In this document: positions 1-64,000 of the stretch, one piece after another
How the letters are laid out: each line of letters opens with the position of its first letter
Numbering within the stretch: the stretch's first letter is position 1
Sequence record: NC_070874.1
DNA from: Escherichia phage vB_EcoP-ZQ2
Strand: one strand, 5' to 3'
DNA length: 64,000 nucleotides
The notes under the pieces: generated by a model
Database searches by the model: none
What the model was told of the DNA's origin: nothing
The model's input: the letters and a program-made list of their open reading frames with translations, nothing else
Position numbers and translations under genes: made by a program

Positions 1-156
1 GGAATAGGGTCATCGGAACATTACATACTATTTAGTATCATGAACTTTTTCTATATCATGACTAAAGTGTAACTGTATGGTATCGTTTCTTCAAGGGGTA
101 TCTCACCCCAAGAAAAGAATCTTCTTTAATAGACATAACTTTGTAGCGAGATAAGT

Positions 157-846
157 ATGAGTGAACTAACTAAGCAGCAGATTATTAATGCCTTACCTGC
201 TAACTTCAAAAACAGTGTGACCCAGGAGTTGGTAGACACAATTAACAACATAACCCAAGACCAACTAGTTGCTGAGTCCTTTCGTGAAAACTTTATCTCC
301 TACTCTGGTGTAATGAAGGAAGGTAAGTTTAAGACACAGGACTACATGAATGCAGTTCAGTATGTAACTTATAAACATATGGGCTACTCAAATAAGGAAG
401 CCTACTTCAAAACATTCCCCAACCGACAAGCAGAACTTGTTGCACGAGGAACCAGTGAGAAAGATATTAGTGCTTATGTATCTGCTTACCACAGGGGTAA
501 GTTAGTTAACCTCATCATGGAACAAAGTTTGGTTCCAGTGTGGATTGTGAACCAAGACAATTATCAGAAGGCAATCAACGTTCAGGTTGAACTGATGACT
601 TCAGCAGCAAGTGAGAAAGTAAGATGTGATGCAGCTAACTCTATCCTTACTCACTTAGCTAAGCCAAAGGACCAGGTAACGAATATCAATCTGGACTTAA
701 GAGAGAACTCCGGATTAACTGACCTCAAGGCAACACTTGCTGCATTAGCTGAACAGCAGATTAATGCAATCAATAGTGGTGTACCTACTAAAGAGGTTGC
801 TGGTTCTAAACTAGTACGAGCAGATGAGGACATTACAGATGTCTGA
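157..846 (+). CDS. hypothetical protein immediately upstream of terminase large subunit (N4 gp69-like position; possible terminase small subunit)
   Basis: 229-aa ORF overlapping the terminase ORF by 23 nt; function assigned by gene order only. Confidence 0.45.
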   Translation: MSELTKQQIINALPANFKNSVTQELVDTINNITQDQLVAESFRENFISYSGVMKEGKFKTQDYMNAVQYVTYKHMGYSNKEAYFKTFPNRQAELVARGTSEKDISAYVSAYHRGKLVNLIMEQSLVPVWIVNQDNYQKAINVQVELMTSAASEKVRCDAANSILTHLAKPKDQVTNINLDLRENSGLTDLKATLAALAEQQINAINSGVPTKEVAGSKLVRADEDITDV

Positions 847-2428
847 GTTAATTAAACAGGAACTAGATGAATGGCTAGACCAGGTGGATTACTCCCACCT
901 AAACTCTTCCAACTATGTTCCCAGTCAGTTTGCTCTTACCTTTGCTAACTTTATTAAGTTGGTTAATGGCAAAGAGGGTGAGTCCAACAAAACACCTCCG
1001 GTTCACTTAAAGATGCTGGATAAAATGATTAGTCCGAACCAGTACGTAGTTAACCTATGCTTCCGTGGTGCAGGTAAGACTGCTGTATTCATGGAATACT
1101 TTACATTGTTTCTGGCAGTGTTCGGTCACTTACCTAGCTTGGGTAAAGTAGAAGGAATGATTTACGTATCTGACTCAATGGATAACGGTGCTAAGTCTGC
1201 ACGTAAGAACATTGAGTTCCGTTACAAGAATAGTGAGTTCCTTCAGCAATGGATACCTGAAGCTACCTTTACGGATAACCTATTAGAGTTTCGTAATGTA
1301 GAAGGGCATCGACTCGGAGTTAAGCTGTTTGGTGCTAAGACAGGTCTTCGTGGTACGAAGATATATGGTAAACGCCCAACACTTTGTGTACTGGATGACT
1401 TGATTAGTGATGGTGATGCTAACTCCAAGACGAGTATGGAAGCTATTAAAGATACTGTCTATAAAGGTGTGAACCATGCTCTTGACCCTACCCGTCGTAA
1501 AGTAATCTTCAACGGTACTCCCTTTAATAAGGAAGATATTATCATTGAAGCAGTTGAGTCTGGTGCATGGGATGTAAACGTATGGCCCGTTTGTGAGAAA
1601 TTCCCGTGTAGTAGAGAAGAATTTCAGGGTGCATGGGATGACCGTTTCTCTTACGACTACATCAAAGCCCAATATGACATGGCAGTTAAGACCGGTAAGC
1701 TGGCAGGTTTCTATCAGGAACTTATGCTCCGTATTAGCTCTGAAGATGAGAGACTGGTTCAGGATAGTGAAATAAGATGGTATAGCAGACAGCAACTATT
1801 AAAGATGAAGTCCTGCTATAACTATTACATTACAACTGACTTTGCTACATCGGAGAAACAGACCAGTGACTATAGTGTCATATCAGTTTGGGCTTATAGT
1901 TCTAATGGAGATTGGTTCTGGGTTGATGGTGTGGCTAATCGTCAGCTTATGGATAAAAACTTTGATGACCTGTTCCGTCTGGTTCAGGAATACCAACCAC
2001 AAAACGTTGGGGTTGAAATCACAGGACAACAAGGTGGATTCATCTCACTTCTTCAGAAGGAAATGATTAACCGTAATGTCTTCTTTAACTTTGCATCCTC
2101 TGTGGGTGGTAAGCCAGGCATCCGTCCTGTAACCTCTAAGCTGTCACGTTTTAACCTAGTAGTTCCATGGTTCAAAGCTGGTAAGATGTACTTCCCGGAA
2201 GAGTTGAGAGATTCAACTATTATGGGTCTGTTCATGGGCCAGATTAAACTAGCTACCATTAACGGAATAAAGGGTAAGGATGACTGTATTGATACTATCT
2301 CCATGCTGGGTTATCTCAATCCTTGGAAACCACAAGCAGGTATGACTATGGTGGATAACAAAGGTGACCCAATGTGGGATGATGAAGAAGAAGATAGTGT
2401 TAACCCACTACGTTCATACATTGTGTGA
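824..2428 (+). CDS. terminase large subunit
   Basis: 534 aa; Walker A-like GAGKT and Walker B-like VLDDLISDGD; size and position typical of podophage TerL. Confidence 0.8.
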   Translation: MRTLQMSELIKQELDEWLDQVDYSHLNSSNYVPSQFALTFANFIKLVNGKEGESNKTPPVHLKMLDKMISPNQYVVNLCFRGAGKTAVFMEYFTLFLAVFGHLPSLGKVEGMIYVSDSMDNGAKSARKNIEFRYKNSEFLQQWIPEATFTDNLLEFRNVEGHRLGVKLFGAKTGLRGTKIYGKRPTLCVLDDLISDGDANSKTSMEAIKDTVYKGVNHALDPTRRKVIFNGTPFNKEDIIIEAVESGAWDVNVWPVCEKFPCSREEFQGAWDDRFSYDYIKAQYDMAVKTGKLAGFYQELMLRISSEDERLVQDSEIRWYSRQQLLKMKSCYNYYITTDFATSEKQTSDYSVISVWAYSSNGDWFWVDGVANRQLMDKNFDDLFRLVQEYQPQNVGVEITGQQGGFISLLQKEMINRNVFFNFASSVGGKPGIRPVTSKLSRFNLVVPWFKAGKMYFPEELRDSTIMGLFMGQIKLATINGIKGKDDCIDTISMLGYLNPWKPQAGMTMVDNKGDPMWDDEEEDSVNPLRSYIV

Positions 2429-2434
2429 GGAACC

Positions 2435-3145
2435 ATGCAGAAATTATCGGAAGTATATCGTGGCTTAGCACTAAGTACCTTGAAGGGTACTGGTGCAGTC
2501 ACGGATGACAGATTAGGCATTGAGCCAGACAGTAAGCCAGAAATATTGGCTGCTATTAATGAAGGGTTGGTACGATTGCATAGTCGTTTCCCTCTCCGAA
2601 CTAATAGCTGCATTGTGGAGATGAAAGAAGGTCGTACTGACTACCCTCTTCAATCTCGGTATGCTTACTCCCGGTTTACTAAACCTACTCTTGAGATTCA
2701 ATATCCATATATCATGGATGGGTTCATGAAACCTTTCCAGGATGACGTTATTAAAATCTTAAATGTGTTTGATAACTCTGGGAATCGACGTAGACTGAAC
2801 GACGACTCAGACCCTAATGCAATCTTCACCCCAAGACCTGATACTATTCAATGTATGCGACCTCGACACTTCGAGGCACTTAACGTAACTTATCAAGCTA
2901 AGCACCCAGTACTTACGGGTGATGAAGAACAGGAAGTTGACTTAGCAGACACGCTAATGACAGCACTTCATAACTGGGTGGGTTATCGTTACCACACTGG
3001 TTTGAATACTCCGGAAGCTAATGCTAAGGCAGTAGAGTATCTGCAAACGTATGAAAGCATCTGTGGTGAGGTTGTTGATTACGACCTGGCTAATGGAAGT
3101 ATTTCAATTACCGAAACTAAATTTGAACAACGAGGATGGCGATGA
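2435..3145 (+). CDS. hypothetical virion-associated protein (N4 gp67-like position)
   Basis: 236-aa ORF tightly packed between terminase and tail fiber gene. Confidence 0.45.
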   Translation: MQKLSEVYRGLALSTLKGTGAVTDDRLGIEPDSKPEILAAINEGLVRLHSRFPLRTNSCIVEMKEGRTDYPLQSRYAYSRFTKPTLEIQYPYIMDGFMKPFQDDVIKILNVFDNSGNRRRLNDDSDPNAIFTPRPDTIQCMRPRHFEALNVTYQAKHPVLTGDEEQEVDLADTLMTALHNWVGYRYHTGLNTPEANAKAVEYLQTYESICGEVVDYDLANGSISITETKFEQRGWR

Positions 3146-6100
3146 ACGCACATACCCCCTTTGATGCAAATCAGGATTGGTCTAATCCTTACTGTCAGAA
3201 CAGTTCCAATGATCCTATGGTAGATGCACTACTTGGTAATGCTTACCATGTGGTTCGAACTGTTTACTGTAACTTGGGTAACCTGAAACTTATCTATGAC
3301 TTCCTTAACCAGTATGGAATGGTACTTGGTGTACAGTCTGAAGCAGAACTTAAAGCACTAACAACCAAAGCTAAGTATGCACGTATCTATGGATTCTCTC
3401 GTGCAGGTGACCGTCAGGTAACTGACTACCTGTATGTGGAAGGTGATCGTACGGGTATTATTCCAGACGATCCAAAGGCAACCGGTTCGTGGATTACTGT
3501 TGCTACTTCTGGTTCTAATAGTGGTGGTACTTCCTCTGGGGAAGGTGCTTATATTCCTTGGGTATACGACAATGGTTCTGCTGCTGGTGGGGAAACCACA
3601 ATCAACGTACCAGATGGTACGGTAGGTGTACCTTTTATCATTATTAATGGGGATATGCAGTATGTAGGACGTGGCTTTGAATTTAATGCAGATAGCCTGT
3701 CGGTAACTCTGGCTCAACCTCTGGAAGAAGGTGATGAGGTAGTATTCCTTCTGACTGGAGTTCCTGCTGTACCAGATAATCCTAACGTTAATGACTGGGT
3801 TCAGATTAACTGGTTATATAACAATGGTGCTGCTATAGGTGGTGAGCAGGTTATTGCTATCCCTTATACCTTCCAGTCTGTTCCTGCTGTGTATAAGAAT
3901 GGGCTTCGTTTGTATAAAGGATTAGCTACTGAGTCATATACTGCTGACCCGGATAACCAACGTATACTTCTTACAGAACCACTGGCAACCAATGACCGGC
4001 TAATTGTGCAGATTGGTGGTGAAGCACAGGTACTGGAAACAGCAGACCATACCCTTCAGGAAGTTGCTCGTGCTACTAACGTTAAGGATAGTGAGGTAAT
4101 TCTTAGTACAGATACTACCCAGTTCCTGAATAATAAGAAGGTTATTTATTCTGTTAGTGAGCAGAAAGCATATGGATTACCTGTACTACCAACTAACGTA
4201 TTCATTCAGTCTGTAAGCAATGGCAAGTTAATTTACTCACCTGGATCCATTGAAGTAGACCTAATCCCCGTACCCAATTCTGCAGAGAGTTTGGAACAGG
4301 CACTGTCAGCTGAAAATGGTGCATCGTTGATTGTAGATAAACTCCCGTATGCTGGAGCAGTACCAAGAACCCAGCACGATATAAATTCACAATTTAGTAA
4401 TATTCTTGACTTTCTAGGCGATGGGTATGATGGCACTACGGATGCTGCAGGAGCCTTTATCTCTGCCAACACACTCGTTCCGAAAAGTAGAGAGATTGTT
4501 GTTCCAAGTGGGGTGTATCTTCTCAATAGTGACGTGGATTGTTCCGGTCGCCGTTTTACATTTGAGGAGCCTGTGACATTTACTGGTATTGGTAAGTTCT
4601 ACCGGGCTATTGTCAATAGAATTATGCCGGATGGAACAACTCGGGTTTCTCAGTGGGCCAAACCAGGAACTACCGAATATATGACGGCATCTGCTGTTTT
4701 CGGTGACAATGGGGCTACAGCAACTGGCATTCAGATTGGTGGAGCTGTGCCATACAATGGCACAGATGGTGTCATGATGTTTACCGATGGTAGCTCTGGG
4801 TGGTTAGGTGTTCGTGCATCTAAGTGGCCCCACCCTACGGAAATGGCGATATATCCAAGCTCTAAAGCTGGGTCATGTCAGACAATCTCAGGCAGTAATG
4901 CTGTAAAAAGACTGTCGGGTGCTAGCATTACGGCTGAAGCGATTGGGAAACCAATTTCCATCTATGATTCCCTATATACCATATCGACCATAACAGCAGA
5001 TGGTTTTACTGTTAAGAATATTAATGGAACACCCGTTACTTGGGGGTCAACGGCAACTCACTCATTCATTTTATGCTATTACAATGGTAGTGGTTTGTGC
5101 AGCGTATCTGGTACTACTGTGACACGTATTAGTGGCGACCCATTTGTAATTCCTGACCCGACAGTACCACAAACAATGACTATAAACGGTATTGACTACC
5201 GTGTAGTGTCTTTTACAGACCCTCAACATGTTACCCTTAATTCTGCTCCAGGGGATTCAGCGTTAACGGAATATAAATTCTGGGGCACAGTCAATAGCCT
5301 TAACTCTGCTCTTAGGATTCATCGACTCAATGCTGCTGGGTTTGAGGAAAATATTAGTCTCATTGCTAATAATGCTGGCTATTTTGCATTACACGCCGCA
5401 GCTGGTAACCCAGCCAATGAGCAGTATCCAATCTATATTGGGTCAGGTTGGGAAGATAACGGACAGATGCGTAAGAGTATTATCTCTGCAGGTAATGGAG
5501 ATGTAACTCTTGGTGGGGGTTATGGAAATGGGCCGTTATACGTGCCATATAATCAAACATCTGGCCGCCCGCAAGTCATGGTGGATAACAGTACGGGTAC
5601 AGCCACCATTTCGTCTACTGGCGGACCTACTCCGGATGCATCGTTAGCTATTAAAGCTAAGGGTACAGGTAGGGTTGTGTTTCACTCCGAGGTCGGGGTT
5701 AACGCTGCGATATACCCCTACATAGATAACGTTTATTCATGCGGTCAATCCGGGAATAGGTGGTCACAGATATGGGCATCGAACGCCACCATCCAGACTT
5801 CTGATGGGACGACAAAAACTGCAGTTCAAGCATCCGACTTATCTACAGACTTTATTCTTGGTCTAAACCCTGTTTCTTATAAGAACATTGTCGGGGGAAA
5901 TGTTGTAGAAGAGGTTGAAGATGGCGTAGAAGAAATTGAACGACAAGTGGTAGAAAAAGTTACTTCTTCTGAAGAAGTCCATGAACGCGTTGTTGATGGT
6001 GATGAAGTCTACTACGTTCGCAAGTTTGTTAACAAGGAAGTAGAACGACCAGTATTTCATGATGTTGAGCTGCGTGACGAGCTTGGCAATGTCATTGGTA

Positions 6101-6363
6101 CAATCAAAACACCATTGATGGAAAAAGTGGTTGTTCCAAAAACTCGTCAAGTTATTACGCCAGTACCAGGGAAACGGACGCACTATGGATTTATTGCACA
6201 GGAGGTTAAAGACCTCGTAGACGAATTAGGAATTTCCGATTTCGGTGGGTACGTTGAAGGTGAAGATGGTAAACTTGGTCTTCGCTACGGTGAGTTCATC
6301 TCTCCGATAGTGTCTTGCTTGCAGGATATTATCAAGCGACTGGAACTGCTAGAGAAAAAGTAA
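3136..6363 (+). CDS. tail fiber/tailspike protein with C-terminal intramolecular chaperone (peptidase S74-like) domain
   Basis: 1075 aa; C-terminal ...GFIAQEVKDLVDELG...LRYGEFISPIV... resembles the auto-processing chaperone domain of tail fibers and endosialidases; Gly/Ser/Thr-rich repeats. Confidence 0.6.
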   Translation: MAMNAHTPFDANQDWSNPYCQNSSNDPMVDALLGNAYHVVRTVYCNLGNLKLIYDFLNQYGMVLGVQSEAELKALTTKAKYARIYGFSRAGDRQVTDYLYVEGDRTGIIPDDPKATGSWITVATSGSNSGGTSSGEGAYIPWVYDNGSAAGGETTINVPDGTVGVPFIIINGDMQYVGRGFEFNADSLSVTLAQPLEEGDEVVFLLTGVPAVPDNPNVNDWVQINWLYNNGAAIGGEQVIAIPYTFQSVPAVYKNGLRLYKGLATESYTADPDNQRILLTEPLATNDRLIVQIGGEAQVLETADHTLQEVARATNVKDSEVILSTDTTQFLNNKKVIYSVSEQKAYGLPVLPTNVFIQSVSNGKLIYSPGSIEVDLIPVPNSAESLEQALSAENGASLIVDKLPYAGAVPRTQHDINSQFSNILDFLGDGYDGTTDAAGAFISANTLVPKSREIVVPSGVYLLNSDVDCSGRRFTFEEPVTFTGIGKFYRAIVNRIMPDGTTRVSQWAKPGTTEYMTASAVFGDNGATATGIQIGGAVPYNGTDGVMMFTDGSSGWLGVRASKWPHPTEMAIYPSSKAGSCQTISGSNAVKRLSGASITAEAIGKPISIYDSLYTISTITADGFTVKNINGTPVTWGSTATHSFILCYYNGSGLCSVSGTTVTRISGDPFVIPDPTVPQTMTINGIDYRVVSFTDPQHVTLNSAPGDSALTEYKFWGTVNSLNSALRIHRLNAAGFEENISLIANNAGYFALHAAAGNPANEQYPIYIGSGWEDNGQMRKSIISAGNGDVTLGGGYGNGPLYVPYNQTSGRPQVMVDNSTGTATISSTGGPTPDASLAIKAKGTGRVVFHSEVGVNAAIYPYIDNVYSCGQSGNRWSQIWASNATIQTSDGTTKTAVQASDLSTDFILGLNPVSYKNIVGGNVVEEVEDGVEEIERQVVEKVTSSEEVHERVVDGDEVYYVRKFVNKEVERPVFHDVELRDELGNVIGTIKTPLMEKVVVPKTRQVITPVPGKRTHYGFIAQEVKDLVDELGISDFGGYVEGEDGKLGLRYGEFISPIVSCLQDIIKRLELLEKK

Positions 6364-6440
6364 ATAGTTCTAACGCGTCGTTGTGTATGGTTTTATGAAC
6401 CTACTAGACCCAAAGTCTTAATAGCACACAAACCCCTCTT

Positions 6441-6461
6441 CGGAGGGGTTTCCTAGAAAAA
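6441..6461 (+). terminator. hairpin AACCCCTC-TTCG-GAGGGGTT between the two tail fiber genes (weak U-tract; terminator/attenuator or stabilising hairpin)
   Basis: perfect 8-bp stem with UUCG loop, read directly. Confidence 0.4.
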
Positions 6462-6474
6462 CAAAGAGGTTGTT

Positions 6475-8826
6475 ATGAACGAAATGTTCTCACAAGGTGG
6501 TAAAGGCTCCACTGGTATACTTACCAATAAGCAAGCCATTGCCCGTAAGTTTGGTGTTAAGCAGAATGAAGTAGTCTACTTTGCTGTAGGTGTAGACTTA
6601 GGTGGTTACAAAGTAATCTATGATAAGACTACCCAGCGTGCTTACTCATTGCCCGTACTTCCTTCAGGAACCACTGCTGTAAGTCTTAGCAACCAGGCAG
6701 TCCTGGTTCATTCAGCAGGTACAGTTGATTTAGGGGAACTGGCTGCTACATGCAGGGAGTTCGTGAACTTGTCTGACACGTTTGCTACTGGTTTGGTGGT
6801 AAATACTAGAAATGAATTACTATTTCATAATGGTATAGGTTATTCATATTTAGGTTCTCTACCTGTAACTATTACCGCAGGAACTAACCCTGTTGGCAAT
6901 GCAGACTGGAAGCCACAAACTGATCCTAATTTGAGAGAAGATTTATCTTCACCTGACCTAAATAAGGGAGCTTCTCTTGTTACTTTCCACTACTTAGGCG
7001 ATACGGTGGAAAGCACATTAGGTAACATTCAATCAGTACCTTTTGAGCATTTCGGCGGCGGAACCTCAAAAACTGGGGAAGAAAACACCGCTGCTTTGAA
7101 AGCGGCTATCTCTTCACAGTTTAAGCACATTTGGTTTAATAACGGTCCCTATACTTTCTCTGGGGATACTAATTTTACTGGAATCAATGGTAAAATTTTT
7201 GAGTCTAATACAAACGCTGCTTTTGTTTTCTCAGGTTTATTTTTTAACTTCAAATCTCCAGTGGACACCGAGTTCAGGGGGATCACGTTCAGTGCTCCTC
7301 CTACCAATACGGTGTTAAACTCCGTGACTCTTAGTAACTTCACTAATATTAAATTTACTAAGTGTAAGTTTCTTGGTTTTGGGGGAGACACTACAAATAC
7401 CGCAGGTAGTGCAGCACTCATACTTTATGCTGGTGATTCCGAGACGGCCCAGTATGCTGCTGGTAGTTCTACTGGTGCTGTTCTTGATGGGTGCTATTTT
7501 GACGGCCTTCGCGACCGTTTGTGTAACTTCGCGGTTAGGGTCTACACAGAATTTACTGTGCCGACTGCATCTATTGCAACTAATTCCAATAATAAAATCA
7601 TTAACTGTGATTTTGTCGGGCATAACTGGAACGCAGTTGAAATAGCCGGGCCTAGTACCCACAGCAACATTGTTAGTAACTGTTCAGCTACTAACCCAGG
7701 ACTGTGCCCATTTGACCTGGATAAAGGGACGCACGATAACATCGTAGAAAATATTACGATACGTAATTTGAAAGGAGACCTTGGCGTAAGTGGGTTCACC
7801 CGCGCGTCGGCTGTCAACATTCAGGGTGCCACTGCTGACACCTACTTTGCATACAATAACACCGTTAGAAATGTAACATGTGTCACAACTAAGGATAATA
7901 TCGACGCGTATAACGCCACCGGTTTTGGTTCCGGGTTCGCTGCTGTTAGTCTGGCATACTGCTACAACAACTTTGTAGATAATGTCACTATGACATGTAA
8001 CGGTGGTGTTCCGACCAAACCATCAAATGGCACAATGGCATTCTGTCATCTCACGTTTGAATCTATATCCGGGTGTACCGTTAATCGGGTGTCTACGGTT
8101 AACGCGTCTCATGGCATATTAATGACTTCATTCAAAAGTCAATCTATGTCGGCACTTAACGAGCCAAATCATTTTTCCACGTTCCGTAACTCTGGGGCCA
8201 ACCTAGAAGGTGAAATATTTTACGGGTATGCTACCGCAGCGGGTAGTCCATTGAAGATTATCCTCAATGACATAGACCTAACTACATCTGGTGCTCAAAG
8301 TAACCTTACGTACAACGGACACAAATATGCAATTGTGTACCGCACAGCTGGAAGCTCTGTTAACTATTTAAGGATTGAGGAAAGCCGCATCGGATTAGCT
8401 ACTGATTCTAATCTCTGGTTTGCTATGTGCACAGGGCCGCAAATTGGTTTGCGAGAGGTGCAAATCCACGATGGCAACGGTACAGCGAATGTTAATAGTC
8501 GTTTTATGGAATCCAATGGTTTGTCATTAATAACAAATATTGCTATCGATAACGTATATGGGGATCTAGAGAGAAAACCTATCCAGATACAGACGGCGTT
8601 AGCCGGGCTGACGGGTGGTACGTTTAAACTTGTTGGTGGGATTTCGGATAGTGGGTTACCACAATCTAGACCTGTTACGTTATTCGCCAATTCAGCAACC
8701 ACATTCCCATCAGCTGCTCAGTTTGATACGAATATAATCTTACGTCGTACATCGGCTACTACGGGCCAAGCGTGGGGATGGATTAGCACAGGAACAGCGT
8801 GGGCAGCGTTAGGCTCACTGACGTAG
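6475..8826 (+). CDS. tailspike / receptor-binding protein, probable right-handed beta-helix
   Basis: 783 aa; repetitive N/T/G/V-rich beta-solenoid-like sequence (NIVSNC, NIVENITIRN); position after first fiber gene. Confidence 0.5.
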   Translation: MNEMFSQGGKGSTGILTNKQAIARKFGVKQNEVVYFAVGVDLGGYKVIYDKTTQRAYSLPVLPSGTTAVSLSNQAVLVHSAGTVDLGELAATCREFVNLSDTFATGLVVNTRNELLFHNGIGYSYLGSLPVTITAGTNPVGNADWKPQTDPNLREDLSSPDLNKGASLVTFHYLGDTVESTLGNIQSVPFEHFGGGTSKTGEENTAALKAAISSQFKHIWFNNGPYTFSGDTNFTGINGKIFESNTNAAFVFSGLFFNFKSPVDTEFRGITFSAPPTNTVLNSVTLSNFTNIKFTKCKFLGFGGDTTNTAGSAALILYAGDSETAQYAAGSSTGAVLDGCYFDGLRDRLCNFAVRVYTEFTVPTASIATNSNNKIINCDFVGHNWNAVEIAGPSTHSNIVSNCSATNPGLCPFDLDKGTHDNIVENITIRNLKGDLGVSGFTRASAVNIQGATADTYFAYNNTVRNVTCVTTKDNIDAYNATGFGSGFAAVSLAYCYNNFVDNVTMTCNGGVPTKPSNGTMAFCHLTFESISGCTVNRVSTVNASHGILMTSFKSQSMSALNEPNHFSTFRNSGANLEGEIFYGYATAAGSPLKIILNDIDLTTSGAQSNLTYNGHKYAIVYRTAGSSVNYLRIEESRIGLATDSNLWFAMCTGPQIGLREVQIHDGNGTANVNSRFMESNGLSLITNIAIDNVYGDLERKPIQIQTALAGLTGGTFKLVGGISDSGLPQSRPVTLFANSATTFPSAAQFDTNIILRRTSATTGQAWGWISTGTAWAALGSLT

Positions 8827-8834
8827 TAAAATAA

Positions 8835-8858
8835 AAGGCCCATTTGGGCCTTTTCTTA
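8835..8858 (+). terminator. rho-independent terminator
   Basis: AAAGGCCC-ATTT-GGGCCTTT hairpin followed by T-run, 9 nt after tailspike stop. Confidence 0.65.
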
Positions 8859-9071
8859 TATAGAGTTTACTGTTTGCATTACCCTAACTGATACTGCTGT
8901 TAGGGTAATTACTTGCCCAAAGATATTAAGCATACCTAGCTGAATACCATCCCCCATGTATTGATGCCAGACACTATGTCTGGATGTACCCCAACATACT
9001 AAGTATTATCTAAGAGTCATCTTATGATATGGCCCTATTGGGAATTCTAACTACACAACTACGGTAATATT

Positions 9072-9401
9072 ATGAATGAATCAGGTGAACTGCTTCTAGT
9101 CAGACTGGAGGAACGATTGAAGACTCTGTTTGATAACCAGGCAAGAGACAGACAGGACCGTGAGAAACTAGAGGAAACTCTGGTGGAACTACGGGATTCA
9201 ATCAATGACATAGGTAATAGACTAAAGAATGTGGAGGATAGCTTAGCTAAGAATGAACCTACTATTGAAGAGTTCATCACCATTAAGCATAAAGTTGTTG
9301 GTGCTGGAATTTTTGGTAAGTGGGTATGGGCTGGGGCAGGTGCAATTATTGGTGTATTGGCTGCTGCAAGACGGGAGATATTCGCATGGTTCGCAGGCTA
9401 A
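9072..9401 (+). CDS. lysis-cassette membrane protein (holin/antiholin candidate)
   Basis: 109 aa; N-terminal coiled coil plus C-terminal hydrophobic segment GAGIFGKWVWAGAGAIIGVLAAA; stop overlaps next start. Confidence 0.4.
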   Translation: MNESGELLLVRLEERLKTLFDNQARDRQDREKLEETLVELRDSINDIGNRLKNVEDSLAKNEPTIEEFITIKHKVVGAGIFGKWVWAGAGAIIGVLAAARREIFAWFAG

Positions 9402-9646
9402 AAAGAAAAGTAGAGTTAGTACCTAACTGGAAAAGATGCTGGAAATGGGCATCCATTCAGATTAGTACACTCGGGTTAATTATGTTTTCTGCCATAGATA
9501 TCATTCAACCAATGCTGACAGGATTACCTCGTCACATCCTAGAAGATATTCCCCATGGTTCCAATATTGCAATCGCACTGTTTGCCTTAAGCATCGTAGG
9601 CAGATTAATACGATTCCGTCCGAAGGAAGATTCACATGAAAGCTAA
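9386..9646 (+). CDS. putative holin (two TMD, pinholin-like)
   Basis: 86 aa from internal ATG of ORF 9320..9646; two hydrophobic helices; directly upstream of and overlapping the endolysin start. Confidence 0.45.
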   Translation: MVRRLKRKVELVPNWKRCWKWASIQISTLGLIMFSAIDIIQPMLTGLPRHILEDIPHGSNIAIALFALSIVGRLIRFRPKEDSHES

Positions 9647-10271
9647 ACAGAAACTTGCTGCGAAAGGTGGTGCAGTGGGAGGGGTTGTCGCTGCTATCCT
9701 GGGGGCAGTGTTCTATATGGAAGGGGGATATGTAAACAATCCTCGTGACCCAGGTGGTGAAACCAATCATGGCATTACCCAGGCAGTAGCTAAATCTCAC
9801 AAAGAAGTTCTGGCTACTGAATACGGCTGGGATGGTTCTATGAAAGGTTTATCTAAAGAGATGGCTGCTGAGATATACATTGATGACTACGTACTTAAGC
9901 CTAACTTCGTAGCTTTCGCTGATATATCTCCTGCTGTAACTCATAAGCTGATAGATGCTGGTGTTAACACTGGTGTAACTCGTCCAGCTAAGTGGTTGCA
10001 GTTATCTCTTAATGAAATGTCCCGTGATGGCAAAGACTACCCTAAAATACAGGTTGATGGTAAAGTCGGTACAAGCACTGTTAATGCATATAAAGCATTA
10101 CAGAAAAAACGAGGCAAAGTTGCAGCATGTCAGGTAATGATTAAATTACTAGATGCTAAACAACTAAACCACTACACCTCATTAAACATGCCAGACTTTA
10201 CATATGGTTGGGTAGCTAACCGAATAGGCAATGTGCCACTGGAGGCGTGTAATGAAGATGCTAATCTCTAA
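9636..10271 (+). CDS. endolysin, GH108-type N-acetylmuramidase with N-terminal signal-anchor (SAR-like) region
   Basis: EGGYVNNPRDPGGETNHGIT motif typical of GH108; Gly/Ala-rich weakly hydrophobic N-terminus. Confidence 0.7.
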   Translation: MKAKQKLAAKGGAVGGVVAAILGAVFYMEGGYVNNPRDPGGETNHGITQAVAKSHKEVLATEYGWDGSMKGLSKEMAAEIYIDDYVLKPNFVAFADISPAVTHKLIDAGVNTGVTRPAKWLQLSLNEMSRDGKDYPKIQVDGKVGTSTVNAYKALQKKRGKVAACQVMIKLLDAKQLNHYTSLNMPDFTYGWVANRIGNVPLEACNEDANL

Positions 10272-10758
10272 AGGTTGGCCTTATCTTCTGGTGGTGGTCC
10301 TGGGGGCCACCATTTACTTTTGGGGTAATTCCAATGGACAGTCTACTGTTCAAAAGAAGTGGGATGCCCAAAAGGTTGAAGACCAAAAGGCAACACAAAA
10401 ATTACAGGACAAATACAATGCTCTCCAAAGAAACCATAGTTATGAAGTCGGGTTACTCACTTCCCGGTTGCAGACGGCTGAGAGTAATTACGCAAGCGAG
10501 CTTGCTCGCGTTAGCAGTGATTATGACAGCCGGATGCAACAGTCTGAAAGACGAGCATCGGTATATAAACGTCAAGCCGAAGCCGGAACCTTTGAGTGCA
10601 GAAGTCTTGCAAGCCATGCAGCCAGACTCGACAACAGTCTTGAAGAAGGCAGACGTTTGGTTGAAGAACTCAGGGCAACTGTTAGACTCCGTGACAGCCA
10701 ACTAATTGAGTTGGGTAAACAGATTCAGGCTGACCGTAAACTTTTTGAACAGGAATAA
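10231..10758 (+). CDS. i-spanin (Rz-like)
   Basis: 175 aa; N-terminal TMD then charged coiled-coil region; overlaps endolysin end. Confidence 0.6.
10418..10705 (+). CDS. o-spanin (Rz1-like lipoprotein) embedded in +1 frame within Rz
   Basis: signal peptide ...[12 protein letters not shown] with lipobox-like Cys, proline-rich mature part; fully embedded in 10231..10758; start codon uncertain (10418 or 10442). Confidence 0.5.
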   Translation: MLSKETIVMKSGYSLPGCRRLRVITQASLLALAVIMTAGCNSLKDEHRYINVKPKPEPLSAEVLQAMQPDSTTVLKKADVWLKNSGQLLDSVTAN

Positions 10759-10760
10759 CT

Positions 10761-13031
10761 ATGGAACACCAAGACACTTTTAAGCCTTTACCAGACCCGG
10801 CTCAATCAGAGAAGTTAACGGACTGGAAAAAGGAACCAAGTATCCAATTACTGAAAGGTGATTTGGAATCAGCCAAACCTGCTCACGATGCAATCATGGC
10901 TCAGATTCGTGAGTGGAATGACTTAATGGAAGTCAAAGGCAAGGCTAAACCCCCAAAGGTTAAAGGACGTTCACAAGTCCAACCTAGACTGGTTCGCCGT
11001 CAGGCAGAATGGCGTTATGCACCATTATCCGAACCATTCCTCTCATCCAATAAACTCTTTAAAGTAACCCCTGTTACTTTTGAAGATGAGTTAGCTGCAC
11101 GTCAGAATGAACTAGTTCTTAACTACCAATTCCGTACTCAGCTTAATAAAGTAAAACTAGTAGACGATTACGTTCACAGTGTCGTAGATGATGGTACTGG
11201 TATTGCTCGCATTGGTTGGGAACGTAAGACTGTTAAGATTAAAACAGAAACACCAGTCTTCCAGTTGTATCCAATTGAGAACCAGGAACAAGCAGATATT
11301 CTTCAACGGGCTTTGCAGCTTCAGGCAGAGAATCCTCGTGAGTATGATGAAACAATGCCTGAAGATATTAAGGAAGCTGTTAACTACTTCAATGAAACTG
11401 GAGAAGCTACCTATGCAATCCAGACTGGAGTTACTGAAGTAGAGGTAGAGAAAGCACTGGTTAACAGACCTACTGTTGAAATGCTTAATCCCAATAACGT
11501 AGTTATTGACCCAAGCTGTAATGGAGACTTGGACAAGGCTCTGTATGCAGTTATCTCATTTGAGACTTGCAAAGCAGACCTAATGAAGAACAAGGACCGT
11601 TACCACAACCTGGATAAGATTGACTGGGAAAGTTCTAGTCCTATGACTGACCCAGACCATGAAAGTAAAACTCCTGGTGATTTCCAGTTTAAGGATGCAC
11701 TTCGTAAGAAAGTAGTTGCTTATGAATACTGGGGATTTTATGACATTAACGATGATGGTTCACTGGAACCAATTGTTGCTACCTGGATTGGTTCTACTCT
11801 TATCCGTATGGAGAAGAACCCATTCCCGGATGGTAAGTTACCTCTGGTAGTTGTTCCTTACATGCCACGTAAACGTGAACTCTTTGGTGAGGCTGATGCC
11901 GAACTGTTAGGAGATAACCAAGCAATTCTTGGTGCAACTATGCGTGGGATGATTGACCTGTTGGGTCGAAGTGCAAATGGTCAACGAGGGTATCCTAAAG
12001 GGATGTTAGATACTCTGAACCGACGTCGATATGATGATGGACAAGACTATGAATACAACCCAATGCAAGGCAATCCTAGTCAGGCCATTATGGAACATAA
12101 GTTCCCTGAGTTACCTCAGTCGGCAATAATAATGACTCAGATGCAAAACCAGGAAGCAGAAGCACTAACTGGTGTTAAAGCATTTTCTGGTGGTGTAACT
12201 GGTGCAGCTTACGGAGATGTGGCTGCTGGTATTCGTGGTGCACTTGATGCAGCATCCAAACGTGAGATGGCAATCCTTCGTCGATTAGCTAAGGGTATGG
12301 CAGACATTGGTACTAAGATTTGTGCAATGAATGCTGTGTTCTTATCAGAAAAGGAAGTAGTACGTATTACTAATGAGCAGTATGTAGAAATTAACCGTGA
12401 AGACCTTAAAGGTAATTTCGACATTGAGGTTGATATTAACACTGCTGAAATTGATAACCAGAAGTCCCAAGACTTGAGCTTCATGGTTCAAACATTAGGT
12501 AATACAGTTGACCAGACTATTACGTTATCTCTTGTAGCTAAGATTGCAGAACTTAAACGTATGCCTGACCTTGCTCATGAATTACGTACCTGGAAACCAC
12601 AGCCAGACCCTATGGAAGAACAGCTTAAGCAATTAGCAATTCAGAAAGCACAGCTTGAGAATGAAGAGTTGAAAAGTAAAATTGCACTCAATAATGCTAA
12701 GGCTAAAGAAGCTATTTCTAGTGGTGACCTTAAAGACCTGGATTATCTGGAACAGGAATCTGGTACTAAACATGCTCGTGATATGGAAAAACAAAAAGCA
12801 CAATCTCAAGGAAACCAGAACCTTCAAATAACTAAGGCGTTGACAACACCTACTAAAGAAGGTGAAACTACCCCCAACATATCTGCTGCTGTCGGATATA
12901 ACGCTTTGACTAACGGGAACTCTTTACAGGAACGTGACTTAGCTGCACAGCAAGACCCGACTTATTCACTTAGTTCCCAGTATTATGACCCTAGCCAAGA
13001 CCCAGCATCGGCTCTTGGTATGAACTTATAA
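10761..13031 (+). CDS. portal protein (N4 gp59-like)
   Basis: 756 aa, position between lysis cassette and scaffold/capsid genes. Confidence 0.65.
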
Positions 13032-13044
13032 GGCAGACCTTCAC

Positions 13045-13389
13045 ATGAGTAAAGAATCAACAATCGCAGGACTGGAACATCGACTTGAAGCTGCTAAAGG
13101 TGCAGTTGCACACGCAGAAGATGTACGTAAACTTCTGGAGAATCCACTGTTCCGTAAAGTAATCCTTCGCCAGTTCTGTGTAGAAGATTGTGCACGTTAC
13201 GTGCAGGAGTCTGGTGACCCACTGCTTGAACCGAATAACCGTGCAGATGCACTGAACATGGCACAAGCTGCTGGTCACTTACGTCGTTGGCTCGACCTCG
13301 CCATTCGTATGGGTGAGAATGAAGCTGACGTTATTCTTCAGGTAGAAGAAGAACTCGATGCAGTTCGTGCTGAGCCTGAAGACGAATAA
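13045..13389 (+). CDS. hypothetical protein
   Basis: 114-aa ORF in head-morphogenesis block. Confidence 0.45.
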   Translation: MSKESTIAGLEHRLEAAKGAVAHAEDVRKLLENPLFRKVILRQFCVEDCARYVQESGDPLLEPNNRADALNMAQAAGHLRRWLDLAIRMGENEADVILQVEEELDAVRAEPEDE

Positions 13390-13408
13390 TTAACCGGAGA
13401 TATTTCCT

Positions 13409-14629
13409 ATGACTACGGAAGCTGCAACCACAGCTTCCGACATTCTCGCAATGTCGGATGATGAGATTCTGAATATGGAAGCCCCAGCAATTATTGCTGA
13501 GGAAGATACTTCCACTCAGAACAACCCAGAAACCAACGGCGTACAGACTCCTGATGAAGAAGTTGACACCTCTGCTGTTGAAGACCTACCAACCGAAGAA
13601 ACCTTCCCTGAAACTGAGCCAGTTGAAGATGATTCAGCAAATTCTTTAACTTCTGATAAAGTTGATGATAAAGTTGTTGACACAGAAGTTGATAGTAACG
13701 GTAAGCCGATTACTGAAGCTGAACCTTCTACTGCTGAACCAGGCCAGGAACAGAAAGAAGAAGGCAAACAGTCTGAAGGTCTGCCTGCTGACTTCAACTA
13801 TAAGGAAGGTTATGAGAAGTTGATGGCTCCTTTTAAAGCTAACGGCAAAATGATTACTCCCCGTTCACCGGAGGAGGCCATTAGCCTGATGCAGATGGGT
13901 GCTAACTATACTCGTAAGATGCAAGAACTACAGCCGTACCGTAAGGTAATGCTGATGCTACAGAACAACGGTTTAATGGATGAGGAAAAACTTTCTTTCC
14001 TGATTGACCTGGATAAGAAGAATCCTGAAGCCATTAAAAAGTTGTTGAAAGACTCTGGTACAGATCCTCTGGACTTTAATCCTGATGAGGAAATTAACTA
14101 CCAGGGTGGCAAACACCGTGTTACAGACACCGAAGCAGATTTTGCAACCGAAATTGACGACTTAAAGTCTACTCAAGAAGGACAAGCTACATTAGGTGTT
14201 ATTAGCTCGACATGGGATGCTGCCAGTAAAGATGCTCTTTATCAGAATCGTGGCTTACTCCACACCATTCACGAACAACGTGAGAATGGTATTTATGACA
14301 CCATTGCTAATGAAGTGAATCGTCTTCAGGTGTTAGGTCAGATTCCGGTAGGTACTCCGTTTATTCAGGCTTATAACTACGTTGGTAACCTCCTTGCACA
14401 ACAGGGAGCATTTAACCAAGTGGCTAAGCCTGAACCAGTACAAGCAGTTAAACCAGCTGTTCAGCCGGTAGTGCGTGTAGCACGGCCTAAGCAGACTCTG
14501 GCTAACAGTGAGCAAGCTAAAGCAGCTTCCCTTAATCGGGCTGCTACACGTAAAGCTACACCTATTGTAAACCCACTCGCTATGAGTGACGAAGATTTCG
14601 CTAAACTCCCAGTACCGGGTAGTCTTTAA
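13409..14629 (+). CDS. putative scaffolding protein
   Basis: 406 aa, highly acidic low-complexity N-terminus, immediately upstream of major capsid gene. Confidence 0.45.
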   Translation: MTTEAATTASDILAMSDDEILNMEAPAIIAEEDTSTQNNPETNGVQTPDEEVDTSAVEDLPTEETFPETEPVEDDSANSLTSDKVDDKVVDTEVDSNGKPITEAEPSTAEPGQEQKEEGKQSEGLPADFNYKEGYEKLMAPFKANGKMITPRSPEEAISLMQMGANYTRKMQELQPYRKVMLMLQNNGLMDEEKLSFLIDLDKKNPEAIKKLLKDSGTDPLDFNPDEEINYQGGKHRVTDTEADFATEIDDLKSTQEGQATLGVISSTWDAASKDALYQNRGLLHTIHEQRENGIYDTIANEVNRLQVLGQIPVGTPFIQAYNYVGNLLAQQGAFNQVAKPEPVQAVKPAVQPVVRVARPKQTLANSEQAKAASLNRAATRKATPIVNPLAMSDEDFAKLPVPGSL

Positions 14630-14645
14630 ACAGGAATGAGATGAT

Positions 14646-15848
14646 ATGTTAAACTATAACGCTCCAATTGACGGTCAGAAATCTAGCATTGATGGTGCTG
14701 GTTCCGACCAGATGAATACCTATTACTGGCTGAAGAAGGCTATTATTCAGTCCCGTAAAGACCAGTATTTCATGCCTCTGGCTAACACTGTTAACATGCC
14801 GAAGAACTACGGTAAGACTGTTAAGGTGTATGAGTACGTTCCTCTGCTCGACGATAAGAACATTAATGACCAGGGTATTGATGCTAATGGTGCTACCATC
14901 GTTAACGGTAACCTGTATGGTTCTTCCAAAGACGTTGGTAACATTACTTCTAAACTGCCTCTGCTGTCAGAGAACGGTGGTCGTGTTAACCGTGTAGGCT
15001 TTACTCGTCTGGCTCGTGAAGGTTCTATTCATAAGTTCGGTTTCTTCTACGAATTTACCCAAGAGTCTCTGGACTTTGATTCTGATGACCAACTGAAAGA
15101 ACACCTGTCTCGTGAACTGATGAACGGTGCTGTACAGTTGACTGAAGCTGTTCTCCAGAAAGACCTGCTGGCTGCTGCTGGTACTGTACTGTATGCAGGT
15201 GCTGCTGTCTCTGATGCTACCATTACTGGTGAAGGTTCTACCCCGTCTGTAGTTTCTTATAAGAACCTGATGCGTCTTGACCAGATTCTTACTGAGAACC
15301 GTACCCCGACCCAGACTACTATCATCACTGGTTCTAAACTGACAGATACCAAAGTACTTGGTGGTACTCGTGTAATGTACGTTGGTTCTGAACTGGTTCC
15401 AGAACTGAAAGCGATGAAAGACCTGTTCGGTAACAAAGCATTCATCGAAGTTCAGCACTATGCTGATGCTGGTACTCTGATGAATGGTGAAATTGGTTGT
15501 ATTGATAAGTTCCGTATTATCCAGGTTCCAGAGATGCTGCATTGGGCAGGTGCTGGTGCTCAGGTTGGCACTAACCCAGGCTATCGTTCTTCTATGGTTG
15601 GTGGTCAGGAACACTACGACGTATTCCCGATGCTGGTAGTTGGTGATGATTCCTTCTCTACCATTGGTTTCCAGACTGATGGTAAGTCTGTTAAGTTCAC
15701 CATCATGACTAAGATGCCGGGTAAAGAAACTGCTGACCGTAATGACCCGTATGGTGAAACTGGTTTCAGTTCTATCAAGTGGTACTATGGTATTCTGGTT
15801 AAACGCCCAGAACGTCTGGCTCTGATTAAGACTGTTGCTCCTCTGTAA
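14646..15848 (+). CDS. major capsid protein (N4 gp56-like)
   Basis: 400 aa; strong codon bias typical of a highly expressed gene; followed by hairpin; position after portal/scaffold. Confidence 0.7.
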
Positions 15849-15865
15849 TAGTCCGAAATAAAACA

Positions 15866-15888
15866 AGGGGGACATAAGTCCCCCTCTT
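15866..15888 (+). terminator. hairpin terminator after capsid gene
   Basis: AGGGGGAC-ATAA-GTCCCCCT, weak U-tract. Confidence 0.45.
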
Positions 15889-15915
15889 AATAAAACTAAA
15901 TGAACCACAGGAAAT

Positions 15916-16554
15916 ATGAACATGAGCATTAACGATAAACCGACCACTGACGTAGAAGTGAACGTACAGGGCAACGAAGATACCGTTAACGATATTGCAA
16001 TGCCTAGCGAACTTGAAGTTCTTAAGCAACGTGCAACGTTGATGAATATCAAGTTCTCTAACAACATTTCCGTTGAGAAGCTTCGTGAGAAGATTGAAGC
16101 TGCACAAGTAAAAGATGAACCAGTAGTAGAAGCTGCTGTTAACCCACTGGGTGCTAATCAGGAAGCAGGTGTTAAGAAGATGACCCTGGGTCAGAAGATT
16201 CGTGCAGAACAGACTCGACTGATTCGTGTACGTATCCAGAACCTTGACCCTAAGAAGAAAGATCTGCCGGGTGAGATTATCACCGTAGCTAACGAATATA
16301 TGGGTACTGTACGTAAGTTTGTCCCGTTCGGTGAAGTAACCGACAATGGCTATCATATTCCGTACTGTATCTACGAGTTCCTTAAAGAGCGTAAGTTCAT
16401 CAACATTACGACTCGTAAAGGTAAGAATGGCTTACCGGACATCCGTGCAACAGAAGCACGTGAGTTCTCCATTGAAGTACTGCCTCCGTTGACTGAAGCT
16501 GAATTAGCTCAACTGGCTCAAGCACAGATTGCTGCTGGTAGCCTTAACGATTAA
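15916..16554 (+). CDS. virion structural protein (N4 gp55-like position)
   Basis: 212-aa ORF. Confidence 0.45.
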   Translation: MNMSINDKPTTDVEVNVQGNEDTVNDIAMPSELEVLKQRATLMNIKFSNNISVEKLREKIEAAQVKDEPVVEAAVNPLGANQEAGVKKMTLGQKIRAEQTRLIRVRIQNLDPKKKDLPGEIITVANEYMGTVRKFVPFGEVTDNGYHIPYCIYEFLKERKFINITTRKGKNGLPDIRATEAREFSIEVLPPLTEAELAQLAQAQIAAGSLND

Positions 16555-16624
16555 CGTATAAGCTACAGTTCAACACGGCTCACTGGGGTAACTCCGTGGG
16601 CCGTTTCTTTTTGAACCGAGAGGA

Positions 16625-17467
16625 ATGATTATGTCTTGTTCTGCTGAGGTAGAAGCTAACCGACTCCTAGAAGAGTTAACTAAGGGTGATGACTTTACCC
16701 TTCCTGATATTGATATGTCCGGCCCTGAATGGGATATCCCAGGTGGAGATGGTTCCCCAATCTTTGGTGCTATTACTAAGATAACCAATGAATCTCTTAC
16801 TACCCGTGAAGTAGGTGGTAGTGGTACGTTTGATGCATTAATGGAATCTGCACATAATCACCTTAAAGCTGAGTTTAAGGCTAACCGTATTACAGGTGGT
16901 GAATATACCAAAGCGTATATTGCTATGATGGAATCATGCATGAGTAATGCTGTTCAGTTCTTACTTGGTCGTGACCAGGCATACTGGGCTGCTGCACTGG
17001 CACAGATTCAAGCAGTTACTGCTCGTGTTCAATTGGCAACTACTAAAGCTCAGTTTGTACTGGCTAAGATTCAGGCACTGTCTGCTAAGAGTGAATACGC
17101 TCTTACTAAGATGAAGATTGCTACTGAATCTGAGACATATTGTGCTGCATTGTTTAACGTTAATCAGATGTTACCTCAACAGCTTAAGCTGATTACTGAG
17201 CAAACCGAATCACAACGTGCACAGACACTGGATACTCGTACTGATGGTGCAGTAGTTAAGGGTTCTGTTGGTAAACAGAAAGAACTGTACTCTCAACAGA
17301 TTACTTCTTATCAACGTGATGCAGAAGTTAAAGCATCTAAGCTGTTTACTGATGCATGGATTACTCAGAAAACTATTGATGAAGGCTTGAATCCACCAAA
17401 TGGTTTCACTAACGCAAGTATTGATACCATTCTGTCCAAGCTGAAGTCTAACAACGGGCTGAACTAA
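16625..17467 (+). CDS. virion structural protein (N4 gp54-like position)
   Basis: 280-aa ORF, alpha-helical/coiled-coil rich. Confidence 0.45.
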
Positions 17468-17468
17468 T

Positions 17469-20123
17469 ATGGGTTTATTCAGTGGGAAGACTAAAGTATA
17501 CGTAGCATCCTCTGTCTATAACATGGCAGGGGATATACATAAACGTCCTAACTATATGAAGACTGTAGTCATTGGCAATATTATTTCCAATACAGGATTC
17601 ACTATGGCAGACACTATCTCTGATAGTTATCTGAATGGGCCTGGTATTCGTATGCGATTGTTCTCCAGCTGGAGCAAGAACCACTATGATTCAGAAGTTG
17701 GTATGGCAGGCTCTTCATTAGGTGTACTGGCTAAGATTGACCCTACTGTTATAGAAGGTCAAATTACACCCCCTGCTGGAGAGTCTGTTTATGTTCAGGC
17801 AGCAGAGATTGGTTTTGCTGACTTTGAGCAATGGTGTGACCAGTATCTTTATGAGAATGCTCCAAGTCGAATCATGGAACGATTCGACATAGACATTAAT
17901 GAAGATACTAATGAAATTACGATGACCTCTTTAGATGGAGGTTCCACTATTACATTCACACCTACTAACTTTGAACCAGGTGCTTTATATCTCTATGCTG
18001 ATTACTCTTTCTATAAGTCTCCCTCTACCAATCCACCGGTAGTAGGACCAACTACTGTCTATGATAGTGAGGGTGACTTACCCTCAACTTTGTTATGGAC
18101 TACTGTCTCAAGTGATACGACAGCTAATACAGCCAATCTTACTAAGACTATACATACTCATTCCGTCTACTCTGATGGTAGACCAGATGAAGACAGTACT
18201 GTCACCGAACCAAGTGTAGATAACTGGAACTCTTACGTTAAGGTTTACCGTAGAGGGTTTACAGAGAAACCTAATGATGTAACTGTAGTTGTATCTGACA
18301 GAGTAATGACACATAAAAAGTTTGGTGAGATACAATCCAGTACTTCTGTAACTACCAATGTAGTTGATATAGGTGGAGGAGTTACTCGTACTGATACAAT
18401 TACTACAACCACAGAGACACTGGTTCGTAAGTACTCATCCCAGACTACTCGCACTGATACTGAGATGACTGCTGTTGGTACACCTAAGCTGCTTATCTAT
18501 AAGCAGAACTCTGGTAACGTTGCACTGGATTCACTGTTTAATACTGAGGCTACTGATAACCGATTCTATCCATTCATTCCAATCAGGAATGATAAGCAAT
18601 GGGTAGAGAACGACCCAATCTACCCACACTGTAAGAAAGCTCTTTATAAAGCTACTGGTGGTAAGCTCAATAATGTAATGACGGAGCTTAAGAAGAATAA
18701 AGACATAGGTGATATTCAGTACATTTATGGCACATTCGGTGTATCTCTTAATTCTCCTGAAGATACTGCTAAGGAATACATTTACCGTTTCTTTCAGATG
18801 GCTACTGAAGCATTTCCACCTGACCCAACCTACCCGACTTTGGAAGCAGTAATTGCAGGTTATCAGGCAGCTAATGATGCAGTTGATGCATACGTAGAAT
18901 GGTGGAACAGGACTGAAGGGCATACTATTGGAACTCCTCCACCACTGCCAGAATACCCTGTAATACCTAAACGAGAGTTTAGAGTGCATAGTAATAAGCA
19001 TTATAAATATGACATGACCATTGGTTGGAACTATGTGTCTGAAACTACACATTCAGGGCAAGCATGGGCTGGGGCTAAGCAGGGACAACTACGAGCCAGG
19101 TATGCAGGTGATATTACACTTACCCGTAAGAACATAAGGACAGCTTCTAACTCCGGTTCTGCTAAGAAACTCGAGGTAACATATACATTCTATTCAATGC
19201 AGGAGTATGAGTTACTTTGGCAGGACGGTAATAACACTTACCGTAAACTCAGAGTACTGGGCCTAAATCACTATAACAGGGTGTATAAGAATAAGTCAGT
19301 GCACATTGATGTTGCTGGGGCAATGGGTGATGCAGAAGAGAGTGGGTTCATTATCCCACTACACACTAACATTTATCGTTCCATGTCACTGGTTCGAAGT
19401 ACTCAGCTATCCACTGCCTGTTCCTACTTAGTGATGAACTCATATAAGAAGGTTAAGAAGAAATGGTATCAGACTGGGGCTTTTAAGATTGTTGTTGTAG
19501 TGGTCGCTGTGGTTATCTCTGTATTTACAGCTGGTGCAGGTGGTGCAGGTATACTTGGTGCATATGGTGCAGTTGGTGCATCTCTGGGTTTTGTTGGATT
19601 AGCTGCTGTGATAGTTGGTGCTGTAGCAAATGCTATTGCTGGAATGATTCTGGTATCCATTATCACTAAAGTATCCACTTCACTGTTCGGGGACAAGCTG
19701 GGCTTTATCATTGCTGCTATTGCTTCAATGGTAGCTATGAATGTTGGTACTGCTTTGTCTACTGGTACATCCCTATCTACCCTGGCAAGTGAAATGATGA
19801 ATGCCCAAAACATCATGCAGCTTACCAGTTCAGTAGGTAATGGTATTAGCCAGTATATTAATGCATCTACGGCTGCTACTATTCAGAAAGCAGAGAAAGT
19901 AATGCAGCAGTACAATACTGATATGATGGCAATCAATAAGCAGTATGAAGAGATGTTTGGTACTGCTGGGCAGGGTGTAATTGACCCAATGCAATTCGTG
20001 TCAATGGAGTCACTGGATTCATTCTTATCACGTACTCTTATGACTGGTTCAGATATAGCTGACCTGTCCTTAGATATGATAGGTAACTTCTCTGACATGA
20101 CTCTTAATACTGACTTAGTTTAA
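17469..20123 (+). CDS. internal virion / ejection protein with C-terminal multi-TM Gly/Ala-rich region
   Basis: 884 aa; C-terminal ...[45 protein letters not shown]... strongly hydrophobic. Confidence 0.5.
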
Positions 20124-20136
20124 CAGGAGAATCCCC

Positions 20137-20580
20137 ATGGATTTATCATTTTTAACAGGCAACCAAACTCCACAGCCAGCTGCTATGTCTTGGATGTCTA
20201 ATAACAATCAGAACTTTAATACCCCGGCTATGAACTATAACCCTGGTGCAGCTATTGGTATGGGTACGAATTTGGGTACATCTGCCCCTACTTCTTTCAT
20301 GTCTGGTTCAGCTAATCAGTTGGGTCTGAACGTACCAACCTTCCAATTAGGACTGGGTGCACTTGGTTCATTAGCTAATATCTATAGTGGTTTCCAGGCT
20401 AATAAGTTAGCCAAAGACCAGTTGAACTTTACTAAGAGTGTTACTAACACTAACCTGAATAATCAGATTAAGTCTTATAACACTGCACTAGAAGACCGTG
20501 CTCGTAGCCGTGCTGTTGCAGAAAACCGTGACCAGTCTTCAGCTGATGCTTACATTGCAGCTAACAAATTAACCCGTTAA
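20137..20580 (+). CDS. hypothetical virion protein
   Basis: 147-aa ORF. Confidence 0.45.
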   Translation: MDLSFLTGNQTPQPAAMSWMSNNNQNFNTPAMNYNPGAAIGMGTNLGTSAPTSFMSGSANQLGLNVPTFQLGLGALGSLANIYSGFQANKLAKDQLNFTKSVTNTNLNNQIKSYNTALEDRARSRAVAENRDQSSADAYIAANKLTR

Positions 20581-20592
20581 TAGGAAACCATC

Positions 20593-22539
20593 ATGGCTCA
20601 GATTACATGGCGTAATGTTGATGCACCTAACTTTTCTGGAGTTGGTGACAGCATTCGCACATTTGGAAGCATGATTGGTAACGCCACCTCCGGCTTAAGT
20701 GATGCACTGGGTAACTTCCAGAACGCTGCCAAGCAGGAGGCTGGCAATGCCGTCATGATGAATGCTCTGCGGTATCAAGACCCTACTGAGTATCGTAATG
20801 CTTTGGCATCCGGTGCATTGTTTCAGGGGGTTGACCCTACACTGGTAAACCAACATACCCTCCAGAATCTGGATGAGCGAGCAGGTACTCTTCTGACTCA
20901 ACAAGGTCAGCAAGGAACCAATGACTACAACGCTTATAACTTTGGTCGCTTAAAGGATGTTAACTCTGCATTAGATAACGCATCCCCAGCTATTCGTTTA
21001 CTGTCTGAGGCTTATCAGTCTGGTGACCAGAATCGTATTAATGCTGCATTGAGTCAGACTCGTGATGCACTGTCTGCACTTCCTGCTGACCAACAACTGG
21101 ATATGTTGGGTCGTCTACAAGGGCAAGGTGGTCAGGCTATTAACCAAGCACAGAACCGCTTTGATTTGGGCGTGGCTCAGCGTAATGATGCTGATTCACA
21201 AGCTGCATCCGGTATACTGACGGACATCTTCCGTAGTGCTTCCACTCCTATGGATGCACTTACACAGGCAGAGTCTGCTATGCAAAATGCTTCCCCTGGC
21301 GTACGTGCTGCAATTATGCGAGGTGTGAACGAGAGATTCCCAGGTACTTATGCCACGTCTGCTTCTGGCTCTGCTCCAGGAACTGCTGGTACTCGTTCTG
21401 GTTCTCCTTATGATGCAACCTATACCTTTGCTGCTACTGATAAGCCTATTACTGAAATGACACTGGGTGAGGTTACTAATCATCAACAGAGTATGATTAA
21501 TAATCCATCACAAGGTCATTCCCCTGTAGGTGCGTTCCAGATTAATAAAGCTACTCTGGAAGACTATGCACCTAAAGTACTTGGTTCAGACTGGCGTAAT
21601 CAGCAAATGACTCCGGAAGTACAGGACAAAATCGCTGAAGCAATCTTCAATGACCGTAAGGGTGGTAACCTTTCTAAGACTTGGGCTGCATTGCCTGACC
21701 TGGGTGTAGGTGGTTATAAGGATATGCCTTGGAGTGAGGCACGTCAGTTAATTGCACAAGCGGAGGTAGGAGCACCTCTTGATCAGCAACAGACCCAACA
21801 AGTAGTTTCAAAAATGGCAGGCAATACAGTTGCTGCACGTCAGTCTGAAGATAATACTGGAACCATTACTGCTAACTATGCTCGTGCATTACGCGACAAT
21901 TCTACTATTGGTGAAGTAGCAGATCGTCTTCTTAAGGATGCTTTTAAAGGTTCTGAGAAAGGATGGGTGATTGCTCGACTGAATGATGTTATGCAGGAAT
22001 CCGGGCAGTCTCCTGCCGTAGCTGCTGAGATTCTTAAGCAGTCTACTACTAACGTACCTGAAGGTATGATTAGTCGAGCACTTGATGCACTTAACCCATT
22101 CATCTCTAATGAGGGTGGTGGTGGTATTCGTATTGATGATACCGTTGCCAGAGAACTAGCACGTTCAGTTCGTCGTGGGGAAGGTATTGAAGCTACTGCT
22201 CGTGATAATGTTCTTACACAGGTACAAGGTAATATTGAAAATGCTCAGAATCAGGTAAACCAGGCAGAAGCCTTGCTTATTGATACTCGCCGTCGTGTGG
22301 CTGCTGGGCAAAGAGGACTTGCTGCTACTATTCCTGCCCGTGAGGCTGAGTTAGTAAGAGCACGGGCTGCACTGGATGCTGCTGTTAATACTGTGGTAGC
22401 TAACCAGGGAAACCTGGTTCCACAGAACTTCCGTTCTAATGCTTCAGTAGAACGTGAGCGTAGTCGTGAAGACGAAGAACGGGCTAAACGTTATCGAAAA
22501 TTAGCAGAGGGTTTACCTCCCTATATGCAACCTCGATAA
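20593..22539 (+). CDS. internal virion protein (N4 gp51-like position); possible lytic transglycosylase-like segment
   Basis: 648 aa; segment ...GHSPVGAFQINKATLEDY...AIFNDRKGG... weakly resembles a GH23 motif. Confidence 0.45.
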   Translation: MAQITWRNVDAPNFSGVGDSIRTFGSMIGNATSGLSDALGNFQNAAKQEAGNAVMMNALRYQDPTEYRNALASGALFQGVDPTLVNQHTLQNLDERAGTLLTQQGQQGTNDYNAYNFGRLKDVNSALDNASPAIRLLSEAYQSGDQNRINAALSQTRDALSALPADQQLDMLGRLQGQGGQAINQAQNRFDLGVAQRNDADSQAASGILTDIFRSASTPMDALTQAESAMQNASPGVRAAIMRGVNERFPGTYATSASGSAPGTAGTRSGSPYDATYTFAATDKPITEMTLGEVTNHQQSMINNPSQGHSPVGAFQINKATLEDYAPKVLGSDWRNQQMTPEVQDKIAEAIFNDRKGGNLSKTWAALPDLGVGGYKDMPWSEARQLIAQAEVGAPLDQQQTQQVVSKMAGNTVAARQSEDNTGTITANYARALRDNSTIGEVADRLLKDAFKGSEKGWVIARLNDVMQESGQSPAVAAEILKQSTTNVPEGMISRALDALNPFISNEGGGGIRIDDTVARELARSVRRGEGIEATARDNVLTQVQGNIENAQNQVNQAEALLIDTRRRVAAGQRGLAATIPAREAELVRARAALDAAVNTVVANQGNLVPQNFRSNASVERERSREDEERAKRYRKLAEGLPPYMQPR

Positions 22540-22556
22540 AATCTTACATACTAATA

Positions 22557-22580
22557 AAGCCCCATCCGGGGCTTTTCTCT
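22557..22580 (+). terminator. rho-independent terminator
   Basis: AAAGCCCC-ATCC-GGGGCTTT plus T-run. Confidence 0.6.
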
Positions 22581-22624
22581 TACATTCACTTACTGTACAG
22601 TGAATCTTCTTATACGATATAAGT

Positions 22625-25600
22625 TTGAACAGGAATCATGCTATGTCAACATTTGACCGTCTGGCAGGTTTCGCAGACAGCATCACTACTGCTAAGCAAG
22701 TCGATGTCTCTACTGCAACCTCTCGGAAACAAGCTGAACAAGGGCAAAACCCTTTCCAATTAACCCCACAGAACGCCTACCAGTTACAGGCAGGTCGTGC
22801 CGGTGATTTAGGTGCTGGTGCATTTGACCCAGGTTCTATTCAGGCAGATTTTACTAATGCCTCTCCTCTTGAAATCATAAACAAGTATGGCAATGAGCAA
22901 GGAATGGACATTCTTAATGCTCGTGTCAATGCAGCTAATGCTGTTCGTCGTGATTTAACTAAGAGTCGTACATATGGTGAAGCACTTGGTGATACCCTTT
23001 CTGGTGTTGGTCTTGGTGTTGCTAATACCCTTGGGGGCATTGCTGCTCTTGGCACAGGCTTGGTCAATGATAATGCCGGGGCATCCATTGCTTCCGGTCT
23101 TGACTGGTTGAACAAAGGTGTACACAACCTACAGTCTGATGCACTGAATGCTCGTCGTAATGTAGTACAGAACCAGAACGTAATATCTGCACAGGAAAAC
23201 GAAAAACAATATAAGCAGGATATTGATAAAGGAGAAAGTGAACTCGTTGCTTCCTTGTCTCGTATTGGTCGGGATGCTTACGATTCAGTTGCTAATACTT
23301 TGTCCAATGGCATGGCTGCTACAGATGGTATTGCTGAAGGTGTTGGTTCACTGTTTACTGGTGGTCCACTTATCCGTGGTGTATCTGCACTTGGTAAAGT
23401 AATGGTAGGTGGGGATAAAGCTGTTAAGGGTATTACCTTAGCTGCTGAATTAGGTTATCGTCCTGCACGTATTGCACAGACTGCTGGTCGTGTTGCTGCA
23501 CCTGCTATAGCAATTGGTGGTATGGAAGCTGGTGGTGCATACCAACAGACTGCTAATGAAATTATGGAAATGCCATTCAGTGAACTGGCTGCTAAATCTC
23601 CTGTATACCAACAACATATTAAAGATGGTTTAACTCCTGAAGAAGCACGACGTCAGACTGCATCTGAAACAGGTATCACTGCTGCTGGCTTAACCGCCCC
23701 AGTTGCTGCTCTCACTGGTCCACTGGTATCCAAGTTTGAACTTAACCCACTTAAGGTAGGTTCACTGGCTGGTGCTGGTTCTAACATGCTACGTGAGACT
23801 GTGGAGGAAGGTATTCAATCCGGTTTCGGTCAATTCGCACAGAACAAAGCAATTCAGGGTAACGTGGATGCTAATCGTGATTTGCTTAAAGGTGTAGGTG
23901 AACAAACTGGTCTAGGTGCATTGTATGGCTTTGGTTCTGCTGGGGTTGCTCAAGCTCCTGGTGTAACTGCTAAGACTGCCGTTGCTGCCGTTGGTCCTGC
24001 TGTACGTACTACCCTGGCTGGTGCTTCTCTGGCTGGTAAGGCACTAGCAAAAGTAGCTTCTCCTATTACTAACATTCTGGTTCAGCGTGGAGAAGAAGTT
24101 GCTAAGCGAAATGAGCAAGCATCTCCTGTATCAGACGTTACGGTTAATGCTGCTGCACAAGAAGCTACTGCTCAGGCAGAACAGGCTCAAGCAACTGTTC
24201 AGGAAGCAGTAGATGCAATGGACATTTCTCCAGAAGAGAAAGCTGCTGCTACTCAGTATGCTGCTGACTTAACTCAGGCAATGAAGTTTGACCCAGTAGA
24301 ACTGGAACAAGCTAGTCCAGCAATCCGTGAAGCTGTTTCTGGTTCCACTAACCGTGTTGAAGCTATTCAGAAGATGGCTGACCTGGTTAATACTGCCGAA
24401 GATCCTAACGTTCAAATGGAAGCTGCAATCCAGATGTATGACAACATCATGTCTATGGATAGCTTCATTAACCGTGACCCAGGTGCATTAGCTAATCTGG
24501 AACAGGGTTCTCCTGCTGCTAATATTGTTGACCAGTTCTCCGGTCTGATGGCTAACGTTCAGAATACACCGAAGGTACTTCGTGCATTCCGTGCCATCCA
24601 TTCCATGATTCAGGAACAGGCAGAAGCAGGTAAACTGAAGGCTACTGAAGAAGCTAACCAAGCCCAAGCAAACAACATTGCTATGGCTGCTGATATGTCT
24701 CCAGAAGTACTGGATGCTGATTCAGTGAACATGGTTCTGAAACACGCAAGTGAAGGTAAGATTACGCTGGGGAATCGTCAGCGTGCTGCCCTGCAATCTG
24801 CTGCTGCTCTATTGCAAGGAGCACGAGAATTTGATGCTAAAGCAGAAGAGCTAGGCTTACGTCCTCAAGACATTGTTAGTAAACAAATTAAAACCGACGA
24901 ATCTCGTTCTAATGAAGGCCAGTACTCTGCGTTGCAACATGCTAAACGCATTCGTTCTGCGTATAACTCTGGTAACTTCGATTTGGCTTCCGCTTATCTC
25001 GATGACTTTATGAAGTTCGCCCAGCACATGCAGAATAAGGTCGGAGCGTTGAATGAGCATTTGATTTCTGGGAATGCGGATAAGAATAAGTCTGTCCATT
25101 ATCAGGCTCTTACTCCCTCCCGTGAATGGGTACGTAGTCGTACTGGCCTCGGTGTTAATCCGTATGATACCAAGTCTGTTAAGTTTGCCCAGCAAGTAGG
25201 ACTGGAAGCCAAGACCGTAGCTGATATTGCTAACGCACTTGCTACGGCTTACCCGGAGCTTAATGTTTCTCATGTGAAAGTTACCTCATTGGATTCACGT
25301 CTGGACAAGCCTGCTGCCCAGGTAGTTAAAGAGTTCCGTCAGGGCAATCTTGACGCTGCTCAATCCCAACAGACTAATGAACCAGTGAATCAGGTTGATG
25401 AAACTCCTGTTACAAAACAGGAACCAGTTACCCCTACTGTACAGACTAAACCCTCTGTTAGTGAAGCTGTTAAAACAGAACCCACTATTAAAGAGTCTAA
25501 ACCACAGTCTGTAAAAGAACCTGAGAACCAGTCTGAAAAACAGGATACCGTTGATCAGTCTACTGAATCTGAAAGGGATGCTTATGTAAAAGAGAATACT

Positions 25601-28600
25601 ATTTCTCAAGATACTCTTAATAAGTATGGCGACCGTAAAGAGAGTCCATGGCTCTTTGCTGATGGTACTGTTGTTGGTTCTAATGGTGACCACATTAGCT
25701 TGTCCGATGTATTTGGACATGATGGTTATCGTGATATGTCACTAGATACAGGTGCTATTCGCTCTACCTTCTACAAAGGAAGCGAGCAACCATTTGTATC
25801 ATTGCAACTGTTTGATAATCAGAAACTGACTACTGAACAGTTCAATACTGTTCAATCATTCGTAGAAGCAAACAATGCACTGATTCAGATTGGTGTAGAT
25901 ACATCTGGGCTTAATACCAATAACGTTGAGAAAGAAGAAGTATCACTGGCTCAATTGAAAGCAGACTATACCGTTGGTGGTAAACCTCTATCTCAAATGG
26001 AAACAGTGTTCCCTGTCTATAACAATGAAAAGACACCGAACCAGTTCCTTAAAGCATTCTCTCTACCGGAAGAACCTAAGTCCCGTACCATTGGTTCTGA
26101 ATCTCCTTTGACTGATGTTAAGAAAGCACTGTCTTCTGTTGCTCGCTTTGAATCATTCACTCAAAAAGAAAATAACGCTCTCACAAGTGATGTGATTAAG
26201 CGTTACCAGGACTTATTTGATTTTGGTGAAACTCTGAAGACTACTCTGTCTGACCGTCTGGCTAAGTTCCTTGCTAACAAGAATGTTGGTAAACGTTTTG
26301 CAGAAGGTACTGAGGCTAACCGTTGGGTAGGTGGTAAATTACTTAACATCGTAGAGAAAGACGGAGATACCTTTAAGTTCAATGACCAGTTGTTAGAGAC
26401 TGCTGTACTTGCTGGTCTGCAATGGCGACTGACTGCTACACAGAATGCTGCCATTAAAGACATGCAGGATGTGGCTGCAATTACTGGTGTAAATGCTTCC
26501 TTGTTACCAGAAGGTATCCTTGCAGAGTTTGAGAATGCTCAAACCTTAGTAGAAGCTACTAACTCACTGGCTCAAAAGATTGAATCTTATTGGGGTCTTA
26601 ACCGCAATGCTGATGCACCTCTGGGCTATACCAAAGGTATCCCGATGGCAATGGCTACAGAGATTCTGTCTTCCCTTATTGAGATGGGTGAAGTTAAAGA
26701 GTCCATGTTGGATGTGTCTGAAATTGACTCAGAATCTAATAAGACCATTGGCCTGTATACCATTGAGAAGCTGGATGATACCGACGCCATTAACAAATTC
26801 CCTACTGCTATTGAGGAAGCTGTCCTCATAGAACCAGAAGAGAAACTGTACCTGGGTGATGACATTCCTTCCGTGGCTCCTACTCAGTTACGTAACCCAG
26901 CTGTTCGTAATACCCCAGAACAGAAAGCTGCTCTTAAAGCAGAACAGGCTACAGAGTTCTTTGTACATACCCCAATGGTTCAGTTCTATGAGGCGTTAGG
27001 TAAAGACCGTATCCTCGAACTGATGGGTGCTGGTACTCTGAATAAAGAATTACTTAACGAGAACCACGCTAAATCGCTGGAAGGTAAGAACCGTTCAGTA
27101 GAAGACTCTTATAACCAATTGTTCTCTGTTATTGAACAGGTAAGAGCACAGAGTGAAGACATCTCTTCTGTGCCTATTCATTATGCATACAATATGACCC
27201 GTGTCGGTCGTATGCAGATGTTAGGTAAATATACCCCCCAATCAGCTAAGCTGGTTCGTGAGGCTATCTTACCTACCAAAGCTACCCTGGATTTATCGAA
27301 CCAGAACAACGAGGACTTCTCGGGCTTCCAGCTTGGACTGGCTCAGGCATTGGGTATCAAAGTTCATAAAATGACTCGTGAAACTATGTCAGAAGAACTT
27401 ACCAAAGCTCTGGAAGGTAAGCTGAAACCTGCTGTAGATATGATGGTTGAGTTTGATAAGTCTGGATACTTACCTACTGATGCAGTGGATATCTTGAGAA
27501 CATCTCTGGGTAATGATAAGTCCTTTGTAGCTCTCATGGCTCTTATGGAGTATGCCCGTTACCTTAACAGTGATGACCGTGCCAACTTTAATACTCCTCT
27601 GTACGTTGAAGCTGATGGTGTAACCAACGGACCAATCAACGCAATGGTATTAATGACAGGTGGTAAGTTCACTCCAAACTGGATTAAGAATACTGCCAAA
27701 GGTGGTTTGTTCTTCGGTAAAGCCGGTAAGACTATGAATGAGCATCATACTCAGGATGATAGTGTTGACCTGTATGAAGCATCTACCAATAGTCTGCAAT
27801 TCCATCTGAATGAATTACGTAATACTTATAGTAAGAATATTCCTGTTATAAACCAGATGGACCATCTCCAGAAGTTAATGGACCTGTTCATCAAAGACTT
27901 CAATCTTAATGAAGATGGTACTCTGGACCTGAAACGTGGTATCGCTAAAAACCCACTAACCATTACTATCTATGGTTCTGGTGCTCGTGGTATTGCAGGC
28001 AAAATGGTAAGTGCAATTACTGATACCATCTACGAGCGTCTAAGCGACGTTCTGAAAGCCCGTGCTGCTGACCCTAACATTTCCCCAGCTATGGCGATGT
28101 TTGGTAAGGAGGCTGCGTCTGAAGCCGATGCTCAGGCTAAGCTGGATACTTTCCTTACTTCTATGAAAGAACTGACTGGCAAGATTCCAGCCAAACGTAA
28201 AGGTAGGTTATTTATTAAGGAAGTAGAAGGTGCTCTGACTGGCAAGTTAAATCCTCAGAAGTTTACCGTATCAGGGGATGCTCTGAAGAACTTACAAGAG
28301 AATATGCTGCACTTCTTTGTTGAGCCAATGAGACAAGGTATTCGGTTTACTGTTGGTGAAGGATTAATGCACTCTACTGAGAACTTGCAGAAGGCTACCC
28401 AGATTCAATCTCTGGTATTGCAGGATATGTTCCAGCAAGCAGTACAGGCTAAGCTGGCAGAAAAAGAAAAAGACCCAACATGGAAGAAAGGTGATTTCTT
28501 AACACAGAAAGAACTGAATGAAATTCAGAATAGCTTAGCTCCTCTGGCTCCAATGATTAAAACTGGTTCGCAGACTTTCTACATTGCTGGTAGTGAGAAT

Positions 28601-31600
28601 ACTGATGTTGCTAACCAAGTATTGGCTACTAACTTAGATGACCGTATGCGTGTACCAATGAGCATCTATGCTCCTTCGCAAGCAGGTGTTGCAGGTATTC
28701 CATTTATGACCATCGGTACTGGTGATGGCATGATGATGCAGACTCTTTCTACTATGAAAGGTGCTCCGAAGAATACCCTGAAAATCTTTGATGGTATGAA
28801 CATTGGTATTAATGACATTACTGATGCAAGCCGTAAAGCTAATGAGGCTGTATATACTTCCTGGCAGGGTAACCCTATCAAGAATGTATATGAGTCTTTC
28901 TCTAAGTTTGTTAAGAATGTTGATTTAAATAAGCTGTCCGATTCAGCAATAGATGCTATTGCAAAGTCTGCTTTAGACTTTGAGCAGCGTGCTCATATTG
29001 CCAGGGTAGATGGTGATAGAGATTATAAAATTTCTATGATTAGAGATTCTGGTATTGCATTAATTGAGCGTAACCTACGTAACATTGCTTTGGGTGTAGA
29101 TATTCGTCACAAGGTAATGGACCAGGTACAAGTCACTGTTGACCAGATGGCTGCTGTAGGTGCTCCTTATGTGAACAACGGTAAAATCTCTCTGGAAGGT
29201 CTGACTATAGACCAGCAAGTAGCCAAGCTGAACGAACTGTTTGATGCTGAATTAAACAAGCGTCGTGATGCAGTACGTGCTGCTAAAGCGGAACCAACGA
29301 AGGCAGAACCAGTGAAGGAAGTGCCGGTGAAAGTTGTACCAGCTATGGAGAAGGTAGGTCGTGTACTGAAGTCTGGTGTACGTCTGCTGTCTAATACTGC
29401 TATCACTAAGCTGGCTAAAGAAATGACCCCTGATCAGCAAGCAGTATTGAAAGAAATACAGAAATCCCTTGCTGCTAAAGACTATAAGGTTGTTTACGGT
29501 ACACCTTCTCAACTGGATGCTTATGCCATTGAGAAGAATATTACTCGCCCAGCACCGGAAGATATTGAAGCTGCTGAAGCTGGTAATGCATACGGCTGGA
29601 CTAACTTTGAAGATAAGACCATCTACTTAGTTACCCCTTCCTTAGAGACTCTGGTTCATGAATTAGTACATGCCTCTACTTTTGAATCTGTGCTGGCTCA
29701 CTACGAGGGTACTCCTAATGAAGCAGTCCAGAATATTGAAGACTTGATGAACCAGTTCCTTACTCTGGATGTTAAGGATGAATCTCCGGCAGTACGTGAA
29801 GCGTATGCCGATGCACTGAATACCATTAATGGTCACCTGTCTAATGGCTTCATTGAACCAGCAATGGCTAAAGCTGCTGCTCTGAATGAGTACATGGCTT
29901 GGGGTTTAACCAACCGTGAACTTATTAGTAAGCAGAAGAAAACCACTGCACTTAAAACTATGGTTCAGGCTGTATATGAAGCAATCAAACGTCTGGTATT
30001 TGGGCGTAAGAAAGCTCCAGCTAATGCAGATGATATGTTCTCAGGCTTACTGTTTAACTCTGCTGTAGTAATGCGTGGGCAGGCTCCTACTGCTGCTGTA
30101 GCTAAAGACACTACTCTGTTCCATAACAAAGCATACGGTAACAATACTCGTCTGGAAGAGTTAGGTAAGACCTTCGATAAACTAATTACTGACTACATTG
30201 GTTCAGAACCAGTACAGCAAGTAATTCGTAAAGGTAAGTTCTCTGATGCAGTAGTGAATGCAACTAAAGTAACTCGTGATGTTCAGGCTCATGGCTTCAC
30301 CATGAATATGCAGGAACAGCGTCTATTTACTAACATTGTTGCTGCACTTGCTACTGAGGCTGCTATTAACCCAGCAGCCATGGCTCGTGCACAGGAATAC
30401 TACACGCATGTTACTAAGAACTTGACCGTTGAAGCGTTCATGGCTGACCCAGATAGTACTAACCCTGCTGACCGTTACTATGCACAACAGAAGTTCGACA
30501 CCATCATGGGTGCTAACAACATTGAGTTTGATGCACAAGGTCGTTCTTCCTTACTGCCTACCTTTGTTGGTCTGGCAATGGTAAGTGAAGAGGTACGTAA
30601 GGTACTGGCTGATATTCCTGTTATGAAAGCAGATAAGAAATCAGGTAATACTGTTGACGCAATGCTGACTAACATCGGTACTGCTGCAATGGTTAGTCTG
30701 AATGCTCGTGTAGCAGGTGATACTAAAGCCACTAACGTGCGGGAAGGTATGGATGCACTGGCTCAGACAATTATGGAGACTAGCCTTAATGCACAATCTT
30801 TCTATGATTCCGTTGCTACCCCTACTGGTAATGCTATCGACCGTGCTAACCAATATCTGGTGGATTCTATTGATGTACTGTCTACTCGTACTTTGGAAGG
30901 TGCTCGTGAAGTTGCAGCTAATACCAAGAACCCACTAGTTAAAGGTGCTGCTCATGCTGCACAATTGGTAGCTGCTATTGCTACAGAGAAAAATGGTGCA
31001 ATTGTAGCTGAGGGTGTTATGGCTGCAATGAACCAGGGTAAAGTATGGCAACCGTTCCATGACCTGGTTAATGACATAATCGGTCGTACTAAGAGCAATG
31101 CTTCTGTATACGATTTGATTAAAGCAGTACGTGCACAGGTGCAAGCTGACCGTCAACAGTTCCGTGAGCATTTGCCTACCACTATCGCATCTAAGTTCAG
31201 CCGTAAGCTGACTAATGATGAGTGGAAAGCAATGCATACCGGTATGGGTAAAACTGACTTAGCTGTTCTTCGTGACACTATGTCTCTGGCTGAAATCCGT
31301 GACCTGTTGACTGACCAGAAGATTGTTGACCGTGAGGTTAATAAACTGGAAGCAGATTTGCAGAAGCAAGCCGGACGTAACTGGCCTCTGATTAGTCGTA
31401 AGTCTAAGCAACTGGCTCAGTACATGATTAATGGTACAGTCGGTAATAACCTGCTGCGTAATGCTACTGCAATTTCTCGTTTACTGGGTGAACGTAAGAC
31501 TACACGTTCTGTTGTAGATGTAGCACAACTGGATAAATTGATTACCCTGTATGCACTGGAAGCAATGAATAAGACTGACCGTGAGATGTTATCTTCACTG

Positions 31601-33460
31601 GCTCAGACAGAAATTGAAGGCATGGACTTTGCTATTTCTTACCTGGTTGGTCAGCGTAAAGATGAAATGGCTAAAGCTAAATCTGATAGCCGTGCAACCT
31701 TGAACCAGTACAAAGGGTATATTCCCGGTGAGACTAAACAGGGTGTTAATCTGATTGTTGCTGAAGATAATCAGTTTGCTGATTTGATTGAGAAATCCTA
31801 TGTACGTCTGGGTACTTATCAGGGTAGCTCTGCTAACCGTGGTCCAGCACGTAGCTACTACTTTGCACCAGTACAGGCACAGGCTCCATTCTCACAGGGT
31901 ATTCTACAGAACGTTCGTAATACTGCTGGTGGTGTAGACCTTGGTACAGGCTTTACGATGGGGACCATGGTAGCTGGTCGTATCACTGACAAACCTTCCG
32001 TAGACCGTATCACTAAAGCACTGGCTCGTGGTGAACGTGGTAATGAACCACTGCTGCCTGTATATGATACCAATGGTAATGTGGTTGCTTATGAGCAATC
32101 CATTGACCCAAGCATGCTGAAGCACATCGAGGGTGAGAACCATCTTGCTCGTGCAATCGGTGTATGGCGAGGTCGTCAGGTAGAAGAGGCTAAGGCTCAG
32201 CGTTTCAACGATATGCTGATTGAGAACCTGCATAGCATGTATGAGAACGACATTAAAATGTCTGCTTCTAATAAGTCCCAGTACGTTAACCTTCTTGGTT
32301 CTAAACTGGACCCAGTAACTGCTGATGCACTTAAGCTGATGAACAGTGAAACTCGTCAGAAAGCAGAAAGTCTGTTTGGCCCGGGTGAGCTATGGGTACG
32401 TCGTGACATGCTGAATGATGCACTAGGTTATCGTGCAGCTTCTGTTGGTGATGCCTGGTCTGGTAATTCTCGTTGGTCCCCAGAAACACTGGATACCTTC
32501 AAGAAAGCTATGCTGGGTGTCTTCGGTAACCGAGCCTATAAATATGTAATGGGTGGTGAGAACCTGGTTCAAAACTTAGTTAAAGAAGCTAAGACTCTAA
32601 TTGTAGTTAAGTCAGTAGTTGTACCTGCTGTTAACTTCCTGGCTAACCTTTACCAGATGGTTGCTCGTGGTGTACCTGTTAAGAACATTGCTAAGAGCAT
32701 TCCACAGAAGACTGCTGAGATTAATCAGTACCTGAAATCTCGCCTGCGTCAGGTAGATGCAGAAGCAGAATTACGTGCAGCTACTAACCCGAACCAGATT
32801 CGTAAACTTAAGGCTGAGATTCAATCAATCACTGATAGCCATAAACGTTTGAGTATCTGGCCTCTGTTAGAAGCTGGTGAGTTCTCTTCAATTGCAGATG
32901 CTGGTATTGGACGTGATGACATCCTGATTACTGAAGGTAAGATTCACGAATACATGGATAAGCTGGCTGATAAGCTGCCTAAGTCTGTACGTAACGCAGG
33001 TCGTTATGCACTTATCACTAAGGATACTGCTCTGTTCCAGGGTATCCAGAAGACGGTTGAGTACTCTGACTTTATCGCTAAAGCAATCATCTATGATGAA
33101 CTGACTCAGCGTAAAGGTAAGACTCGCGAAGAAGCACTGGGACGTGTAACAGAAGAGTTCATTAACTATGACCGTCTGCCAGGTCGCTTCCGTGGGTATA
33201 TGGAAAGTGTTGGTCTTATGTGGTTCTATAACTTTAAGATTCGTTCTGCAAAAGTTGCAGTATCCATGATTCGTAACAACCCAGTACATGCTGCTATGGC
33301 TATGTTGGCCCCAACCCCTACCATGTTTGGTAATGTTGGTCTGCCTATTAAGGACAACATCTTTAGTATTGCTGCACAGGGCAACCTCGGTTACTCCTTC
33401 GGATTCGGTATGGGCTTACGTGCCCATACCCTGAACCCGTGGCTCAACCTTACTAACTAA
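22625..33460 (+). CDS. virion-encapsidated giant RNA polymerase (N4 vRNAP-like)
   Basis: single 3611-aa ORF; central region with T7-like RNAP-type motifs (IYGSGARGI, FDGMNIG); position next to internal virion protein genes. Confidence 0.8.
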   Translation: MNRNHAMSTFDRLAGFADSITTAKQVDVSTATSRKQAEQGQNPFQLTPQNAYQLQAGRAGDLGAGAFDPGSIQADFTNASPLEIINKYGNEQGMDILNARVNAANAVRRDLTKSRTYGEALGDTLSGVGLGVANTLGGIAALGTGLVNDNAGASIASGLDWLNKGVHNLQSDALNARRNVVQNQNVISAQENEKQYKQDIDKGESELVASLSRIGRDAYDSVANTLSNGMAATDGIAEGVGSLFTGGPLIRGVSALGKVMVGGDKAVKGITLAAELGYRPARIAQTAGRVAAPAIAIGGMEAGGAYQQTANEIMEMPFSELAAKSPVYQQHIKDGLTPEEARRQTASETGITAAGLTAPVAALTGPLVSKFELNPLKVGSLAGAGSNMLRETVEEGIQSGFGQFAQNKAIQGNVDANRDLLKGVGEQTGLGALYGFGSAGVAQAPGVTAKTAVAAVGPAVRTTLAGASLAGKALAKVASPITNILVQRGEEVAKRNEQASPVSDVTVNAAAQEATAQAEQAQATVQEAVDAMDISPEEKAAATQYAADLTQAMKFDPVELEQASPAIREAVSGSTNRVEAIQKMADLVNTAEDPNVQMEAAIQMYDNIMSMDSFINRDPGALANLEQGSPAANIVDQFSGLMANVQNTPKVLRAFRAIHSMIQEQAEAGKLKATEEANQAQANNIAMAADMSPEVLDADSVNMVLKHASEGKITLGNRQRAALQSAAALLQGAREFDAKAEELGLRPQDIVSKQIKTDESRSNEGQYSALQHAKRIRSAYNSGNFDLASAYLDDFMKFAQHMQNKVGALNEHLISGNADKNKSVHYQALTPSREWVRSRTGLGVNPYDTKSVKFAQQVGLEAKTVADIANALATAYPELNVSHVKVTSLDSRLDKPAAQVVKEFRQGNLDAAQSQQTNEPVNQVDETPVTKQEPVTPTVQTKPSVSEAVKTEPTIKESKPQSVKEPENQSEKQDTVDQSTESERDAYVKENTISQDTLNKYGDRKESPWLFADGTVVGSNGDHISLSDVFGHDGYRDMSLDTGAIRSTFYKGSEQPFVSLQLFDNQKLTTEQFNTVQSFVEANNALIQIGVDTSGLNTNNVEKEEVSLAQLKADYTVGGKPLSQMETVFPVYNNEKTPNQFLKAFSLPEEPKSRTIGSESPLTDVKKALSSVARFESFTQKENNALTSDVIKRYQDLFDFGETLKTTLSDRLAKFLANKNVGKRFAEGTEANRWVGGKLLNIVEKDGDTFKFNDQLLETAVLAGLQWRLTATQNAAIKDMQDVAAITGVNASLLPEGILAEFENAQTLVEATNSLAQKIESYWGLNRNADAPLGYTKGIPMAMATEILSSLIEMGEVKESMLDVSEIDSESNKTIGLYTIEKLDDTDAINKFPTAIEEAVLIEPEEKLYLGDDIPSVAPTQLRNPAVRNTPEQKAALKAEQATEFFVHTPMVQFYEALGKDRILELMGAGTLNKELLNENHAKSLEGKNRSVEDSYNQLFSVIEQVRAQSEDISSVPIHYAYNMTRVGRMQMLGKYTPQSAKLVREAILPTKATLDLSNQNNEDFSGFQLGLAQALGIKVHKMTRETMSEELTKALEGKLKPAVDMMVEFDKSGYLPTDAVDILRTSLGNDKSFVALMALMEYARYLNSDDRANFNTPLYVEADGVTNGPINAMVLMTGGKFTPNWIKNTAKGGLFFGKAGKTMNEHHTQDDSVDLYEASTNSLQFHLNELRNTYSKNIPVINQMDHLQKLMDLFIKDFNLNEDGTLDLKRGIAKNPLTITIYGSGARGIAGKMVSAITDTIYERLSDVLKARAADPNISPAMAMFGKEAASEADAQAKLDTFLTSMKELTGKIPAKRKGRLFIKEVEGALTGKLNPQKFTVSGDALKNLQENMLHFFVEPMRQGIRFTVGEGLMHSTENLQKATQIQSLVLQDMFQQAVQAKLAEKEKDPTWKKGDFLTQKELNEIQNSLAPLAPMIKTGSQTFYIAGSENTDVANQVLATNLDDRMRVPMSIYAPSQAGVAGIPFMTIGTGDGMMMQTLSTMKGAPKNTLKIFDGMNIGINDITDASRKANEAVYTSWQGNPIKNVYESFSKFVKNVDLNKLSDSAIDAIAKSALDFEQRAHIARVDGDRDYKISMIRDSGIALIERNLRNIALGVDIRHKVMDQVQVTVDQMAAVGAPYVNNGKISLEGLTIDQQVAKLNELFDAELNKRRDAVRAAKAEPTKAEPVKEVPVKVVPAMEKVGRVLKSGVRLLSNTAITKLAKEMTPDQQAVLKEIQKSLAAKDYKVVYGTPSQLDAYAIEKNITRPAPEDIEAAEAGNAYGWTNFEDKTIYLVTPSLETLVHELVHASTFESVLAHYEGTPNEAVQNIEDLMNQFLTLDVKDESPAVREAYADALNTINGHLSNGFIEPAMAKAAALNEYMAWGLTNRELISKQKKTTALKTMVQAVYEAIKRLVFGRKKAPANADDMFSGLLFNSAVVMRGQAPTAAVAKDTTLFHNKAYGNNTRLEELGKTFDKLITDYIGSEPVQQVIRKGKFSDAVVNATKVTRDVQAHGFTMNMQEQRLFTNIVAALATEAAINPAAMARAQEYYTHVTKNLTVEAFMADPDSTNPADRYYAQQKFDTIMGANNIEFDAQGRSSLLPTFVGLAMVSEEVRKVLADIPVMKADKKSGNTVDAMLTNIGTAAMVSLNARVAGDTKATNVREGMDALAQTIMETSLNAQSFYDSVATPTGNAIDRANQYLVDSIDVLSTRTLEGAREVAANTKNPLVKGAAHAAQLVAAIATEKNGAIVAEGVMAAMNQGKVWQPFHDLVNDIIGRTKSNASVYDLIKAVRAQVQADRQQFREHLPTTIASKFSRKLTNDEWKAMHTGMGKTDLAVLRDTMSLAEIRDLLTDQKIVDREVNKLEADLQKQAGRNWPLISRKSKQLAQYMINGTVGNNLLRNATAISRLLGERKTTRSVVDVAQLDKLITLYALEAMNKTDREMLSSLAQTEIEGMDFAISYLVGQRKDEMAKAKSDSRATLNQYKGYIPGETKQGVNLIVAEDNQFADLIEKSYVRLGTYQGSSANRGPARSYYFAPVQAQAPFSQGILQNVRNTAGGVDLGTGFTMGTMVAGRITDKPSVDRITKALARGERGNEPLLPVYDTNGNVVAYEQSIDPSMLKHIEGENHLARAIGVWRGRQVEEAKAQRFNDMLIENLHSMYENDIKMSASNKSQYVNLLGSKLDPVTADALKLMNSETRQKAESLFGPGELWVRRDMLNDALGYRAASVGDAWSGNSRWSPETLDTFKKAMLGVFGNRAYKYVMGGENLVQNLVKEAKTLIVVKSVVVPAVNFLANLYQMVARGVPVKNIAKSIPQKTAEINQYLKSRLRQVDAEAELRAATNPNQIRKLKAEIQSITDSHKRLSIWPLLEAGEFSSIADAGIGRDDILITEGKIHEYMDKLADKLPKSVRNAGRYALITKDTALFQGIQKTVEYSDFIAKAIIYDELTQRKGKTREEALGRVTEEFINYDRLPGRFRGYMESVGLMWFYNFKIRSAKVAVSMIRNNPVHAAMAMLAPTPTMFGNVGLPIKDNIFSIAAQGNLGYSFGFGMGLRAHTLNPWLNLTN

Positions 33461-33461
33461 A

Positions 33462-33495
33462 TAAAAAAGCCCCTCTAATGAGGGGCTTCTATTTT
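33462..33495. terminator. bidirectional rho-independent terminator at the convergence of late (+) and early/middle (-) transcription
   Basis: AAGCCCCTC-TAAT-GAGGGGCTT 9-bp stem flanked by A-run upstream and T-run downstream. Confidence 0.7.
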
Positions 33496-33856
33496 ACTTC
33501 TTAACTACAAGAGCTTTTCGGTCAGTTTTGATTACATAATCAATCTTGTTGGCATTAAAGTGAATATCTACAAAATTGGCGTCTACCTTTTGGTAAGTAC
33601 CGTTGTTTCTGCGAATACCTAACTTCTTACAGTGAACCATTGCGATTCCTGTATCCGGTATAGCAATCCAGTTGTTATCATCAATTTGTACATCACAACC
33701 AAAGGTTAAACGATGTCTTGCTTTACGATGGACATGTAAACCACCAATACGCTTTGGTATAATCTGACCCTTCCTAAAGAGTTCCAATGTTTGAACTTGA
33801 TGCGCTGCAAATGATTTAGTCATGCGTTCTCCACATCTTGGGCTTACGCCCTTCAC
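33494..33856 (-). CDS. hypothetical protein, possible degenerate HNH-like nuclease
   Basis: 120 aa; His/Asn spacing GGLHVHRKARHRL...DDNNW...VHCKK loosely HNH-like; overlaps upstream ORF by 41 nt. Confidence 0.3.
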   Translation of the reverse strand: MKGVSPRCGERMTKSFAAHQVQTLELFRKGQIIPKRIGGLHVHRKARHRLTFGCDVQIDDNNWIAIPDTGIAMVHCKKLGIRRNNGTYQKVDANFVDIHFNANKIDYVIKTDRKALVVKK

Positions 33857-34049
33857 TTGGAAATTTACCAGTCTCTTTAATCTTCCGTAATGTTTCCTCT
33901 GATGGGAACCACAGGAATGTGAAGTAAAGTTTCTTGGCTACGTAACGAGTTACTCCAAGTTTCTCTACGATTTCATCGAAAGAATATGTACGAACAGTAT
34001 TGTTGAGAATGGCCTCACGAACAACAGAGGTAATAGATACTTGTGTCAT
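33816..34049 (-). CDS. hypothetical protein (may be N-terminal part of a frameshifted gene with 33494..33856)
   Basis: 77-aa ORF. Confidence 0.3.
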   Translation of the reverse strand: MTQVSITSVVREAILNNTVRTYSFDEIVEKLGVTRYVAKKLYFTFLWFPSEETLRKIKETGKFPSEGRKPKMWRTHD

Positions 34050-34070
34050 GCTATTTTCCTATAAATGAGA

Positions 34071-34101
34071 AAGCCCTCACTAGGAGGGCTTGTTTTGTTT
34101 T
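34071..34101. terminator. hairpin terminator (plus-strand orientation: AAGCCCTC-ACTAG-GAGGGCTT plus GTTTTGTTTT)
   Basis: 8-bp stem and T-rich tract on + strand; second terminator about 600 nt downstream of vRNAP. Confidence 0.5.
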
Positions 34102-34175
34102 ACTGGCTTCTAGAGCCTTACTACTTTGTCGGGTAGTTCAGTACCTTTCGGTAAAAACTACCTTACACTTTTGAA

Positions 34176-34556
34176 TCAGATTGTACAACCACCACCATCA
34201 CATGTATTGTTTTCTGCAAATGAAGCCAGAGCCTTAGCAGTCTCTTCTTTCTCATGCAGTGCCTGACGTAGCAGGTAACCCTCTAATTCCCAAATCTTAT
34301 TGAATGCATTTTCATATGCATACTGACGACCCTTCTGCTCATCATAGATAGCCGGGTCTACGCAGGCAGATACACCCTCAACTTTAAAGTTGTTTTCCAG
34401 AATGATTACACAATAGGTTACCAGACCCAGGTTAGCCAAATCATCTGCTGGAAGTGCAGAGGGGTCAACGAATGCAGACTTCACTGCGTCAGCACCATTA
34501 AAATAGTAGACGCTCTTAATCTTAGCTTCAATTGCTTCTTTACTTACTGTTGCCAT
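34176..34556 (-). CDS. hypothetical protein
   Basis: ORF 34176..34568; start moved to second ATG (MATVSK) which has a GAGG Shine-Dalgarno 7 nt upstream. Confidence 0.5.
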   Translation of the reverse strand: MATVSKEAIEAKIKSVYYFNGADAVKSAFVDPSALPADDLANLGLVTYCVIILENNFKVEGVSACVDPAIYDEQKGRQYAYENAFNKIWELEGYLLRQALHEKEETAKALASFAENNTCDGGGCTI

Positions 34557-34611
34557 TATTAACCTCATAGAGTGGTTTGAATTTGTACTTAAACATGATT
34601 GTGCTTATTAG

Positions 34612-34645
34612 TACTCAAATAAAAAAGTCCCTCCGAAGAGGGACT
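34612..34645 (-). terminator. rho-independent terminator (minus strand) closing the tRNA/non-coding region
   Basis: minus strand AGTCCCTC-TTCG-GAGGGACT followed by TTTTTTATTT. Confidence 0.7.
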
Positions 34646-34872
34646 TAGTAGCTTTAACGCAGCTAACGAGGCTAGGCCAGTTAACTATTACCACCGGTGC
34701 TTGTACCAGCAAACAGGATTGATAGTCCGATAATAGATAACTGTATTTGAGCATTATAGTCTACTCATACTCACACCGATAGGTATGTTTTCAATAGCTA
34801 GAGTGCCGGACTGTCTCACCGGCATTGTCTTTAGAGTGCAATGCAATCAGGACTATGTTCTCTATTAATGAG

Positions 34873-34946
34873 TACCCACTACTGGATTTGAACCAGTGAC
34901 TTTCCAATTATTAGTTGGTTGCTTTCCCCGTCTAAGCTAAGTGGGC
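34873..34946 (-). tRNA. tRNA, 74 nt, anticodon read as AAU (Ile-type, atypical A34)
   Basis: hand-folded cloverleaf: acceptor GCCCACT/AGTGGGT (one G-U), D-stem GCTT/AAGC, anticodon stem CCAA/TTGG with loop CTAATAA, T-stem ACTGG/CCAGT with loop TTCAAAT, discriminator A. Confidence 0.6.
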
Positions 34947-36031
34947 ATAATGGGTGAGTCATGCCAGACTTTAACTGGCTCCTTCTTCGCAATCCTTACA
35001 TACCCCTACATAATTATTGCGTTAAGCTTTTTTGTTTAAGTTTAAGTGAAGGCGTTCTTGCTGACTCATAATAGGGTGGGCGTTTGACGAATGACTAGTT
35101 CGTTACTACCCATTTGCCATAAGTACCTGGCGACTTCGGATAACGGGGGATGGAATCGAACCACCAGTATTAAGTCTTATTCGTGCACCAAGCACGCTAG
35201 TAGATTACTCTACCGGAGGGAATCGAACCCCATCTACTTCACCAGACCCGTCATAATTCTTACAATTCAAAGTAGCACTGCTCCATGTTTGGCCTTTGAA
35301 CTCCGGGATGGATTAGTACAATGCTACTTTGAATTAATTGCCAGGGATTCCACCTGGCTCCATCTGTTTTTATAGTCACTCAGATATCGTCTGGACTTTG
35401 ATAGCACAACCTATCAAAGAGTACACTAAGCACAGGTAGCTATCCTGCCGTCTTCTCCACCTACACCGGCTACAGTGTAGACCTCCGCACGTTAGCTTAA
35501 TGTACTCATTGATAGGATGTCATAATAGGGGAGGGAGGACGAGTCCCTCTTTACCCTATGATTTAGTTTACATGTAAGACCTAACATTTCAATGCTGGAT
35601 GAATAGCGTAATGAACTATCCGACATTAATGATTAATGTTGTGCTCAGCATGAGCGTTAGTTTGATAAGGGATCTGAAGCCTTACCCCAAAGATACTAAC
35701 CTTTGGGGTATAGCCTAAGATTCAGAAATGGCCCCCCATATAGAGAGAGGCCATTGATTAACCCGAATGTTGCTTTACATTTTCTGTGATAACCCATTCT
35801 TAAAATAGTCTGACTGACGGATGGGGGGCCACCCCTAGCGTCAGTGCCATACGGCAAAGATTAAGTTAAGAAAGGTTATGATAGGAGTTCCTATCTCAAA
35901 GGATTCTAACAGAACCCTTCACGATATTAACTACTCACTGTGAAATTCTTTGTTTCCTTCAACAGGTTCTACACCCAAGAAAAAGCTAACTTTTCACTTA
36001 GTTTAGATTGAACCAACGGACTGGGGAGAGT

Positions 36032-36529
36032 TTATCTCCCATGGCGTAAGGTGTAGTTGTGATTCTTTACCAGGTCTGCTTCTATAGTAGCCCGGTATGC
36101 TATAGCAGCATCTTTGGCTTCGCTATCCCCAAGAACACCAATGTTGAAGCTTTTAGTTCGTAGCTTACCTGTATGCGGATCATTCCAAGCAGCAGTCCAA
36201 TATTCGTTGGTCTTCTTCCATTGTCTATACACACCGGTAGTGCCTGATGTATTGTCACTTCTTTTGCGACGATTGCGACAGTTAATCATATGGGACACTA
36301 GTCTCATATTAATAAGTCGACAATCGGTTGGGATTCCATTGATGTGGTCAACTTCATACCCATCCGGGATTGGTCCATTATAGTATTCCCAAATCCAGTT
36401 GTGCAGAAATACCCTCACCCCATGACGTTTAATACGGATGTACCCATCCTTTGCATTGGCATCATCGGGAGAATGTACTACAGCGAGTTCATGGGCAGGT
36501 TTATTCCAGTATCCTAATGGCTTGCTCAT
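36032..36529 (-). CDS. HNH homing endonuclease (HNH plus AP2-like DNA-binding region)
   Basis: ...YEVDHINGIPTDCRLINMRLVSHMIN...TSGTTGVYRQ... typical free-standing phage HNH. Confidence 0.75.
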   Translation of the reverse strand: MSKPLGYWNKPAHELAVVHSPDDANAKDGYIRIKRHGVRVFLHNWIWEYYNGPIPDGYEVDHINGIPTDCRLINMRLVSHMINCRNRRKRSDNTSGTTGVYRQWKKTNEYWTAAWNDPHTGKLRTKSFNIGVLGDSEAKDAAIAYRATIEADLVKNHNYTLRHGR

Positions 36530-36760
36530 AAATACCTCAGATGAACCAGAGAGCTTCGGAGAGTATTAAAACTCTCTGGTTCGGTTGTTGTTACTCTGGC
36601 GGCTTGTCACCACCGTTTTTATCACTGAGTTTCCAAAGTATAAGCACAGTGATGATAAATGCTATGTATGGAGCCGACACGTCCAGAATCCTGATAAGCA
36701 ATAGCATCAGAATTACGAACACTACCACAAATAGCAGCAGCTTCTGAGCCACCTACCAGA

Positions 36761-37207
36761 TTAACTACGTTTAAGGCCAGCGAACAGTGAAGGCTTAGTA
36801 GCAGGTTTCTCTGCCGGTTCTTCAGCCTTAACCTCTTCCTGCACAGCTTCTTCTTGTGCTTCTGGTTCAGTTACTGCTTCTTCTTCAGGTTCCGGCGTAG
36901 AACTCTCGTTCGGACCACCAGTAGAGGTCTGGGTTTCTTCTACCTTTACATCTTCAACAGCTTCTTCCGGCTCTGGTTCTACCGGGCGGTGTTTAGCTTC
37001 TTGTGGGTTCTTACGAGAACGGCGAGTTTTCTTCTCTACTCCCACGGGTGGAGTATCATCGTTATGACTTACCTCTTCATTGATACCAATAGAGGCTGTG
37101 CCATCTGCATTTACAACAATGCTGGCCTCCCCTGGATAATTAACTTGTTCATCTACATACGCCTGGATAGCTGCTTCTACTTCAGCTTGGTTCAAAGTGA
37201 TTTGCAT
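36761..37207 (-). CDS. acidic low-complexity protein (E/P/A-rich C-terminal half)
   Basis: 148 aa; ...PEPEEEAVTEPEAQEEAVQEEVKAEEPAEKPATK... Confidence 0.5.
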   Translation of the reverse strand: MQITLNQAEVEAAIQAYVDEQVNYPGEASIVVNADGTASIGINEEVSHNDDTPPVGVEKKTRRSRKNPQEAKHRPVEPEPEEAVEDVKVEETQTSTGGPNESSTPEPEEEAVTEPEAQEEAVQEEVKAEEPAEKPATKPSLFAGLKRS

Positions 37208-37208
37208 A

Positions 37209-37763
37209 TTACGCCTTTAATAACTTAATAAGGTTCTGGAAAGCTGGGAGATTTACACCAGCATGGATTGCACCGATTGCATCAGCTAAGTGCTCATTCT
37301 TATTCAAAAGTTTACCCTTCTTATCTGTGAGCCAGTTGGCTTCAGGATAGATGGCATGAGCAGCACGAATCATCGTGTCCTTAGATGCAGTTTTATCACC
37401 GACCAGTGCAAGTTTGTTTTCAATTGGGGATACTTCAAAGATTGGACAACCCAATGCTCGAAATGCACCGATTAATCCTACGCATACACCATAGGATTTC
37501 ATACCGTTAGCAGACTGAGAGCCTACTGGTACTTCTACGAATACTGCTTTAGCAGACCGTAACCATTCCTCACAACCAAGAAACAAATCGTGAGCGGCTT
37601 GTATATCTTTGGAGTTGGTTCGAACTTGTTTGTTGTGGTCAACTTCAGTTTGAACCAGTTTAAGTTCGACCTGCTCGAAGACGCCGGACTCAATGTCCAG
37701 CATCCCACGAGCTAAACCCCAATTGCGGAGACTAATGTCTGCACCAACAATTGGGATTTTCAT
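37209..37763 (-). CDS. RuvC-like (RNase H fold) nuclease / putative Holliday junction resolvase
   Basis: IVGADIS N-terminal motif, VFVEVP, C-terminal EHLADAIGAIHAG resembling the RuvC catalytic Asp motif. Confidence 0.5.
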   Translation of the reverse strand: MKIPIVGADISLRNWGLARGMLDIESGVFEQVELKLVQTEVDHNKQVRTNSKDIQAAHDLFLGCEEWLRSAKAVFVEVPVGSQSANGMKSYGVCVGLIGAFRALGCPIFEVSPIENKLALVGDKTASKDTMIRAAHAIYPEANWLTDKKGKLLNKNEHLADAIGAIHAGVNLPAFQNLIKLLKA

Positions 37764-38557
37764 TAACGTTTGCCGAACAGTGATTTACCACCAGCAGGAG
37801 TAGTACCAGTACCTGCACCAGGTTTAGGAGGCAAGCCGCCTTTACCATTACCACCAGCAGAACTCTTAGTCTTGTCACGAGTTTTGCCTTTGTTCTTCTC
37901 CAGCCATGCTGCATAGAATACAGCCAGTTCTGGGGTCAGTTCTTTCTCAGCCTTCTCTGCTTCCTGAGCCTCGACGACTGTGACCAGCAGTTCCGGGTGA
38001 AACACTTTCTGAATCTCGTTTACTTCACGAGTTTCACCGGAGTCAACATAACCGTTGTCGCCTTTAACCTGCTTGGATTCCAGAACTTTTTCCAGAGCGA
38101 AGGTAACAGTCTGACCAACCAGTTCAACTGGAACCATGACGGATTTATTAACTTCTGCTTTAGCGTCGTAGTCGTAGACTTTAACAATCTTCTCTTCGAA
38201 GTCTGCTTCAGGCAGTTCAGTACCAGTAGCCATCAGCATCATGTCATTAATGACGGTATAACCAGGCAGGAAGTATTCTTTACCATTCTTCTCGTAAGTC
38301 GGCTTGTTGCCTTTAGCATTACCAGAAGTGAAGTACACCTGAGCACGAAACTCACCAGCAGGTACGCCATCAGAGTTCTTCAGGTCTTCAATAATTAACT
38401 GCATCCAGTCTGCACCAGAGTCAGCTTTGCCTACGTAAGCTACTTTTACAGTACCGGTGTAGATATCGGATTCTTTCACACCGAAGCCACCACCCAGGGA
38501 GTCTTTAGCAGCTTCAACGTTTTTGGTTTTTTCTTTCAGATTACTGAACAATGACAT
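37763..38557 (-). CDS. single-stranded DNA-binding protein-like (N4 gp45-like position), Gly-rich C-terminal tail
   Basis: 264 aa; position in replication module; C-terminal GGNGKGGLPPKPGAGTGTTPAGG tail; codon usage of an abundant protein. Confidence 0.45.
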   Translation of the reverse strand: MSLFSNLKEKTKNVEAAKDSLGGGFGVKESDIYTGTVKVAYVGKADSGADWMQLIIEDLKNSDGVPAGEFRAQVYFTSGNAKGNKPTYEKNGKEYFLPGYTVINDMMLMATGTELPEADFEEKIVKVYDYDAKAEVNKSVMVPVELVGQTVTFALEKVLESKQVKGDNGYVDSGETREVNEIQKVFHPELLVTVVEAQEAEKAEKELTPELAVFYAAWLEKNKGKTRDKTKSSAGGNGKGGLPPKPGAGTGTTPAGGKSLFGKR

Positions 38558-38596
38558 ATGATTTTCCTAATAAGTGATTAACAACCAGGCAAACGC

Positions 38597-39349
38597 TTAA
38601 GCGTAGTATTCAGCCAGATGGTCTAAGAGTTTCTGGGCATCGTTATCAATGTAAGTCTCGGACTTATCAAACATACCCATTGGGGAACGAAGTCGTTTAC
38701 CAACCGACTTCTTAGTTGGACGGGTTTGGAATACGTGCTTATATCCTAAGTCACGTTCTTCTTCCGTAATTTCAAGCATCTTGTTTCCATACTTCTCCAG
38801 TTCTTTAATGTCTACACGCTCTGCATAAACCACTGTAGAGAAGTAGGCTTCAAGCCCGTTATTTTTAAGAGAACCTTTTACTGGGATGAATGTTTTCATC
38901 ACACCGGCAGCTTCATCAAGTTCGTCTTTAGCATGAGCAGTAATGATTACTGGCTTACCAAACTTAACGACTTTCTGTTGCAGCAGTATCTTAAAGAACT
39001 GTGCAAAATCCCCCCATGCTTTCTGCGTGTTTGCAGAAGGCAATACGTACTGGGATTCCAGCATATCCATCATGAAGGTTGCTGAGTCAATGATGATACC
39101 ATCAACATCATCTGCCATTTCTCCACCAGGAGATGCAACATCAAATGCTTCCCAGATTTGATACGGGTCTTCAATGTTGTAGGTATTGAACTTGTTACGG
39201 AAAGGCAGACGCTTACCTGCTTCAGTATTCAGATAGAGCCAGCGTTCCTGGTTCCTGATGTTACGCAGTGATGCTGATTTACCACTCGCTGAGAATCCTG
39301 CAATCAGGATTAGCTGAGTGTTAATATCATTGGGAATTACTTCGGACAT
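38597..39349 (-). CDS. P-loop ATPase (RecA/Sak4-like family candidate)
   Basis: Walker A GFSASGKSAS near N-terminus; 250 aa. Confidence 0.5.
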   Translation of the reverse strand: MSEVIPNDINTQLILIAGFSASGKSASLRNIRNQERWLYLNTEAGKRLPFRNKFNTYNIEDPYQIWEAFDVASPGGEMADDVDGIIIDSATFMMDMLESQYVLPSANTQKAWGDFAQFFKILLQQKVVKFGKPVIITAHAKDELDEAAGVMKTFIPVKGSLKNNGLEAYFSTVVYAERVDIKELEKYGNKMLEITEEERDLGYKHVFQTRPTKKSVGKRLRSPMGMFDKSETYIDNDAQKLLDHLAEYYA

Positions 39350-39405
39350 TATTTTTCCTCATTTAATTTAGGAGTCCTTCAAACCAAAGAAAGACTCCTG
39401 TTTGC

Positions 39406-41559
39406 TTACTTGCCAGCGAAGCGTTTAGCCACGGTGACCATTACGGTTGCATTCAATTCATCATCTGGTAATGGATTAGCCAGTTTCTTATTGAATGAGT
39501 GGACGGCTTGCTGTACTTGGGCAAAGTCCCAACCACTGTCAACCAATGCCAGTGCGTACTTAATCATTTGATTATTACGATTACCGGTAGCAATACGACT
39601 AGCGAACCAACGCTCCAGATTATCCAACGACTGTACTTCCTTCATCTGGTTCCGGAACTGCTCGTTCTTACTAGTACGAGGAATAAAGTCACGCACGTCC
39701 AACAGATTTGCTTCAAGATTGTAATGATAGGAACCAGTCTCACAGGACATCCATTTCTTGGCTCGTTGGTTAGCAGATTCATCCGTTTCGAACGGTAGCC
39801 AAGACATAACGTTATTCATGAACTCTTTGTATTCCTCGGTGTCGAGGTGTAACTCATAGTTCATTGGAATAATCAGTCGGAATCGGTTCTCTTCATCAGA
39901 ATGACGCTTAGTGGTATAGGTCATGAACTTATATTCCTTCATCAGTTCATGGCACGTATGCAGTGGTACTCCACCATCACAGTCAATAACAATCATGTTA
40001 AATCCTGGAATAACGTTCTCTTCGGAACGATGGCCATTTTTCATGTGATGGTTTACCCAGTGCATACCGGGAGCTTGGGTTAATACATGCAACTGGTCGA
40101 ACGGTACACGTTCACCAATGTAGTCATAAGCAAAGCTATCACTATATGCCACTATCATCTCATTGATGTCAGTCTCTTTCAGAGTTTCCCCACGGAAGAA
40201 CTCAATACCTTCATTGAAGGTTTTCTTAATGATGATGTGCTGTTTGTAACCCCATGCTGTAGCAAGGGTCATCATCTCATTACGGGCTGCATTACCACTC
40301 TTATAGAACGGCAATGACTCCAACAAATCAGCATGAGTCACTTCTTTACCTACAGAGGCAATGTACTTAGCCAGCTTCACATAGGCTTTCTCACGATTGA
40401 GAATACCCTGGAATGCTGCCCCGGATTCCTCTACAAGCAGGATTGCTTGTTTAAGGTGAGACATCTCAATGAATGAACTCTGGTCAACAAATGCCAGTGC
40501 CCCAGCCAGTTTAAGTGCTTTGAAGTAACGGTGTTTTATTTCATTTTTACGGATTTCTTCATGGTCTGACATAGCTGCTGCTTGTTTATCACAGTCAACT
40601 TTATAGGCCATTGCTGCAATGCCTACATCGTCTTCTACAACCATCCTATAACCGAATAAGTTTGGGTCAGCTAAATCATGAAATTTATTTGCCCATTTAC
40701 TAACAGTAATATTGTTATCCGTTTTAATGAGATTTCTGTAAATTTCTTCTGGAGTCATACTCACAAAAGCTTGTTGGTCTACTTGACCAATTGCAAATAA
40801 GCAACGGCGAGCATAACCAGTATCCAGAAAATCATAGAATTGGTCTTCGATTTGACCACCATCTAACAGCTTACTTGGTGTACCAAAAAGTAGCAGATTA
40901 GTAGGAGTCTTACCGTCCAGTTCTTCCCCTCGCTGGCTCTCGGCAGTGTTCTTGGTCAGCTTCTGTTTAACCTTACCCTGGTCATATAATTCCAGGAACA
41001 GAGTTAATACGTCTGTGTTGGCCAACAGGTTTGAACCAATTTCATCAATCTGAAGGTTGATTGAACCACACCCAGCCATTAACAACTTGTGACGTAATTG
41101 TTTAACTGCTGGTGGAGTACCAGAGTCAAACGTAAACGGATATGCCCCAGCACGTTTATATTCTGCTTCAACTTTATCAAACTCATCATTCTGGTCTGTA
41201 CCCTGACGAGCAGCACGTTCGTTGGCAATCTTCCATAGGCGGTCATTTGCAATGACGGGCATGGTGTCTTCCATAAAACGTTTACGGAATCCAGACATAA
41301 ACCCGTCTTCAATGATATTTACTGAGTGACCTTTACCGAAACCAGATGTAGCCAACGCAATAGCGTAGATGTTTACCGGCAGGTCACCACGGTCTTTAGT
41401 TACAATGGTTGCACCCATGCAGGATGCCATTTTAGCCAAGAAGTAGGCTACTTCGACACGGAAAAATCCCCGGTCATTATTCTGGGTTTTATTGCAGAGC
41501 ACATCTACGATTTCTTCAATCGCCGGATGGTGACTGATGCCAGTAAGGTCGATACTCAT
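39406..41559 (-). CDS. putative DNA primase (N4 gp43-like position)
   Basis: 717 aa in replication module between SSB/ATPase and DNA polymerase; functional call by synteny and size. Confidence 0.45.
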   Translation of the reverse strand: MSIDLTGISHHPAIEEIVDVLCNKTQNNDRGFFRVEVAYFLAKMASCMGATIVTKDRGDLPVNIYAIALATSGFGKGHSVNIIEDGFMSGFRKRFMEDTMPVIANDRLWKIANERAARQGTDQNDEFDKVEAEYKRAGAYPFTFDSGTPPAVKQLRHKLLMAGCGSINLQIDEIGSNLLANTDVLTLFLELYDQGKVKQKLTKNTAESQRGEELDGKTPTNLLLFGTPSKLLDGGQIEDQFYDFLDTGYARRCLFAIGQVDQQAFVSMTPEEIYRNLIKTDNNITVSKWANKFHDLADPNLFGYRMVVEDDVGIAAMAYKVDCDKQAAAMSDHEEIRKNEIKHRYFKALKLAGALAFVDQSSFIEMSHLKQAILLVEESGAAFQGILNREKAYVKLAKYIASVGKEVTHADLLESLPFYKSGNAARNEMMTLATAWGYKQHIIIKKTFNEGIEFFRGETLKETDINEMIVAYSDSFAYDYIGERVPFDQLHVLTQAPGMHWVNHHMKNGHRSEENVIPGFNMIVIDCDGGVPLHTCHELMKEYKFMTYTTKRHSDEENRFRLIIPMNYELHLDTEEYKEFMNNVMSWLPFETDESANQRAKKWMSCETGSYHYNLEANLLDVRDFIPRTSKNEQFRNQMKEVQSLDNLERWFASRIATGNRNNQMIKYALALVDSGWDFAQVQQAVHSFNKKLANPLPDDELNATVMVTVAKRFAGK

Positions 41560-42071
41560 TTGATTAATCCTACGCTCTTATTAGTGACGGCATATTCTCC
41601 GAAGTATTTTACGGCAGCTAAGTCATACGCTTTGGCTGCTTCAATTGCTTCCAGGAATACACCTAAATGAATTGATTTACGGTTTACTTTGATTTTGGCT
41701 AAGTAGTTACCCCTGAACTTAGTAACACCCATAAAACCACTGGTATTGTTTTTATTCAGTCCACGGTTAGCACCATTGGTGCTTTTATCCGCTTCTCTTA
41801 GATTGTCTATCCAGTTGTGGTGACGTATGGTGTCTTTATGGTCTATTAAACCAGTAGGCCACATACCGTACACGTACAACCAAGCTAACCTATGAGCAGC
41901 TTCCCGTTTGGAATCAACTGTTATGTAGAGATAACCGTCACTGTTATTGAGCGACCCAGCAACACTACCGACAGGTGTTCGGTTACTGAGGGAGATGCGG
42001 CGAGTAAATATCCCAGTAAGTGGGTCATAATGCAGCAACTCTTTTAGCCGTTGCTGAGTCAGCTTAATCAT
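41556..42071 (-). CDS. HNH homing endonuclease (free-standing)
   Basis: ...HRLAWLYVYGMWPTGLIDHKDTIRHHNWIDNLRE...TSGFMGVTKF...; start set to the ATG forming an ATGA overlap with the upstream stop; stop also forms ATGA overlap with primase start. Confidence 0.7.
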   Translation of the reverse strand: MIKLTQQRLKELLHYDPLTGIFTRRISLSNRTPVGSVAGSLNNSDGYLYITVDSKREAAHRLAWLYVYGMWPTGLIDHKDTIRHHNWIDNLREADKSTNGANRGLNKNNTSGFMGVTKFRGNYLAKIKVNRKSIHLGVFLEAIEAAKAYDLAAVKYFGEYAVTNKSVGLIK

Positions 42072-43048
42072 GATGGAAAATATCTCTCTCTTTGTTTGCA
42101 AATGGACGCGACAGGGCAGTATAGACAACGCTTAACCTGCCCCTCCACGACCTTGATAGCACCCTTGCCACCTTTTTCAGCCATGAAGATACGAGCAGAT
42201 GCCATATCGTCAAAGTTTTTAGTACTTCTGGCTCCAGGTACATCTACCTTAGAAGCATCAGAGAAGTATTTGAACTGTGGTTCTGTTCGCCACAACTCCT
42301 CGTCAGTACATTCAGGAATTTCCTCTTCAGGTGCATTCCAATACTTCTCAATGAGGTGAATCTTCTCTTCTACCCAACGTTCAGTCTTATCGACAGACAG
42401 CAACGGAATATCCTTATGCATAATACGATTAGCAGGATAGTTCGGATTGCTATTAGCCATATGCTTCATGAAGTCAGTGAAGATGTAGTTAATACGGATT
42501 ACATCCTCGGTAATGATGTCGTTGTGAATCCAACGGTACAAGCTGCCTTGCATCTTGTGTTCATCATCACGGGAACCAGCAACCCAGGAATAGGTTGAGG
42601 TGGACTTAAAGTCTTGCAACAGACCCTCTGTTACGATGTCGAACTTACCACCGATAGTCCAACCCTTAACTACCCTGGTTCCACGCTGTTCAATGTAGAT
42701 TGGGATAAGGTCAGGGTTAGCATCAAAGTCTGCTTTGGTTGGGTTAATGACTACTGCATCAATTACTCGCTGGGAATAACCTAGCTTCTTCAATGCAGTC
42801 TTATGACCCAGCTTCCAGGCTTTCTCGATAGAATCATGTAAACCAGTACCCATTGATGTGGAGACAAAATCCATAACATCAATTGACTGGTCACTGAGGT
42901 CTACACGATGTTTCATGACGATTTGCTTAATAGGCTTAAGCAATGTGGTAACAGACAGGTACTTAGGATTGTCTACGTAATCATACTCATCATGTAGTAG
43001 CCATACAGCCAGAGCCAGTGAGACATCATGATTGTTGGTTATCTTCAT
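42068..43048 (-). CDS. PD-(D/E)xK-family nuclease with C-terminal Cys cluster (Cas4/RecB-like exonuclease)
   Basis: 326 aa; C-terminal ...RCLYCPVASICKQR... cysteine cluster; position next to DNA polymerase. Confidence 0.5.
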   Translation of the reverse strand: MKITNNHDVSLALAVWLLHDEYDYVDNPKYLSVTTLLKPIKQIVMKHRVDLSDQSIDVMDFVSTSMGTGLHDSIEKAWKLGHKTALKKLGYSQRVIDAVVINPTKADFDANPDLIPIYIEQRGTRVVKGWTIGGKFDIVTEGLLQDFKSTSTYSWVAGSRDDEHKMQGSLYRWIHNDIITEDVIRINYIFTDFMKHMANSNPNYPANRIMHKDIPLLSVDKTERWVEEKIHLIEKYWNAPEEEIPECTDEELWRTEPQFKYFSDASKVDVPGARSTKNFDDMASARIFMAEKGGKGAIKVVEGQVKRCLYCPVASICKQRERYFPS

Positions 43049-43310
43049 TGTAAGCCTTTTTCAATATGCGATTGGCATAGTGCACAATCTTCTCTGAGTC
43101 GTACACCGAAGAGTTTCCAGGTTTACCATTACCCATACGGGCAGCAGCATTTCGCCATAGAGCTTTAAAGGCACAACCTTCATCGAAGGTCATGCCCAGT
43201 GCTTGGATAATATCCTCACACTCTGCTTGATATGGCTCTTGCTCTTTCCGCTGGGGATTCTTAATTAGAACTACATAGTAGTTGTTAAGACCACCGGAGA
43301 GCTTAGTCAT
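43026..43310 (-). CDS. hypothetical protein
   Basis: 94-aa ORF, stop/start coupled with neighbours. Confidence 0.4.
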   Translation of the reverse strand: MTKLSGGLNNYYVVLIKNPQRKEQEPYQAECEDIIQALGMTFDEGCAFKALWRNAAARMGNGKPGNSSVYDSEKIVHYANRILKKAYNEDNQQS

Positions 43311-43615
43311 TACTTATCCTTTGGAATCATGTTTGCCTGGAACTCTGGTTCAGACATCAGACCCAGATTGCTAAGAGACAGATAAACAATGTCTTTCAGG
43401 TCAACTGAGGTGTCGAAACGTTGATCCAGACTAATCTTCAGTGAGTGATTGGCACGAGCCAAATCTTTATAAGTCACATAAGGTTCATCAGTGAGCAACA
43501 TTGTGTTCATGGTAAGCAGGGAACCATCATCAACTTTAGGAAGTTGGAAGACTACCTGTGCTGCTACCATCCAATGATATTTTCTGACTACAGTTTCTTT
43601 AGTACTTTTGGTCAT
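43310..43615 (-). CDS. hypothetical protein
   Basis: 101-aa ORF. Confidence 0.4.
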   Translation of the reverse strand: MTKSTKETVVRKYHWMVAAQVVFQLPKVDDGSLLTMNTMLLTDEPYVTYKDLARANHSLKISLDQRFDTSVDLKDIVYLSLSNLGLMSEPEFQANMIPKDK

Positions 43616-46191
43616 GCGAATGCCTTTTGAATTATTTGATGAACTTCTTCTGGGGTAGCGTGATTTGGAATTTCAATCTCGTTAGCCCACGTTGGGTAAA
43701 ACAAGGATAGTTCCCCACCCAAACCAACTTCTGGATGAGCAATATCAGGATGGTCTTGCCAGTTAACGGCCTCAACCAAGTGCTTGTTCGTGAATTGCAA
43801 AGTATCCATGTTGTCACGAATCATGAAGTACTGAGCATCGTGAATGTGAATACTAGGACGAATATCTAACCTGAACTCACTGGCTCTGACTTTACGCATA
43901 AATTCTGAACCAGCACGGTTATTCAGTAGACACCAGCTTTGCCCTAAAGCATTACCAGCAGTTCTGCCTTCTGCTTCTGCTTCATACGGAGTCTTACATG
44001 TCCCACGTAATACTTGAGCCAGTAAAGGAGTACGCACTCTCAAACCGAATGCGGCAGTAACATAACCAGTTTTGGCAGCTTCGTCTAGCTTAGCCTGAAC
44101 CCATCTGTCACTAACTACATAGAGATCGTGATAACGTTTCTCTGTAGTTTTAGCCTTCTCTTCAGAGAAGCCACAGTTTTTCATTAAGCCCATATAAGTA
44201 CCACCATAGGTAAGCAGGAAGGTTGGAGCCTTCGAGTCACTACGCAATGATTTGTACTTATGCTGGATGGAGTTAATGGATTCTACCGTATCTTCAATGT
44301 CTGGCATCTGCTCACCAAAGTAAGCATACGCACGAAGACTGTGACCATCATAACCATCGGTATACACCTTAAGCTTCTGTGGGTCTTTGGTAGTTAAAGC
44401 TGAGATACGGTCTTCAAGGCTCGCAAAGTCCAGTCCACAAAATATCCAACCCGGTGGTGCTTCGAAGCATTTCTTAATCTTCTTGGCGTATTTGGAGCCA
44501 GATGGAATGGTTTGCAGGTTTGGTTCAGAGGCAGATAATCTACCAGAAACCGTTCCCCCCAAATTGAGGTTGCCGAATAGGTAGTGCCATCCATCCGGCC
44601 CAGGTTGGGCATTTCTAAAGGCCGGTATGAAGCTAGTGATAATCTTATCCACGAGCTTATAGTCGATAAGTGCATTGAGCAGTTCCTTAACATCGTCACT
44701 CTGCGTATGCGTACGCAGTGCTTTAATAGTGTCACCGTCAGTAGCAGGTTGCTTGCTCTTAGTGAGTCCAAGAACCGGTAAGCCAATATAATCAAATAAT
44801 AATTTCTGTAACTGTGGACCGGAGTTAGGATTAAACTCGATGTCACAGTCAGCAAGTGTTACTTGTTTCTTCTTGAGCTTAGCATTCTTATCATCTACCC
44901 ATTCCTGACGAAGCATCAGGGTGAAGTTCTTCATGAGCTTGGACTCACGAATAGTTTTCAGAGCCTGGTTCCTGTCAGTTTCCATCTCCTTAGCTACTTG
45001 GTTAACGGTATCCATATTCATGGGCATACCGGTTAACTGCATCTGAATGATGTCTTCACAGGCTGGCTTAAAGATGTTGTTGTAAACATCCAGTTGGTCA
45101 TCAGCAATGAGGGTATCCCAGTGCTTCTCGTAGGTATACCACGTACATAAACCGTCAATAAGGTTGTAGCGTAACAATTGCTCATTAGGAATAAGACGAA
45201 TGTCTTTAATATCATCCTGAGCATAGTTACCAGCATACTCCTGAGCCTGGTCTTTCAGACTAAGGTGATTACCGGCACAGCTGTTAGTAGCTAAGTAGGT
45301 GATTAGCTTAGTGCAATCCCAGTTACGTAGCATGATATCCATGCCATGCAATAAGCCTTCTGTATCAATCAGGTTATCCATGAATAACTGATAGATAAGC
45401 ACGTACACGTCATAGCTAATGTTGTGATACATCTGTCGTTGTGTGTACTTAATGAAGAACTCACGGAGAAGATTTCGAACAATATCATTTCTGTTTATAC
45501 GCCCGTATGGTGCTTCAGTAGCCCCAGGAATTGGCTCGTAGTCCACATTAAAGGCTATGCCTTGTGTCTTACTCCAACAGAATGTAATTGTCCCTATACC
45601 GGCGTTATAATGCTTTAAACCGAATGCTTCGATGTCTATAGCCAAAGGCTTATTCATCTCAAGCAACTGGTCTAGCCAGGCTTTAATCTTCTCTGGAGTA
45701 TCCGGGTAGGCTTCAAACTCAATGATTCCTTGACCTGGTTCAGCATACTGACCACGTATGTGGTTAAGTAATGCATCCATACCCTGAGCAATCTTGGCTT
45801 TTACTACAGGTGGGTCATAGAAGACCTGCCTGTAGCTGGGTGTATAGATAACCTTCTGTTTACCCCATACTGAGTCACAAACATAGCCGAGGTTAGCCTC
45901 TGCTTTAGCTTCTTTAGTCAGTATTTTGAAGTAATCAGAATCGGTACAGATAATGTACTGAGTTTCTGCATCATCCAGTACTTGTTGCAGTTCCTGCTGT
46001 ATGAACTCTTTAATTTCCCTTGCAGGAGTCTTCTTCTTGCCTGGGGCAGAATGAAGTTCAATGAAGATGAAATCTTCCATGCTTAGGTCATTAGGCAGCA
46101 GGTAGGTTTTAATCATCTCCTCCCTTCGGATTTGATGACCGAGGATAGCAATAGGATACTTACCCGTATCCTGAGAGGTGATGTAACGCAT
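43612..46191 (-). CDS. DNA polymerase, family A, with 3'-5' exonuclease domain
   Basis: 859 aa; exo motif LAIDIEAFGL; Pol A motif A GLDFASLEDRI, motif B K...TFLLTYGG, motif C IHIHDAQ. Confidence 0.85.
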   Translation of the reverse strand: MRYITSQDTGKYPIAILGHQIRREEMIKTYLLPNDLSMEDFIFIELHSAPGKKKTPAREIKEFIQQELQQVLDDAETQYIICTDSDYFKILTKEAKAEANLGYVCDSVWGKQKVIYTPSYRQVFYDPPVVKAKIAQGMDALLNHIRGQYAEPGQGIIEFEAYPDTPEKIKAWLDQLLEMNKPLAIDIEAFGLKHYNAGIGTITFCWSKTQGIAFNVDYEPIPGATEAPYGRINRNDIVRNLLREFFIKYTQRQMYHNISYDVYVLIYQLFMDNLIDTEGLLHGMDIMLRNWDCTKLITYLATNSCAGNHLSLKDQAQEYAGNYAQDDIKDIRLIPNEQLLRYNLIDGLCTWYTYEKHWDTLIADDQLDVYNNIFKPACEDIIQMQLTGMPMNMDTVNQVAKEMETDRNQALKTIRESKLMKNFTLMLRQEWVDDKNAKLKKKQVTLADCDIEFNPNSGPQLQKLLFDYIGLPVLGLTKSKQPATDGDTIKALRTHTQSDDVKELLNALIDYKLVDKIITSFIPAFRNAQPGPDGWHYLFGNLNLGGTVSGRLSASEPNLQTIPSGSKYAKKIKKCFEAPPGWIFCGLDFASLEDRISALTTKDPQKLKVYTDGYDGHSLRAYAYFGEQMPDIEDTVESINSIQHKYKSLRSDSKAPTFLLTYGGTYMGLMKNCGFSEEKAKTTEKRYHDLYVVSDRWVQAKLDEAAKTGYVTAAFGLRVRTPLLAQVLRGTCKTPYEAEAEGRTAGNALGQSWCLLNNRAGSEFMRKVRASEFRLDIRPSIHIHDAQYFMIRDNMDTLQFTNKHLVEAVNWQDHPDIAHPEVGLGGELSLFYPTWANEIEIPNHATPEEVHQIIQKAFA

Positions 46192-46200
46192 AGCCTTACC

Positions 46201-46731
46201 TTAGAAAATCAGATGGGAAGCTGCATAGTACTCAATAGAGGGAAGAATCTTCTCATACTGTTTTATTGCCATAGGATCACCAGCAAGTGTCCAGGCTGCT
46301 TCACGAGTACGTGGCAGTTCCTTGTACTTACCAGTCTGGTCTTGGGCCACCAGACACTCAGGCAGAGCATCACGTACATCCTGATAGGACATACAACCGC
46401 GAACCAGGCGATATACAGTCTGGTTCACAAGGTGTACTTCCATAATCAGACGACTGGAGGCTTTCAGATACTTGTCCATTGCAGGCCAAAGTTCTGGATT
46501 AAGTGTTAATCGTTCACCGTAGGTTGGAGGTCTGGAAGCATTAGAACGCTGATAGAACTCACCTTGATAAAGGAATCCAGCCGATACATCAATACCATTG
46601 ATACGGTCGTTCTTATCAATGATGCCGTTTAACACACTATCAAGACGAACCAGTTCTGCTAAGAACAGGTGTTTGACTATCTCACTGCTATTGGCAACTT
46701 GACCAATAGTTGCTGAACCAATCTGAGGCAT
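46201..46731 (-). CDS. hypothetical protein
   Basis: 176-aa ORF between helicase and DNA polymerase. Confidence 0.45.
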   Translation of the reverse strand: MPQIGSATIGQVANSSEIVKHLFLAELVRLDSVLNGIIDKNDRINGIDVSAGFLYQGEFYQRSNASRPPTYGERLTLNPELWPAMDKYLKASSRLIMEVHLVNQTVYRLVRGCMSYQDVRDALPECLVAQDQTGKYKELPRTREAAWTLAGDPMAIKQYEKILPSIEYYAASHLIF

Positions 46732-46741
46732 ATATCCTCCC

Positions 46742-48052
46742 TTAGAAAGTTAGACCACCATACTTACTGGCAAGATTGCCATAGAACACTACTCGCTTAC
46801 GGGCACGAGACACAGCGACGTAAAGCAAACGGGCAACCATATCAGGTTGGCGACAGCTTGAGAGGTCATTTGCATCAATGAAGATTGTGTCGTAAGTAGA
46901 GCCTTGTGATTTATGGACAGTACATGCGTGAGTAGCACGTAGGTCTGGAATGGTTTCTTTAAGACGGAAGTAAGGTTCCCAGTTCTTCTCCTTACCCAAC
47001 CACTTAACCAAACGGTTGAAGTATTCTGGGTCGGTAGGAACTGGAACTTCACTTACAATACCACCATAACCAAGGTCCAGAGTACTATCACGAACTTCCA
47101 GTTCCAGGTCGCCTGTAACTGGAATCATGCGAGTACTGCTATCCTGGTCAATGAGTTTTACGTCTTGCTCGATAGACAGACGGTCTTCCACCCCTAAGCG
47201 AACAGCAGAGTTAGAAACTAACTGTTCACCGATGGAGTACTCACCTACATAGCCATTAGCTTCACGAATGTAGTTATTGTAATTAATAACCTGGTCATTC
47301 GTATAAGCAACAATACGGCTATTGGTAGGTTGAGTGAAGTGACTGAGAACCAGTTTCTCCATCTCTTCTCCCTGTACCCAATCAATGATGCCTGGAATAC
47401 ACTTAATAGGCAGGAAGCCTGTCTTACCTTCCACGGTATCACGCAATTGCTGGTGCAATGCTTTGAGTTCCGGTGCATCGGTACGCATCTGTTCAGTCAG
47501 ATAGTGTGTTGGGATATTACCTGCATACACTGGAGACTTATTCTCTTTAACAGGCAGAAGCTGAGAAGCATCTCCTACGAATACCAGTTTGCACTGGTGA
47601 GTACCTTCACGAGCATACTTAAGCAACTGACGGTCAATCATGGATGCTTCATCTACGAAGATGATTTTGTTCTTCTTAATATTGAATGATTTAGACGGCA
47701 CTACGTTAGCTTCACCAGTCTTAAAGTCATTCTTAACAATCAGTCCCTGAAAGGAATGATAGGTAGATGTAGGACGTCCAGTAGCCTGAGCCAGAACTTC
47801 AGCAGCTTTGTTCGTGGTCGCAGTCATAACGACTTCGTTATACAAGGGCTTGGTTCCCATAAGGGAGCAAGTTTCCATATATGCAGGCATAGTGTCATCA
47901 ATGAGGTGCGACATTAGGAATGTCTTGCCAGTTCCCCCTGGGCCACTAATATTGAATTCGGTAGCATTAGGGTCGAGCAGGAAGTCGAAGAACTCCTTCG
48001 CAACCGCTTCTTGCCCCTTGTTCAGTGGGGCTTTGGTAGGTTTGGAAAACAT
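46742..48052 (-). CDS. SF1B DNA helicase (Dda/RecD-like)
   Basis: Walker A GPGGTGKTF, Walker B FVDEASM, TVHKSQGSTYDTIFID and AVSRARKRV motifs. Confidence 0.8.
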   Translation of the reverse strand: MFSKPTKAPLNKGQEAVAKEFFDFLLDPNATEFNISGPGGTGKTFLMSHLIDDTMPAYMETCSLMGTKPLYNEVVMTATTNKAAEVLAQATGRPTSTYHSFQGLIVKNDFKTGEANVVPSKSFNIKKNKIIFVDEASMIDRQLLKYAREGTHQCKLVFVGDASQLLPVKENKSPVYAGNIPTHYLTEQMRTDAPELKALHQQLRDTVEGKTGFLPIKCIPGIIDWVQGEEMEKLVLSHFTQPTNSRIVAYTNDQVINYNNYIREANGYVGEYSIGEQLVSNSAVRLGVEDRLSIEQDVKLIDQDSSTRMIPVTGDLELEVRDSTLDLGYGGIVSEVPVPTDPEYFNRLVKWLGKEKNWEPYFRLKETIPDLRATHACTVHKSQGSTYDTIFIDANDLSSCRQPDMVARLLYVAVSRARKRVVFYGNLASKYGGLTF

Positions 48053-48063
48053 TAAAATCTCCA

Positions 48064-48087
48064 GTAAAAAACCCTCCGTAGAGGGTT
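48064..48087 (-). terminator. rho-independent terminator (minus strand)
   Basis: minus strand AACCCTC-TACG-GAGGGTT followed by TTTTTTAC. Confidence 0.6.
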
Positions 48088-48544
48088 AGATGTAAGGGGT
48101 TAAATCCGGGGGAGTATAGTCTTTCCCTTTCATAACTTTCATATTCTCATTGAAGACAGGTTCTCCATCTTCAAACTTAGAATAGTTAGAGCGATTGACT
48201 TCAGCCAATGCTCCAGGGACATTCATCCCAAGGAAAGTACCGACGCCAGTTGCTGTAACAATCTGGTCTGCCAGCGAATCCAGTAGTTCTACTGAATCTT
48301 TTATAACAATACTGTTATCTTTTTTGAGCAGATTGCCCACATGGTCAATTGCTGCCCGTAATGCATCAATTTGTGAGGCACGTTCCGGGCTTTTACTGGT
48401 AATAGCGTTTAGCATTTCTGCTACTTCTTCCAGATGGCAACCAATCTGGGTACTAATGTTCTTACTCGTCGGATTCGGTACGGCTTTTAGAAACCATTGC
48501 CGTGTGTTTTCCAGCGTACAAACGGATGAACTTGTCATGCTCAC
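48086..48544 (-). CDS. hypothetical protein, possible MazG-like all-alpha NTP pyrophosphohydrolase
   Basis: 152 aa; helical EE/D-rich pattern loosely MazG-like; overlaps upstream ORF so start uncertain. Confidence 0.35.
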   Translation of the reverse strand: MSMTSSSVCTLENTRQWFLKAVPNPTSKNISTQIGCHLEEVAEMLNAITSKSPERASQIDALRAAIDHVGNLLKKDNSIVIKDSVELLDSLADQIVTATGVGTFLGMNVPGALAEVNRSNYSKFEDGEPVFNENMKVMKGKDYTPPDLTPYI

Positions 48545-48857
48545 TCTCTTGGTTAAGGTGGCGATTGTTATATGCCTCCAGAATTAAGTCTCTTACATAT
48601 GAGCGAATCTCATAAGCAGGACCAACTTGTTCTGATAGCCAATCAGCCACATGGGTTGGTAAAGGACGTAATACGTTTTCCATGAACGTCCGACGTGTGT
48701 CGGCTGGTTCAATGTTTAGAGAACGCAATCGCAAAGTAACAGTAGTTGGGTGAACCCCCAACGTCTTAGCGATAGTTGCGAGGGACAGACCAACAGCATT
48801 CATACGAATGATGTCTTCATCAGTTGCTTTGCGATTACTTCTGAATACTTTAGACAT
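48462..48857 (-). CDS. putative helix-turn-helix DNA-binding protein
   Basis: 131 aa; ...GLSLATIAKTLGVHPTTV... HTH-like. Confidence 0.4.
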   Translation of the reverse strand: MSKVFRSNRKATDEDIIRMNAVGLSLATIAKTLGVHPTTVTLRLRSLNIEPADTRRTFMENVLRPLPTHVADWLSEQVGPAYEIRSYVRDLILEAYNNRHLNQESEHDKFIRLYAGKHTAMVSKSRTESDE

Positions 48858-49083
48858 AGCTTATTTCCTCTTCAAAGATAGCCTCACTTTATTATAAGTG
48901 AGGCTATTTGAACAGGCTAGGACTGGTTCTTATACCATTCCCCGAACTCTTTCATCGCATCTTCTAGAGACAAGCCTTCAAAGAATTGACTAAAGTGTCC
49001 GTTGTACGTCACACAAATCCTTGTAACGGTTTGCTTTAAGGGTGTGATTACTTCCCGTATATCCACCTTATCAATACTAACCA

Positions 49084-51120
49084 TTACTTAGCAGCCTTAA
49101 CTAGTTTGGTAGCTAACTTAGCTTCTTCTTCGGTCAGGCTCATTGCAGTGAATGACTTCTTAGCATGGCGCTTATAGTCTTGCAGAGCATGGCCTTTCTG
49201 ATAGTCGGAATACGACGTATCATTCAGGATGCTACGCAGATTATCAGCGTGTGTTCCATTAATTGGTTTAGGGGCAGTTTTAACAGGTTTGCTTACCTTC
49301 ACCGGTTTAGCTTTTGGTGCAGGAATGCGAGTACTACGGATAGTAGCAATAGCATCTACTACATCACTACCTACGTCGAATGCACCCCAAGGCTTACGAG
49401 CTTTACCACGCAGTTCTACTAGAAGGTCAGCAGCAGCTAACTTATCTTCTGGTGTTGTTGCAGTGAGGAACTCTTTTACCAGTTCCTGAATTTGTTCTTT
49501 CACAGTAGGAGCCTTCTTAATAATAGGTTTAAGGTCAGTAGCTTTCACTGGTTCAGCAGCTACAGCTTCATTCAGCGACTCTTCCATATTCAGTGCTTCT
49601 TTACTAGCAACTGTACGGAATTGTTCTACAGAACCAGATGTGAGATTAGTGTATTTGAGATTAGTACCACGATGTCCACCAACCATAATAAGTGTGGTAG
49701 GTGAACTATGGTTCCCAACGATGGCATCATTAAGCAACTTCTTACCTACTTCTGTCTTAGACAGGTAGATACCATTGTTAACGTTATTACGTTCCTCTTC
49801 CGGTAGTTCAGCAATAATATGATATGCAGATACACGCATCTTATTGGTGCTGTACTGAGGAACAGCAAACACATCTTCTGGTGCTACTTTACCAAGGATA
49901 GTTACGTCACCACCGAAGCTACGGATATAGCTCATGGATGCTACGTGTAGTCCATTAGAGCAGTCCTGGCGACGGTCAGGGTCTACCAGGTCTTCACGTA
50001 CCTGCACTTTACAACCTACCCATTGACGAATGTTACCCGAGTGACAGTCAACGAATATACGTTTACCATTCTCTGCGTCTTTATACTTCAGACGTTTCAG
50101 GAACAGGATTGAACCATCATCAGCAATAGGTAGTTCAGCAGTTTCCATGAACTTCATCAGGTCTTCCACTGAGTGCAGACGATCTTTAATAACCGGAGCC
50201 AGACGCTCAAGGAACTTAGTAAAGCCCTTGTAGTCTTTTAGCTTGGCTGACTGACGTAAGTGACGCTGCAAGTTTTCAACTCCTGGGATAACCCCATTAT
50301 TGGTAACAGCAACAACTACCTCATCTTCCTTCACATCAGTGTGGAAGTTAGCATCATCAGTACTAATAGCTCCCAATGCAGCCAACTTTTCAGAAGCAGC
50401 AGCTAGCTTATCCTGGTTCGTAGTTTTAGTTACTTCAATGTAAGGTGGTGGGGTATGTTTACGGCTGGTGAATACAATGTGTACTCCTTTGATGTGCTTG
50501 GCTTGTTTAGCAAACTCACTCATTTCATCATCGGATACTGCACGAATTGCAATAGGCCATTCCTGTTTAAGAGTACGGTCGGTATGGGCATAACCCCAAC
50601 ACAATACATCGTTAATAAAGCGAACCAGTGCAGGATGGTTATGGTCCTTATCCCAGCCAGTAACCCACATCAAGTTGTCACGTCTGTCGTAGAAACCGTC
50701 TGCTACCGTTACTTCTGGTTCATTAGCCTGTACAGCCAGGAAAGTATCCATAGCTTTAGACACTAATGTTTTGGTTGGATTACCTAGCTTAATATCTGAG
50801 ACGATACGGTCAGGTTGAGTACCCGTACCATCTTGAAAGAACTCTTTCAGTTTAGCTTTAGCTACCTTGAAGAAACGGACGAATCCGTTAGTATTCTTCT
50901 CTGCTTCCAGATATTCAGTACGCAGGTTTACCTCTGGTGCAATGTTTACTTCTATCTGGTCTTTAGTAGTTCCCAGACCTTTGGTTTGTGCTTCAGATAC
51001 AATGCGAGCAACCCGTGGGTCGCTCTGAGGATATACAACCGTGGAGCCGTCAGGCTTCCACAATGTTAGGTTTCGACTGTCAACTGCCAGTGCGATGATA
51101 GAAATCAGTTCGATTTTCAT
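49084..51120 (-). CDS. rIIB-like protein
   Basis: 678 aa ORF immediately downstream of the rIIA-like gene; call by synteny. Confidence 0.45.
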   Translation of the reverse strand: MKIELISIIALAVDSRNLTLWKPDGSTVVYPQSDPRVARIVSEAQTKGLGTTKDQIEVNIAPEVNLRTEYLEAEKNTNGFVRFFKVAKAKLKEFFQDGTGTQPDRIVSDIKLGNPTKTLVSKAMDTFLAVQANEPEVTVADGFYDRRDNLMWVTGWDKDHNHPALVRFINDVLCWGYAHTDRTLKQEWPIAIRAVSDDEMSEFAKQAKHIKGVHIVFTSRKHTPPPYIEVTKTTNQDKLAAASEKLAALGAISTDDANFHTDVKEDEVVVAVTNNGVIPGVENLQRHLRQSAKLKDYKGFTKFLERLAPVIKDRLHSVEDLMKFMETAELPIADDGSILFLKRLKYKDAENGKRIFVDCHSGNIRQWVGCKVQVREDLVDPDRRQDCSNGLHVASMSYIRSFGGDVTILGKVAPEDVFAVPQYSTNKMRVSAYHIIAELPEEERNNVNNGIYLSKTEVGKKLLNDAIVGNHSSPTTLIMVGGHRGTNLKYTNLTSGSVEQFRTVASKEALNMEESLNEAVAAEPVKATDLKPIIKKAPTVKEQIQELVKEFLTATTPEDKLAAADLLVELRGKARKPWGAFDVGSDVVDAIATIRSTRIPAPKAKPVKVSKPVKTAPKPINGTHADNLRSILNDTSYSDYQKGHALQDYKRHAKKSFTAMSLTEEEAKLATKLVKAAK

Positions 51121-51124
51121 CAGA

Positions 51125-53692
51125 TTAGTTACCTTTCAGTTTATTTAGACGATTACGGTAGAGGGACTTAAACCCAGGAATATCCTCTGGATTCTTCTTG
51201 AGGTGTTTAACCAAACTACCTAAGTCCAGCGACTGTAGGATGTCATTTTTATTCCAGCTATAGCTGAATAATCCTTTGTAATCATTAAGTATTTGGAAAT
51301 ACTTATGATTGCGCGGATTAACCATCATTGTATATGGCTCTAAGTCATTAACTGACTTAATACAACCCATTTCAACAAGTTTTTCTTTGTTGTCATGTGG
51401 TCGATTTCGTAGAAAGTCATATGCCCATTCATACTCTGGTTTAAAAATCAGATTCTGTAATGGTTTGAAGGTTAGACCCAGTATGTCTAGAATTTCCCAA
51501 TACTCTCTGTCATCCAGTCCTACGTATTCCAGAATACCAATACGGTGTTCAGTGACATACTTCTTGAAGCCTTTACTGGTAATAACTGGCATCAGCTCCA
51601 TAAAGCGAACATCATCAATGTGGATAGCACCTCGTCGTTTGGCCTTGTTAGCCTCGATTTGATTGCGACAGACAACAGTTTCTGCTTTCATCTCATCAGA
51701 TAACTCATACCATTTCCACATGGTTCCAATCCGAGCAGTTACAGGGCTACCAGCACCAACCTGATTAGCCAGTACATAGTACTTAGGCTGTTCTACCTCA
51801 ACGAAACCATATTTCTCATGGAAGCTCGGGTCAGCAAAACCTTTGTCAATGTATGGCTTAGATACCAAATCACCATTTTTATCCCGTGCAGGAGTAGTAC
51901 CAAGAACTGCATTCAATGAAATCAGAGCATTGGTTTTACCCCCTGCTTTAGTTTTATTGGCAGCTATTGTCTTAGCTCGTTTCTCAGCAGCTAACTTAGC
52001 CTGTTCTCTACGGAAGTTAGTTGGTTTGTCCCACTCATTATATTGAGTAAGGTCAATTACCCGATAACCCATAGCAGTGAACTTAGCTACAGCCTCTTCT
52101 GCTGCACCCTTCTTAGGACCAACGACATGAACAAAAGCTGTACGCTCCAGGTCACCTCGGTTGTATTCAGGGAAATACGAGAAAGAGTCTGCACAATCAG
52201 ACAAACGCCGGGTAACTACAACATTCTTGGTAGTGAATATGCCAATACCCTGATGGGAGTTAGGGAATGCTCTAAAGTAGTCAATAAGCTTACCTTTTAC
52301 CAAGTCAACACTGTTACCTTGGTTCACTATGTAACCAGACCATTTAATACCCGTAGCTTTTAAAGCAGCAAGATGGGGTAAGTGCAGATGACGATATACT
52401 AATTTCTTGAATGGAGAGCATGTACTCTCTTCACGAGTATCCTTAAGAGCACGCATAGCTTTACCATACAGTTTCTTAAGACCTGCATATTCAGGACGAG
52501 CCAATAATGCCTTATCGGATAAGTTACGCCAGTGTTTAATGTGATGCTTACGTTGCTTAGCCCATAAACTAGAGGACATATAACGTTGAACAATAGGGTC
52601 TGTAACAGCAAGTAGGAAAGACGGATATTCCCAAAAGCGGGTAGAGGATTTAGAAGCATATTCTTCAACCTGCTTAATAGCTTCAGGAATCTTAGCCTTA
52701 ATCTCTTTCTCCATACGATCTACTAAATCTACACACAGAGTAGTAATACCATCATCAGTTAACTTCTGGTTAGATAGAGTTTCTCGGCTAGGAGCAATAG
52801 CTAGGGTATCTGGTGCAGCCTGAACTACTAGATTAGAAGCACCAATGATATTCATAAAGTTTAGGATAAGACCTACAGCCTCTTCACTAGCAGGGCTGGA
52901 TACAATTGGGTACATTACATTGCCGTAACGAACGAATATGTTACTGTTACCCATATAACCCTTATACCAGCTATCAGACATATCATATGAACCAGGTTCA
53001 AATGACATGCCCAGTGTATCCAACAGAGTGTAGTCGCCTTGCTGAATACTAATGCCTTCTTCTGTTTTAACGAGTTTAGTAGTACTAAGCTCGGCTTTAA
53101 TTTCACCGTTAAACACAATTGATTTGATGTAGTGAATAAAGGTATTTAAATCATGTTTGCCTAACTGGAATTTAACTTCCAGACCAGATTCCTCAGTAGG
53201 AATACCAGTAACAATGGGAACAATACCAGGCTTACCATCATTCTCAATCGCAGCCTTAGCCACGTTATATACCGACATTTTTCCCTGGTTCCATGAAGTA
53301 ACCTGGAAGCTATCTGTATAAGCGAATGGAGATTTACATCCCAGACCAAAGCCACCAGTAACACTACTGTTGGCCTTCTTAGTAGATGCACCATAGACAC
53401 CATAAATGGAACCAATGAGTTCATCCGGGATTCCGTTACCGTAGTCTCGGAAGGTAATAAAGTTGTCTTTATCAATAGTGATGCGAATAGGAGTATCAGT
53501 CTTACCTGCTTCAATATGAGCATCCCAACTGTTACAGATAGTCTCACGAACTACTGCCAGAGTAGGATTGTTATATAGGGAAGTACTTAATACATGGAAG
53601 AATGCCGGGTCATCAGAGATGCCAAAGGCAATTGTTTCTTTGCCACCCAATGTCGCTGAGGTAGCTACTTCATTGGTATCTGCAACTAACAT
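51125..53692 (-). CDS. rIIA-like protein with N-terminal GHKL-type ATPase domain
   Basis: N-box ETICNSWDAH, G1 DYGNGIP, G2 GGFGLG at N-terminus; 855 aa. Confidence 0.6.
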   Translation of the reverse strand: MLVADTNEVATSATLGGKETIAFGISDDPAFFHVLSTSLYNNPTLAVVRETICNSWDAHIEAGKTDTPIRITIDKDNFITFRDYGNGIPDELIGSIYGVYGASTKKANSSVTGGFGLGCKSPFAYTDSFQVTSWNQGKMSVYNVAKAAIENDGKPGIVPIVTGIPTEESGLEVKFQLGKHDLNTFIHYIKSIVFNGEIKAELSTTKLVKTEEGISIQQGDYTLLDTLGMSFEPGSYDMSDSWYKGYMGNSNIFVRYGNVMYPIVSSPASEEAVGLILNFMNIIGASNLVVQAAPDTLAIAPSRETLSNQKLTDDGITTLCVDLVDRMEKEIKAKIPEAIKQVEEYASKSSTRFWEYPSFLLAVTDPIVQRYMSSSLWAKQRKHHIKHWRNLSDKALLARPEYAGLKKLYGKAMRALKDTREESTCSPFKKLVYRHLHLPHLAALKATGIKWSGYIVNQGNSVDLVKGKLIDYFRAFPNSHQGIGIFTTKNVVVTRRLSDCADSFSYFPEYNRGDLERTAFVHVVGPKKGAAEEAVAKFTAMGYRVIDLTQYNEWDKPTNFRREQAKLAAEKRAKTIAANKTKAGGKTNALISLNAVLGTTPARDKNGDLVSKPYIDKGFADPSFHEKYGFVEVEQPKYYVLANQVGAGSPVTARIGTMWKWYELSDEMKAETVVCRNQIEANKAKRRGAIHIDDVRFMELMPVITSKGFKKYVTEHRIGILEYVGLDDREYWEILDILGLTFKPLQNLIFKPEYEWAYDFLRNRPHDNKEKLVEMGCIKSVNDLEPYTMMVNPRNHKYFQILNDYKGLFSYSWNKNDILQSLDLGSLVKHLKKNPEDIPGFKSLYRNRLNKLKGN

Positions 53693-53735
53693 TTATTTAC
53701 TCTCCAGATTAAATGTTGCTTCTCGGATGTGACTA

Positions 53736-54002
53736 TTAAGAATCTAATGCTGATTTACAGGCTTCGAAGATTACTTTACGCATTTCCCGTTCTTTTTCCG
53801 GTTCCTCATGGGGACTGTAACCAAAAGGACTGTTTTGCATAAAACTAGCCAGAATTAGTAAATCTTCTTTAGATAGTTCATCAATAGTGATGGAGTATTG
53901 GTTTTTGCTTTTCACTGTAGCGTTAGCCATTGCGTTTACCTGCCATTGCTTGAAGGACAAATACAGCCAGATCTGCTGCTTGGTCATCACTAACTGGATC
54001 AT
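53736..54002 (-). CDS. hypothetical protein
   Basis: 88-aa ORF. Confidence 0.35.
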   Translation of the reverse strand: MIQLVMTKQQIWLYLSFKQWQVNAMANATVKSKNQYSITIDELSKEDLLILASFMQNSPFGYSPHEEPEKEREMRKVIFEACKSALDS

Positions 54003-54300
54003 TACCGTGCCCTAATTGAATGTGACCTTCATCATCCCATTCATCAAGCATACGCTGTACTTCGGACAAACCGGCCTGAATCATTTCCTTGGTTGGTTCC
54101 AACCATAACTTACGTTCTTCTGCTAGTGCAGCAATGCACATGCATAGAGAGGCAATGTTTGCTGGGCAAGCAGCAATATCACCAGTTACTGCAATCTCAC
54201 TAAGTGGGACAGCCTTACCGGTTTTACTATGAATTACTTCAGGATTGATCATGAATTTGCTCCAGGTTATGGGCAGGAATAGGGAAGCATGGATAGTCAC
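53923..54300 (-). CDS. hypothetical protein
   Basis: 125-aa ORF. Confidence 0.4.
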   Translation of the reverse strand: MTIHASLFLPITWSKFMINPEVIHSKTGKAVPLSEIAVTGDIAACPANIASLCMCIAALAEERKLWLEPTKEMIQAGLSEVQRMLDEWDDEGHIQLGHGNDPVSDDQAADLAVFVLQAMAGKRNG

Positions 54301-54457
54301 CGGTGGGGTCCAGTGTTACTGACACATGCAGTATATTGGTCATTTGAGTTAGCATTTGAGCAGCATTGAAATCATCCTGAACACAAGCGTATACAATGTC
54401 ACCCTTCTCACCTTCACACATTACAGGTGTGTCTTTGATACGGTATTTAGCAGGCAT
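54239..54457 (-). CDS. hypothetical protein
   Basis: 72-aa ORF. Confidence 0.35.
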   Translation of the reverse strand: MPAKYRIKDTPVMCEGEKGDIVYACVQDDFNAAQMLTQMTNILHVSVTLDPTGDYPCFPIPAHNLEQIHDQS

Positions 54458-54466
54458 ATTGTTTCC

Positions 54467-54721
54467 TTATTTTTTACTAATAATGGGGTTTTTGTAATTC
54501 CAGGCTTTACTAAGTTTTTCCAATTTAAACCCTGAATACCCATATTCTTTAGACAGAATCTCTTCAGCAGTATCCATTGCATTAATCTTGCTTAAACGCC
54601 CATCTATACAGATGTTTTTAAAACTGCCTGTGGATTCTCTGTATATTCCATTGGAATCTTTCTCCAACATGGTTGCATACCAACTTGCCATAAGTCCTCC
54701 TGGGACAGTTATTGAAACCAA
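54467..54721 (-). CDS. hypothetical protein
   Basis: 84-aa ORF starting right after a minus-strand terminator. Confidence 0.4.
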   Translation of the reverse strand: MVSITVPGGLMASWYATMLEKDSNGIYRESTGSFKNICIDGRLSKINAMDTAEEILSKEYGYSGFKLEKLSKAWNYKNPIISKK

Positions 54722-54745
54722 AAAAAGACCTCCCGGAGGAGGTCT
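54718..54745 (-). terminator. rho-independent terminator (minus strand)
   Basis: minus strand AGACCTCC-TCCG-GGAGGTCT followed by TTTTTTT. Confidence 0.65.
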
Positions 54746-54750
54746 TAGGT

Positions 54751-54987
54751 TTACTTACTATTCTCTTCAATGAAGCGTCTCATACGTTCCTTTGCTTCAT
54801 CATGTTCCTTAATGGCTACATAGTCCCGTGCATAATAATATACACACCATAGGCCAATAGCACATGCAGAGAAGCGAGCCACTACGAAGAACATCTCTTC
54901 CAGGCTCTGAGCATTGTGTAATGAAAATACAAATTCCAGGACCAGGATTATATTTATAATCATTGCCTGGATAGCTAGTTTTTTCAT
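54751..54987 (-). CDS. small membrane protein
   Basis: 78 aa with two hydrophobic helices. Confidence 0.4.
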   Translation of the reverse strand: MKKLAIQAMIINIILVLEFVFSLHNAQSLEEMFFVVARFSACAIGLWCVYYYARDYVAIKEHDEAKERMRRFIEENSK

Positions 54988-55928
54988 TCAGTAATAGTCT
55001 CACCAGGGATTAACTTACGGAATTGGATAAAGTGAAGCAGGTTACCTGAGTACAGATTCCCTTCTTTATCCATGGATGTAACACCTTGTTCCCATGTAAC
55101 TGGGTTCATGTTATTCACGTACTTCTCACTAAGGTTCATAGGCGTAGCCTGATGTTCCGTTGGGGAAGCATGAATAGGTTGGTTTTCTACTAACTTAGCA
55201 AATAAGCCAAGGTCTTCTTCGATAGTAGATGGGAGTCCTTCAAAATTGTTATAAGAAGCACGAGCACAGCGTGCAGCACTTACTTTAAGAAGTAGGCCAT
55301 GTACTTCTGCATCACTTGGTTCATCGCGTGCAACTCGATTACGTTTGCAGAAATTGTAAGCCCCAACACGGTCAATATGAGCAATGTACGGCAGATGCCA
55401 TTGTCCATATGGTAATGCTCTTGGTGTACTTTCTTCATGTGCCTTACGCATTGCTTGAGCCAGTTCACGAATCTCTGGTTGTGCATCTTTGTGGTCACGC
55501 AGTCCATAGAAGTTAGCCCAGCTAGTTGAAGTTACCACTACACGGATATGTGTGAAGGGTTCCAGAATACGGTTAACAATCTGCTTATGTACTTGCCCAC
55601 GACGCAACATTTCTGCATATGTAGCAACACTGGATGCAGCCTGTTCCCAGATAAAAATTGCATCACTGCGTTGGTCTTCAGATAATTCTTCAAATGCCTG
55701 CATACCTTTCTGGTTCTTGCCCCAGTGACTTGGCATCACTGGTTCATTACGAACCTGTTCAATCAACTTAGATGTAGGAATAGCACGGCTACTTGAAGCA
55801 TTACGGTTGAATACACGGTGAGTCATAAACTCACTGTGAATGAATCGGGGATAAACCAATTCAAAGGTTGTGATACGGGTTCCTGTTTCTGGATGAACGG
55901 AATCCGCAATTACTGATGCCTTAATCAT
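54984..55928 (-). CDS. flavin-dependent thymidylate synthase-like protein (ThyX-like)
   Basis: ...SEFMTHRVFNRNASSSRAIP... resembles the ThyX RHR-x7-S signature with T replacing the first R. Confidence 0.5.
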   Translation of the reverse strand: MIKASVIADSVHPETGTRITTFELVYPRFIHSEFMTHRVFNRNASSSRAIPTSKLIEQVRNEPVMPSHWGKNQKGMQAFEELSEDQRSDAIFIWEQAASSVATYAEMLRRGQVHKQIVNRILEPFTHIRVVVTSTSWANFYGLRDHKDAQPEIRELAQAMRKAHEESTPRALPYGQWHLPYIAHIDRVGAYNFCKRNRVARDEPSDAEVHGLLLKVSAARCARASYNNFEGLPSTIEEDLGLFAKLVENQPIHASPTEHQATPMNLSEKYVNNMNPVTWEQGVTSMDKEGNLYSGNLLHFIQFRKLIPGETITE

Positions 55929-56371
55929 TAGAATGACCTTAGATAGTTGGTGATACCACTTCTTGTCTCTGTGATCCTCTTAACCTGAACATATACCAGC
56001 TTAAATTCACTACGAGGTAGTTCTTGTAATACTGCTACACCTTCAGTAAGAGCCACAGAACACGCTACAGCGGTTTCTTCTTTAAAGGAGTACAAGTCTT
56101 CATACATGAGGGCTTCATACTCCTTACGGAGCATACAGAGAGCATGTCTTGCCTTATCACTTACTTCTCGTGAACCAGCAGACATAGCTAAGCTGTATAT
56201 GACAAAGACTTGTTCAAAAACAAAGTCTAGTAATCTATCAGGATTGTTAGTCCCCATAAATAATTTTGATGTGTATGAACGAGCTTTACGGTTGAGTTCA
56301 TACTCATCTTCTATGCCTTTATTATAAAGAATGGGATTTCGTTCCCTTTTTCTTAGGAATGGGATACGCAT
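55928..56371 (-). CDS. hypothetical protein
   Basis: 147-aa ORF, start/stop coupled. Confidence 0.4.
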   Translation of the reverse strand: MRIPFLRKRERNPILYNKGIEDEYELNRKARSYTSKLFMGTNNPDRLLDFVFEQVFVIYSLAMSAGSREVSDKARHALCMLRKEYEALMYEDLYSFKEETAVACSVALTEGVAVLQELPRSEFKLVYVQVKRITETRSGITNYLRSF

Positions 56372-56769
56372 TAGTATTTACTACCTCTTCTATACCAGGG
56401 GTAGTGGTGAGTAGTACTCTTACCTTTGAACACATCCTTAGTATGAGGATTCTTTTGTATTTGAGTCAGATAAAGTTGCATATCATCCCCGTATGGGTTA
56501 AGCCAGAACTTATCTATGATTCGGTCTACCTTAGATTTCAAATGTGGTTCTGGAGGAATGTAGGTTTCAACGAATACCTGTCTACCTGTCCAACCATTAG
56601 CTAATGTTTGTTTCATCTTGGAGAGCATATTCTCCAGATTCTTTAATTCAACTTTAGAAACAGTAACATCTATTGAGTCATGAATGCCTGCGTGTGCAAT
56701 TAGCCTTTCTTCCAGCTTACTAAAGTCCATATCATGTAGGACTGATTTACCTCGTCTATTTTGAAACAT
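56371..56769 (-). CDS. hypothetical protein
   Basis: 132-aa ORF. Confidence 0.4.
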   Translation of the reverse strand: MFQNRRGKSVLHDMDFSKLEERLIAHAGIHDSIDVTVSKVELKNLENMLSKMKQTLANGWTGRQVFVETYIPPEPHLKSKVDRIIDKFWLNPYGDDMQLYLTQIQKNPHTKDVFKGKSTTHHYPWYRRGSKY

Positions 56770-56782
56770 AACAGTACCTGTA

Positions 56783-56811
56783 ATTAAAAAAGCCCACGGG
56801 TTAGGTGGGCT
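56783..56811 (-). terminator. rho-independent terminator (minus strand)
   Basis: minus strand GCCCAC-CTAACCC-GTGGGCT followed by TTTTTTAATT. Confidence 0.55.
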
Positions 56812-56886
56812 TGGGTTAGGAGATGGATAAGCAATGAGCTGGAAGTAACTTCCACAAGCATCACTATGTAATGATGCTTAGGTTAG

Positions 56887-57183
56887 TTACTCTGCTTTAC
56901 TGCTCGTGTGAGACACGTTGTATTGGTTACCACTGCCAACGTTAACGATTGTAGTCTGTGATTGCCCTTTATTAGACAGTGACCAAATCAGTGCTACTGC
57001 CCAAAATACTAGTGACCAGCCCAATACGATATTAAGCACACCAATACCCCATTTAGAGGCATGTCCTCGTGCAAAAGCAATGATAGTAGGGATAAGGTAT
57101 ACAGCTAATATGAATAACAGTACAAGGATTGCTGCTAAAGATTCCATGATGGTTCCTATGTGGGGTTGAGTTAGTTTCTTCAC
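56887..57183 (-). CDS. superinfection immunity protein (Imm-like membrane protein)
   Basis: 98 aa; ...YLIPTIIAFARGHASKWGIGVLNIVLGWSLVFWAVALIWSL... matches the Imm-family pattern. Confidence 0.65.
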   Translation of the reverse strand: MKKLTQPHIGTIMESLAAILVLLFILAVYLIPTIIAFARGHASKWGIGVLNIVLGWSLVFWAVALIWSLSNKGQSQTTIVNVGSGNQYNVSHTSSKAE

Positions 57184-57220
57184 AAATAGCCCAACAATGC
57201 TGGGCTATTTAGGCAGCTAC

Positions 57221-57430
57221 TTACTCAGAGTCTTTGCTTGCAGGAGCAAGAGCTTTCTTCAGGTAATTACGTACCGAACGATAGGTTTCTTTGGTTTCTA
57301 TATAGTTATTATCTACAAATATGACGCGTGCATGGTCAGACTGTGGAATCTGTTCTACTGCAATTACATTTGTAGCATTAATGGTTAAGCGTACATCTGA
57401 GGTTGCATGAGTTACTTGAAATACTGACAT
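57221..57430 (-). CDS. hypothetical protein
   Basis: 69-aa ORF. Confidence 0.35.
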   Translation of the reverse strand: MSVFQVTHATSDVRLTINATNVIAVEQIPQSDHARVIFVDNNYIETKETYRSVRNYLKKALAPASKDSE

Positions 57431-57439
57431 GAGTTTTCC

Positions 57440-57946
57440 TTATTTACTGCTTCTTGCAGCTACTGGTTTGTTTTCCTGGTTCTGATACTTGCCATTGTAA
57501 TTAGCAGGTTCTTGAACCAGATGAAATAATACTTGAGCTATCCCAGCACCAGCCGGGATATGTAATTTCTTACGACCATGATAGACCAGTTCAAGAGTCA
57601 AATACCCTTTCCATCCTGGTTCTATTACGGTATTGAATACTGATAATGCACGCCTTGCCCATGTAGACTTGTCGTGAACGATAGCTACACAGGAAGGGGA
57701 CATGTTAAACTTCTCAATTGCTGAAGCCAATGTGAACTTACCGAGATGTCGTGATACTTGATTTCCATCAACGACCTTCACCATTGGAATCAACCCAAAT
57801 AAGCGATAGAAGGTAATATCTTGTTTGATGCGAATATCATAACCAGCTTCACCCAATCCATAGCTTACACCATGCTCGGATATCTTACGGTCTGGGACAT
57901 CCAACAACTGAGATGAACGATATAGAGAATTACCATTAACAACCAT
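57440..57946 (-). CDS. dCTP deaminase (dUTPase-fold)
   Basis: GYDIR, EPGWKGYLTLEL and AGIAQVLF motifs characteristic of the dCTP deaminase/dUTPase family. Confidence 0.7.
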   Translation of the reverse strand: MVVNGNSLYRSSQLLDVPDRKISEHGVSYGLGEAGYDIRIKQDITFYRLFGLIPMVKVVDGNQVSRHLGKFTLASAIEKFNMSPSCVAIVHDKSTWARRALSVFNTVIEPGWKGYLTLELVYHGRKKLHIPAGAGIAQVLFHLVQEPANYNGKYQNQENKPVAARSSK

Positions 57947-59154
57947 TATTTCATTCCTTTAGGGATATGAACTACCTCCCCAAAAGGTACGGTAGCATTG
58001 GGATTATTCAGAACACACCAGATGATAGGGATATCAAATGGCAATTCTTCCATTGGACGAACATACATATCGGAGAATATGATTGCAGCGGTTGGCTTAT
58101 TCTTAATAATCCAATCGCGTACTGGTTCAAGGTTTGTACCACCACGACCGGTAATCTTAATCTCTTCGAATGTATCTTCTTCAGTGATGTCTATCTCTTC
58201 CTGGATAATATCGTCGAAGGTAATTAGGGACATCTTCTTAGGATTGAACTGGCTCTTAACATAGGCAACCTCTGAGTTAAAACGTAGAGAGTCAGCACTA
58301 CTAATAGAACCAGATACATCCTCAAAGTAGGCTAAGTGACGTAGACGTCCTTCATCATCTTCCAGTGAAGGTAGATAGATGTCAGTGTAACGACGGTTAG
58401 GTCTGGCCCACGTATAGTGAGTGTCATCAATGTCGGTAAAGAAGTTCATCAGAACTTCCTGCCATGGAACCACTGGTTTAAGGAATTGGGTAATAACCTC
58501 TTCCATACGACCAGCACCCTTACCAGGCATCTGTCCACCAGCCATCTTCTGGCTCTGCATTGCACGTACTACGTTGTTGACGACAGCACCCTGGGACTGC
58601 CCCGAAGTGGGGGATTTCATGTCGCCAGCAAGACCTGCTCCAGCACCCCCCGATGGCTTCTGCCTTTTCTGAGGGTTCTTCATCAGGTCATCGTAGATGT
58701 CTTCTTCGACCCATCCTTTATATTGAGGGTCTTTACAAATACCTTCATTGATACCAGTGAACTTGTAACCATCTTCCTCTAGCTGAAGGTTAATAAAGTG
58801 GTCACATGCCTGGTTCCAGACTTCCGGGTCACGGCTACCACGACGGATGTCGTGTAGATATGCCACATGCCATAGTTCGTGCATTAATACTGTTTCTCTT
58901 GCATCTGGACACATCCAGATAAAGAAGTCTGGGTTGAAGTGAAGTTCTACCCCATCAGTACATGCAGTGGGACAATCCTCACGTTTCCATGAGAATTTAA
59001 GACTACACAGTAATGAACCAAAGAACGCAGCAGACTTGCCTAGGAAAGCCTGAGCCTGAATACGGTCATACTCACGCATGAGTTGTTCATCACTAAGTGT
59101 GTGCTGAGGAAATTGGTTCATATTGTGATTATCCATGAATGTAACGAGAGACAT
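57946..59154 (-). CDS. vWA-domain protein with N-terminal HExxH metallopeptidase-like motif
   Basis: HELWH motif; MIDAS-like DVSGSIS; 402 aa; coupled to AAA ATPase gene. Confidence 0.65.
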   Translation of the reverse strand: MSLVTFMDNHNMNQFPQHTLSDEQLMREYDRIQAQAFLGKSAAFFGSLLCSLKFSWKREDCPTACTDGVELHFNPDFFIWMCPDARETVLMHELWHVAYLHDIRRGSRDPEVWNQACDHFINLQLEEDGYKFTGINEGICKDPQYKGWVEEDIYDDLMKNPQKRQKPSGGAGAGLAGDMKSPTSGQSQGAVVNNVVRAMQSQKMAGGQMPGKGAGRMEEVITQFLKPVVPWQEVLMNFFTDIDDTHYTWARPNRRYTDIYLPSLEDDEGRLRHLAYFEDVSGSISSADSLRFNSEVAYVKSQFNPKKMSLITFDDIIQEEIDITEEDTFEEIKITGRGGTNLEPVRDWIIKNKPTAAIIFSDMYVRPMEELPFDIPIIWCVLNNPNATVPFGEVVHIPKGMK

Positions 59155-60181
59155 TAGCAGCAGCCTTACGCCACTCAGGAGTAGCCTGAATTTCTGGTAA
59201 TGCTCTGCCTACTGTGCGGAAGTACAGAATCTTATGGGTGAACGTTTTAAAGCGTTCAATGTACTGAAGAACATCAACAAAGTTCTCTTCAGTAGTTTTG
59301 TTAGCCAGGTGGTTAACGGTAGCCCAGCACAGGTTGTTATCTTCCGGTAGTGCACAGCCCAGTGGGTCTTTGACTACCTTCTCAATCGTAATGATACGAT
59401 TATATACCTGGGTAAACTGAATAAATTCTGTAGCTTTACCAGCAGTAACGTGACCTGCATAGTAGATAGAATCTTCATCAGGCAGAGCACCTTCCGGCTG
59501 GTTCTTGAGGTCTTTATTAACAAAGTCCCAGGTACGAGGGCAACAGAACGTTTTGTTCTTATGAGCTGGGTCGAAGTCATGCAGATAGCCTGGATTAGCA
59601 TGTAAGAATGCAACCAGACGTTCATCCCAATGTTGAGGAATCATTACGTCTTCAACAAAGATGTCGAAGTTAAGTTCCATTTCAAAGTGAACCACACGAG
59701 ACTGCATTGCAGTACCTAATGGGTTAACAATGGCACGGTCAGTAGCTTTGTTACCAGCACAAACAATCATCACATTAGGATGAAGTTTTTTCTGTCCAGT
59801 CATACGATCCAGAATCAGTTTGTATGCAGCAGCTACTACTTCTTTCTTAGCGGAGTTGAATTCGTCAAGGAATAAAATCCACCCGTTATATCCTTCTGGT
59901 ACTTCATCTCCCTCAATAGGGAATAAGTCAGCGAATGGAATAAACTCTGCACGGTCACCATTACGAAATGGTAAGCCAGAAAGGTCTTCCGGGGCAGAAG
60001 TAGACAGACGATGGTCTATCAGCTTCATACCAAATTCTTCTGCAATAGAACGAATGATTGCAGACTTACCCATGCCAGGTGATGAAGTCAGGAACGGTAC
60101 GTTACCTGCTTTCAGGGCACGGACAATAAAGTTACGAGCTTGACGTGAATTACATACGGTCAAGGAGTCGATGCTTGCCAT
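59129..60181 (-). CDS. MoxR-type AAA+ ATPase
   Basis: Walker A SPGMGKSAI, Walker B ILFLDEFN, 350 aa. Confidence 0.7.
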   Translation of the reverse strand: MASIDSLTVCNSRQARNFIVRALKAGNVPFLTSSPGMGKSAIIRSIAEEFGMKLIDHRLSTSAPEDLSGLPFRNGDRAEFIPFADLFPIEGDEVPEGYNGWILFLDEFNSAKKEVVAAAYKLILDRMTGQKKLHPNVMIVCAGNKATDRAIVNPLGTAMQSRVVHFEMELNFDIFVEDVMIPQHWDERLVAFLHANPGYLHDFDPAHKNKTFCCPRTWDFVNKDLKNQPEGALPDEDSIYYAGHVTAGKATEFIQFTQVYNRIITIEKVVKDPLGCALPEDNNLCWATVNHLANKTTEENFVDVLQYIERFKTFTHKILYFRTVGRALPEIQATPEWRKAAANVSRYIHG

Positions 60182-60215
60182 TTACTTACTCTCCTAAAGC
60201 TAATGGAATTGCTAA

Positions 60216-60545
60216 TTAAGATTTAGTGCAGGGGTACGCCTTGTGTACTGAGTACACAACAATTTGGGATGTATTCTTCAATTTGAGGATTGCAGAATCA
60301 TAAATAACTACTTTGGCAATCTTAGGCAGAATGACTGAATATTTAATACCTTCAGGAACACAGTTATCTGTGCTCTCGATGTAAGAGATCATACTGCCCA
60401 TGAAGAATCCTTGTCCGAATGCATCACGAGTGTCATCCAGGTAAGCCTGAGCACCTTCCAGAATTGGTTCTGGTTCAATTGCTTGTGCATTTGGAACCAA
60501 AGCTATCAGTGCAGCTACTGCAATACCTTTAAGTAAAGTTTTCAT
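60216..60545 (-). CDS. secreted/periplasmic protein with signal peptide
   Basis: N-terminal MKTLLKGIAVAALIALVPNAQA. Confidence 0.45.
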   Translation of the reverse strand: MKTLLKGIAVAALIALVPNAQAIEPEPILEGAQAYLDDTRDAFGQGFFMGSMISYIESTDNCVPEGIKYSVILPKIAKVVIYDSAILKLKNTSQIVVYSVHKAYPCTKS

Positions 60546-60731
60546 TTAGTTACCTTTCATTTCATTGAGTTGAAGTACACCGATAGTGGTTAATGACCAC
60601 CCAAGACCAGCATTGAACTGTACTAAGCCCAGCTTCTTAAGAGACTGTGCGGTTTTGTTATTACGGTTGCTGGTGGCAGAGCCACCTTGAACCATACGAA
60701 GGAAGATTGCTTGGGACTGAGTTAATTTCAA
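60546..60731 (-). CDS. hypothetical protein
   Basis: 61-aa ORF. Confidence 0.3.
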   Translation of the reverse strand: MKLTQSQAIFLRMVQGGSATSNRNNKTAQSLKKLGLVQFNAGLGWSLTTIGVLQLNEMKGN

Positions 60732-60937
60732 AGGTAATATCCTTCCAGGTTTATTGGTGTTACAAATGTATTTGCTGATAGATAGAATGATTTTCCAGTC
60801 TCTACAGCAACAGCAGCAGGTTTTCCTTCAGGTAAGTGAATCTTTAAACACACTGTCTGGTTATAAATAAAACCATTAGCAGGCTCCACGTCACCGAAAG
60901 TTACCTCATTGTTTTCAGAACGATTTGTTACTTTCAT
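60728..60937 (-). CDS. hypothetical protein
   Basis: 69-aa ORF. Confidence 0.3.
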   Translation of the reverse strand: MKVTNRSENNEVTFGDVEPANGFIYNQTVCLKIHLPEGKPAAVAVETGKSFYLSANTFVTPINLEGYYL

Positions 60938-61122
60938 TTCTTCTCCGGTACGAACTGCATTACACAGTTTTGATCACGAGGGATATTCAATTCACATTCA
61001 TACTTGAGGGTTTGTGTTACAGAATTTGGAGTAGAACCAAAGTAGGTATTAGAAATAGCTACAAATCCTGCACCTATCAAACCACCTAGTAAGAATGAGA
61101 AGAATGCAATCTCTTTATACAT
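60934..61122 (-). CDS. small membrane protein
   Basis: 62 aa, hydrophobic N-terminal helix. Confidence 0.35.
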   Translation of the reverse strand: MYKEIAFFSFLLGGLIGAGFVAISNTYFGSTPNSVTQTLKYECELNIPRDQNCVMQFVPEKK

Positions 61123-61146
61123 TTCCTGGCTCCAGGATGTTTAAGT

Positions 61147-61177
61147 CAAAAAAAGACCTCCCTTCTATAGGGAGGTC
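61147..61177 (-). terminator. rho-independent terminator (minus strand) after Ig-like protein gene
   Basis: minus strand GACCTCCC-TATAGAA-GGGAGGTC followed by TTTTTTT. Confidence 0.65.
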
Positions 61178-61227
61178 AAACTTGGGAGTTTTATTTCAGG
61201 GTTTATAACCCCAAACAAAGGATACCC

Positions 61228-62060
61228 TTATTCTGCAACAGTAATGGCGATGGTTACATCGACCGTACCGTTGGTAACTACTACAGAAGTAGCATCACCA
61301 GCAGCCACTGGTTTAACCGTCAGTACGTTACCAGCAATGGTAGCTGTAGCACGGGCAGAATCTGGAGCAGTCTTGATAGACAAAGCACCAGAAGAAGAAC
61401 CAACAGGCATAGCAACAATTGTTACGTTCTTACCAGCAACAGCATCGGCAGCAACAGACAGGGCCAGTGAAGCAGGAGTAGCTACAAGTGAGCTTGCTTC
61501 ATAATAGCCTACAGCCAGCAACGACTCATCTTCTACAGTGGTTCCATTAGCATCAGTAACAATCACTTTATAAGTACCAGCAGAAGCAGCTGTTACGTCG
61601 TTAAGTGTCAGTGTTGCAGTAGCAGCGGATTCGTTCTCACCTGAATCAATATCAGCGAATACTGCACCAGCGGTATTAGCTTTGAATTGCCATTTATAAG
61701 TAAATGGTGCTTTACCACCTGCTACATCAACATGCCAGTTAATATCTTCACCTTCGATAGCAGAGACTACACGAGGCAGTTTGGTAGCAATAGTCAGTCG
61801 TGGAGTAGCTTTCATATCAATAGAGATAGACTGCATATCCACAATGTTATTAGGCCAGAAGCCTTCTTCAGAAGGGTTTTTAGCAGAACGTTTATACAGC
61901 AGATCTCGAACACCATGGAAGATAACTAAGCTATCTGGATAAGTGGCATCGGGGTGTACAAAAGTACCCACTTCTACGGAACCACCTGGGATAGAACCAC
62001 CGGCATCCAGTACAGTTGCAACATTAGTGGTTTTGTTAAAACCTACTTTCAAAGTTGGCA
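61228..62060 (-). CDS. Ig-like domain protein, candidate capsid decoration protein (N4 gp17-like position)
   Basis: Ig/Big_2-like pattern ...FTYKWQF...AGTYKVIVTDANG...; start set to MPTLKV with upstream GGGGA; flanked by strong terminators. Confidence 0.45.
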
Positions 62061-62135
62061 TATCAATTTCCCCATAAGTAAATAGCAGGATTAGTATACA
62101 TGATGAATAAAAATAAAAACCCCCCAAAAGGAGGG

Positions 62136-62318
62136 TTAGTTGTTTACACAGTAGATAGCGAAAGCTATCCATCCTGCCATTACAAAGCAGCCTAATGAAT
62201 ATGCTCCATAGTAGTAATAAGCAAACTTAGACTTGTGGGCATGAACTATTGTAGACAGAACCAGTACAGATAAAACTATCAGTATTAGCTGAAAGATTAC
62301 TTCAAAAGGGATTAGCAT
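62136..62318 (-). CDS. small membrane protein
   Basis: hydrophobic 60-aa product from the ATG that has a GGAGGT Shine-Dalgarno (ORF track start 62351 lies inside the terminator hairpin). Confidence 0.4.
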   Translation of the reverse strand: MLIPFEVIFQLILIVLSVLVLSTIVHAHKSKFAYYYYGAYSLGCFVMAGWIAFAIYCVNN

Positions 62319-62334
62319 AGTTGTTACCTCCAAG

Positions 62335-62370
62335 CAAAAAATAAGCCTCACTCCCGAAGGAATGAGGCTA
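62335..62370 (-). terminator. rho-independent terminator (minus strand) after the RNA polymerase 3' exon
   Basis: minus strand AGCCTCATTCC-TTCG-GGAGTGAGGCT followed by TATTTTTT. Confidence 0.6.
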
Positions 62371-62375
62371 GTTTA

Positions 62376-62438
62376 TTAACTCAACGCATAGTCTGTTTCA
62401 AGAATGTCCTGCCAGAGGCTGTCATCCAGCTTACCAGC
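62376..62438 (-). CDS. putative 3' exon of split T7-like RNA polymerase (N4 RNAP II large subunit-like) gene; boundary approximate
   Basis: encodes ...AGKLDDSLWQDILETDYALS-stop, matching the T7 RNAP C-terminus ...LPAKGNLNLRDILESDFAFA as recalled from memory. Confidence 0.45.
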   Translation of the reverse strand, partial: AGKLDDSLWQDILETDYALS

Positions 62439-63532
62439 AGAGAACTCTTGCCCCAGTACCTGAGACAGGATGAAGCCCAGCAAGTCACTCTTAGCAATGT
62501 CAGATAGAATCTGATTGTACTGACGACGCAGGTCATTACCGTAGTTAGGATGACATCTAAAACCATTAGTTAAACGAGTCGTTAGCTCGCCCTTACCTTC
62601 CATGATTAACATGGAAGCCATACGTAGCATCTGCTTCTTTACGAGCAAGCATTGCCTCCTCAAGTGTGTCATACGTACCCAGACCAATCTGTTTACGATT
62701 GACTGTGATGTGTGCCTGGAATCTACCAGAAGGCAATATTCTTACACCATTCACTTTGCTTGATGTATTACGTGATAAACCCATATTCATCTGGTTCTGT
62801 CTACTGGTTACATTTCTCAGATTAGACCAACGGTTGTCGTTTCTAATGTGATTGATGTGATCCACCTGGTTAGGTGTTTCCCCTGTTTCCATTATCCAGA
62901 TTATTCGATGCAGTAAGTACTCTTTACGACCCAGACTAACAGATAAATAGCCTTCTTTGTGAGGATACCCCACAATTGTTCCGGCTAATCCACTAGCAGA
63001 GTCGAAACGATGAGTTACTAGCCCACTTTCTCTGTCATACCTTAAAACCTTCTTCAAAGATTCTCGGGTAATGGTATCCAAGTCTTTTATCAGGTTCTTA
63101 CAGGTAGGGCATAGGTGGCCTATTGGACTCTTTTTAGCATCATAGAAGTTGCAAACAAACTCATTAGAGCATTGCTTACAACTACAGATAGCTGTGTACT
63201 TACCAGTTTTACGTAATATTTGGGAGTTATCTAACATATGGATTCCTTAGTAATTTTGCATACAATTTCAGATTGTATCCTAACCAAGGAAGTAAGTCTC
63301 CGGTTTTCACCGGAGTATCGGACTATATCATCACCCACTAATCAGTGGGGCAAGGCGCTTGGGTGGTCACTTGACTCACCTACTCTACTCACATACGAAA
63401 TGTTTTCGATAGTCTCTGAACCTTCCCTCATGGAGGGCTTGGCTGCTGATTGGCATATCCATAGGACTTAGCTTTCCAGCAATTCACCTTGTTTTCGACA
63501 CGGATTACTCCGTGAAGGATCATTTATGTTTA
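62439..63532 (-). mobile_element. group I intron with HNH homing endonuclease ORF, inserted in the RNA polymerase gene (boundaries approximate)
   Basis: on minus strand in order: P2-like GNRA hairpin (63499..63514), P element GAATTGCTGGAAAGC (63471..63486), Q CCAATCAGCAGCC (63441..63453), R GGTTCAGAGACTA (63407..63422), P8 hairpin (63334..63349), S GATATAGTCC (63320..63329), P9 hairpin (63298..63315), then HNH ORF. Confidence 0.7.
62593..63237 (-). CDS. intron-encoded HNH homing endonuclease with N-terminal CxxC zinc-finger-like motifs
   Basis: ...YLSVSLGRKEYLLHRIIWIMETGETPNQVDHINHIRNDNRWSNLRNVTSRQNQMN...; CSCKQC and CPTC at N-terminus. Confidence 0.75.
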   Translation of the reverse strand: MLDNSQILRKTGKYTAICSCKQCSNEFVCNFYDAKKSPIGHLCPTCKNLIKDLDTITRESLKKVLRYDRESGLVTHRFDSASGLAGTIVGYPHKEGYLSVSLGRKEYLLHRIIWIMETGETPNQVDHINHIRNDNRWSNLRNVTSRQNQMNMGLSRNTSSKVNGVRILPSGRFQAHITVNRKQIGLGTYDTLEEAMLARKEADATYGFHVNHGR

Positions 63533-64000
63533 ATCATGTACAGTCATTACAGGGAATGGTTTCTTAGGCAGAGTGTCAATCATATCTGCTACTACCTTAC
63601 GGTCTACCAATGCAATGGTATTCGGGTCAAGGTAGTCCAGAATAGACAGTGACAGGAACCCAGACTTCTCATAATGACTCCAAATTTCCATAGTCATTTC
63701 CTGGTTCCCTGCGATAGCAGGATAATTGCTTGGCCCGATATCACATAGTTCACGTACATAGGCAACCAGTTTAGGGTCGAAGTTACAACGACGCAGCATC
63801 TCACGTACCACCATCCCATCAATAGAGTGAGTGATGTTAGCAGAGAGCATACGGGTCTTTTCTTCAGTACCCTGAACCATACGAGTGATGTCAAATGGTT
63901 TACCTAAGAAGTTAACAGTCTGTACTTCAGGAACCATGACCTTAATGACAGCGTGGAAGTTGTCAGGAAGTACCCATACGTAACGGTTGGCATCCGGATT
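63530..64000 (-). CDS. T7-like single-subunit RNA polymerase (N4 RNAP II large subunit-like), 5' exon, truncated by window edge
   Basis: frame open to window end; ...YVWVLPDNFHAV... and ...ITHSIDGMVVRE... resemble T7 RNAP ...HWVTPDGFPVW... and HSQDGSHLR/HDSFG regions; in-frame stop at 63530 is at the proposed 5' splice region. Confidence 0.55.
   Translation of the reverse strand, partial: NPDANRYVWVLPDNFHAVIKVMVPEVQTVNFLGKPFDITRMVQGTEEKTRMLSANITHSIDGMVVREMLRRCNFDPKLVAYVRELCDIGPSNYPAIAGNQEMTMEIWSHYEKSGFLSLSILDYLDPNTIALVDRKVVADMIDTLPKKPFPVMTVHD

What the first reader, a model, noticed from the sequence alone, without database searches (positions are those of the whole stretch)
3136..8826. Two large receptor-binding proteins: S74-chaperone tail fiber plus beta-helix-like tailspike
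The 1075-aa protein ends with an intramolecular chaperone-like domain that is usually auto-cleaved after trimerisation. The adjacent 783-aa protein has solenoid-like repeats, suggesting a polysaccharide-degrading tailspike. A dual-adhesin arrangement determines host range.
Basis: partly seen in the sequence, partly recalled or inferred. Interest (0 to 1): 0.4.

Follow-up and report, generated by a model that had tools for sequence, protein, structure and literature searches.

The report
Branched two-protein phage host-recognition module
These two genes encode the host-recognition proteins of an N4-like (G7C-type) E. coli phage, a virion-anchored fibre with a self-cleaving chaperone tail that probably carries a beta-helix tailspike as a side branch; both are already annotated in a public phage genome, so the finding is correct but ordinary.

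Summary
Both ORFs exist exactly as stated: 3136-6363 (1075 aa) and 6475-8826 (783 aa). They are 100% identical to the adjacent 'tail protein' and 'tail spike protein' of Escherichia phage vB_EcoP-ZQ2, a Gamaleyavirus (G7C-like, N4-like podophage).

ORF1 is a gp66-type primary receptor-binding protein.
- Residues 1-391 match Moo19 gp82 and B2 gp49. They hold the virion anchor and the T4 gp10-like branching domains.
- Residues ~412-888 are a swapped receptor-binding module.

ORF2 is a gp63.1-type secondary tailspike.
- Residues 1-165 match G7C gp63.1, CBA120 TSP1 and B2 gp48.
- Residues ~186-700 are predicted as a right-handed beta-helix resembling phage depolymerase tailspikes.

The main refinement is that the two proteins most likely form one branched complex, with ORF2 docked on ORF1, rather than acting as two independent adhesins. 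Each C-terminal module is a mobile cassette bounded by hairpins.

Enzymatic activity, receptor identity and auto-cleavage are inferred, not shown. ORF2's beta-helix module is rare and uncharacterised, which is the only mildly new element.

The parts
3136..6363 (+). ORF1, 1075 aa: gp66-type primary receptor-binding protein (fibre/spike)
   Evidence: The ORF is listed. It is 1073/1073 identical to QWY13162.1, the 'tail protein' of phage vB_EcoP-ZQ2. PHROG 12242 'tail protein' scores E 1e-288.
3136..3375 (+). ORF1 aa 1-80: N-terminal virion-anchor region
   Evidence: Residues 3-79 match residues 1-73 of PDB 9lc0, the N4-type '60 kDa protein' (E 3.5e-5). They also match PHROG 29955 'appendage'. 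The anchor role is inferred from the G7C/CBA120 literature.
3550..4332 (+). ORF1 aa 139-399: T4 gp10-like XD2/XD3 branching domains plus neck; probable docking site for ORF2
   Evidence: This region matches residues 18-264 of CBA120 TSP2 (6w4q, E 6e-30). The whole of residues 1-391 matches Moo19 gp82 (9d80, E 1.6e-156) and B2 gp49 (9d83/9d84, E 6e-140), all. G7C gp63.1 binding requires gp66 XD3. B2 gp48/gp49 was co-purified and solved as a complex.
4369..5799 (+). ORF1 aa 412-888: exchangeable receptor-binding module (beta-helix-type cap, small beta-barrels, endosialidase/T5 pb1-like stalk)
5800..6360 (+). ORF1 aa 889-1075: Peptidase S74 / intramolecular chaperone domain, with predicted cleavage before Ser889 (codon 5800-5802) and Lys894 (codon 5815-5817)
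6430..6451 (+). Intergenic GC-rich hairpin (AAACCCCUC-UUCG-GAGGGGUUU) at the 3' border of the ORF1 cassette
   Evidence: The fold has an energy of -14.8 kcal/mol and a z-score of -3.6. Identity to EC1-UPM and to metagenomic Gamaleyavirus contigs resumes at 6430-6433. A terminator-like stem-loop between g66 and g63.1 is described for G7C-like phages.
6475..8826 (+). ORF2, 783 aa: gp63.1-type secondary tailspike
   Evidence: The ORF is listed. It is 780/780 identical to QWY13163.1, the 'tail spike protein' of phage vB_EcoP-ZQ2. PHROG 7992 'tail spike protein' scores E 2e-73.
6475..6969 (+). ORF2 aa 1-165: conserved N-terminal docking domains
   Evidence: This region matches G7C gp63.1 (4qnl, E 6e-54), CBA120 TSP1 (4oj5, E 6e-53) and B2 gp48 (9d84, E 1e-50). 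The DNA is 86.5% identical to EC1-UPM only up to window 6933.
7030..8574 (+). ORF2 aa 186-700: predicted right-handed parallel beta-helix (probable glycan-binding/depolymerase module), with the conserved motif NWNAVEIAGP...PFDLDKGTHD at aa 384-421 (7624-7737)
   Evidence: The AlphaFold model has core pLDDT of about 80-97. Foldseek matches CBA120 TSP3/TSP1/TSP4, RbmB lyase, Det7, HK620 and K5A lyase. The family profile hits beta-helix enzymes in the PDB, and 14 of 31 family members hit PF12708. Conserved polar residues are listed.
8575..8823 (+). ORF2 aa 701-783: C-terminal region of unresolved fold
   Evidence: pLDDT is below 50 for residues 728-783. The region is conserved within the small family, with W776 nearly invariant.
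8833..8854 (.). Hairpin with flanking A/T runs just after the ORF2 stop codon (terminator-like, at the 3' border of the ORF2 cassette)
   Evidence: It is found by the terminator scan. The fold has an energy of about -14 kcal/mol and a z-score of -3.6. Identity to EC1-UPM resumes at 8835.

Best explanation
The region is the host-recognition module of a Gamaleyavirus (G7C-like, N4-like podophage), identical to that of Escherichia phage vB_EcoP-ZQ2.

ORF1 is the gp66-type primary receptor-binding protein. It is expected to act as a homotrimer built from the following parts:
- The first ~80 residues anchor it to the tail.
- The T4 gp10-like XD2/XD3 domains (aa ~139-300) and the neck provide a branching platform.
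- Residues ~412-888 form an exchangeable receptor-binding module.
- Residues 889-1075 form an S74 intramolecular chaperone. It is expected to drive trimer folding of the preceding stalk and then cut itself off before Ser889, using the Ser889/Lys894 dyad.

ORF2 is the gp63.1-type secondary tailspike. Its N-terminal ~165 residues dock onto the XD3 region of ORF1. Residues ~186-700 form a right-handed beta-helix that binds, and probably cleaves, a surface polysaccharide (O-antigen or capsule) of the host. Glu389 and Asp416 (with Asp414) are the candidate catalytic residues.

Each virion appendage would therefore carry two different receptor-binding heads. Each head is an independently swappable cassette.

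Shown here:
- homology of every conserved part
- the S74 motif and fold
- the predicted beta-helix fold
- the cassette borders

Inferred:
- trimerisation
- the ORF1-ORF2 contact
- auto-cleavage
- enzymatic activity
- the receptors
For: Context:
- Window 10000-30000 is 94% nt-identical to Gamaleyaviruses St11Ph5 and EC1-UPM.
- A 3611-aa vRNAP-sized ORF is present.
- The gene order TerL, adaptor-like protein, ORF1, ORF2, lysis genes, portal equals that of EC1-UPM.

ORF1:
- Residues 1-391 match Moo19 gp82 (9d80, E 1.6e-156) and B2 gp49 (E 6e-140). Residues 139-399 match CBA120 TSP2 XD2/XD3.

ORF2:
- Residues 1-165 match G7C gp63.1, CBA120 TSP1 and B2 gp48.

Literature:
- G7C gp66 and gp63.1 form a stable two-branched complex that requires gp66 XD3.
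- B2 gp48/gp49 was co-purified and solved as a complex.
- C-terminal modules are swapped among G7C-like phages while the N-termini are conserved.

S74 domain.

Beta-helix.

Independent shuffling:
- A metagenomic Gamaleyavirus carries a 97%-identical ORF2 next to a different 974-aa gp66 allele.
- The ORF1 module occurs in Kuravirus phages.
- The ORF2 module occurs at 74% aa identity in a siphovirus-like contig, behind a different N-terminus.

Conserved acidic residues in the ORF2 family: E389, D414 and D416.
Against: - No experiment on these proteins was found. Papers that name ZQ2 mention it only once.
- ORF2 itself hits no Pfam or NCBIfam family.
- The ORF2 model rests on a 6-sequence alignment, with mean pLDDT 65.6.
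- The top Foldseek hits to CBA120 TSPs partly reflect the shared N-terminal sequence.
- The ORF1 C-terminal model is a monomer with pTM 0.40, and its central fold is unresolved.
- The Pfam S74 match covers only 21 residues.
- A catalytic pair cannot be assigned without a trimer model or a ligand. G7C gp63.1 shows that such spikes can be esterases rather than depolymerases.
Confidence: 0.85

Rival explanations
1. The proteins are two independent adhesins. Each attaches directly to the tail and acts separately, which is the plain reading of 'dual-adhesin arrangement'.
For: Both proteins have conserved N-termini and variable C-termini, as direct tail-binding spikes do. In Moo19 a gp66-like protein and a tailspike occupy different positions on the tail.
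Against: The N-terminus of ORF2 is homologous to gp63.1, TSP1 and B2 gp48, which attach to a partner spike and not to the tail. ORF2 lacks the anchor region that ORF1 shares with the N4-type appendage protein. ORF1 retains the XD3 domain that gp63.1 needs for docking in G7C.
Confidence: 0.08
2. ORF2 is a beta-helix that only binds its glycan, or that modifies it (for example as an esterase), without depolymerising it. The module that actually degrades polysaccharide, if there is one, is the beta-helix-capped module of ORF1.
For: ORF2 matches no catalytic Pfam family. G7C gp63.1 is a deacetylase, not a depolymerase. The ORF1 module begins like the Sf6 endorhamnosidase cap, and several relatives hit PF12708.
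Against: ORF2 has no SGNH or esterase domain. Its family keeps invariant E389, D416 and K417 on neighbouring predicted rungs, the usual arrangement in tailspike glycosidases and lyases. Its closest folds are depolymerising spikes and lyases. The ORF1 model shows only a few beta-helix rungs before it changes to beta-barrels.
Confidence: 0.2
3. The S74 domain of ORF1 is a degenerate remnant that is not cleaved and stays on the mature fibre.
For: Pfam aligns only the last 21 positions of the 58-position model, and the domain carries a long charged insertion (aa ~918-1010). Single-sequence matches of aa 860-1075 to solved chaperones are weak, with E of 0.2-0.3.
Confidence: 0.08

Closest known systems
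Phage G7C gp66 + gp63.1 branched tailspike complex (Prokhorov et al. 2017, Mol Microbiol 105:385; cited)
   Same: - Same genus-level genome backbone and the same gene order.
- The ORF2 N-terminus matches gp63.1 directly (4qnl, E 6e-54).
- The ORF1 N-terminus has the same anchor, XD2 and XD3 layout.
- N-termini are conserved and C-termini are swappable.
- A hairpin lies between the two genes.
   Different: Both receptor-binding modules differ. G7C gp63.1 carries an SGNH esterase, whereas ORF2 carries a beta-helix with no esterase domain. The ORF1 C-terminal module, with its S74 end, is shared with Kuravirus phages rather than with G7C (one search shows no G7C-type match beyond aa ~370).
Shigella phage B2 gp49/gp48 complex and Moo19 gp82 (PDB 9d83/9d84, 9d80/9d81; Sci Adv 2024, PMC11654681)
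   Same: ORF1 residues 17-380 match B2 gp49 (E 6e-140) and residues 1-391 match Moo19 gp82 (E 1.6e-156). ORF2 residues 1-159 match B2 gp48 (E 1e-50). The solved gp48/gp49 complex is the structural precedent for ORF2 docking on ORF1.
   Different: B2 gp49 is only the 410-aa adaptor part and has no receptor-binding head of its own. ORF1 continues for another ~680 residues. The Moo19 and B2 spikes are esterases.
CBA120 (Kuttervirus) TSP1-TSP4 branched tailspike complex
   Same: The XD2/XD3 domains of ORF1 match TSP2 (6w4q). The ORF2 N-terminus matches TSP1, TSP3 and TSP4 (4oj5, 5w6f, 5w6h). The ORF2 beta-helix model is closest to TSP3 and TSP1.
   Different: CBA120 is a myovirus with four spikes. 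This phage is a podovirus with two. Sequence identity outside the N-terminal domains is below 20%.
Endosialidase (K1F endoNF, phi92) and T5 pb1 C-terminal intramolecular chaperone domains (Peptidase S74; PDB 3gw6, 4hiz, 4uw8, 3gud)
   Different: ORF1 has no sialidase beta-propeller. PF12219 is only sub-threshold, over the stalk. The chaperone domain is 187 aa long and has a long acidic hairpin insertion.

Membership tests
Peptidase S74 / C-terminal intramolecular chaperone domain (ORF1 aa 889-1075) | Match to Pfam PF13884 above the gathering score | tested here: met
   The score is 27.4 bits against a cut-off of 22 (E 4e-6), but only profile positions 37-57 of 58 align, at aa 1012-1032. It is 28.6 bits on the C-terminal fragment.
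Peptidase S74 / C-terminal intramolecular chaperone domain (ORF1 aa 889-1075) | Catalytic Ser and a Lys five residues downstream, at the stalk/chaperone junction | tested here: met
   S889 and K894 lie in IQT-SDGTTK. Ser is present in 34 of 44 homologues and Lys in 33 of 44. The motif aligns with the endoNF, T5 pb1 and phi92 junctions.
Peptidase S74 / C-terminal intramolecular chaperone domain (ORF1 aa 889-1075) | Chaperone-domain fold | tested here: met
Peptidase S74 / C-terminal intramolecular chaperone domain (ORF1 aa 889-1075) | Autoproteolytic release after trimerisation | not testable with these tools
   This needs SDS-PAGE or mass spectrometry of virions or recombinant protein, together with an S889A mutant.
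G7C gp66-type primary (branching) receptor-binding protein (ORF1) | N-terminal anchor followed by T4 gp10-like XD2 and XD3 domains | tested here: met
   Residues 1-391 match 9d80 (E 1.6e-156) and 9d83 (E 6e-140). Residues 139-399 match residues 18-264 of 6w4q. Residues 3-79 match 9lc0.
G7C gp66-type primary (branching) receptor-binding protein (ORF1) | Encoded next to a gp63.1-type spike in an N4-like late operon | tested here: met
   The gene order is the same as in EC1-UPM and in metagenomic Gamaleyavirus contigs.
G7C gp66-type primary (branching) receptor-binding protein (ORF1) | Physical binding of the secondary spike through XD3 | not testable with these tools
   Only precedents are available: G7C deletion mutants and the B2 gp48/gp49 complex.
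gp63.1 / CBA120 TSP1-type secondary tailspike (ORF2) | Conserved N-terminal docking domains | tested here: met
   Residues 1-165 match 4qnl (E 6e-54), 4oj5 (E 6e-53) and 9d84 gp48 (E 1e-50).
gp63.1 / CBA120 TSP1-type secondary tailspike (ORF2) | Match to Pfam PF18668 (Tail_spike_N) | tested here: not met
   ORF2 or its first 200 residues hit no Pfam family, even at E up to 10. Many more distant relatives do carry PF18668. The direct matches to solved structures outweigh this.
Right-handed parallel beta-helix (pectate-lyase-like) phage depolymerase tailspikes (ORF2 aa ~186-700) | Beta-helix fold | tested here: met
   The AlphaFold core has pLDDT of about 80-97. Foldseek gives Det7 6f7k at rmsd 4.3-5.4 over about 450 columns, RbmB lyase at TMt 0.55-0.59, and HK620, K5A lyase, phi29 gp12 and APK16 depolymerase, all at probability 1.00. 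This is a prediction from a shallow alignment.
Right-handed parallel beta-helix (pectate-lyase-like) phage depolymerase tailspikes (ORF2 aa ~186-700) | Sequence match to the Pfam beta-helix families PF12708 or PF13229 | tested here: inconclusive
   ORF2 itself has no hit. Of 31 family members, 14 hit PF12708 and 1 hits PF13229. The family profile hits beta-1,3-glucanase, TSP3, phi29 gp12 and mannuronan epimerases in the PDB, but only over the N-terminal cap.
Right-handed parallel beta-helix (pectate-lyase-like) phage depolymerase tailspikes (ORF2 aa ~186-700) | Catalytic acidic or basic residues in the groove, and polysaccharide-cleaving activity | not testable with these tools
   The candidates E389, D414, D416, K417, R348 and R355 are conserved. 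Their geometry and activity were not testable.

The most novel reading that the evidence does not exclude
The beta-helix module of ORF2 (aa ~171-783) may represent an uncharacterised family of phage depolymerases with a glycan specificity not yet described.
- It has no Pfam or NCBIfam hit of its own.
- It has no tblastn match in 50,697 phage records and no DNA match in 5,426 complete E. coli genomes.
- Only about 54 cluster representatives exist among 1.84 billion proteins.
- It carries an invariant NWNAVEIAGP...PFDLDKG signature.

The receptor-binding part of ORF1 may likewise be an atypical composite (beta-helix cap, beta-barrels, pb1-like tip) rather than a standard spike or fibre.
Probability: 0.4. 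Interest if true: 0.3.

Novelty: already known. Interest (0 to 1): 0.15.

Why it matters
Receptor-binding proteins set phage host range. They are also the parts that are swapped when phages are engineered or chosen for therapy and typing.

This locus is a clean example of the G7C-type branched design, with the cassette borders mapped. It pairs an S74-chaperoned module shared with Kuravirus phages and a rare beta-helix module shared with siphovirus-like contigs.

It adds no new principle. Its practical value is as a source of two uncharacterised specificities and as a guide to where modules can be exchanged.

Tried and rejected
- **Phage collection, ORF2 module.** A tblastn of ORF2 aa 171-783 against the phage collection found no match. 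This reflects both the rarity of the module and the absence of the source record (ZQ2) from that collection.
- **E. coli genomes.** Distant blastn of both C-terminal modules against 5,426 complete E. coli genomes found nothing. A recent E. coli prophage origin at the DNA level is therefore not supported.
- **Family libraries.** ORF2 gave no hit in Pfam at E up to 10 or in NCBIfam, and NCBIfam also gave nothing for ORF1.
- **Internal repeats.** Self-BLAST found none in either protein. 'Solenoid repeats' are visible only at the fold level.
- **Literature.** Searching for the PDB codes gave only irrelevant papers. Searching for ZQ2 gave no functional study.
Full report
**Observation**

Both ORFs lie in a co-directional block:
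- terminase large subunit, 824-2428
- a 236-aa adaptor-like structural protein, 2435-3145
- ORF1 and ORF2
- endolysin, 9636-10271
- Rz-like spanin, 10231-10758
- portal, 10761-13031

**What genome this is**

Window 10000-30000 is 94% nt-identical over its full length to Gamaleyaviruses St11Ph5 and EC1-UPM. The window also carries a 3611-aa ORF of virion-RNA-polymerase size. The genome is therefore a G7C-like, N4-like podophage (Schitoviridae, Enquatrovirinae; taxonomy line).

ORF1 from its third codon is 1073/1073 identical to QWY13162.1 / YP_010659964.1, the 'tail protein' of Escherichia phage vB_EcoP-ZQ2. UniRef names it 'Peptidase S74 domain-containing protein'. ORF2 from its fourth codon is 780/780 identical to the neighbouring QWY13163.1 / YP_010659965.1, 'tail spike protein'.

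The window is therefore ZQ2 or an identical phage. That record is simply absent from the 'phages' collection, where no record covers 80% or more of the region. No paper in the library studies these proteins; ZQ2 is mentioned once in each of two papers.

The longer starts seen here, MAMNAH... and MNEMFSQ..., agree with the N-termini of the solved homologues Moo19 gp82, G7C gp63.1 and CBA120 TSP1. ORF2's ATG is preceded by AAGAGG.

**ORF1, conserved N-terminal third**

- Residues 1-391 match Shigella phage Moo19 gp82 (PDB 9d80, E 1.6e-156).
- Residues 17-380 match phage B2 gp49 (9d83/9d84, E 6e-140).
- Residues 139-399 match CBA120 TSP2 (6w4q), that is, the T4 gp10-like XD2/XD3 domains.
- Residues 3-79 match the N4-type '60 kDa protein' (9lc0) and PHROG 'appendage'.

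These results are; the PDB entries were identified through the Sci Adv 2024 paper.

In G7C the homologous gp66 attaches to the virion, and its XD3 domain is required to bind gp63.1. In B2 the 44-kDa gp49, which consists of this N-terminal module only, was co-purified and solved in complex with the spike gp48.

**ORF1, C-terminal two thirds**

Identity to other Gamaleyaviruses stops at window 4244 (aa ~369). From 4369 to the stop codon, the DNA is 83% identical to the tail protein of Kuravirus phage 1-6af, which belongs to a different subfamily, Gordonclarkvirinae.

The same module occurs behind other N-termini at about 50% aa identity in Pantoea, Lelliottia and E. coli proteins.

A profile of 44 homologues gives two kinds of hit:
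- The Sf6 tailspike cap matches at the start of the module. For ORF1 this corresponds to aa ~395-490, by sequence correspondence.
- T5 pb1, 7y5s, endoNF 3gw6 and GA-1 3gud match at the end.

The AlphaFold model of aa 381-1075 has mean pLDDT 69.9 and pTM 0.40. In order along the chain it shows:
- a few beta-helix-type rungs
- a confident beta-rich part at model residues 200-380 (pLDDT 80-94)
- an extended, low-confidence stalk
- the chaperone domain

The fold of the central part, and whether it is enzymatic, remain open.

**S74 domain**

Pfam PF13884 is above its cut-off (27.4 bits against 22), but it aligns only aa 1012-1032 because the domain is interrupted by a long charged insertion.

The junction PYIDNVYSCGQSGNRWSQIWASNATIQT|SDGTTK aligns with three known junctions:
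- T5 pb1, ...TINTADARLK
- endoNF, ...IVTANGERK (alanine at the position aligned with ORF1 Ser889)
- the mature C-terminus of the phi92 endosialidase, ...GTINT

From my own knowledge of these entries, the alanines in the T5 pb1 and endoNF chains are Ser-to-Ala mutations of the catalytic serine.

Ser889 and Lys894 are conserved in 34 and 33 of 44 homologues. The homologues that lack them lack the whole domain.

The mature protein is therefore predicted to be residues 1-888. Cleavage itself is inferred from established knowledge of the family.

**ORF2**

Residues 1-165 match G7C gp63.1 (4qnl, E 6e-54), CBA120 TSP1 (4oj5) and B2 gp48 (9d84). DNA identity to EC1-UPM runs only from 6430 to 6933 (aa ~153) and resumes at 8835.

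The remainder, aa 171-783, is rare:
- It has no Pfam or NCBIfam hit.
- It has no tblastn match in 50,697 phage records.
- It has no DNA match in complete E. coli genomes.
- It has five homologous clusters in the 5.8-billion-protein set, at 97, 94, 74, 36 and 34% identity.
- It has 54 representatives at E up to 1e-3 among 1.84 billion proteins.

Of 31 family members, 14 hit PF12708 (pectate-lyase-like). Members carry varied phage N-termini, including Tail_spike_N, the T7 fibre N-terminus and the tail-collar domain.

The AlphaFold model was built from six sequences and has mean pLDDT 65.6. The N-terminal 106 residues are unmodelled because only two sequences share them. The core at residues 186-700 has pLDDT of mostly 80-97 and is a regular stack of short strands.

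Foldseek returns 74 PDB matches at E up to 1e-3. Nearly all are right-handed beta-helix spikes or enzymes: CBA120 TSP3/TSP1/TSP4, RbmB lyase, Det7, HK620, K5A lyase, phi29 gp12 and Acinetobacter depolymerases.

Conserved polar residues across the family are K260, R348, R355, W385, N386, E389, D414, D416, K417, N462 and E580. E389 and D416 are 27 residues apart, about one rung. This spacing is typical of tailspike glycosidase pairs, but their assignment as catalytic residues is an inference.

**Cassettes and borders**

The ORF1 variable cassette is 4245-6430 and the ORF2 variable cassette is 6934-8834. Each ends at a stable hairpin:
- 6430-6451, with a UUCG loop, -14.8 kcal/mol and z -3.6
- 8833-8854, about -14 kcal/mol and z -3.6

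The first hairpin corresponds to the terminator-like stem-loop that Babenko et al. noted between g66 and g63.1 and proposed as a recombination landmark.

The cassettes shuffle independently:
- A metagenomic Gamaleyavirus has a 97%-identical ORF2 next to a different 974-aa gp66 allele with a Beta_helix Pfam hit.
- A siphovirus-like 43-kb contig carries the ORF2 module at 74% aa identity behind another N-terminus.

**Mechanism**

The best-supported picture is a branched appendage. Trimeric ORF1 is anchored to the tail. Its XD3/neck region carries trimeric ORF2. Both distal heads engage host surface glycans.

The S74 domain assists folding of the ORF1 stalk and is then released. ORF2 probably binds and processively cleaves O-antigen or capsule, as described for Alt63 gp63.1 (a depolymerase). 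G7C gp63.1 is instead an esterase.

The main rivals have low support:
- independent attachment of the two proteins
- a binding-only ORF2
- an uncleaved S74 remnant

**Verdict**

The feature is a textbook G7C-type host-recognition module, and the exact proteins are already annotated in RefSeq with the same labels.

The only mildly new points are the rarity and lack of characterisation of the ORF2 beta-helix family, and the composite, unresolved architecture of the ORF1 receptor-binding part.

Interest is low.

Noticed in passing
window 34872-34946 (-): A single phage-encoded tRNA-Ile was found, with the unusual anticodon AAT. It lies at the switch between the rightward and leftward gene blocks.
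   Followed up: no
window 8878-8909 and 8967-8983: Two perfect inverted repeats lie in the ~220-nt non-coding gap between the ORF2 terminator and the next ORF (9072): 11 nt arms with a 10-nt spacer (ATTACCCTAAC/GTTAGGGTAAT), and 7 nt arms with a 3-nt spacer (CCAGACA/TGTCTGG). Their function is unknown; they may be regulatory or promoter-associated hairpins upstream of the lysis genes.
   Followed up: partly
window 3136-3145 and 6475-6486: The public ZQ2 annotation starts ORF1 at Met3 and ORF2 at Met4. The longer starts match the N-termini of solved homologues (MGMNSH... in Moo19 gp82, MNEMFSQ... in gp63.1 and TSP1), and ORF2's first ATG has an AAGAGG ribosome-binding site. The ORF1 start overlaps the upstream gene by 10 nt.
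   Followed up: partly
window 4057-4257 vs 6532-6732 (ORF1 aa 308-374 vs ORF2 aa 20-86): The neck region of ORF1 after XD3 is 38% identical to the N-terminal domain of ORF2 (E 4.5e-8). This is an internal paralogy between the two spikes, consistent with the shared 'TSP1/Gp66 N-terminal' domain family.
   Followed up: no
window 22625-33460 (+): A giant 3611-aa ORF of virion RNA polymerase size, the hallmark of N4-like phages. It is listed with a TTG start, so the true start may lie downstream.
   Followed up: no
window 2435-3145 (+): The 236-aa protein just upstream of ORF1 scores just under the Pfam cut-off for SU10_adaptor (26.7 bits against 27) and matches PHROG 2125 'virion structural protein'. 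Its position and size resemble those of the 27-kDa tail adaptor gp50 of phage B2, which lies next to gp49. It may be the tail component to which ORF1 attaches.
   Followed up: no
L004 3022-5946 (metagenomic Gamaleyavirus contig ERZ27235511 k119_26536): A sister phage carries the same ORF2 allele (97%) but a different 974-aa gp66 allele with a Pfam Beta_helix hit. This shows that the two heads recombine independently.
   Followed up: partly

Follow-up and report, generated by a model that had tools for sequence, protein, structure and literature searches.

Between the tailspike gene and the portal gene of Escherichia phage vB_EcoP-ZQ2 (the window analysed is the whole stretch of 64,000 nucleotides) lie five reading frames that are collinear with gp63, gp62, gp61, gp60 and gp60a of phage N4, and the order tailspike, gp63, gp62, gp61, gp60 (with gp60a inside it) and portal is common to the two phages (Table 1). 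Neighbouring genes overlap slightly: the gp63-like and gp62-like genes share 16 nt, and the last 20 nt of the endolysin gene also belong to the i-spanin gene. A complete lysis cassette had been predicted here from the DNA alone, and the features it described are present where it placed them, with two points corrected below. The cassette is already known, the roles of the five N4 homologues have been tested experimentally (Awuah et al., bioRxiv 10.1101/2025.11.12.688109), and the locus represents no new kind of system.

Table 1. Coordinates of the lysis cassette features in the window, with the basis of each assignment.
Feature	Position	Strand	Basis
Terminator-like palindromic hairpin	8833..8854	.	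terminator scan, RNA fold
N4 gp63 homologue, predicted pinholin/lysis-timing protein, 109 aa	9072..9401	+	68% identity to N4 gp63; phrog_5211
N4 gp62 homologue, predicted class II holin (two-TMD, N-in/C-in), 86 aa	9386..9646	+	61% identity to N4 gp62; DUF7940; phrog_1356
N4 gp61 homologue, predicted SAR-type GH108 N-acetylmuramidase, 211 aa	9636..10271	+	Pfam; 66% identity to N4 gp61
SAR segment of endolysin	residues 1-28, nt 9636-9719	+	hydropathy, composition
GH108 domain of endolysin	residues 24-113	+	PF05838
EGGY motif of endolysin	residues 29-32; Glu29 codon, nt 9720-9722	+	sequence
PG_binding_3 domain of endolysin	residues 117-196	+	PF09374
N4 gp60 homologue, predicted i-spanin, 168 aa	10252..10758	+	phrog_6197; 54% identity to N4 gp60; SD
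N4 gp60a homologue, predicted o-spanin, 95-aa precursor	10418..10705	+	+1 frame inside 10252-10758; 60% identity to N4 gp60a

Upstream, the cassette is set off by a 245-nt intergenic region from the tailspike gene, whose stop codon lies at 8826. Directly 3' of that stop, a palindromic hairpin (AAAAGGCCC-AUUU-GGGCCUUUU) folds at -14.1 kcal/mol, with z = -3.2 relative to shuffled sequences, and this putative terminator marks the upstream limit of the intergenic region. A scan of the plus strand between 8855 and 9071 for sigma-70-type promoters found none. A second hairpin, lying inside the Rz gene at 10290-10314, was rejected as a terminator because its fold is indistinguishable from that of shuffled sequences (z = -1.8).

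The source of the window is a Gamaleyavirus, a podophage of the G7C/N4-like type. Over positions 9072-10758, DNA identity to E. coli phages already published, including ECBP1, Bp4 and St11Ph5, is about 96%, and for ECBP1 it is 96.1% over 100% of the region's length; 87 phage records match the region, and the close matches are all Gamaleyavirus or other Schitoviridae. The Gamaleyavirus phages ECBP1, Bp4, St11Ph5, pSb-1 and UE-M6 carry the same cassette, with 95-96% DNA and 93-100% protein identity, and differ from the window within it by point changes only, Bp4 and UE-M6 having an additional minus-strand gene between tailspike and cassette. In a group of related loci (L005-L010), gp63 is only 68-77% identical to that of the window while endolysin and spanin are 94-98% identical, and the divergence of one gene beside near-identical neighbours points to mosaicism. 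All five reading frames, the embedded one included, are kept across 26 related loci, a conservation far beyond chance. Annotation of the cassette is uneven among GenBank relatives: the first gene is often mislabelled 'tail length tape-measure protein', a propagated misannotation, the 'Rz-like spanin' is at times a truncated fragment, and the o-spanin is often without annotation. The annotation of St11Ph5 contains all five genes, with boundaries equal to those proposed here.

The first gene of the cassette encodes a protein whose N-terminal domain, of about 75 aa, is hydrophilic and of coiled-coil type; one Gly/Ala-rich C-terminal TMD (VGAGIFGKWVWAGAGAIIGVLAAA) follows. The stretch PTIEEFITIKHKVVGAG.FGKWVWAGAG.IIG.LAAARREIFAWFA is nearly invariant among related loci, and over its last 48 residues the protein is almost the same as N4 gp63. 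In the 'LIN domain' next to the TMD, the N4 residues T65, I70, T71 and I72 are conserved. Asn replaces Ser62, the site of a rapid-lysis mutation in N4 gp63 (10.1101/2025.11.12.688109). Compared with N4 gp63, the N-terminal cytoplasmic part has diverged and lacks the candidate internal starts Met13 and Met17. The protein matches phrog_5211 (E=4e-50), a family of unknown function, and its Pfam matches (MIP-T3_C and others), all sub-threshold, were dismissed as coiled-coil noise. In experiments, N4 gp63 complements a defect in the phage 21 pinholin S21 and not a defect in lambda S, kills cells on its own, and sets the timing of lysis (10.1101/2025.11.12.688109). By homology to N4, the predicted pinholin of the cassette is thus the product of this first gene, which would form small holes.

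The original prediction had instead tied the idea of a pinholin-type system to the second gene, which encodes a small protein described as having two TMDs. The two segments are evident as computed hydropathy peaks at residues 22-40 and 59-77, with basic residues at the N-terminus and charged ones at the C-terminus, and the protein matches Pfam DUF7940 (E=1.4e-14) and phrog_1356, 'holin' (E=7e-30). Its counterpart from phage UE-M6, 93% identical, has been cloned and is growth-inhibitory, and a two-TMD, N-in/C-in topology was obtained for this UE-holin with DeepTMHMM (PMC12661215). Because this topology is that of class II holins, the phage 21 pinholin among them, and because PHROG and GenBank name the gene 'holin' and leave gp63 unnamed, the two-TMD protein could be read as an S21-like pinholin, with the first gene encoding a regulator (antiholin or activator) or a protein unrelated to holes; earlier work on N4 saw gp63 as an activator of gp61. 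The sequence shares with S21 its two TMDs in N-in/C-in arrangement, but not the Gly/Ala-rich SAR-type TMD1 that goes with small holes: TMD1 (ASIQISTLGLIMFSAIDII) contains 3 Gly/Ala in 19 residues, and neither Pfam nor PHROG searches link the protein to S21. The behaviour of the N4 homologue also argues against this reading. With N4 gp62, both holin defects are complemented late, and R21 and the soluble lambda endolysin of 17.8 kDa are both freed; it triggers only after about 2 h and is dispensable, lysis being kept when it is deleted, and none of the N4 rapid-lysis mutants mapped to it (10.1101/2025.11.12.688109). Release of the soluble lambda endolysin R indicates that the holes made by N4 gp62 are large, and it is gp63, as described above, that kills alone, complements only the pinholin defect and sets timing. 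A pinholin role for the two-TMD protein is therefore distinctly improbable. By homology to N4 gp62, it is predicted to be a late-triggering, non-essential, large-hole holin, with the gp63-like protein as pinholin.

The start of the gp62-like gene is placed at 9386, where the SD duplex is -7.4 kcal/mol, as against about -3 kcal/mol at two upstream candidates, GTG 9320 and ATG 9326. A longer isoform beginning at either codon is possible but poorly supported, and on balance unlikely: a stop codon interrupts the upstream extension in four related loci (L013-L015 and L023), and, compared with N4 gp62, the candidate long form of the window starts with GTG and a weak SD.

The product of the third gene combines a GH108 domain (E=6e-20, scoring 72 bits where the cutoff is 21.2) with a PG_binding_3 domain (E=1.2e-7, 32.2 bits for a threshold of 24.6), and the GH108 signature reported earlier, EGGYVNNPRDPGGETNHGIT, corresponds to residues 29-48 (nt 9720-9779). 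This architecture is common to two solved structures of bacterial, TtsA-type, holin-associated GH108 muramidases, PDB 6v3z (Sen1395; E=1e-26) and 6v40 (E=7e-20), which also share the motif EGGYVN.P.D.GG.T..GIT with the endolysin; the alignments run through EGGY over residues about 20-197, and start at query residue 23 for 6v3z and 19 for 6v40, with most of the N-terminal segment outside. Assignment to the NCBIfam equivalog NF040573, 'holin-associated N-acetylmuramidase', was rejected, as a score of 57 bits against a 240-bit cutoff places the endolysin outside that subfamily; an NCBIfam search of the other four cassette proteins gave no match. The endolysin is 97% identical to UE-lysin of phage UE-M6, which has been cloned and for which lytic activity is reported (PMC12661215).

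A Gly/Ala-rich, signal-anchor-like segment had been described at the N-terminus of the endolysin, and composition and hydropathy agree with it. The protein begins with MKAKQKLAAK, with 4 Lys among the first 10 residues, and continues with GGAVGGVVAAILGAVFY, which is 53% Gly+Ala and has a 19-residue Kyte-Doolittle peak of 1.78; basic residues thus precede a weakly hydrophobic, Gly/Ala-rich TMD, as in SAR domains. This N-terminus is kept in related phages, as read by direct inspection of the loci, since tblastn masked the low-complexity segment. Relative to N4 gp61, it has 3 extra residues, and its start codon is ATG where that of N4 is GTG. The N4 endolysin was first described by Stojkovic & Rothman-Denes in 2007, and has muramidase activity, both as cited in 10.1101/2025.11.12.688109; the same study identifies gp61 as a SAR endolysin that works with a pinholin or a large-hole holin, is membrane-associated and leaks out slowly when expressed alone, and in which substitutions that place a charge in the SAR segment, such as G12E, make lysis rapid. 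The layout of n-region and h-region, and the small residues (LGA/V) ahead of EGGY, would also suit an ordinary Sec signal peptide that is cleaved, or a signal anchor that never leaves the membrane, with lysis controlled elsewhere. Such an arrangement is very unlikely, given a Gly+Ala content typical of SAR domains and an N4 homologue whose corresponding N-terminus (KKVGGVGGVIAAIIAAVFAVEGGY) shows the membrane association, slow leakage, pinholin compatibility and G12E phenotype just described. SAR tethering and release, and muramidase activity, are accordingly features that the endolysin of the window is predicted to share with N4 gp61.

The fourth gene encodes the predicted i-spanin, or Rz equivalent. 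Its N-terminal TMD spans residues 3-24 (Kyte-Doolittle 1.61), a helical domain is assigned to the periplasm, and residue 116 is the only Cys. The protein matches phrog_6197, 'Rz-like spanin' (E=5.5e-78), and the Pfam family DUF2514 stays sub-threshold (15.9 versus 26 bits). Here the original prediction, which had Rz extend from 10231 to 10758, was right about the reading frame and its end; the start is most likely 10252. A GGAGG at 10241-10245 precedes ATG 10252, for which the duplex is -9.3 kcal/mol as compared to +0.1 kcal/mol for 10231, and the Met of 10252 is conserved in every related locus examined, whereas that of 10231 is not. ATG 10231, which opens the longest ORF (175 aa), was rejected on both counts, and the start at 10252 matches the annotation in St11Ph5 and UE-M6.

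The small lipoprotein ORF that had been predicted as an embedded o-spanin, the Rz1 equivalent, is read in frame +1 and falls entirely inside the i-spanin gene. It has a PROSITE-type lipobox (MTAG/C), with the codon of Cys40 at 10535-10537, and a mature lipoprotein of 56 aa. The mature region is not proline-rich, as had been proposed, since 4 of its 56 residues (7%) are Pro, in essence those of KPKPEP plus one more. Under the Lol sorting rule, Asp at position +2 is the signal for inner-membrane retention; residue +2 of the o-spanin is Asn (CNS), which differs from that signal, and an outer-membrane location is predicted. The o-spanin has two candidate starts, 10418 and 10442. Met 10418 is conserved, while Met 10442 is lost in ECBP1 and one other locus (L012), and the SD values are -4.0 and -0.9 kcal/mol, respectively; a start at 10418 puts the lipobox Cys at residue 40, outside the 15-35 usual under the PROSITE rule, and one at 10442 would give a precursor of 87 aa. 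ATG 10334, the first of the +1 ORF (SD -6.0 kcal/mol), was rejected because in several loci, L005-L008 among them, a stop codon separates it from the lipobox region.

The +1 frame could in principle be open by chance and go unexpressed, with the outer-membrane step carried out by Rz alone or absent. It is not annotated in ECBP1, Bp4, UE-M6 and Moo19, among other GenBank relatives, its product matches no family in Pfam, PHROGs or NCBIfam, and its SD is modest. Conservation, however, makes this exceedingly improbable. All 26 loci keep the frame open, the lipobox Cys is invariant among them and the mature length is always 56 aa. Diversity at Rz codon positions 1, 2 and 3 is 0.33, 0.30 and 0.44 before the overlap and falls to 0.17, 0.11 and 0.14 over the mature o-spanin, the drop at the third position (0.44 and 0.35 outside the overlap) being confined to the mature part. 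In L021, L025 and L026, which are distant relatives, identity is higher for the embedded frame than for its host (59% versus 38%, 65% versus 51% and 54% versus 42%, respectively). Thus a dual-coding constraint lies exactly over the mature o-spanin, and both frames are under selection. The N4 pair, gp60 and gp60a, likewise an embedded two-component spanin, complements lambda Rz/Rz1 (10.1101/2025.11.12.688109), which further argues for an expressed o-spanin in the window.

Taken together, the locus is very probably an N4-like (Gamaleyavirus) late-gene lysis cassette, five genes directed at three envelope layers, that most likely works as in N4, where E. coli carrying the cloned gp60-63 genes lyses in about 25 min (10.1101/2025.11.12.688109). 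The earlier view of the locus as a pinholin-type system, with a holin-like pair, a membrane-anchored endolysin and embedded spanins, agrees with the N4 experiments on the collinear homologues. The functional steps are proposed by homology at 54-68% identity to the N4 proteins. The endolysin would be exported via Sec and tethered by its SAR segment, inactive, on the periplasmic side of the inner membrane, with the EGGY motif directly at the membrane boundary. The gp63-like protein, anchored by its C-terminal TMD with the N-terminal helical domain in the cytoplasm, would accumulate and, at a set time, form small holes. These would make the membrane potential collapse and so release the SAR endolysin synchronously, whereupon its GH108 muramidase domain would degrade the peptidoglycan. 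The gp62-like protein would serve as an accessory holin, a late trigger that makes larger holes. In the final step, the i-spanin in the inner membrane and the o-spanin lipoprotein in the outer membrane would form a complex spanning the periplasm that, once the wall is gone, disrupts the outer membrane.

Regulation of the cassette may differ from that in N4, because G7C-type phages are reported to lack the lysis inhibition seen in N4. The missing Met13 and Met17 of the gp63-like protein, its Asn at the position of Ser62, and the GTG start and weak RBS of a long, antiholin-like gp62 are candidate causes that could explain prompt lysis, and the Gamaleyavirus cassette would then be a naturally occurring version of the N4 system in which lysis inhibition is lacking by virtue of its gp63 and gp62 differences. 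Were this so, swapping those features between N4 and the window phage would interconvert prompt and hours-delayed lysis. The idea is an unlikely one. Rapid-lysis mutations of N4 also map outside the cassette, to the vRNAP gene and the terminal repeat (10.1101/2025.11.12.688109), and the cause of prompt lysis may therefore lie elsewhere. The cassette could serve as a comparison partner for N4, one without lysis inhibition, in work on the regulation of the gp63 pinholin.

The main value of the analysis lies in the correct annotation of the cassette, with boundaries and roles drawn from the N4 experiments and from comparison. The N4 cassette occupies the same place, between tailspike or tail genes and the portal gene, and has similarly short gene overlaps; its gp60a has the lipobox TIVGC where the window has MTAGC, and in both a mature o-spanin of 56 aa is embedded in the +1 frame. 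The S21/R21 system of phage 21 follows the same logic, in that a small-hole former depolarises the membrane and frees a tethered endolysin, but S21 has two TMDs where the pinholin candidate of the window has one, at its C-terminus, and R21 is of the lysozyme type whereas the enzyme of the window is a GH108 muramidase. In lambda, as in the window, the o-spanin gene (Rz1) lies in the +1 frame of the i-spanin gene (Rz). Mature lambda Rz1 has about 40 aa, about 25% of them Pro, and a disulfide-forming Cys, unlike the mature o-spanin of the window, which is longer, poor in Pro and without an internal Cys. No sequence relationship was found between the phage 21 and lambda systems and the proteins of the window. 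The N4 homologues complement defects in S21, in R21/R and in Rz/Rz1 (10.1101/2025.11.12.688109).

The lysis cassette at 9072-10758 is genuine and complete, and was rightly recognised from raw sequence in the original prediction; every feature listed there is present, and the collinear homologues of phage N4 have been tested experimentally. In the ORF list of the raw sequence, the plus-strand genes are packed tightly between a tailspike-like ORF and the portal ORF, with successive overlaps of 16, 11 and 20 nt, taking the probable Rz start at 10252, and the portal ATG lies 2 nt past the stop of the last cassette gene. Identity between window and N4 proteins is 68% for gp63, 61% for gp62, 66% for gp61, 54% for gp60 and 60% for gp60a. 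The remainder of the window is compatible with an N4-like genome and includes a 3611-aa ORF as large as the virion RNA polymerase.

Coordinates of the lysis cassette and other features of the window
Feature	Position	Strand	Remarks
Tailspike-like ORF	6475-8826		783 aa
Hairpin	8833-8854		-14.1 kcal/mol, z = -3.2
Intergenic stem	8967-8983		7 bp, 3-nt loop, -10.8 kcal/mol, z = -2.3
Cassette gene 1 (gp63-like)	9072-9401	+	109 aa
gp62-like gene	9386-9646	+	86 aa; longer ORF opens at GTG 9320
Endolysin gene	9636-10271	+	211 aa
Rz, longest ORF	10231-10758	+	175 aa
+1-frame ORF within Rz ORF	10334-10705	+	
Portal ORF	10761-13031		756 aa
ORF of virion RNA polymerase size	22625-33460		3611 aa
tRNA-Ile gene	34872-34946	-	anticodon AAT
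Insertion	62590-63560	-	~970 bp
ORF in insertion	62593-63237		214 aa
Group I intron match	63298-63541		RF00028, 91.8 bits

The cassette is preceded by a 245-nt intergenic region, on the plus strand of which no sigma-70-type promoter was found. Directly 3' of the tailspike stop, a palindromic hairpin (AAAAGGCCC-ATTT-GGGCCTTTT), with an A-run and a T-run on its sides, looks like a bidirectional intrinsic terminator. A second stem, CCAGACA-CTA-TGTCTGG, lies in the intergenic region. A GC-rich hairpin of 11 bp with a T-rich tract after it (10290-10314), within the sequence coding for the i-spanin transmembrane domain (TMD), was also flagged as terminator-like; its z of -1.8 does not clearly set it apart from shuffled sequence, and it is probably incidental.

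We judge experiments on the collinear N4 genes to be the decisive evidence on function. Lysis of E. coli by the cloned N4 gp60-63 cassette takes about 25 min; gp61, a signal-arrest-release (SAR) endolysin, functions together with a pinholin or with a large-hole holin, leaks out slowly if produced alone and causes rapid lysis when a charge is introduced into its N-terminal segment, and gp60/gp60a form an embedded i-spanin/o-spanin pair that complements lambda Rz/Rz1, the mature o-spanin being 56 residues long (bioRxiv 10.1101/2025.11.12.688109). The window endolysin carries the predicted GH108 signature, EGGYVNNPRDPGGETNHGIT, at residues 29-48; Pfam places both GH108 (E=6e-20) and PG_binding_3 (E=1.2e-7) above their gathering scores, and alignments to the solved GH108-type muramidases 6v3z (E=1e-26) and 6v40 (E=7e-20) run through the EGGY motif. 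Its N-terminus, MKAKQKLAAK followed by GGAVGGVVAAILGAVFY, likewise bears out the predicted Gly/Ala-rich segment, with 53% Gly+Ala in GGAVGGVVAAILGAVFY and four lysines before it. In the relative UE-M6, whose lysin and holin are 97% and 93% identical to the window proteins, the cloned proteins are reported to have GH108/PG_binding_3 domains and the topology of a class II holin with two TMDs, and to show lytic or growth-inhibitory activity (PMC12661215).

The small two-TMD protein of the original prediction was also found, as the 86-aa product with hydrophobic segments at 22-40 and 59-77 and matches to Pfam DUF7940 and the PHROG holin family phrog_1356. The pinholin-type system proposed for it agrees with the behavior of the N4 homologues, but the role was probably given to the wrong gene: judged by those homologues, the pinholin is most likely the gp63-like product. 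N4 gp63 has a single C-terminal TMD, complements only an S21 pinholin defect, is lethal to cells alone and determines lysis timing, whereas gp62, with two TMDs, complements both holin defects but needs about 2 h to do so, and can be dispensed with (bioRxiv 10.1101/2025.11.12.688109). The gp63-like TMD and adjacent 'LIN domain' are almost unchanged from N4, with T65, I70, T71 and I72 kept and S62 replaced by Asn. Because the window genes are homologous to those studied in N4, the cassette most likely works by the N4 mechanism, in which a membrane tether would hold the SAR endolysin at the inner membrane, the gp63-type pinholin would depolarise the membrane and free it, the gp62-type protein would act as an accessory late holin, and the spanins would disrupt the outer membrane.

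A 109-aa long form of gp62 with alternative starts is considered by the N4 authors (bioRxiv 10.1101/2025.11.12.688109). In the window, ATG 9386 has a good Shine-Dalgarno sequence (-7.4), but GTG 9320 and ATG 9326, which would open the long form, lack one (about -3). Four relatives have a stop codon within the upstream extension. Since the extension lies over the strongly conserved TMD segment of the preceding gene, its apparent conservation cannot be counted as separate support.

For the spanins, the predicted Rz ORF is real, but its start is probably ATG 10252, which is preceded by GGAGG (-9.3 kcal/mol) and is Met in every related locus, rather than ATG 10231, which lacks a Shine-Dalgarno sequence (+0.1 kcal/mol) and a conserved Met. 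The +1-frame ORF within it carries a lipobox ending in Cys. Intervening stops in relatives exclude ATG 10334 as the o-spanin start; Met 10418 is conserved with a modest Shine-Dalgarno sequence (-4.0), Met 10442 is missing in ECBP1 and one further locus (L012), and either start gives an identical mature protein. To call that protein proline-rich was an overstatement (4 Pro in 56 residues, 7%).

Comparison with 26 related loci (N4 and AlfredRasser, Moo19 and Jgk1, one Achromobacter and one Erwinia N4-like phage, three Gamaleyavirus GenBank records and 17 IMG/VR contigs) gave tblastn matches for all five frames wherever expected. The +1 frame is open, the lipobox Cys invariant and the mature o-spanin exactly 56 aa in 26/26, and among the most distant loci conservation is higher in the embedded than in the Rz frame (59% vs 38%, 65% vs 51%, 54% vs 42%). 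When 23 distinct Rz genes are aligned by codon, their mean pairwise diversity (codon positions 1/2/3) is 0.33/0.30/0.44 before the overlap, 0.34/0.24/0.42 over the o-spanin signal peptide, 0.17/0.11/0.14 over the mature o-spanin and 0.18/0.08/0.35 after the overlap. The Rz wobble position, codon position 2 in the +1 frame, thus loses its freedom precisely across the part coding for the mature lipoprotein, a constraint that, in this alignment, marks the region as truly dual-coding.

Megablast of 8900-10900 matched 87 phage records, the near matches being Gamaleyavirus (Schitoviridae, Enquatrovirinae), G7C/N4-like podophages, and the top match E. coli phage ECBP1 (96.1% identity, 100% of the query). 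The five gene boundaries of St11Ph5 correspond to those of the window (10252-10758 and 10418-10705 for the spanins), under the labels gp63, gp62 (holin), gp61 (N-acetylmuramidase), gp60.2 (Rz-like spanin) and gp60.1 (Rz/Rz1 spanin). Annotation errors are systematic across the GenBank records of relatives (Bp4, ECBP1, UE-M6, Moo19): the gp63 homologue is named 'tail length tape-measure protein' in Bp4 and UE-M6, Rz in Bp4 and ECBP1 is a 74-aa C-terminal fragment only, labelled 'Rz-like spanin', and the embedded o-spanin is absent from most relatives' annotations. The cassette is mosaic: in six IMG/VR Gamaleyavirus contigs (L005-L010), identity to the window is 94-98% for the endolysin and spanins, 81-85% for gp62 and 68-77% for gp63, the gp63 divergence lying mostly in the N-terminal cytoplasmic part.

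Elsewhere in the window, the gene for an N4-type RNA polymerase II subunit A contains an insertion with a full-length Rfam group I intron match and an ORF annotated as an HNH endonuclease in the sole matching record. It is present only in Shigella phage Moonfish among 55 matching phage records (91% identity, 100% cover); ECBP1, Bp4, UE-M6 and others give two-piece matches to this region (38-39% cover) and therefore carry intron-less alleles. ARAGORN found a single tRNA gene, with an unusual anticodon; Rfam confirmed it as a tRNA (62 bits).

Several differences separate the window from N4. The gp63-like protein has diverged in its cytoplasmic N-terminal part, which has neither Met13 nor Met17 of N4, the latter an 'alternate start' according to the N4 authors (bioRxiv 10.1101/2025.11.12.688109); the candidate long gp62 form starts with GTG; and the endolysin N-terminus is longer by three residues. 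G7C-type phages, unlike N4, are reported to be without lysis inhibition, and N4 rapid-lysis mutations also map outside the cassette (bioRxiv 10.1101/2025.11.12.688109). The sequence differences might conceivably account for the absent lysis inhibition; the cassette itself is of the known N4 type, in a genome ~96% identical to published phages.

Follow-up and report, generated by a model that had tools for sequence, protein, structure and literature searches.

A lysozyme-type domain without the canonical catalytic glutamate in the predicted periplasmic-tunnel protein of an N4-like coliphage

The closest described counterpart of the locus examined here is the ejection apparatus of phage N4 (Bellis et al., Nat Commun 2026, PMC13434306). 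In this virion, cryo-EM places gp53 as a single-copy plug at the tail tip, present on full and empty particles alike, in which a hydrophobic knot of short helices, made up of residues 29-56 and 670-716, corks the tail tube, and ~160 unresolved C-terminal residues lie in the tail lumen adjoining gp52. The N4 gp52 protein displays channel activity in bilayers, and gp51, described as predominantly helical, is stored around the portal and has been proposed to bind the virion RNA polymerase at the N-terminal domain of the latter. The authors saw no peptidoglycan hydrolase among the N4 ejection proteins and proposed a supply in trans (PMC13434306).

We analysed a stretch of 64,000 nucleotides (hereafter the window) of Escherichia phage vB_EcoP-ZQ2 (NC_070874.1), an N4-like coliphage with ~92% nucleotide identity to St11Ph5 and ECBP1, its nearest relatives in a lineage separate from that of N4. 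The genes considered here are the already known N4-like tail-plug and DNA-ejection set (Table 1). The identities of gp54, gp53, gp52, gp51 and the virion RNA polymerase are established at the level of sequence homology: gp51 to gp54 are orthologous to the N4 proteins (PDB 11MN, 9YF4, 9YFT), with an identical gene order, E-values of 1e-44 to 0, and sizes of 648 vs 644 aa (gp51), 147 vs 150 aa (gp52) and 884 vs 885 aa (gp53). The gp54 homologue also matches N4 Gp54 (9LC0, 9YF4, 9YFT; E = 6e-124) and phrog_2050. The 884-aa and 648-aa open reading frames that a sequence-only reading of this DNA had delineated at 17469-22539 were recovered at exactly these positions, and their location between the capsid genes and the virion RNA polymerase was borne out by the flanking genes, with the portal, the major capsid protein, gp55 and gp54 on the upstream side and a 3611-aa virion RNA polymerase on the downstream side. 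Both the gp53 hydrophobic block and the gp51 central block are conserved with N4. Taken as one explanation that includes the role proposed below for the gp51 domain, it is probable that the region encodes an N4-like schitovirus module for tail gating and ejection.

Table 1. Features of the tail-plug and ejection region, in window coordinates.
Feature	Coordinates	Strand	Basis
gp54 homologue, tail tube protein, 280 aa	16625..17467	+	PDB 9D80 'Tail protein', E = 2.4e-148
gp53 homologue, tail plug, 884 aa	17469..20123	+	PDB 9YFT chain 'Gp53', phrog_2220
gp53 residues 29-56, predicted N-terminal partner of hydrophobic knot	17553..17636	+	Homology to N4 gp53 29-56
gp53 residues 666-769, Val/Ala/Gly-rich hydrophobic block	19464..19775	+	Hydropathy, composition
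gp52 homologue, outer-membrane channel ejection protein, 147 aa	20137..20580	+	PDB 9YF4 '16.5 kDa protein', E = 1.4e-44
gp51 homologue, periplasmic-tunnel ejection protein, 648 aa	20593..22539	+	PDB 11MN, phrog_6126
gp51 residues 52-255, helical 'leg' fold of decameric tunnel	20746..21357	+	Homology to resolved N4 delta-C-gp51 (52-255)
gp51 residues 262-395, lambda-lysozyme-type domain without canonical catalytic helix and Glu	21376..21777	+	AF2, hhalign, PHROG, tblastn
Ala265 codon (GCT), column of canonical catalytic Glu (lambda R Glu19)	21385..21387	+	hhalign, MAFFT
GAFQIN, gp51 residues 313-318	21529..21546	+	Counterpart of lambda R G65-x-Y67-Q68
AIFNDRKGG, gp51 residues 350-358, end of helix after Q344-D345	21640..21666	+	
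Glu391 codon (GAG), candidate substitute catalytic acid	21763..21765	+	Invariant in representatives
GC-rich hairpin followed by T-run, between gp51 and polymerase gene	22556..22579	+	Direct reading
Virion RNA polymerase (gp50 homologue), third ejection protein	22625..33460	+	PDB N4 vRNAP entries, E = 0

The 884-aa protein aligned with N4 Gp53 (9YFT, 885 aa) over residues 1-883 with E = 0. The hydrophobic run of ~90 residues previously noted in it was an accurate observation, for which we count ~100 residues: in 19-residue Kyte-Doolittle windows (threshold >=1.6) the block is continuous over residues 666-765, with a maximum of 2.53, and residues 674-733 form 60 residues without charge (23% V, 22% A, 18% G, 13% I). 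This block is nearly identical to its N4 gp53 counterpart. The role formerly attached to it, that of a channel-forming ejection protein, did not survive, the 9YFT match and the N4 structure identifying the protein as the gp53 tail plug. By homology to that structure (PMC13434306), the first part of the block (about 670-716) is the predicted tail-tube cork, and the Gly/Ala/Val-rich stretch together with residues 29-56 would form a greasy knot sealing the lumen of the gp54 tube until receptor binding. That the block instead provides the transmembrane helices of a channel for polymerase and DNA ejection is largely refuted and, in our judgement, highly unlikely. Its length would be enough for about four membrane spans, and the C-terminal residues left unresolved in N4 do adjoin gp52 in the tail lumen; however, the N4 residues in question fold as the short-helix knot, one copy per virion is too few for a channel, the protein is found on full as well as empty particles, and channel activity was demonstrated for gp52 and gp51 instead.

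The 147-aa gp52 homologue, omitted from the sequence-only reading, is the actual outer-membrane pore former; it also matches the 'N4 gp52-like protein' of DEV (8VXQ, E = 1.4e-4). The 648-aa protein matches the '66 kDa protein' of 11MN (N4 gp51 1-359) with E = 7.7e-115 and phrog_6126 with E = 1.8e-302. A place in an ejectosome transporting the polymerase had been proposed for both large proteins, and this holds for the 648-aa gp51 homologue but not for the 884-aa tail plug. The gp52 protein would be expelled first and gp51 next, ahead of the virion RNA polymerase, building a pore in the outer membrane and a periplasmic tunnel as the passage for the giant polymerase and the DNA.

Within gp51, residues ~262-395 form a block that is more strongly conserved among relatives than any other part of the protein. 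Their AF2 model reached a pLDDT of 93.9 and a pTM of 0.88, and a profile of the block found 737 cluster representatives in 1.84 billion proteins. The GAFQIN...AIFNDRKGG segment that had been reported as weakly transglycosylase-like lies inside this conserved, confidently modelled block and is more than a chance resemblance. G313 and Q316 of GAFQIN are invariant, as are Q344-D345, after which comes the helix ending in AIFNDRKGG. The resemblance holds for the fold type, which is that of the lambda endolysin and not SLT; the canonical Glu being replaced by Ala265, a peptidoglycan-hydrolase activity cannot be assumed. The block is a lysozyme-like domain previously overlooked, and gp51 is not purely helical. 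The N4 publication does not describe a lysozyme-type domain, and its delta-C construct (1-359) ends within it (PMC13434306).

Profile comparisons establish the homology of gp51 262-395 to lambda-endolysin-type lytic transglycosylases. With hhalign, the family alignment matched a canonical lambda-type set over 125 columns (98.7%, E = 1.9e-16) and lambda R alone with E = 2.4e-4. Cross-matches to PHROG were reciprocal, canonical members hitting phrog_6126 (the gp51 family) and a gp51-type member hitting phrog_90 (the lambda R family), and weak Pfam matches to Transglycosylas (11/62) and SLT (7/62) occurred among 62 domain members. Searching with the family consensus (tblastn) retrieved the 'baseplate hub subunit and tail lysozyme' (gp5-like) of phiM12, phiM7 and Atu_ph07 and, in the T7-like phage BB8, the N-terminal end of 'internal protein D', and Foldseek against BFVD retrieved hub, gp5, SAR-endolysin and M15-fusion proteins. 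Foldseek against PDB yielded no significant match to the domain, lambda lysozyme included (best E = 0.48), HMMER domain profiles recovered only N4 gp51 from PDB, and Pfam and NCBIfam searches with the 648-aa protein gave no match. The DEV-type schitovirus gp72 has no detectable copy of the domain, so that tunnels of this type can do without it.

Lambda R, a lytic transglycosylase (PHROG 90; GH104 or GH24 depending on the database source), has a homologous fold and shares the core motifs Y-D, G-x-Y-Q, S/T-P-x-x-Q-D and W-A-S/A-L-P...G-x-Y with the gp51 domain. It is a free endolysin, whereas the gp51 domain is the mid-part of an ejected 648-aa tunnel protein, lacks the N-terminal helix, has Ala in place of Glu19 and ends its last helix with an invariant Glu. 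An extra helix (gp51 residues 286-302) is absent from lambda and present in the rhizobiophage gp5-type tail-lysozyme group.

In lambda lysozyme the sugar is contacted by Q68, W124, A125, S126 and Y132, the Gln68 side chain being hydrogen-bonded to it in the crystal complex (PMC6916166). These positions correspond in the hhalign/MAFFT alignment to gp51 Q316, W364, A365, A366 and Y375, so that the residues matching sugar-contacting positions are kept. The lining of the lambda glycan cleft is retained in Q316, W364-A-A, Y375, Q344-D345 and D274. The canonical 'EGTDRG..Y' in contrast aligns with 'AGTRSGSPY' in gp51 with both programs: both acidic residues of 'EGTD' are lost, there is no N-terminal catalytic helix, a Gly/Ala/Ser-rich linker makes up the upstream region, and the catalytic column holds Glu in 0/151 family representatives (<=50% identity). 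This alignment evidence establishes the loss of the canonical Glu. Conversely, E391, at the C-terminal end of the last long helix of the domain (380-392 in the AF2 model), is Glu in all 151 representatives, and its column in canonical relatives is mostly R or K, also Q or A. Lambda R E148 falls within one residue of this column and, to our knowledge, has no catalytic role, so that E391 could be structural.

Muralytic-type domains are carried by other virion proteins. T7 gp16 has an SLT domain at its N-terminus. As here, T7 gp16 and the 'internal protein D' of Bordetella phage BB8 carry such a domain on an ejected podovirus internal protein, beside a periplasmic-tunnel protein, and BB8 illustrates that a lambda-type domain can take the N-terminal place held by SLT in T7 gp16. 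In both, the domain is N-terminal on the largest ejection protein and keeps the canonical Glu (AEG in BB8), whereas in this phage it sits, without that Glu, in the gp15-like tunnel protein. A metagenomic tectivirus protein (P0174, 261 aa) consists of a gp51-type Glu-less domain and a C-terminal transmembrane segment. Downstream of the capsid gene comes a series of small genes, after which lies the gene for P0174; the next gene encodes a product of 122 aa, and an M15 peptidase gene is found two genes downstream of P0174. PRD1 P7, a 265-aa virion membrane-associated SLT transglycosylase followed by a 117-aa holin, occupies the matching place; the two proteins are alike in size and neighbourhood, with no detectable sequence similarity, P7 matching Pfam SLT (E = 6.7e-29) and P0174 bearing the Glu-less lambda-type domain. 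The closest canonical relatives of the gp51 domain are the T4 gp5-type hub tail lysozymes of phiM12, phiM7 and Atu_ph07, which share its inserted helix 'MTxGxV..LQ..ML'. These lysozymes retain the catalytic helix 'L(D)xxGxxEGTD', do not have the invariant Glu at the C-terminal end and, unlike gp51, are parts of contractile-tail puncturing devices.

In gp51 the domain is flanked on one side by the leg, proximal to the outer membrane, and on the other by the C-terminus, proximal to the inner membrane. We infer that peptidoglycan is engaged by this part of the ejectosome. The domain would have descended from a lambda-type lytic transglycosylase, having lost the catalytic Glu along with the N-terminal helix, and would be placed at the peptidoglycan layer, either as a re-wired muralytic enzyme or as a peptidoglycan-binding collar. 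Such a Glu-less domain bears on how this phage crosses the bacterial cell wall. In our preferred mechanism, to which we assign about half of the weight, it may still cut glycan strands with Glu391 as candidate acid. Most of the remaining weight goes to a non-catalytic gripping of peptidoglycan. A dead lysozyme of this kind, having kept its glycan cleft but no longer cutting, would be a collar positioning the tunnel in the mesh, wall passage relying on natural pores, host autolysins or another factor. We regard this as a tentative but substantial alternative, favoured by the absence of both the canonical Glu and the entire catalytic helix from every family member, by the retention of the sugar-contact positions, by the N4 proposal of a hydrolase supplied in trans (PMC13434306), and by the lambda R Glu beside the E391 column. 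Against it stand the invariance of a Glu at a helix end among such divergent representatives and the fact that the closest canonical relatives, of the same fold including the inserted helix, need no Glu in that column. Moreover, at the place of PRD1 P7 the domain stands in for a proven transglycosylase domain, and it is met again among injection proteins, in settings where enzymes are the rule.

A function independent of the cell wall, such as docking of gp51 inside the capsid to either the portal crown or the polymerase N-terminal domain, or a folding checkpoint during ejection, would fit the storage of gp51 around the portal and its proposed binding to the polymerase. We consider it improbable, as tectiviruses, other podoviruses and myovirus hubs carry the domain in virion proteins that are unrelated, it also exists as short stand-alone proteins, all of these have no portal or polymerase of this type in common, and the invariant residues fall on the sugar-contact positions of lambda lysozyme.

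Between gp51 and the polymerase gene, direct reading revealed a hairpin (AAAGCCCC-ATCC-GGGGCTTT-TCTC) that is absent from the pattern-scan output. Within the polymerase gene, MSTFDRLAGFADS starts at 22643 and is preceded by AGGAA; this ATG is likely the true start of the virion RNA polymerase.

Sequence searches against solved structures settled the gene identities in this region, where three tightly packed open reading frames (ORFs), all on the + strand, encode homologues of the phage N4 proteins gp53, gp52 and gp51 (see table). Over 5.1 kb, the region shares 92-93% DNA identity with the Escherichia phages St11Ph5, ECBP1 and their relatives, which are N4-like. Its upstream neighbours are a portal protein, a major head protein and a gp55-like protein, together with a 280-aa protein upstream of gp53 that searches against solved structures identified as the gp54 tail tube. 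Downstream, a 3611-aa ORF matches the structures of the N4 virion RNA polymerase (E = 0). The gp52 and gp51 genes combine homology to N4 with placement after the plug gene and before that of the virion RNA polymerase. The genes and roles of this module are already known, and its gp53 part is ordinary and explained by published structures.

Coordinates of the ejection-module genes and of related domains in other viruses
Feature	Sequence	Coordinates	Strand	Match or content
gp53 homologue, 884 aa	Escherichia phage vB_EcoP-ZQ2	17469-20123	+	PDB 9YFT 'Gp53', E = 0, aligned 1-883 of 884
gp52 homologue, 147 aa	Escherichia phage vB_EcoP-ZQ2	20137-20580	+	PDB 9YF4 '16.5 kDa protein', E = 1.4e-44
gp51 homologue, 648 aa	Escherichia phage vB_EcoP-ZQ2	20593-22539	+	PDB 11MN '66 kDa protein', E = 7.7e-115
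P0174, 261 aa	metagenomic tectivirus (L005)	6001-6786		Glu-less lambda-type domain and C-terminal transmembrane segment
Internal protein D (gp16 homologue)	Bordetella phage BB8 (L001)	5917-6400		canonical lambda-type lysozyme domain (AEG), N-terminus

A sequence-only reading of this DNA had pointed to a Gly/Ala/Val-rich hydrophobic stretch in the 884-aa protein and taken the latter for a channel-forming ejection protein. The stretch is indeed present, as a single hydrophobic block (residues 666-769) including 60 consecutive uncharged residues (23% Val, 22% Ala, 18% Gly and 13% Ile). The proposed function is not supported, since the N4 orthologue is a single-copy plug located at the tail tip and present on full and empty particles alike (PMC13434306). 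In N4, residues 29-56 and 670-716 of gp53 are knotted into a hydrophobic cork for the dodecameric tail tube, and the ~160 C-terminal residues are unresolved, in the lumen (PMC13434306). The homology to N4 gp53, whose solved structure is the plug of the gp54 tube, extends over the full length of the protein, and both knot segments (29-56 and ~670-716) are present and near-identical to those of N4. By analogy with this orthologue, the documented role of the hydrophobic block is to seal the tube. Judged by homology to N4 gp53, the 884-aa protein does not fit the profile of a channel former (multiple copies, storage inside the virion, loss from spent particles and pore formation).

The same reading had placed the 884-aa and 648-aa proteins together in an ejectosome transporting the polymerase. 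This holds for the 648-aa protein as a homologue of N4 gp51, is not supported for the 884-aa plug, and is also right for the 147-aa gp52 homologue, which had been left out. In N4, the stored gp52 occupies the tail lumen and gp51 surrounds the portal; empty particles have lost the two proteins, each of which makes channels in planar bilayers (PMC13434306). Ejection is described as plug release followed by a gp52 pore, a gp51 tunnel and the passage of the polymerase and DNA, and truncated gp51 (delta-C-gp51, residues 1-359) assembles into a decameric tube whose leg fold resembles that of T7 gp15 (PMC13434306).

The best conserved part of gp51 across 18 homologues is a block at residues ~262-395, containing the two segments that had been singled out in the 648-aa protein, GAFQIN (313-318) and AIFNDRKGG (350-358), both confirmed. 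Residues beyond 255 are disordered in the published delta-C-gp51 because the construct ends at 359, cutting the domain in half. From 62 diverse sequences, AlphaFold2 predicted a compact and mainly helical domain (pLDDT 93.9, pTM 0.88); the model of full-length gp51, relying on a shallow alignment of 18 close homologues, was too poor to use (pLDDT 55). A profile of the block retrieved 737 proteins at E ≤ 1e-3 from 1.84 billion cluster representatives. The majority are gp51-like proteins of 550-800 aa with the block at residues ~250-420, while some, of 130-320 aa, start with the block itself and in others it is close to one end. A segment of the domain (21478-21681, gp51 residues 296-363) also gave a weak match to the tape-measure family phrog_6090 (E = 6.8e-5, profile positions 1501-1565), and the same domain may be embedded in some siphovirus tape-measure proteins. 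In addition, a motif of the form 'DA(R/L)..(L)AE(S/A)' occurs in many gp51-like proteins ~45 residues upstream of the domain (21253-21282, gp51 residues 221-230); its Glu227 is invariant among close homologues and sits in the resolved leg fold.

Neither the four proteins nor the isolated domain had a match in Pfam or NCBIfam. Lambda R (L004, 194-667) and canonical relatives (P0391, L001 from phage BB8, and L002) were likewise without a match in the Pfam-A and NCBIfam copies used, and the silence of these databases on the domain therefore says little. The whole superfamily is invisible to these copies, and its members are linked by PHROGs only. HMMER profiles of the domain searched against PDB sequences retrieved N4 gp51 only, and a Foldseek search of the PDB with the confident domain model gave no match (best E = 0.48). 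Against predicted viral structures, Foldseek returned gp51 homologues and, in addition to these, baseplate hubs of the gp5 type, a fusion protein with peptidase M15B, a protein whose annotation reads SAR endolysin transglycosylase and one with a peptidoglycan-binding-like domain. One GenBank record labels a homologue 'lysozyme containing protein'.

Searching 50,697 phage genomes by tblastn with the family consensus led, outside the schitoviruses, to the 'baseplate hub subunit and tail lysozyme' of phages phiM12, phiM7 and Atu_ph07, the phiM12 record carrying COG4678, a lambda-type muramidase. The consensus also matched the N-terminus (residues ~29-118) of 'internal protein D' in BB8, a T7-like Bordetella phage. 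Judged from their translated sequences, these hub and tail lysozymes and the BB8 protein are plainly lambda-endolysin-like, with an N-terminal helix ending in 'EGT/EGA' followed by YD/YN, GxYQ, QD and WASLP. All homologues found for lambda R were at least 85% identical and unusable as a profile. A canonical lambda-type set was built in their stead from lambda R, the phiM12, Atu_ph07 and BB8 proteins, and 8 of 11 cellular or prophage proteins of ~200 aa annotated 'muramidase (phage lysozyme)'. With hhalign, the gp51-type profile aligned to this set over 125 columns (98.7% probability, E = 1.9e-16) and to lambda R alone with E = 2.4e-4. Furthermore, the PHROG family of lambda R, phrog_90, is matched by one gp51-type member, and canonical members also match the central region of phrog_6126 (the gp51 family). 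The fold and its core motifs (YD, GxYQ, QD, WAxLP and GxY) were recovered by hhalign, the PHROG cross-matches and the joint alignment. Profile comparison shows the domain to be a homologue of the lambda-type lytic transglycosylase (lambda R; GH104 or GH24 in the sources), with the caveat that Foldseek gave no match in the PDB.

The resemblance to lytic transglycosylases first noticed in the sequence was thus correct in kind, as lambda R is a lytic transglycosylase, although the relative is of the lambda type and not SLT. The gp51 motif resembles 'GMMQFTKATAKALG' of T7 gp16. Membership in SLT (GH23) was rejected, as the profile evidence leads to the lambda type and the SLT catalytic position, at the end of gp51 helix 291-302, is without Glu. 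In Pfam, gp51 itself had no match to SLT, a family marked by the motifs E-S ... GLMQ ... AYNAG, and the 62 family members gave weak matches to 'Transglycosylase-like' in 11 cases and to SLT, below threshold, in 7 (best E = 8e-4).

Both the profile and the joint alignment set the canonical 'S-E-G-T-D-R-G-x-x-Y' opposite a gp51-type 'T-A-G-T-R-S-G-S-P-Y'. The column of the canonical catalytic Glu (lambda Glu19) is Ala265 in gp51 and holds Glu in none of 151 representatives, and gp51 does not end an N-terminal helix with the 'EGT' of lambda. In almost all family members, the Glu-bearing helix is replaced by a Gly/Ala/Ser/Pro-rich linker, and the short stand-alone domain proteins begin directly at the YD motif. 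An inserted helix (286-302) is common to the gp51 type and its closest canonical relatives. In the complex of lambda lysozyme with chitohexaose, the sugar is contacted by Gln68, Trp124-Ala125-Ser126 and Tyr132 (PMC6916166), which are kept in gp51 as Q316, W364-A365-A366 and Y375. Lambda Asp34 and Gln91-Asp92 are also retained, as D274 and Q344-D345. One acidic residue, Glu391, is absolutely invariant (151/151 representatives); in the AlphaFold2 model it lies at the C-terminal end of the last long helix (380-392), just before (S/V)-G. The closest canonical relatives have Arg, Lys, Gln or Ala in this column, and lambda, relative to which its placement is uncertain by one residue, has K147-E148 there.

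This alignment suggests a swap, in which Glu goes with Arg/Lys in the canonical proteins and Ala with Glu in the gp51 type. T4 lysozyme has a Glu11-Arg145 pair, and the canonical Arg/Lys at the E391 position is expected to pair with the catalytic Glu of these proteins. By analogy, the acid may have changed sides within such a contact, passing from the canonical site to E391. Other origins for a catalytic acid were considered and set aside. A circular permutation that had shifted the catalytic helix to the C-terminus would bring an added element, and the last helix instead aligns with the canonical last helix. Glu227 of the upstream 'DAR..LAE' motif, as a displaced catalytic helix, is opposed by its place in the leg fold, by the lack of an EGT signature and by the short proteins starting right at YD. 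The E293 column is only 58% Glu, with 25% Asp and 12% Gln.

In the alignment, residues of the glycan cleft are retained, the canonical Glu is lost and E391 is invariant. We give close to even chances to an active lytic transglycosylase in which the catalytic Glu would be relocated to Glu391 and would cleave glycan strands. A domain that only binds peptidoglycan, with its sugar contacts kept and its canonical acid gone, is a serious if somewhat doubtful alternative, to be set against the invariance of E391; what probability remains goes to other roles. In N4, the gp51 N-terminus is modelled touching gp52 in the outer membrane, and the hydrophobic C-terminus is proposed to extend as far as the inner membrane (PMC13434306); the central domains would therefore form a ring mid-periplasm, at the peptidoglycan. 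Getting a channel through the peptidoglycan is, for short-tailed phages, an open step of the ejection model, and in N4 a 380-kDa polymerase has to pass as well. The 2026 N4 study reported ejection proteins without recognisable wall-degrading activity and invoked an unknown factor in trans (PMC13434306), and the lysozyme-type domain of gp51 appears undescribed in the N4 and DEV structural papers. The literature searched contained no virion zymogram of N4. If active, the domain would supply this missing peptidoglycan-cutting activity. With an intact sugar cleft and no canonical Glu, it makes the peptidoglycan step directly testable. It is a specific lead on a recognised gap and does not amount to a new type of system.

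The domain turns up again at places where virions carry modules that attack the wall, including the sites occupied elsewhere by the proven transglycosylases of PRD1 (P7) and T7 (gp16 N-terminus). In the metagenomic tectivirus, the P0174 gene follows a run of small genes downstream of a P3-type capsid gene, and precedes a 122-aa gene and an M15 peptidase. The matching place in PRD1 is held by P7 (265 aa, annotated transglycosylase, with a clear Pfam SLT domain), next to a 117-aa holin. P0174 and P7 share the genomic position but no sequence similarity, which looks like non-orthologous domain displacement. BB8 carries a lambda-type domain where the N-terminus of T7 gp16 carries an SLT transglycosylase domain, which in T7 matters on stationary-phase or cold-grown cells. 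Other short members adjoin large structural or M23-peptidase proteins, and one lies in a module with a separate Amidase_2 gene, probably the endolysin; in none of the four contexts examined was the domain the sole candidate endolysin.

The gp51-type domain is a lambda-type fold without the catalytic helix, forming a large family without a Pfam or NCBIfam match. As these models miss it, many wall-engaging virion proteins are probably annotated just as 'structural protein'. If active, it would define a large family of muralytic domains carried by virions, with no fewer than 737 clusters at 50% identity, that is unmodelled in Pfam/NCBIfam and spans schitoviruses, other podoviruses, tectiviruses and some tape-measure proteins. 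It would then also exemplify the natural relocation of a catalytic residue within the lysozyme fold, and new muralytic modules could be drawn from it.

Several minor features of the surrounding sequence were also observed. The mechanically called polymerase ORF begins at a TTG (22625); an in-frame ATG at 22643, preceded by AGGAA (22631-22635), gives MSTFDRLAGFADS... and is probably the true start. A GC-rich hairpin with a T-run (22556-22579; AAAGCCCC ATCC GGGGCTTT TCTC), absent from the pattern-scan listing, lies within the 85 nt that separate gp51 from the polymerase gene; it resembles an intrinsic terminator, or an element for RNA stability, within the 'ejection operon'. Across 16400-22800, sigma-70-like promoter matches are depleted (4 vs 13.4 ± 3.7 in shuffles) and terminator-like hairpins enriched (8 vs 3.3 ± 1.7), most of the latter within coding sequence. 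The PHROG to which a 406-aa gp57 homologue (13409-14629) was assigned bears the label 'tail length tape measure protein', which sits oddly with a short tail and was probably carried over during annotation. Finally, the GC skew changes sign at 33500-36000, where large ORFs go from the + to the - strand just past the polymerase gene; this is where the genome's two blocks of divergent genes meet.

Follow-up and report, generated by a model that had tools for sequence, protein, structure and literature searches.

A predicted gp50-like virion RNA polymerase gene with an additional linker domain in the G7C-like phage vB_EcoP-ZQ2

Analysis of 64,000 nucleotides of Escherichia phage vB_EcoP-ZQ2 (sequence record NC_070874.1; this whole stretch is referred to as the window) identified a giant open reading frame (ORF) on the plus strand that almost certainly encodes the single-subunit RNA polymerase (vRNAP, the homolog of N4 gp50) that a G7C-like Gamaleyavirus (Schitoviridae) encapsidates in its virions and injects. 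The gene marks the window as belonging to an N4-type phage of the G7C-like kind, and synteny can therefore guide the annotation of everything else in it. The vRNAP gene itself brings no new biology, since few phage enzymes have been studied as thoroughly as the N4 vRNAP and near-identical Gamaleyavirus genomes are already public by the dozen. Two smaller points may be of use to specialists. The G7C-type vRNAP has a predicted folded domain at the place where the N4 linker is disordered, which bears on the "beads-on-a-string" view of vRNAP translocation and on the idea of the vRNAP as a carrier of polyvalent effectors. In addition, the gene for the RNAPII large subunit is split by a group I intron that contains an HNH endonuclease gene.

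Identity and extent of the giant ORF

A first-pass annotation made from the DNA letters had proposed an N4-like virion RNA polymerase and named profile or BLAST comparison with N4 gp50 as the check, and that comparison bore the proposal out from end to end. In a phmmer search of the PDB sequences, the full-length N4 vRNAP chains (11gp, 9pnq, 9pnr and others) matched with E=0 and 5133 bits, the alignment falling into two stretches (query aa 1-989 and 1131-3604), and the mini-vRNAP crystal constructs 2PO4, 3C2P and 3Q0A matched with E=0 over query aa 1131-2214. Four vRNAP families were matched in Pfam (N4_RNAP_helical, vRNAP_dom_2, vRNAP_dom and vRNAP_plug), with E-values of 1e-100 to 1e-25 and scores that far exceed the cut-offs, and PHROG 2206, "virion RNA polymerase", spans aa 25-3604. 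A three-way alignment gave identities of 68% to N4 gp50 and 97% to St11Ph5 gp50. Compared with N4 the N-terminal domain (NTD) is the most diverged part, including one 150-aa block at 42% identity, and the polymerase domain is more similar, as is the C-terminal domain (CTD) (Table 1).

The central domain is homologous to mini-vRNAP and contains T7-like polymerase motifs, as the first-pass annotation had read from the sequence. Motifs T/DxxGR (MTRVGRMQ), A (LYVEADGVTNG), B (RGIAKNPLTITIYGSG) and C (LKIFDGMNIG) are the same as in N4. Using the mini-vRNAP numbering, in which mini-vRNAP residue i corresponds to gp50 residue i + 997 (an offset verified on the N4 sequence), the conserved catalytic-motif residues are R424 (T/DxxGR), D559 (A), R666, K670 and Y678 (B) and D951 (C). 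Also conserved are R119 and W129, which recognize the promoter -11G, and the local sequence around all of these residues is identical to that of N4. Both the NTD and the CTD are homologous to those of gp50, and the HEXXH motif described for CTD subdomain C1 (PMC13434306, PMC5512222) is kept as HELVH (nt 29657), which in N4 is at aa 2228. As such, the protein is collinear with N4 gp50 (2PO4, 3C2P, 3Q0A; full-length structures 9PNQ, 9PNR and related), with the same NTD, linker, T7-like polymerase and helical CTD with HEXXH. It is 105 aa longer than N4 gp50, almost entirely because of a domain of ~130 aa inserted in linker 1.

Records for homologous genes carry the label "DNA polymerase" in HK2, U1G, PD205 and PBM-3, and "gram positive anchor domain protein" in ECBP1, names that would suit a polyvalent or DNA polymerase-like protein with a polymerase-like fold that does not function as a vRNAP. 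These labels are annotation errors, and we consider such a reading exceedingly improbable given the collinearity with the biochemically and structurally characterized N4 vRNAP, the 72% identity in the polymerase domain with all catalytic residues kept, and the separate location of the actual DNA polymerase gene of the phage at 43612-46191 (-).

The presence of the vRNAP in vB_EcoP-ZQ2 virions is predicted by analogy with its homologs in N4 and in Moo19. The Moo19 homolog, whose NTD is 77% identical to that of the window protein, was found by mass spectrometry to be packaged in the virion (PMC11654681).

In the ORF listing the frame extends over 22625..33460 (+) and has 3611 aa when counted from a TTG codon. 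Its translation has no internal stops across 10.8 kb, and the estimated chance of an open frame of this length is ~(61/64)^3611, or ~e^-173. The first-pass annotation was thus right that there is a single 10.8-kb ORF, but its length of 3611 aa is likely six codons too great: translation probably begins at the ATG at 22643, for a product of 3605 aa. We prefer this ATG to the TTG at 22625 because an AGGA lies a few bases 5' of it and because the N-terminus that it encodes, MSTFDRLAGF, aligns with those of N4 gp50 (MSVFDRLAGF) and St11Ph5 gp50 at the equivalent Met. A length of 3605 aa falls within the range of N4-like vRNAPs (giant ORFs of ~3,400-3,700 aa). Minus-strand ORFs of 100-141 aa inside the gene were taken to be shadow ORFs.

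Table 1. Position and supporting evidence of the vRNAP gene, its domains and other features of the window
Feature	Position (nt)	Strand	Evidence and remarks
gp53 homolog	17469..20123	+	56% identity to N4 gp53
gp52 homolog	20137..20580	+	60% identity to N4 gp52
gp51 homolog	20593..22539	+	45% identity to N4 gp51, E 4e-176
Terminator-like GC-rich hairpin, T-rich tail to ~22581	22556..22575	+	dG -13.1 kcal/mol, z -4.2
vRNAP gene, N4 gp50 homolog (probable start)	22643..33460	+	ORF, phmmer, Pfam, PHROG, alignment
N-terminal domain, aa 1-905	22643..25357	+	61% identical to N4 NTD; phmmer, alignment; PMC13492108, PMC13434306
Linker 1, low-complexity, E/Q/T/V/S/P/K-rich, aa ~906-984	25358..25594	+	Matches N4 ~907-1006; PMC13434306
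Predicted globular insert of ~130 aa in linker 1, aa ~985-1118	25595..25996	+	Not in N4; motifs SPWLxADG, GDH, TGAIR
Polymerase (mini-vRNAP) domain, aa ~1130-2215	26030..29287	+	72% identical to N4
C-terminal domain, aa ~2216-3605	29288..33457	+	70% identical to N4; HELVH at aa 2339
Bidirectional terminator-like hairpin	33465..33490	both	dG -17.8 and -20.4 kcal/mol
HNH_3 + AP2 endonuclease ORF	62593-63237	-	Inside gp16 intron

Genome architecture and the early region

Directly upstream of the vRNAP gene are homologs of N4 gp51 and gp52, preceded by a homolog of gp53, a protein that is associated with the virion and is hydrophobic in its C-terminal region (PMC11654681). The first-pass description of the giant ORF as a neighbor of internal virion protein genes is correct, because N4 gp51 and gp52 have been shown experimentally to be ejection proteins, gp51 giving rise to a complex of the outer membrane and gp52 to a periplasmic tunnel (PMC13434306). 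The gene order of the window is that of St11Ph5 and N4, namely gp57, gp56 (major capsid), gp55, gp54, gp53, gp52, gp51 and gp50, followed by the convergent gp47/49 back to gp43. As in N4, the vRNAP gene comes after gp52 and gp51, where it closes the plus-strand late/structural block, and is convergent with the replication genes. On the minus strand to its right are genes for a RuvC-like resolvase, SSB, a Sak4-like protein, primase, DNA polymerase and helicase, in a block that also holds rIIB/rIIA, an HNH endonuclease and an ATPase. A tRNA-Ile gene (anticodon aat) is located at 34872-34946 (-).

Terminator-like hairpins flank the vRNAP gene on both sides. One is situated between gp51 and the vRNAP gene, at a site homologous to that of a terminator annotated in PhAPEC7, and the other separates the vRNAP stop codon from the convergent minus-strand gene. 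A scan for sigma-70 promoters upstream of the vRNAP gene found none, which is unsurprising if the late promoters resemble those of N4, as these are weak and activator-dependent.

In nucleotide comparisons that cover 95-100% of its length, the vRNAP gene shares 88-94% identity with its 25 best matches, all of them Gamaleyavirus (pSb-1, St11Ph5, EC1-UPM, Bp4, ECBP1 and others), and G7C carries the same gene. Taken as a whole, the window shows 93-94% identity to known Gamaleyavirus genomes, and four segments of it were each 92-94% identical, over 77-100% of their length, to St11Ph5, pSb-1, EC1-UPM, ECBP1, nithesis and HK2. Nucleotide identity and synteny thus place the phage in Gamaleyavirus (G7C-like; Enquatrovirinae), and the plus-strand late genes ending in the vRNAP gene opposite a convergent replication block are the Schitoviridae-type architecture that the first-pass annotation had recognized. 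The degree of identity suggests that vB_EcoP-ZQ2 is a distinct strain or species among the Gamaleyavirus phages, not a distinct type.

The first-pass annotation had also placed the early region, with its hairpin promoters, past the right edge of the window, and comparison with related genomes agrees with this. In the left 9 kb of the N4 genome, three perfect hairpins (5-7-bp stem, 3-nt loop) that precede a TTWTGG were found at ~90, 557 and 4546, the second of which (~557) we take to be P2 of the crystal construct. All three fall within the left ~8 kb, where the N4 early promoters P1-P3 have been placed (PMC13492108). Their consensus, GCTYCGCNNCTTWTGG, was used to scan for promoters with at most two mismatches. 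There were no matches in the 64-kb window, an absence that is weak taken alone because only 0.78 matches were expected by chance, and a looser hairpin scan of the window also gave none. In St11Ph5, four matches were found (0.15 expected), all on the coding strand and in the leftmost 6 kb. The record of phage nithesis has the same orientation as the window, with the vRNAP gene at 22782-33536, and its three matches, at ~64553, ~69379 and ~70192, are all beyond 64500. Since the right edge of the window lies inside the homolog of gp16 (the RNAPII large subunit), gp15 would lie beyond 64000, as would the promoters and the small ORFs of the early region, and from synteny with these 92-94% identical genomes we infer that vB_EcoP-ZQ2 has early hairpin promoters there.

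The route by which such a polymerase acts has been shown for N4 and is transferred here to vB_EcoP-ZQ2 by homology. A few vRNAP copies would enter the capsid through a requirement for the CTD, as in N4, where ~4 copies are packaged per virion in a CTD-dependent manner and where the CTD is both needed for encapsidation and autoinhibitory for the polymerase (PMC13434306, PMC13492108). Upon adsorption and receptor binding, gp51 and gp52 would be ejected to form the outer-membrane complex and periplasmic tunnel of a trans-envelope channel. The vRNAP would thread both the ~30-35 Å tail and the tunnel as subdomains joined by flexible links, like beads on a string, and the NTD would remain at the inner membrane, with the polymerase domain and CTD refolding in the cytoplasm. 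There the CTD would pack on the polymerase domain and keep it autoinhibited, through the plug and the motif B loop, until a hairpin promoter is bound. The T7-like polymerase domain would recognize left-end hairpin promoters extruded from supercoiled DNA, with the -11G of the hairpin loop read by R119 and W129. Transcription of the early genes, including those for RNAPII, would then help to pull in the genome, as early-gene transcription does in N4 (PMC13434306, PMC13492108).

The insertion in linker 1

In N4 gp50, residues ~907-1006 form a low-complexity linker, owing to which cryo-EM did not resolve the NTD (PMC13434306). Exactly within this linker 1, the window protein is longer than N4 by about 118 residues net, and a seven-way alignment resolved the excess as a clean insertion of ~130 aa (aa ~985-1118) that is shared by the window protein and St11Ph5 and is absent from N4, PhAPEC7, PBM-3, Moo19 and one Klebsiella relative. 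The vRNAPs of PhAPEC7-type Gamaleyaviruses, Moo19 (Moovirus) and Klebsiella Kaypoctavirus are homologous and collinear with the window protein but lack the domain, and those of PhAPEC7, PBM-3 and Moo19 are 3450-3480 aa long. The case of PhAPEC7 indicates that a vRNAP lacking the domain is viable. Conversely, gp50 of St11Ph5, pSb-1, EC1-UPM, G7C, Bp4 and ECBP1 has the same linker insertion and the same neighbors as the window protein, from which it differs only in small indels, such as an 11-column gap in St11Ph5 at window aa 2218-2227. The phage records in which tblastn found the domain number only 27; every one is of the G7C type, with an identity of 91% or more, and they are mostly named isolates, including G7C, Bp4 and St11Ph5. 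In the DNA the right boundary of the insertion is sharp, near nt 25997, and the flanks of the linker are near-identical to PhAPEC7.

An insertion of this size between the NTD and the polymerase domain, together with the annotation of the pSb-1 homolog as three ORFs, raises the question of whether the vRNAP is decaying or inactive, through a defective genome or disruption of the linker, such that the phage relies on another polymerase. We give this reading hardly any credence, since the frame is open throughout with all functional residues intact. Moreover, the insertion is in frame, is located where N4 has a flexible low-complexity linker (PMC13434306), is conserved across the 27 records, and is predicted by alignment-based AlphaFold to fold confidently (pLDDT 93.6; the single-sequence prediction was poor, at pLDDT 55). 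An intein or intron was also considered as the nature of the insertion and was rejected because it is in frame and is an ordinary internal domain in other proteins. Its composition (GC 0.39, GC3 0.27) resembles that of the adjacent linker and so gives no sign of recent foreign origin.

Neither the insertion nor its 19-sequence alignment had a significant match in Pfam, PHROGs, NCBIfam or the PDB sequences, the Pfam search covering those LPD families of PMC5512222 that have been deposited in Pfam. A word-indexed protein search with the insertion returned no matches, and an exhaustive HMMER search was therefore required, in which 22 proteins, mostly very large, matched at E<1e-3. A related-locus search with the single domain sequence recovered G7C alone, and no DNA match for the insertion, or for the gene of the polyvalent-protein homolog P0003, was found in E. 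coli genomes. Among the proteins bearing the domain are ones of 1.2-3.7 kaa that contain SLT, SNF2-type helicase, methyltransferase, ddrB-ParB, InPase and LPD22/38/39 domains. Among these homologs are P0003 (3675 aa; SLT, ResIII/Helicase_C, methyltransferase and LPD39), P0004 (methyltransferase, ddrB-ParB and LPD39), P0005 and P0016 (LPD38), P0006 (LPD22), P0009 (SLT) and P0013 (InPase). The P0003 gene is the last of a late/tail cluster in a temperate phage, and downstream of it come genes for lysis and for an integrase. Residues S-P..L, G, D-H, R and Q are invariant in the domain.

Domain combinations of this kind characterize the phage polyvalent proteins described by Iyer, Burroughs, Anand, de Souza and Aravind in 2017, for which the N4 vRNAP is the founding example, as an RNAP joined to a zincin-like HEXXH domain, to which ART, lysozyme or PBECR domains may be added (PMC5512222). 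In view of its recurrence with LPD, SLT, helicase and methyltransferase modules and in a phage late-cluster context, we regard the linker domain, on the sequence evidence, as an extra folded "bead" drawn from the pool of domains that make up polyvalent proteins. One further homolog, P0014, is a distant N4-like vRNAP that is 23-25% identical outside the domain and in which the domain is collinear, following a low-complexity stretch and preceding the helical subdomain by ~700 aa. The linker domain is 63-67% identical to the copies in the non-polymerase polyvalent proteins and ~30% identical to that of the distant vRNAP, and because the former are so much closer, module exchange rather than simple vertical descent is suggested for its spread.

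During infection this G7C-type domain would be one more bead on the string, presumably reaching the cytoplasm with the polymerase. We only tentatively entertain the idea that it is an uncharacterized effector module, which seems to us rather unlikely. Were it one, the injected polymerase would bring it to the cytoplasm of the host, and its role there could be in early host takeover, counter-defence, or tethering or regulation of the polymerase, and the domain would represent a new, structurally unassigned family and a case of modular exchange between vRNAPs and injected polyvalent proteins.

A group I intron in the gp16 homolog

The gp16 homolog at the right edge of the window is split: by tblastn, the minus-strand segment 64000..63533 encodes residues 188-343 and the minus-strand segment 62561..62379 encodes residues 345-405. 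Rfam identified the complete core of a group I intron at 63298-63541 (-), which scored 91.8 bits where the gathering score is 50 (E 3e-22), and the intron also contains an endonuclease ORF (Table 1). The intron extends from 63531 to 62564 (-), a length of 968 nt, and its last base is G. Exon 1 ends in ...CATGATT (63532, a U) and exon 2 begins with GTTTTAGATGTCAT (62563), and the ligated junction is therefore expected to read ...CATGATT followed directly by GTTTTAGATG.... Splicing as predicted restores V-H-D-C-F-R-C-H, the same as in intact homologs. N4-like phages already have known group I introns, such as that of the Vibrio phage pVa5 td gene (PMC5746245), and as such it is the insertion site in gp16 that is new and not the kind of element. 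Shigella phage Moonfish was the only record found to share the intron element, at 94% identity, and in that record the pieces are annotated as separate genes.

Group I intron in the gp16 homolog and endonuclease genes

The gp16 homolog, encoding the large subunit of RNAPII, was found to be interrupted by a group I intron, the core of which (63298-63541, minus strand) matched Rfam RF00028 (91.8 bits, E 3e-22) and which carries a homing-endonuclease ORF. Judging from the translated exons, splicing at the deduced junction would regain an intact RNAPII large-subunit sequence. This intron was shared with Shigella phage Moonfish only, and the record of that phage has the intron-bearing region annotated as split genes.

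The window contains two HNH genes, counting as the second a free-standing gene, flanked by those for a dCTP deaminase and an ATPase, whose product is a homolog of St11Ph5 gp25.

Features identified in the window
Feature	Position	Strand	Remarks
Tail and tailspike genes	3136-6363, 6475-8826	+
Inserted linker domain, ~130 aa	25595-25996	+	vRNAP aa ~985-1118
tRNA-Ile, anticodon aat	34872-34946	-	in a stretch of small ORFs immediately to the right of vRNAP
Free-standing HNH endonuclease gene, 402 aa	57946-59154	-	PHROG 1314
Hoc-like Ig-domain decoration protein, 314 aa	61228-62172	-	gp17 homolog
gp16 homolog exons	~62379-62563, 63532 to beyond 64000	-
Group I intron, 968 nt	62564-63531	-	within gp16/RNAPII large-subunit homolog
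HNH_3+AP2 homing-endonuclease ORF	62593-63237	-	inside the intron

An inserted domain in the virion RNA polymerase

The linker between the N-terminal domain and the polymerase of the virion RNA polymerase (vRNAP) is of low complexity apart from an inserted domain, for which a confident fold was predicted (pLDDT 93.6). Among the vRNAPs compared, this domain was limited to the G7C type, those of N4, PhAPEC7, Moo19 and the Klebsiella relatives being without it. Its homologs were phage polyvalent proteins and one distant vRNAP, and it had no assignment in Pfam, PHROG, NCBIfam or PDB. Among the GenBank relatives HK2, U1G, PD205, PBM-3, ST4, ECBP1 and pSb-1, several public records carry a wrong label for the homologous vRNAP: "gram positive anchor domain protein", "DNA polymerase" or, with the gene divided in three, "hypothetical proteins".

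Variation among relatives

While the best relatives matched the vRNAP gene over 100% of its length, they matched the structural block (1-22624, plus strand) over only 77-82%, at ~94% identity. Mosaicism is typical for host-range modules, and our guess for a mosaic segment is the tail and tailspike genes (~3136-8826). The length of the Hoc-like protein varies among close relatives, since its St11Ph5 counterpart has 277 aa; the 945-nt gp17-type gene of nithesis is alike in size to that of the window. Where the window has tRNA-Ile, tRNA-Ala is annotated in the equivalent region of St11Ph5.
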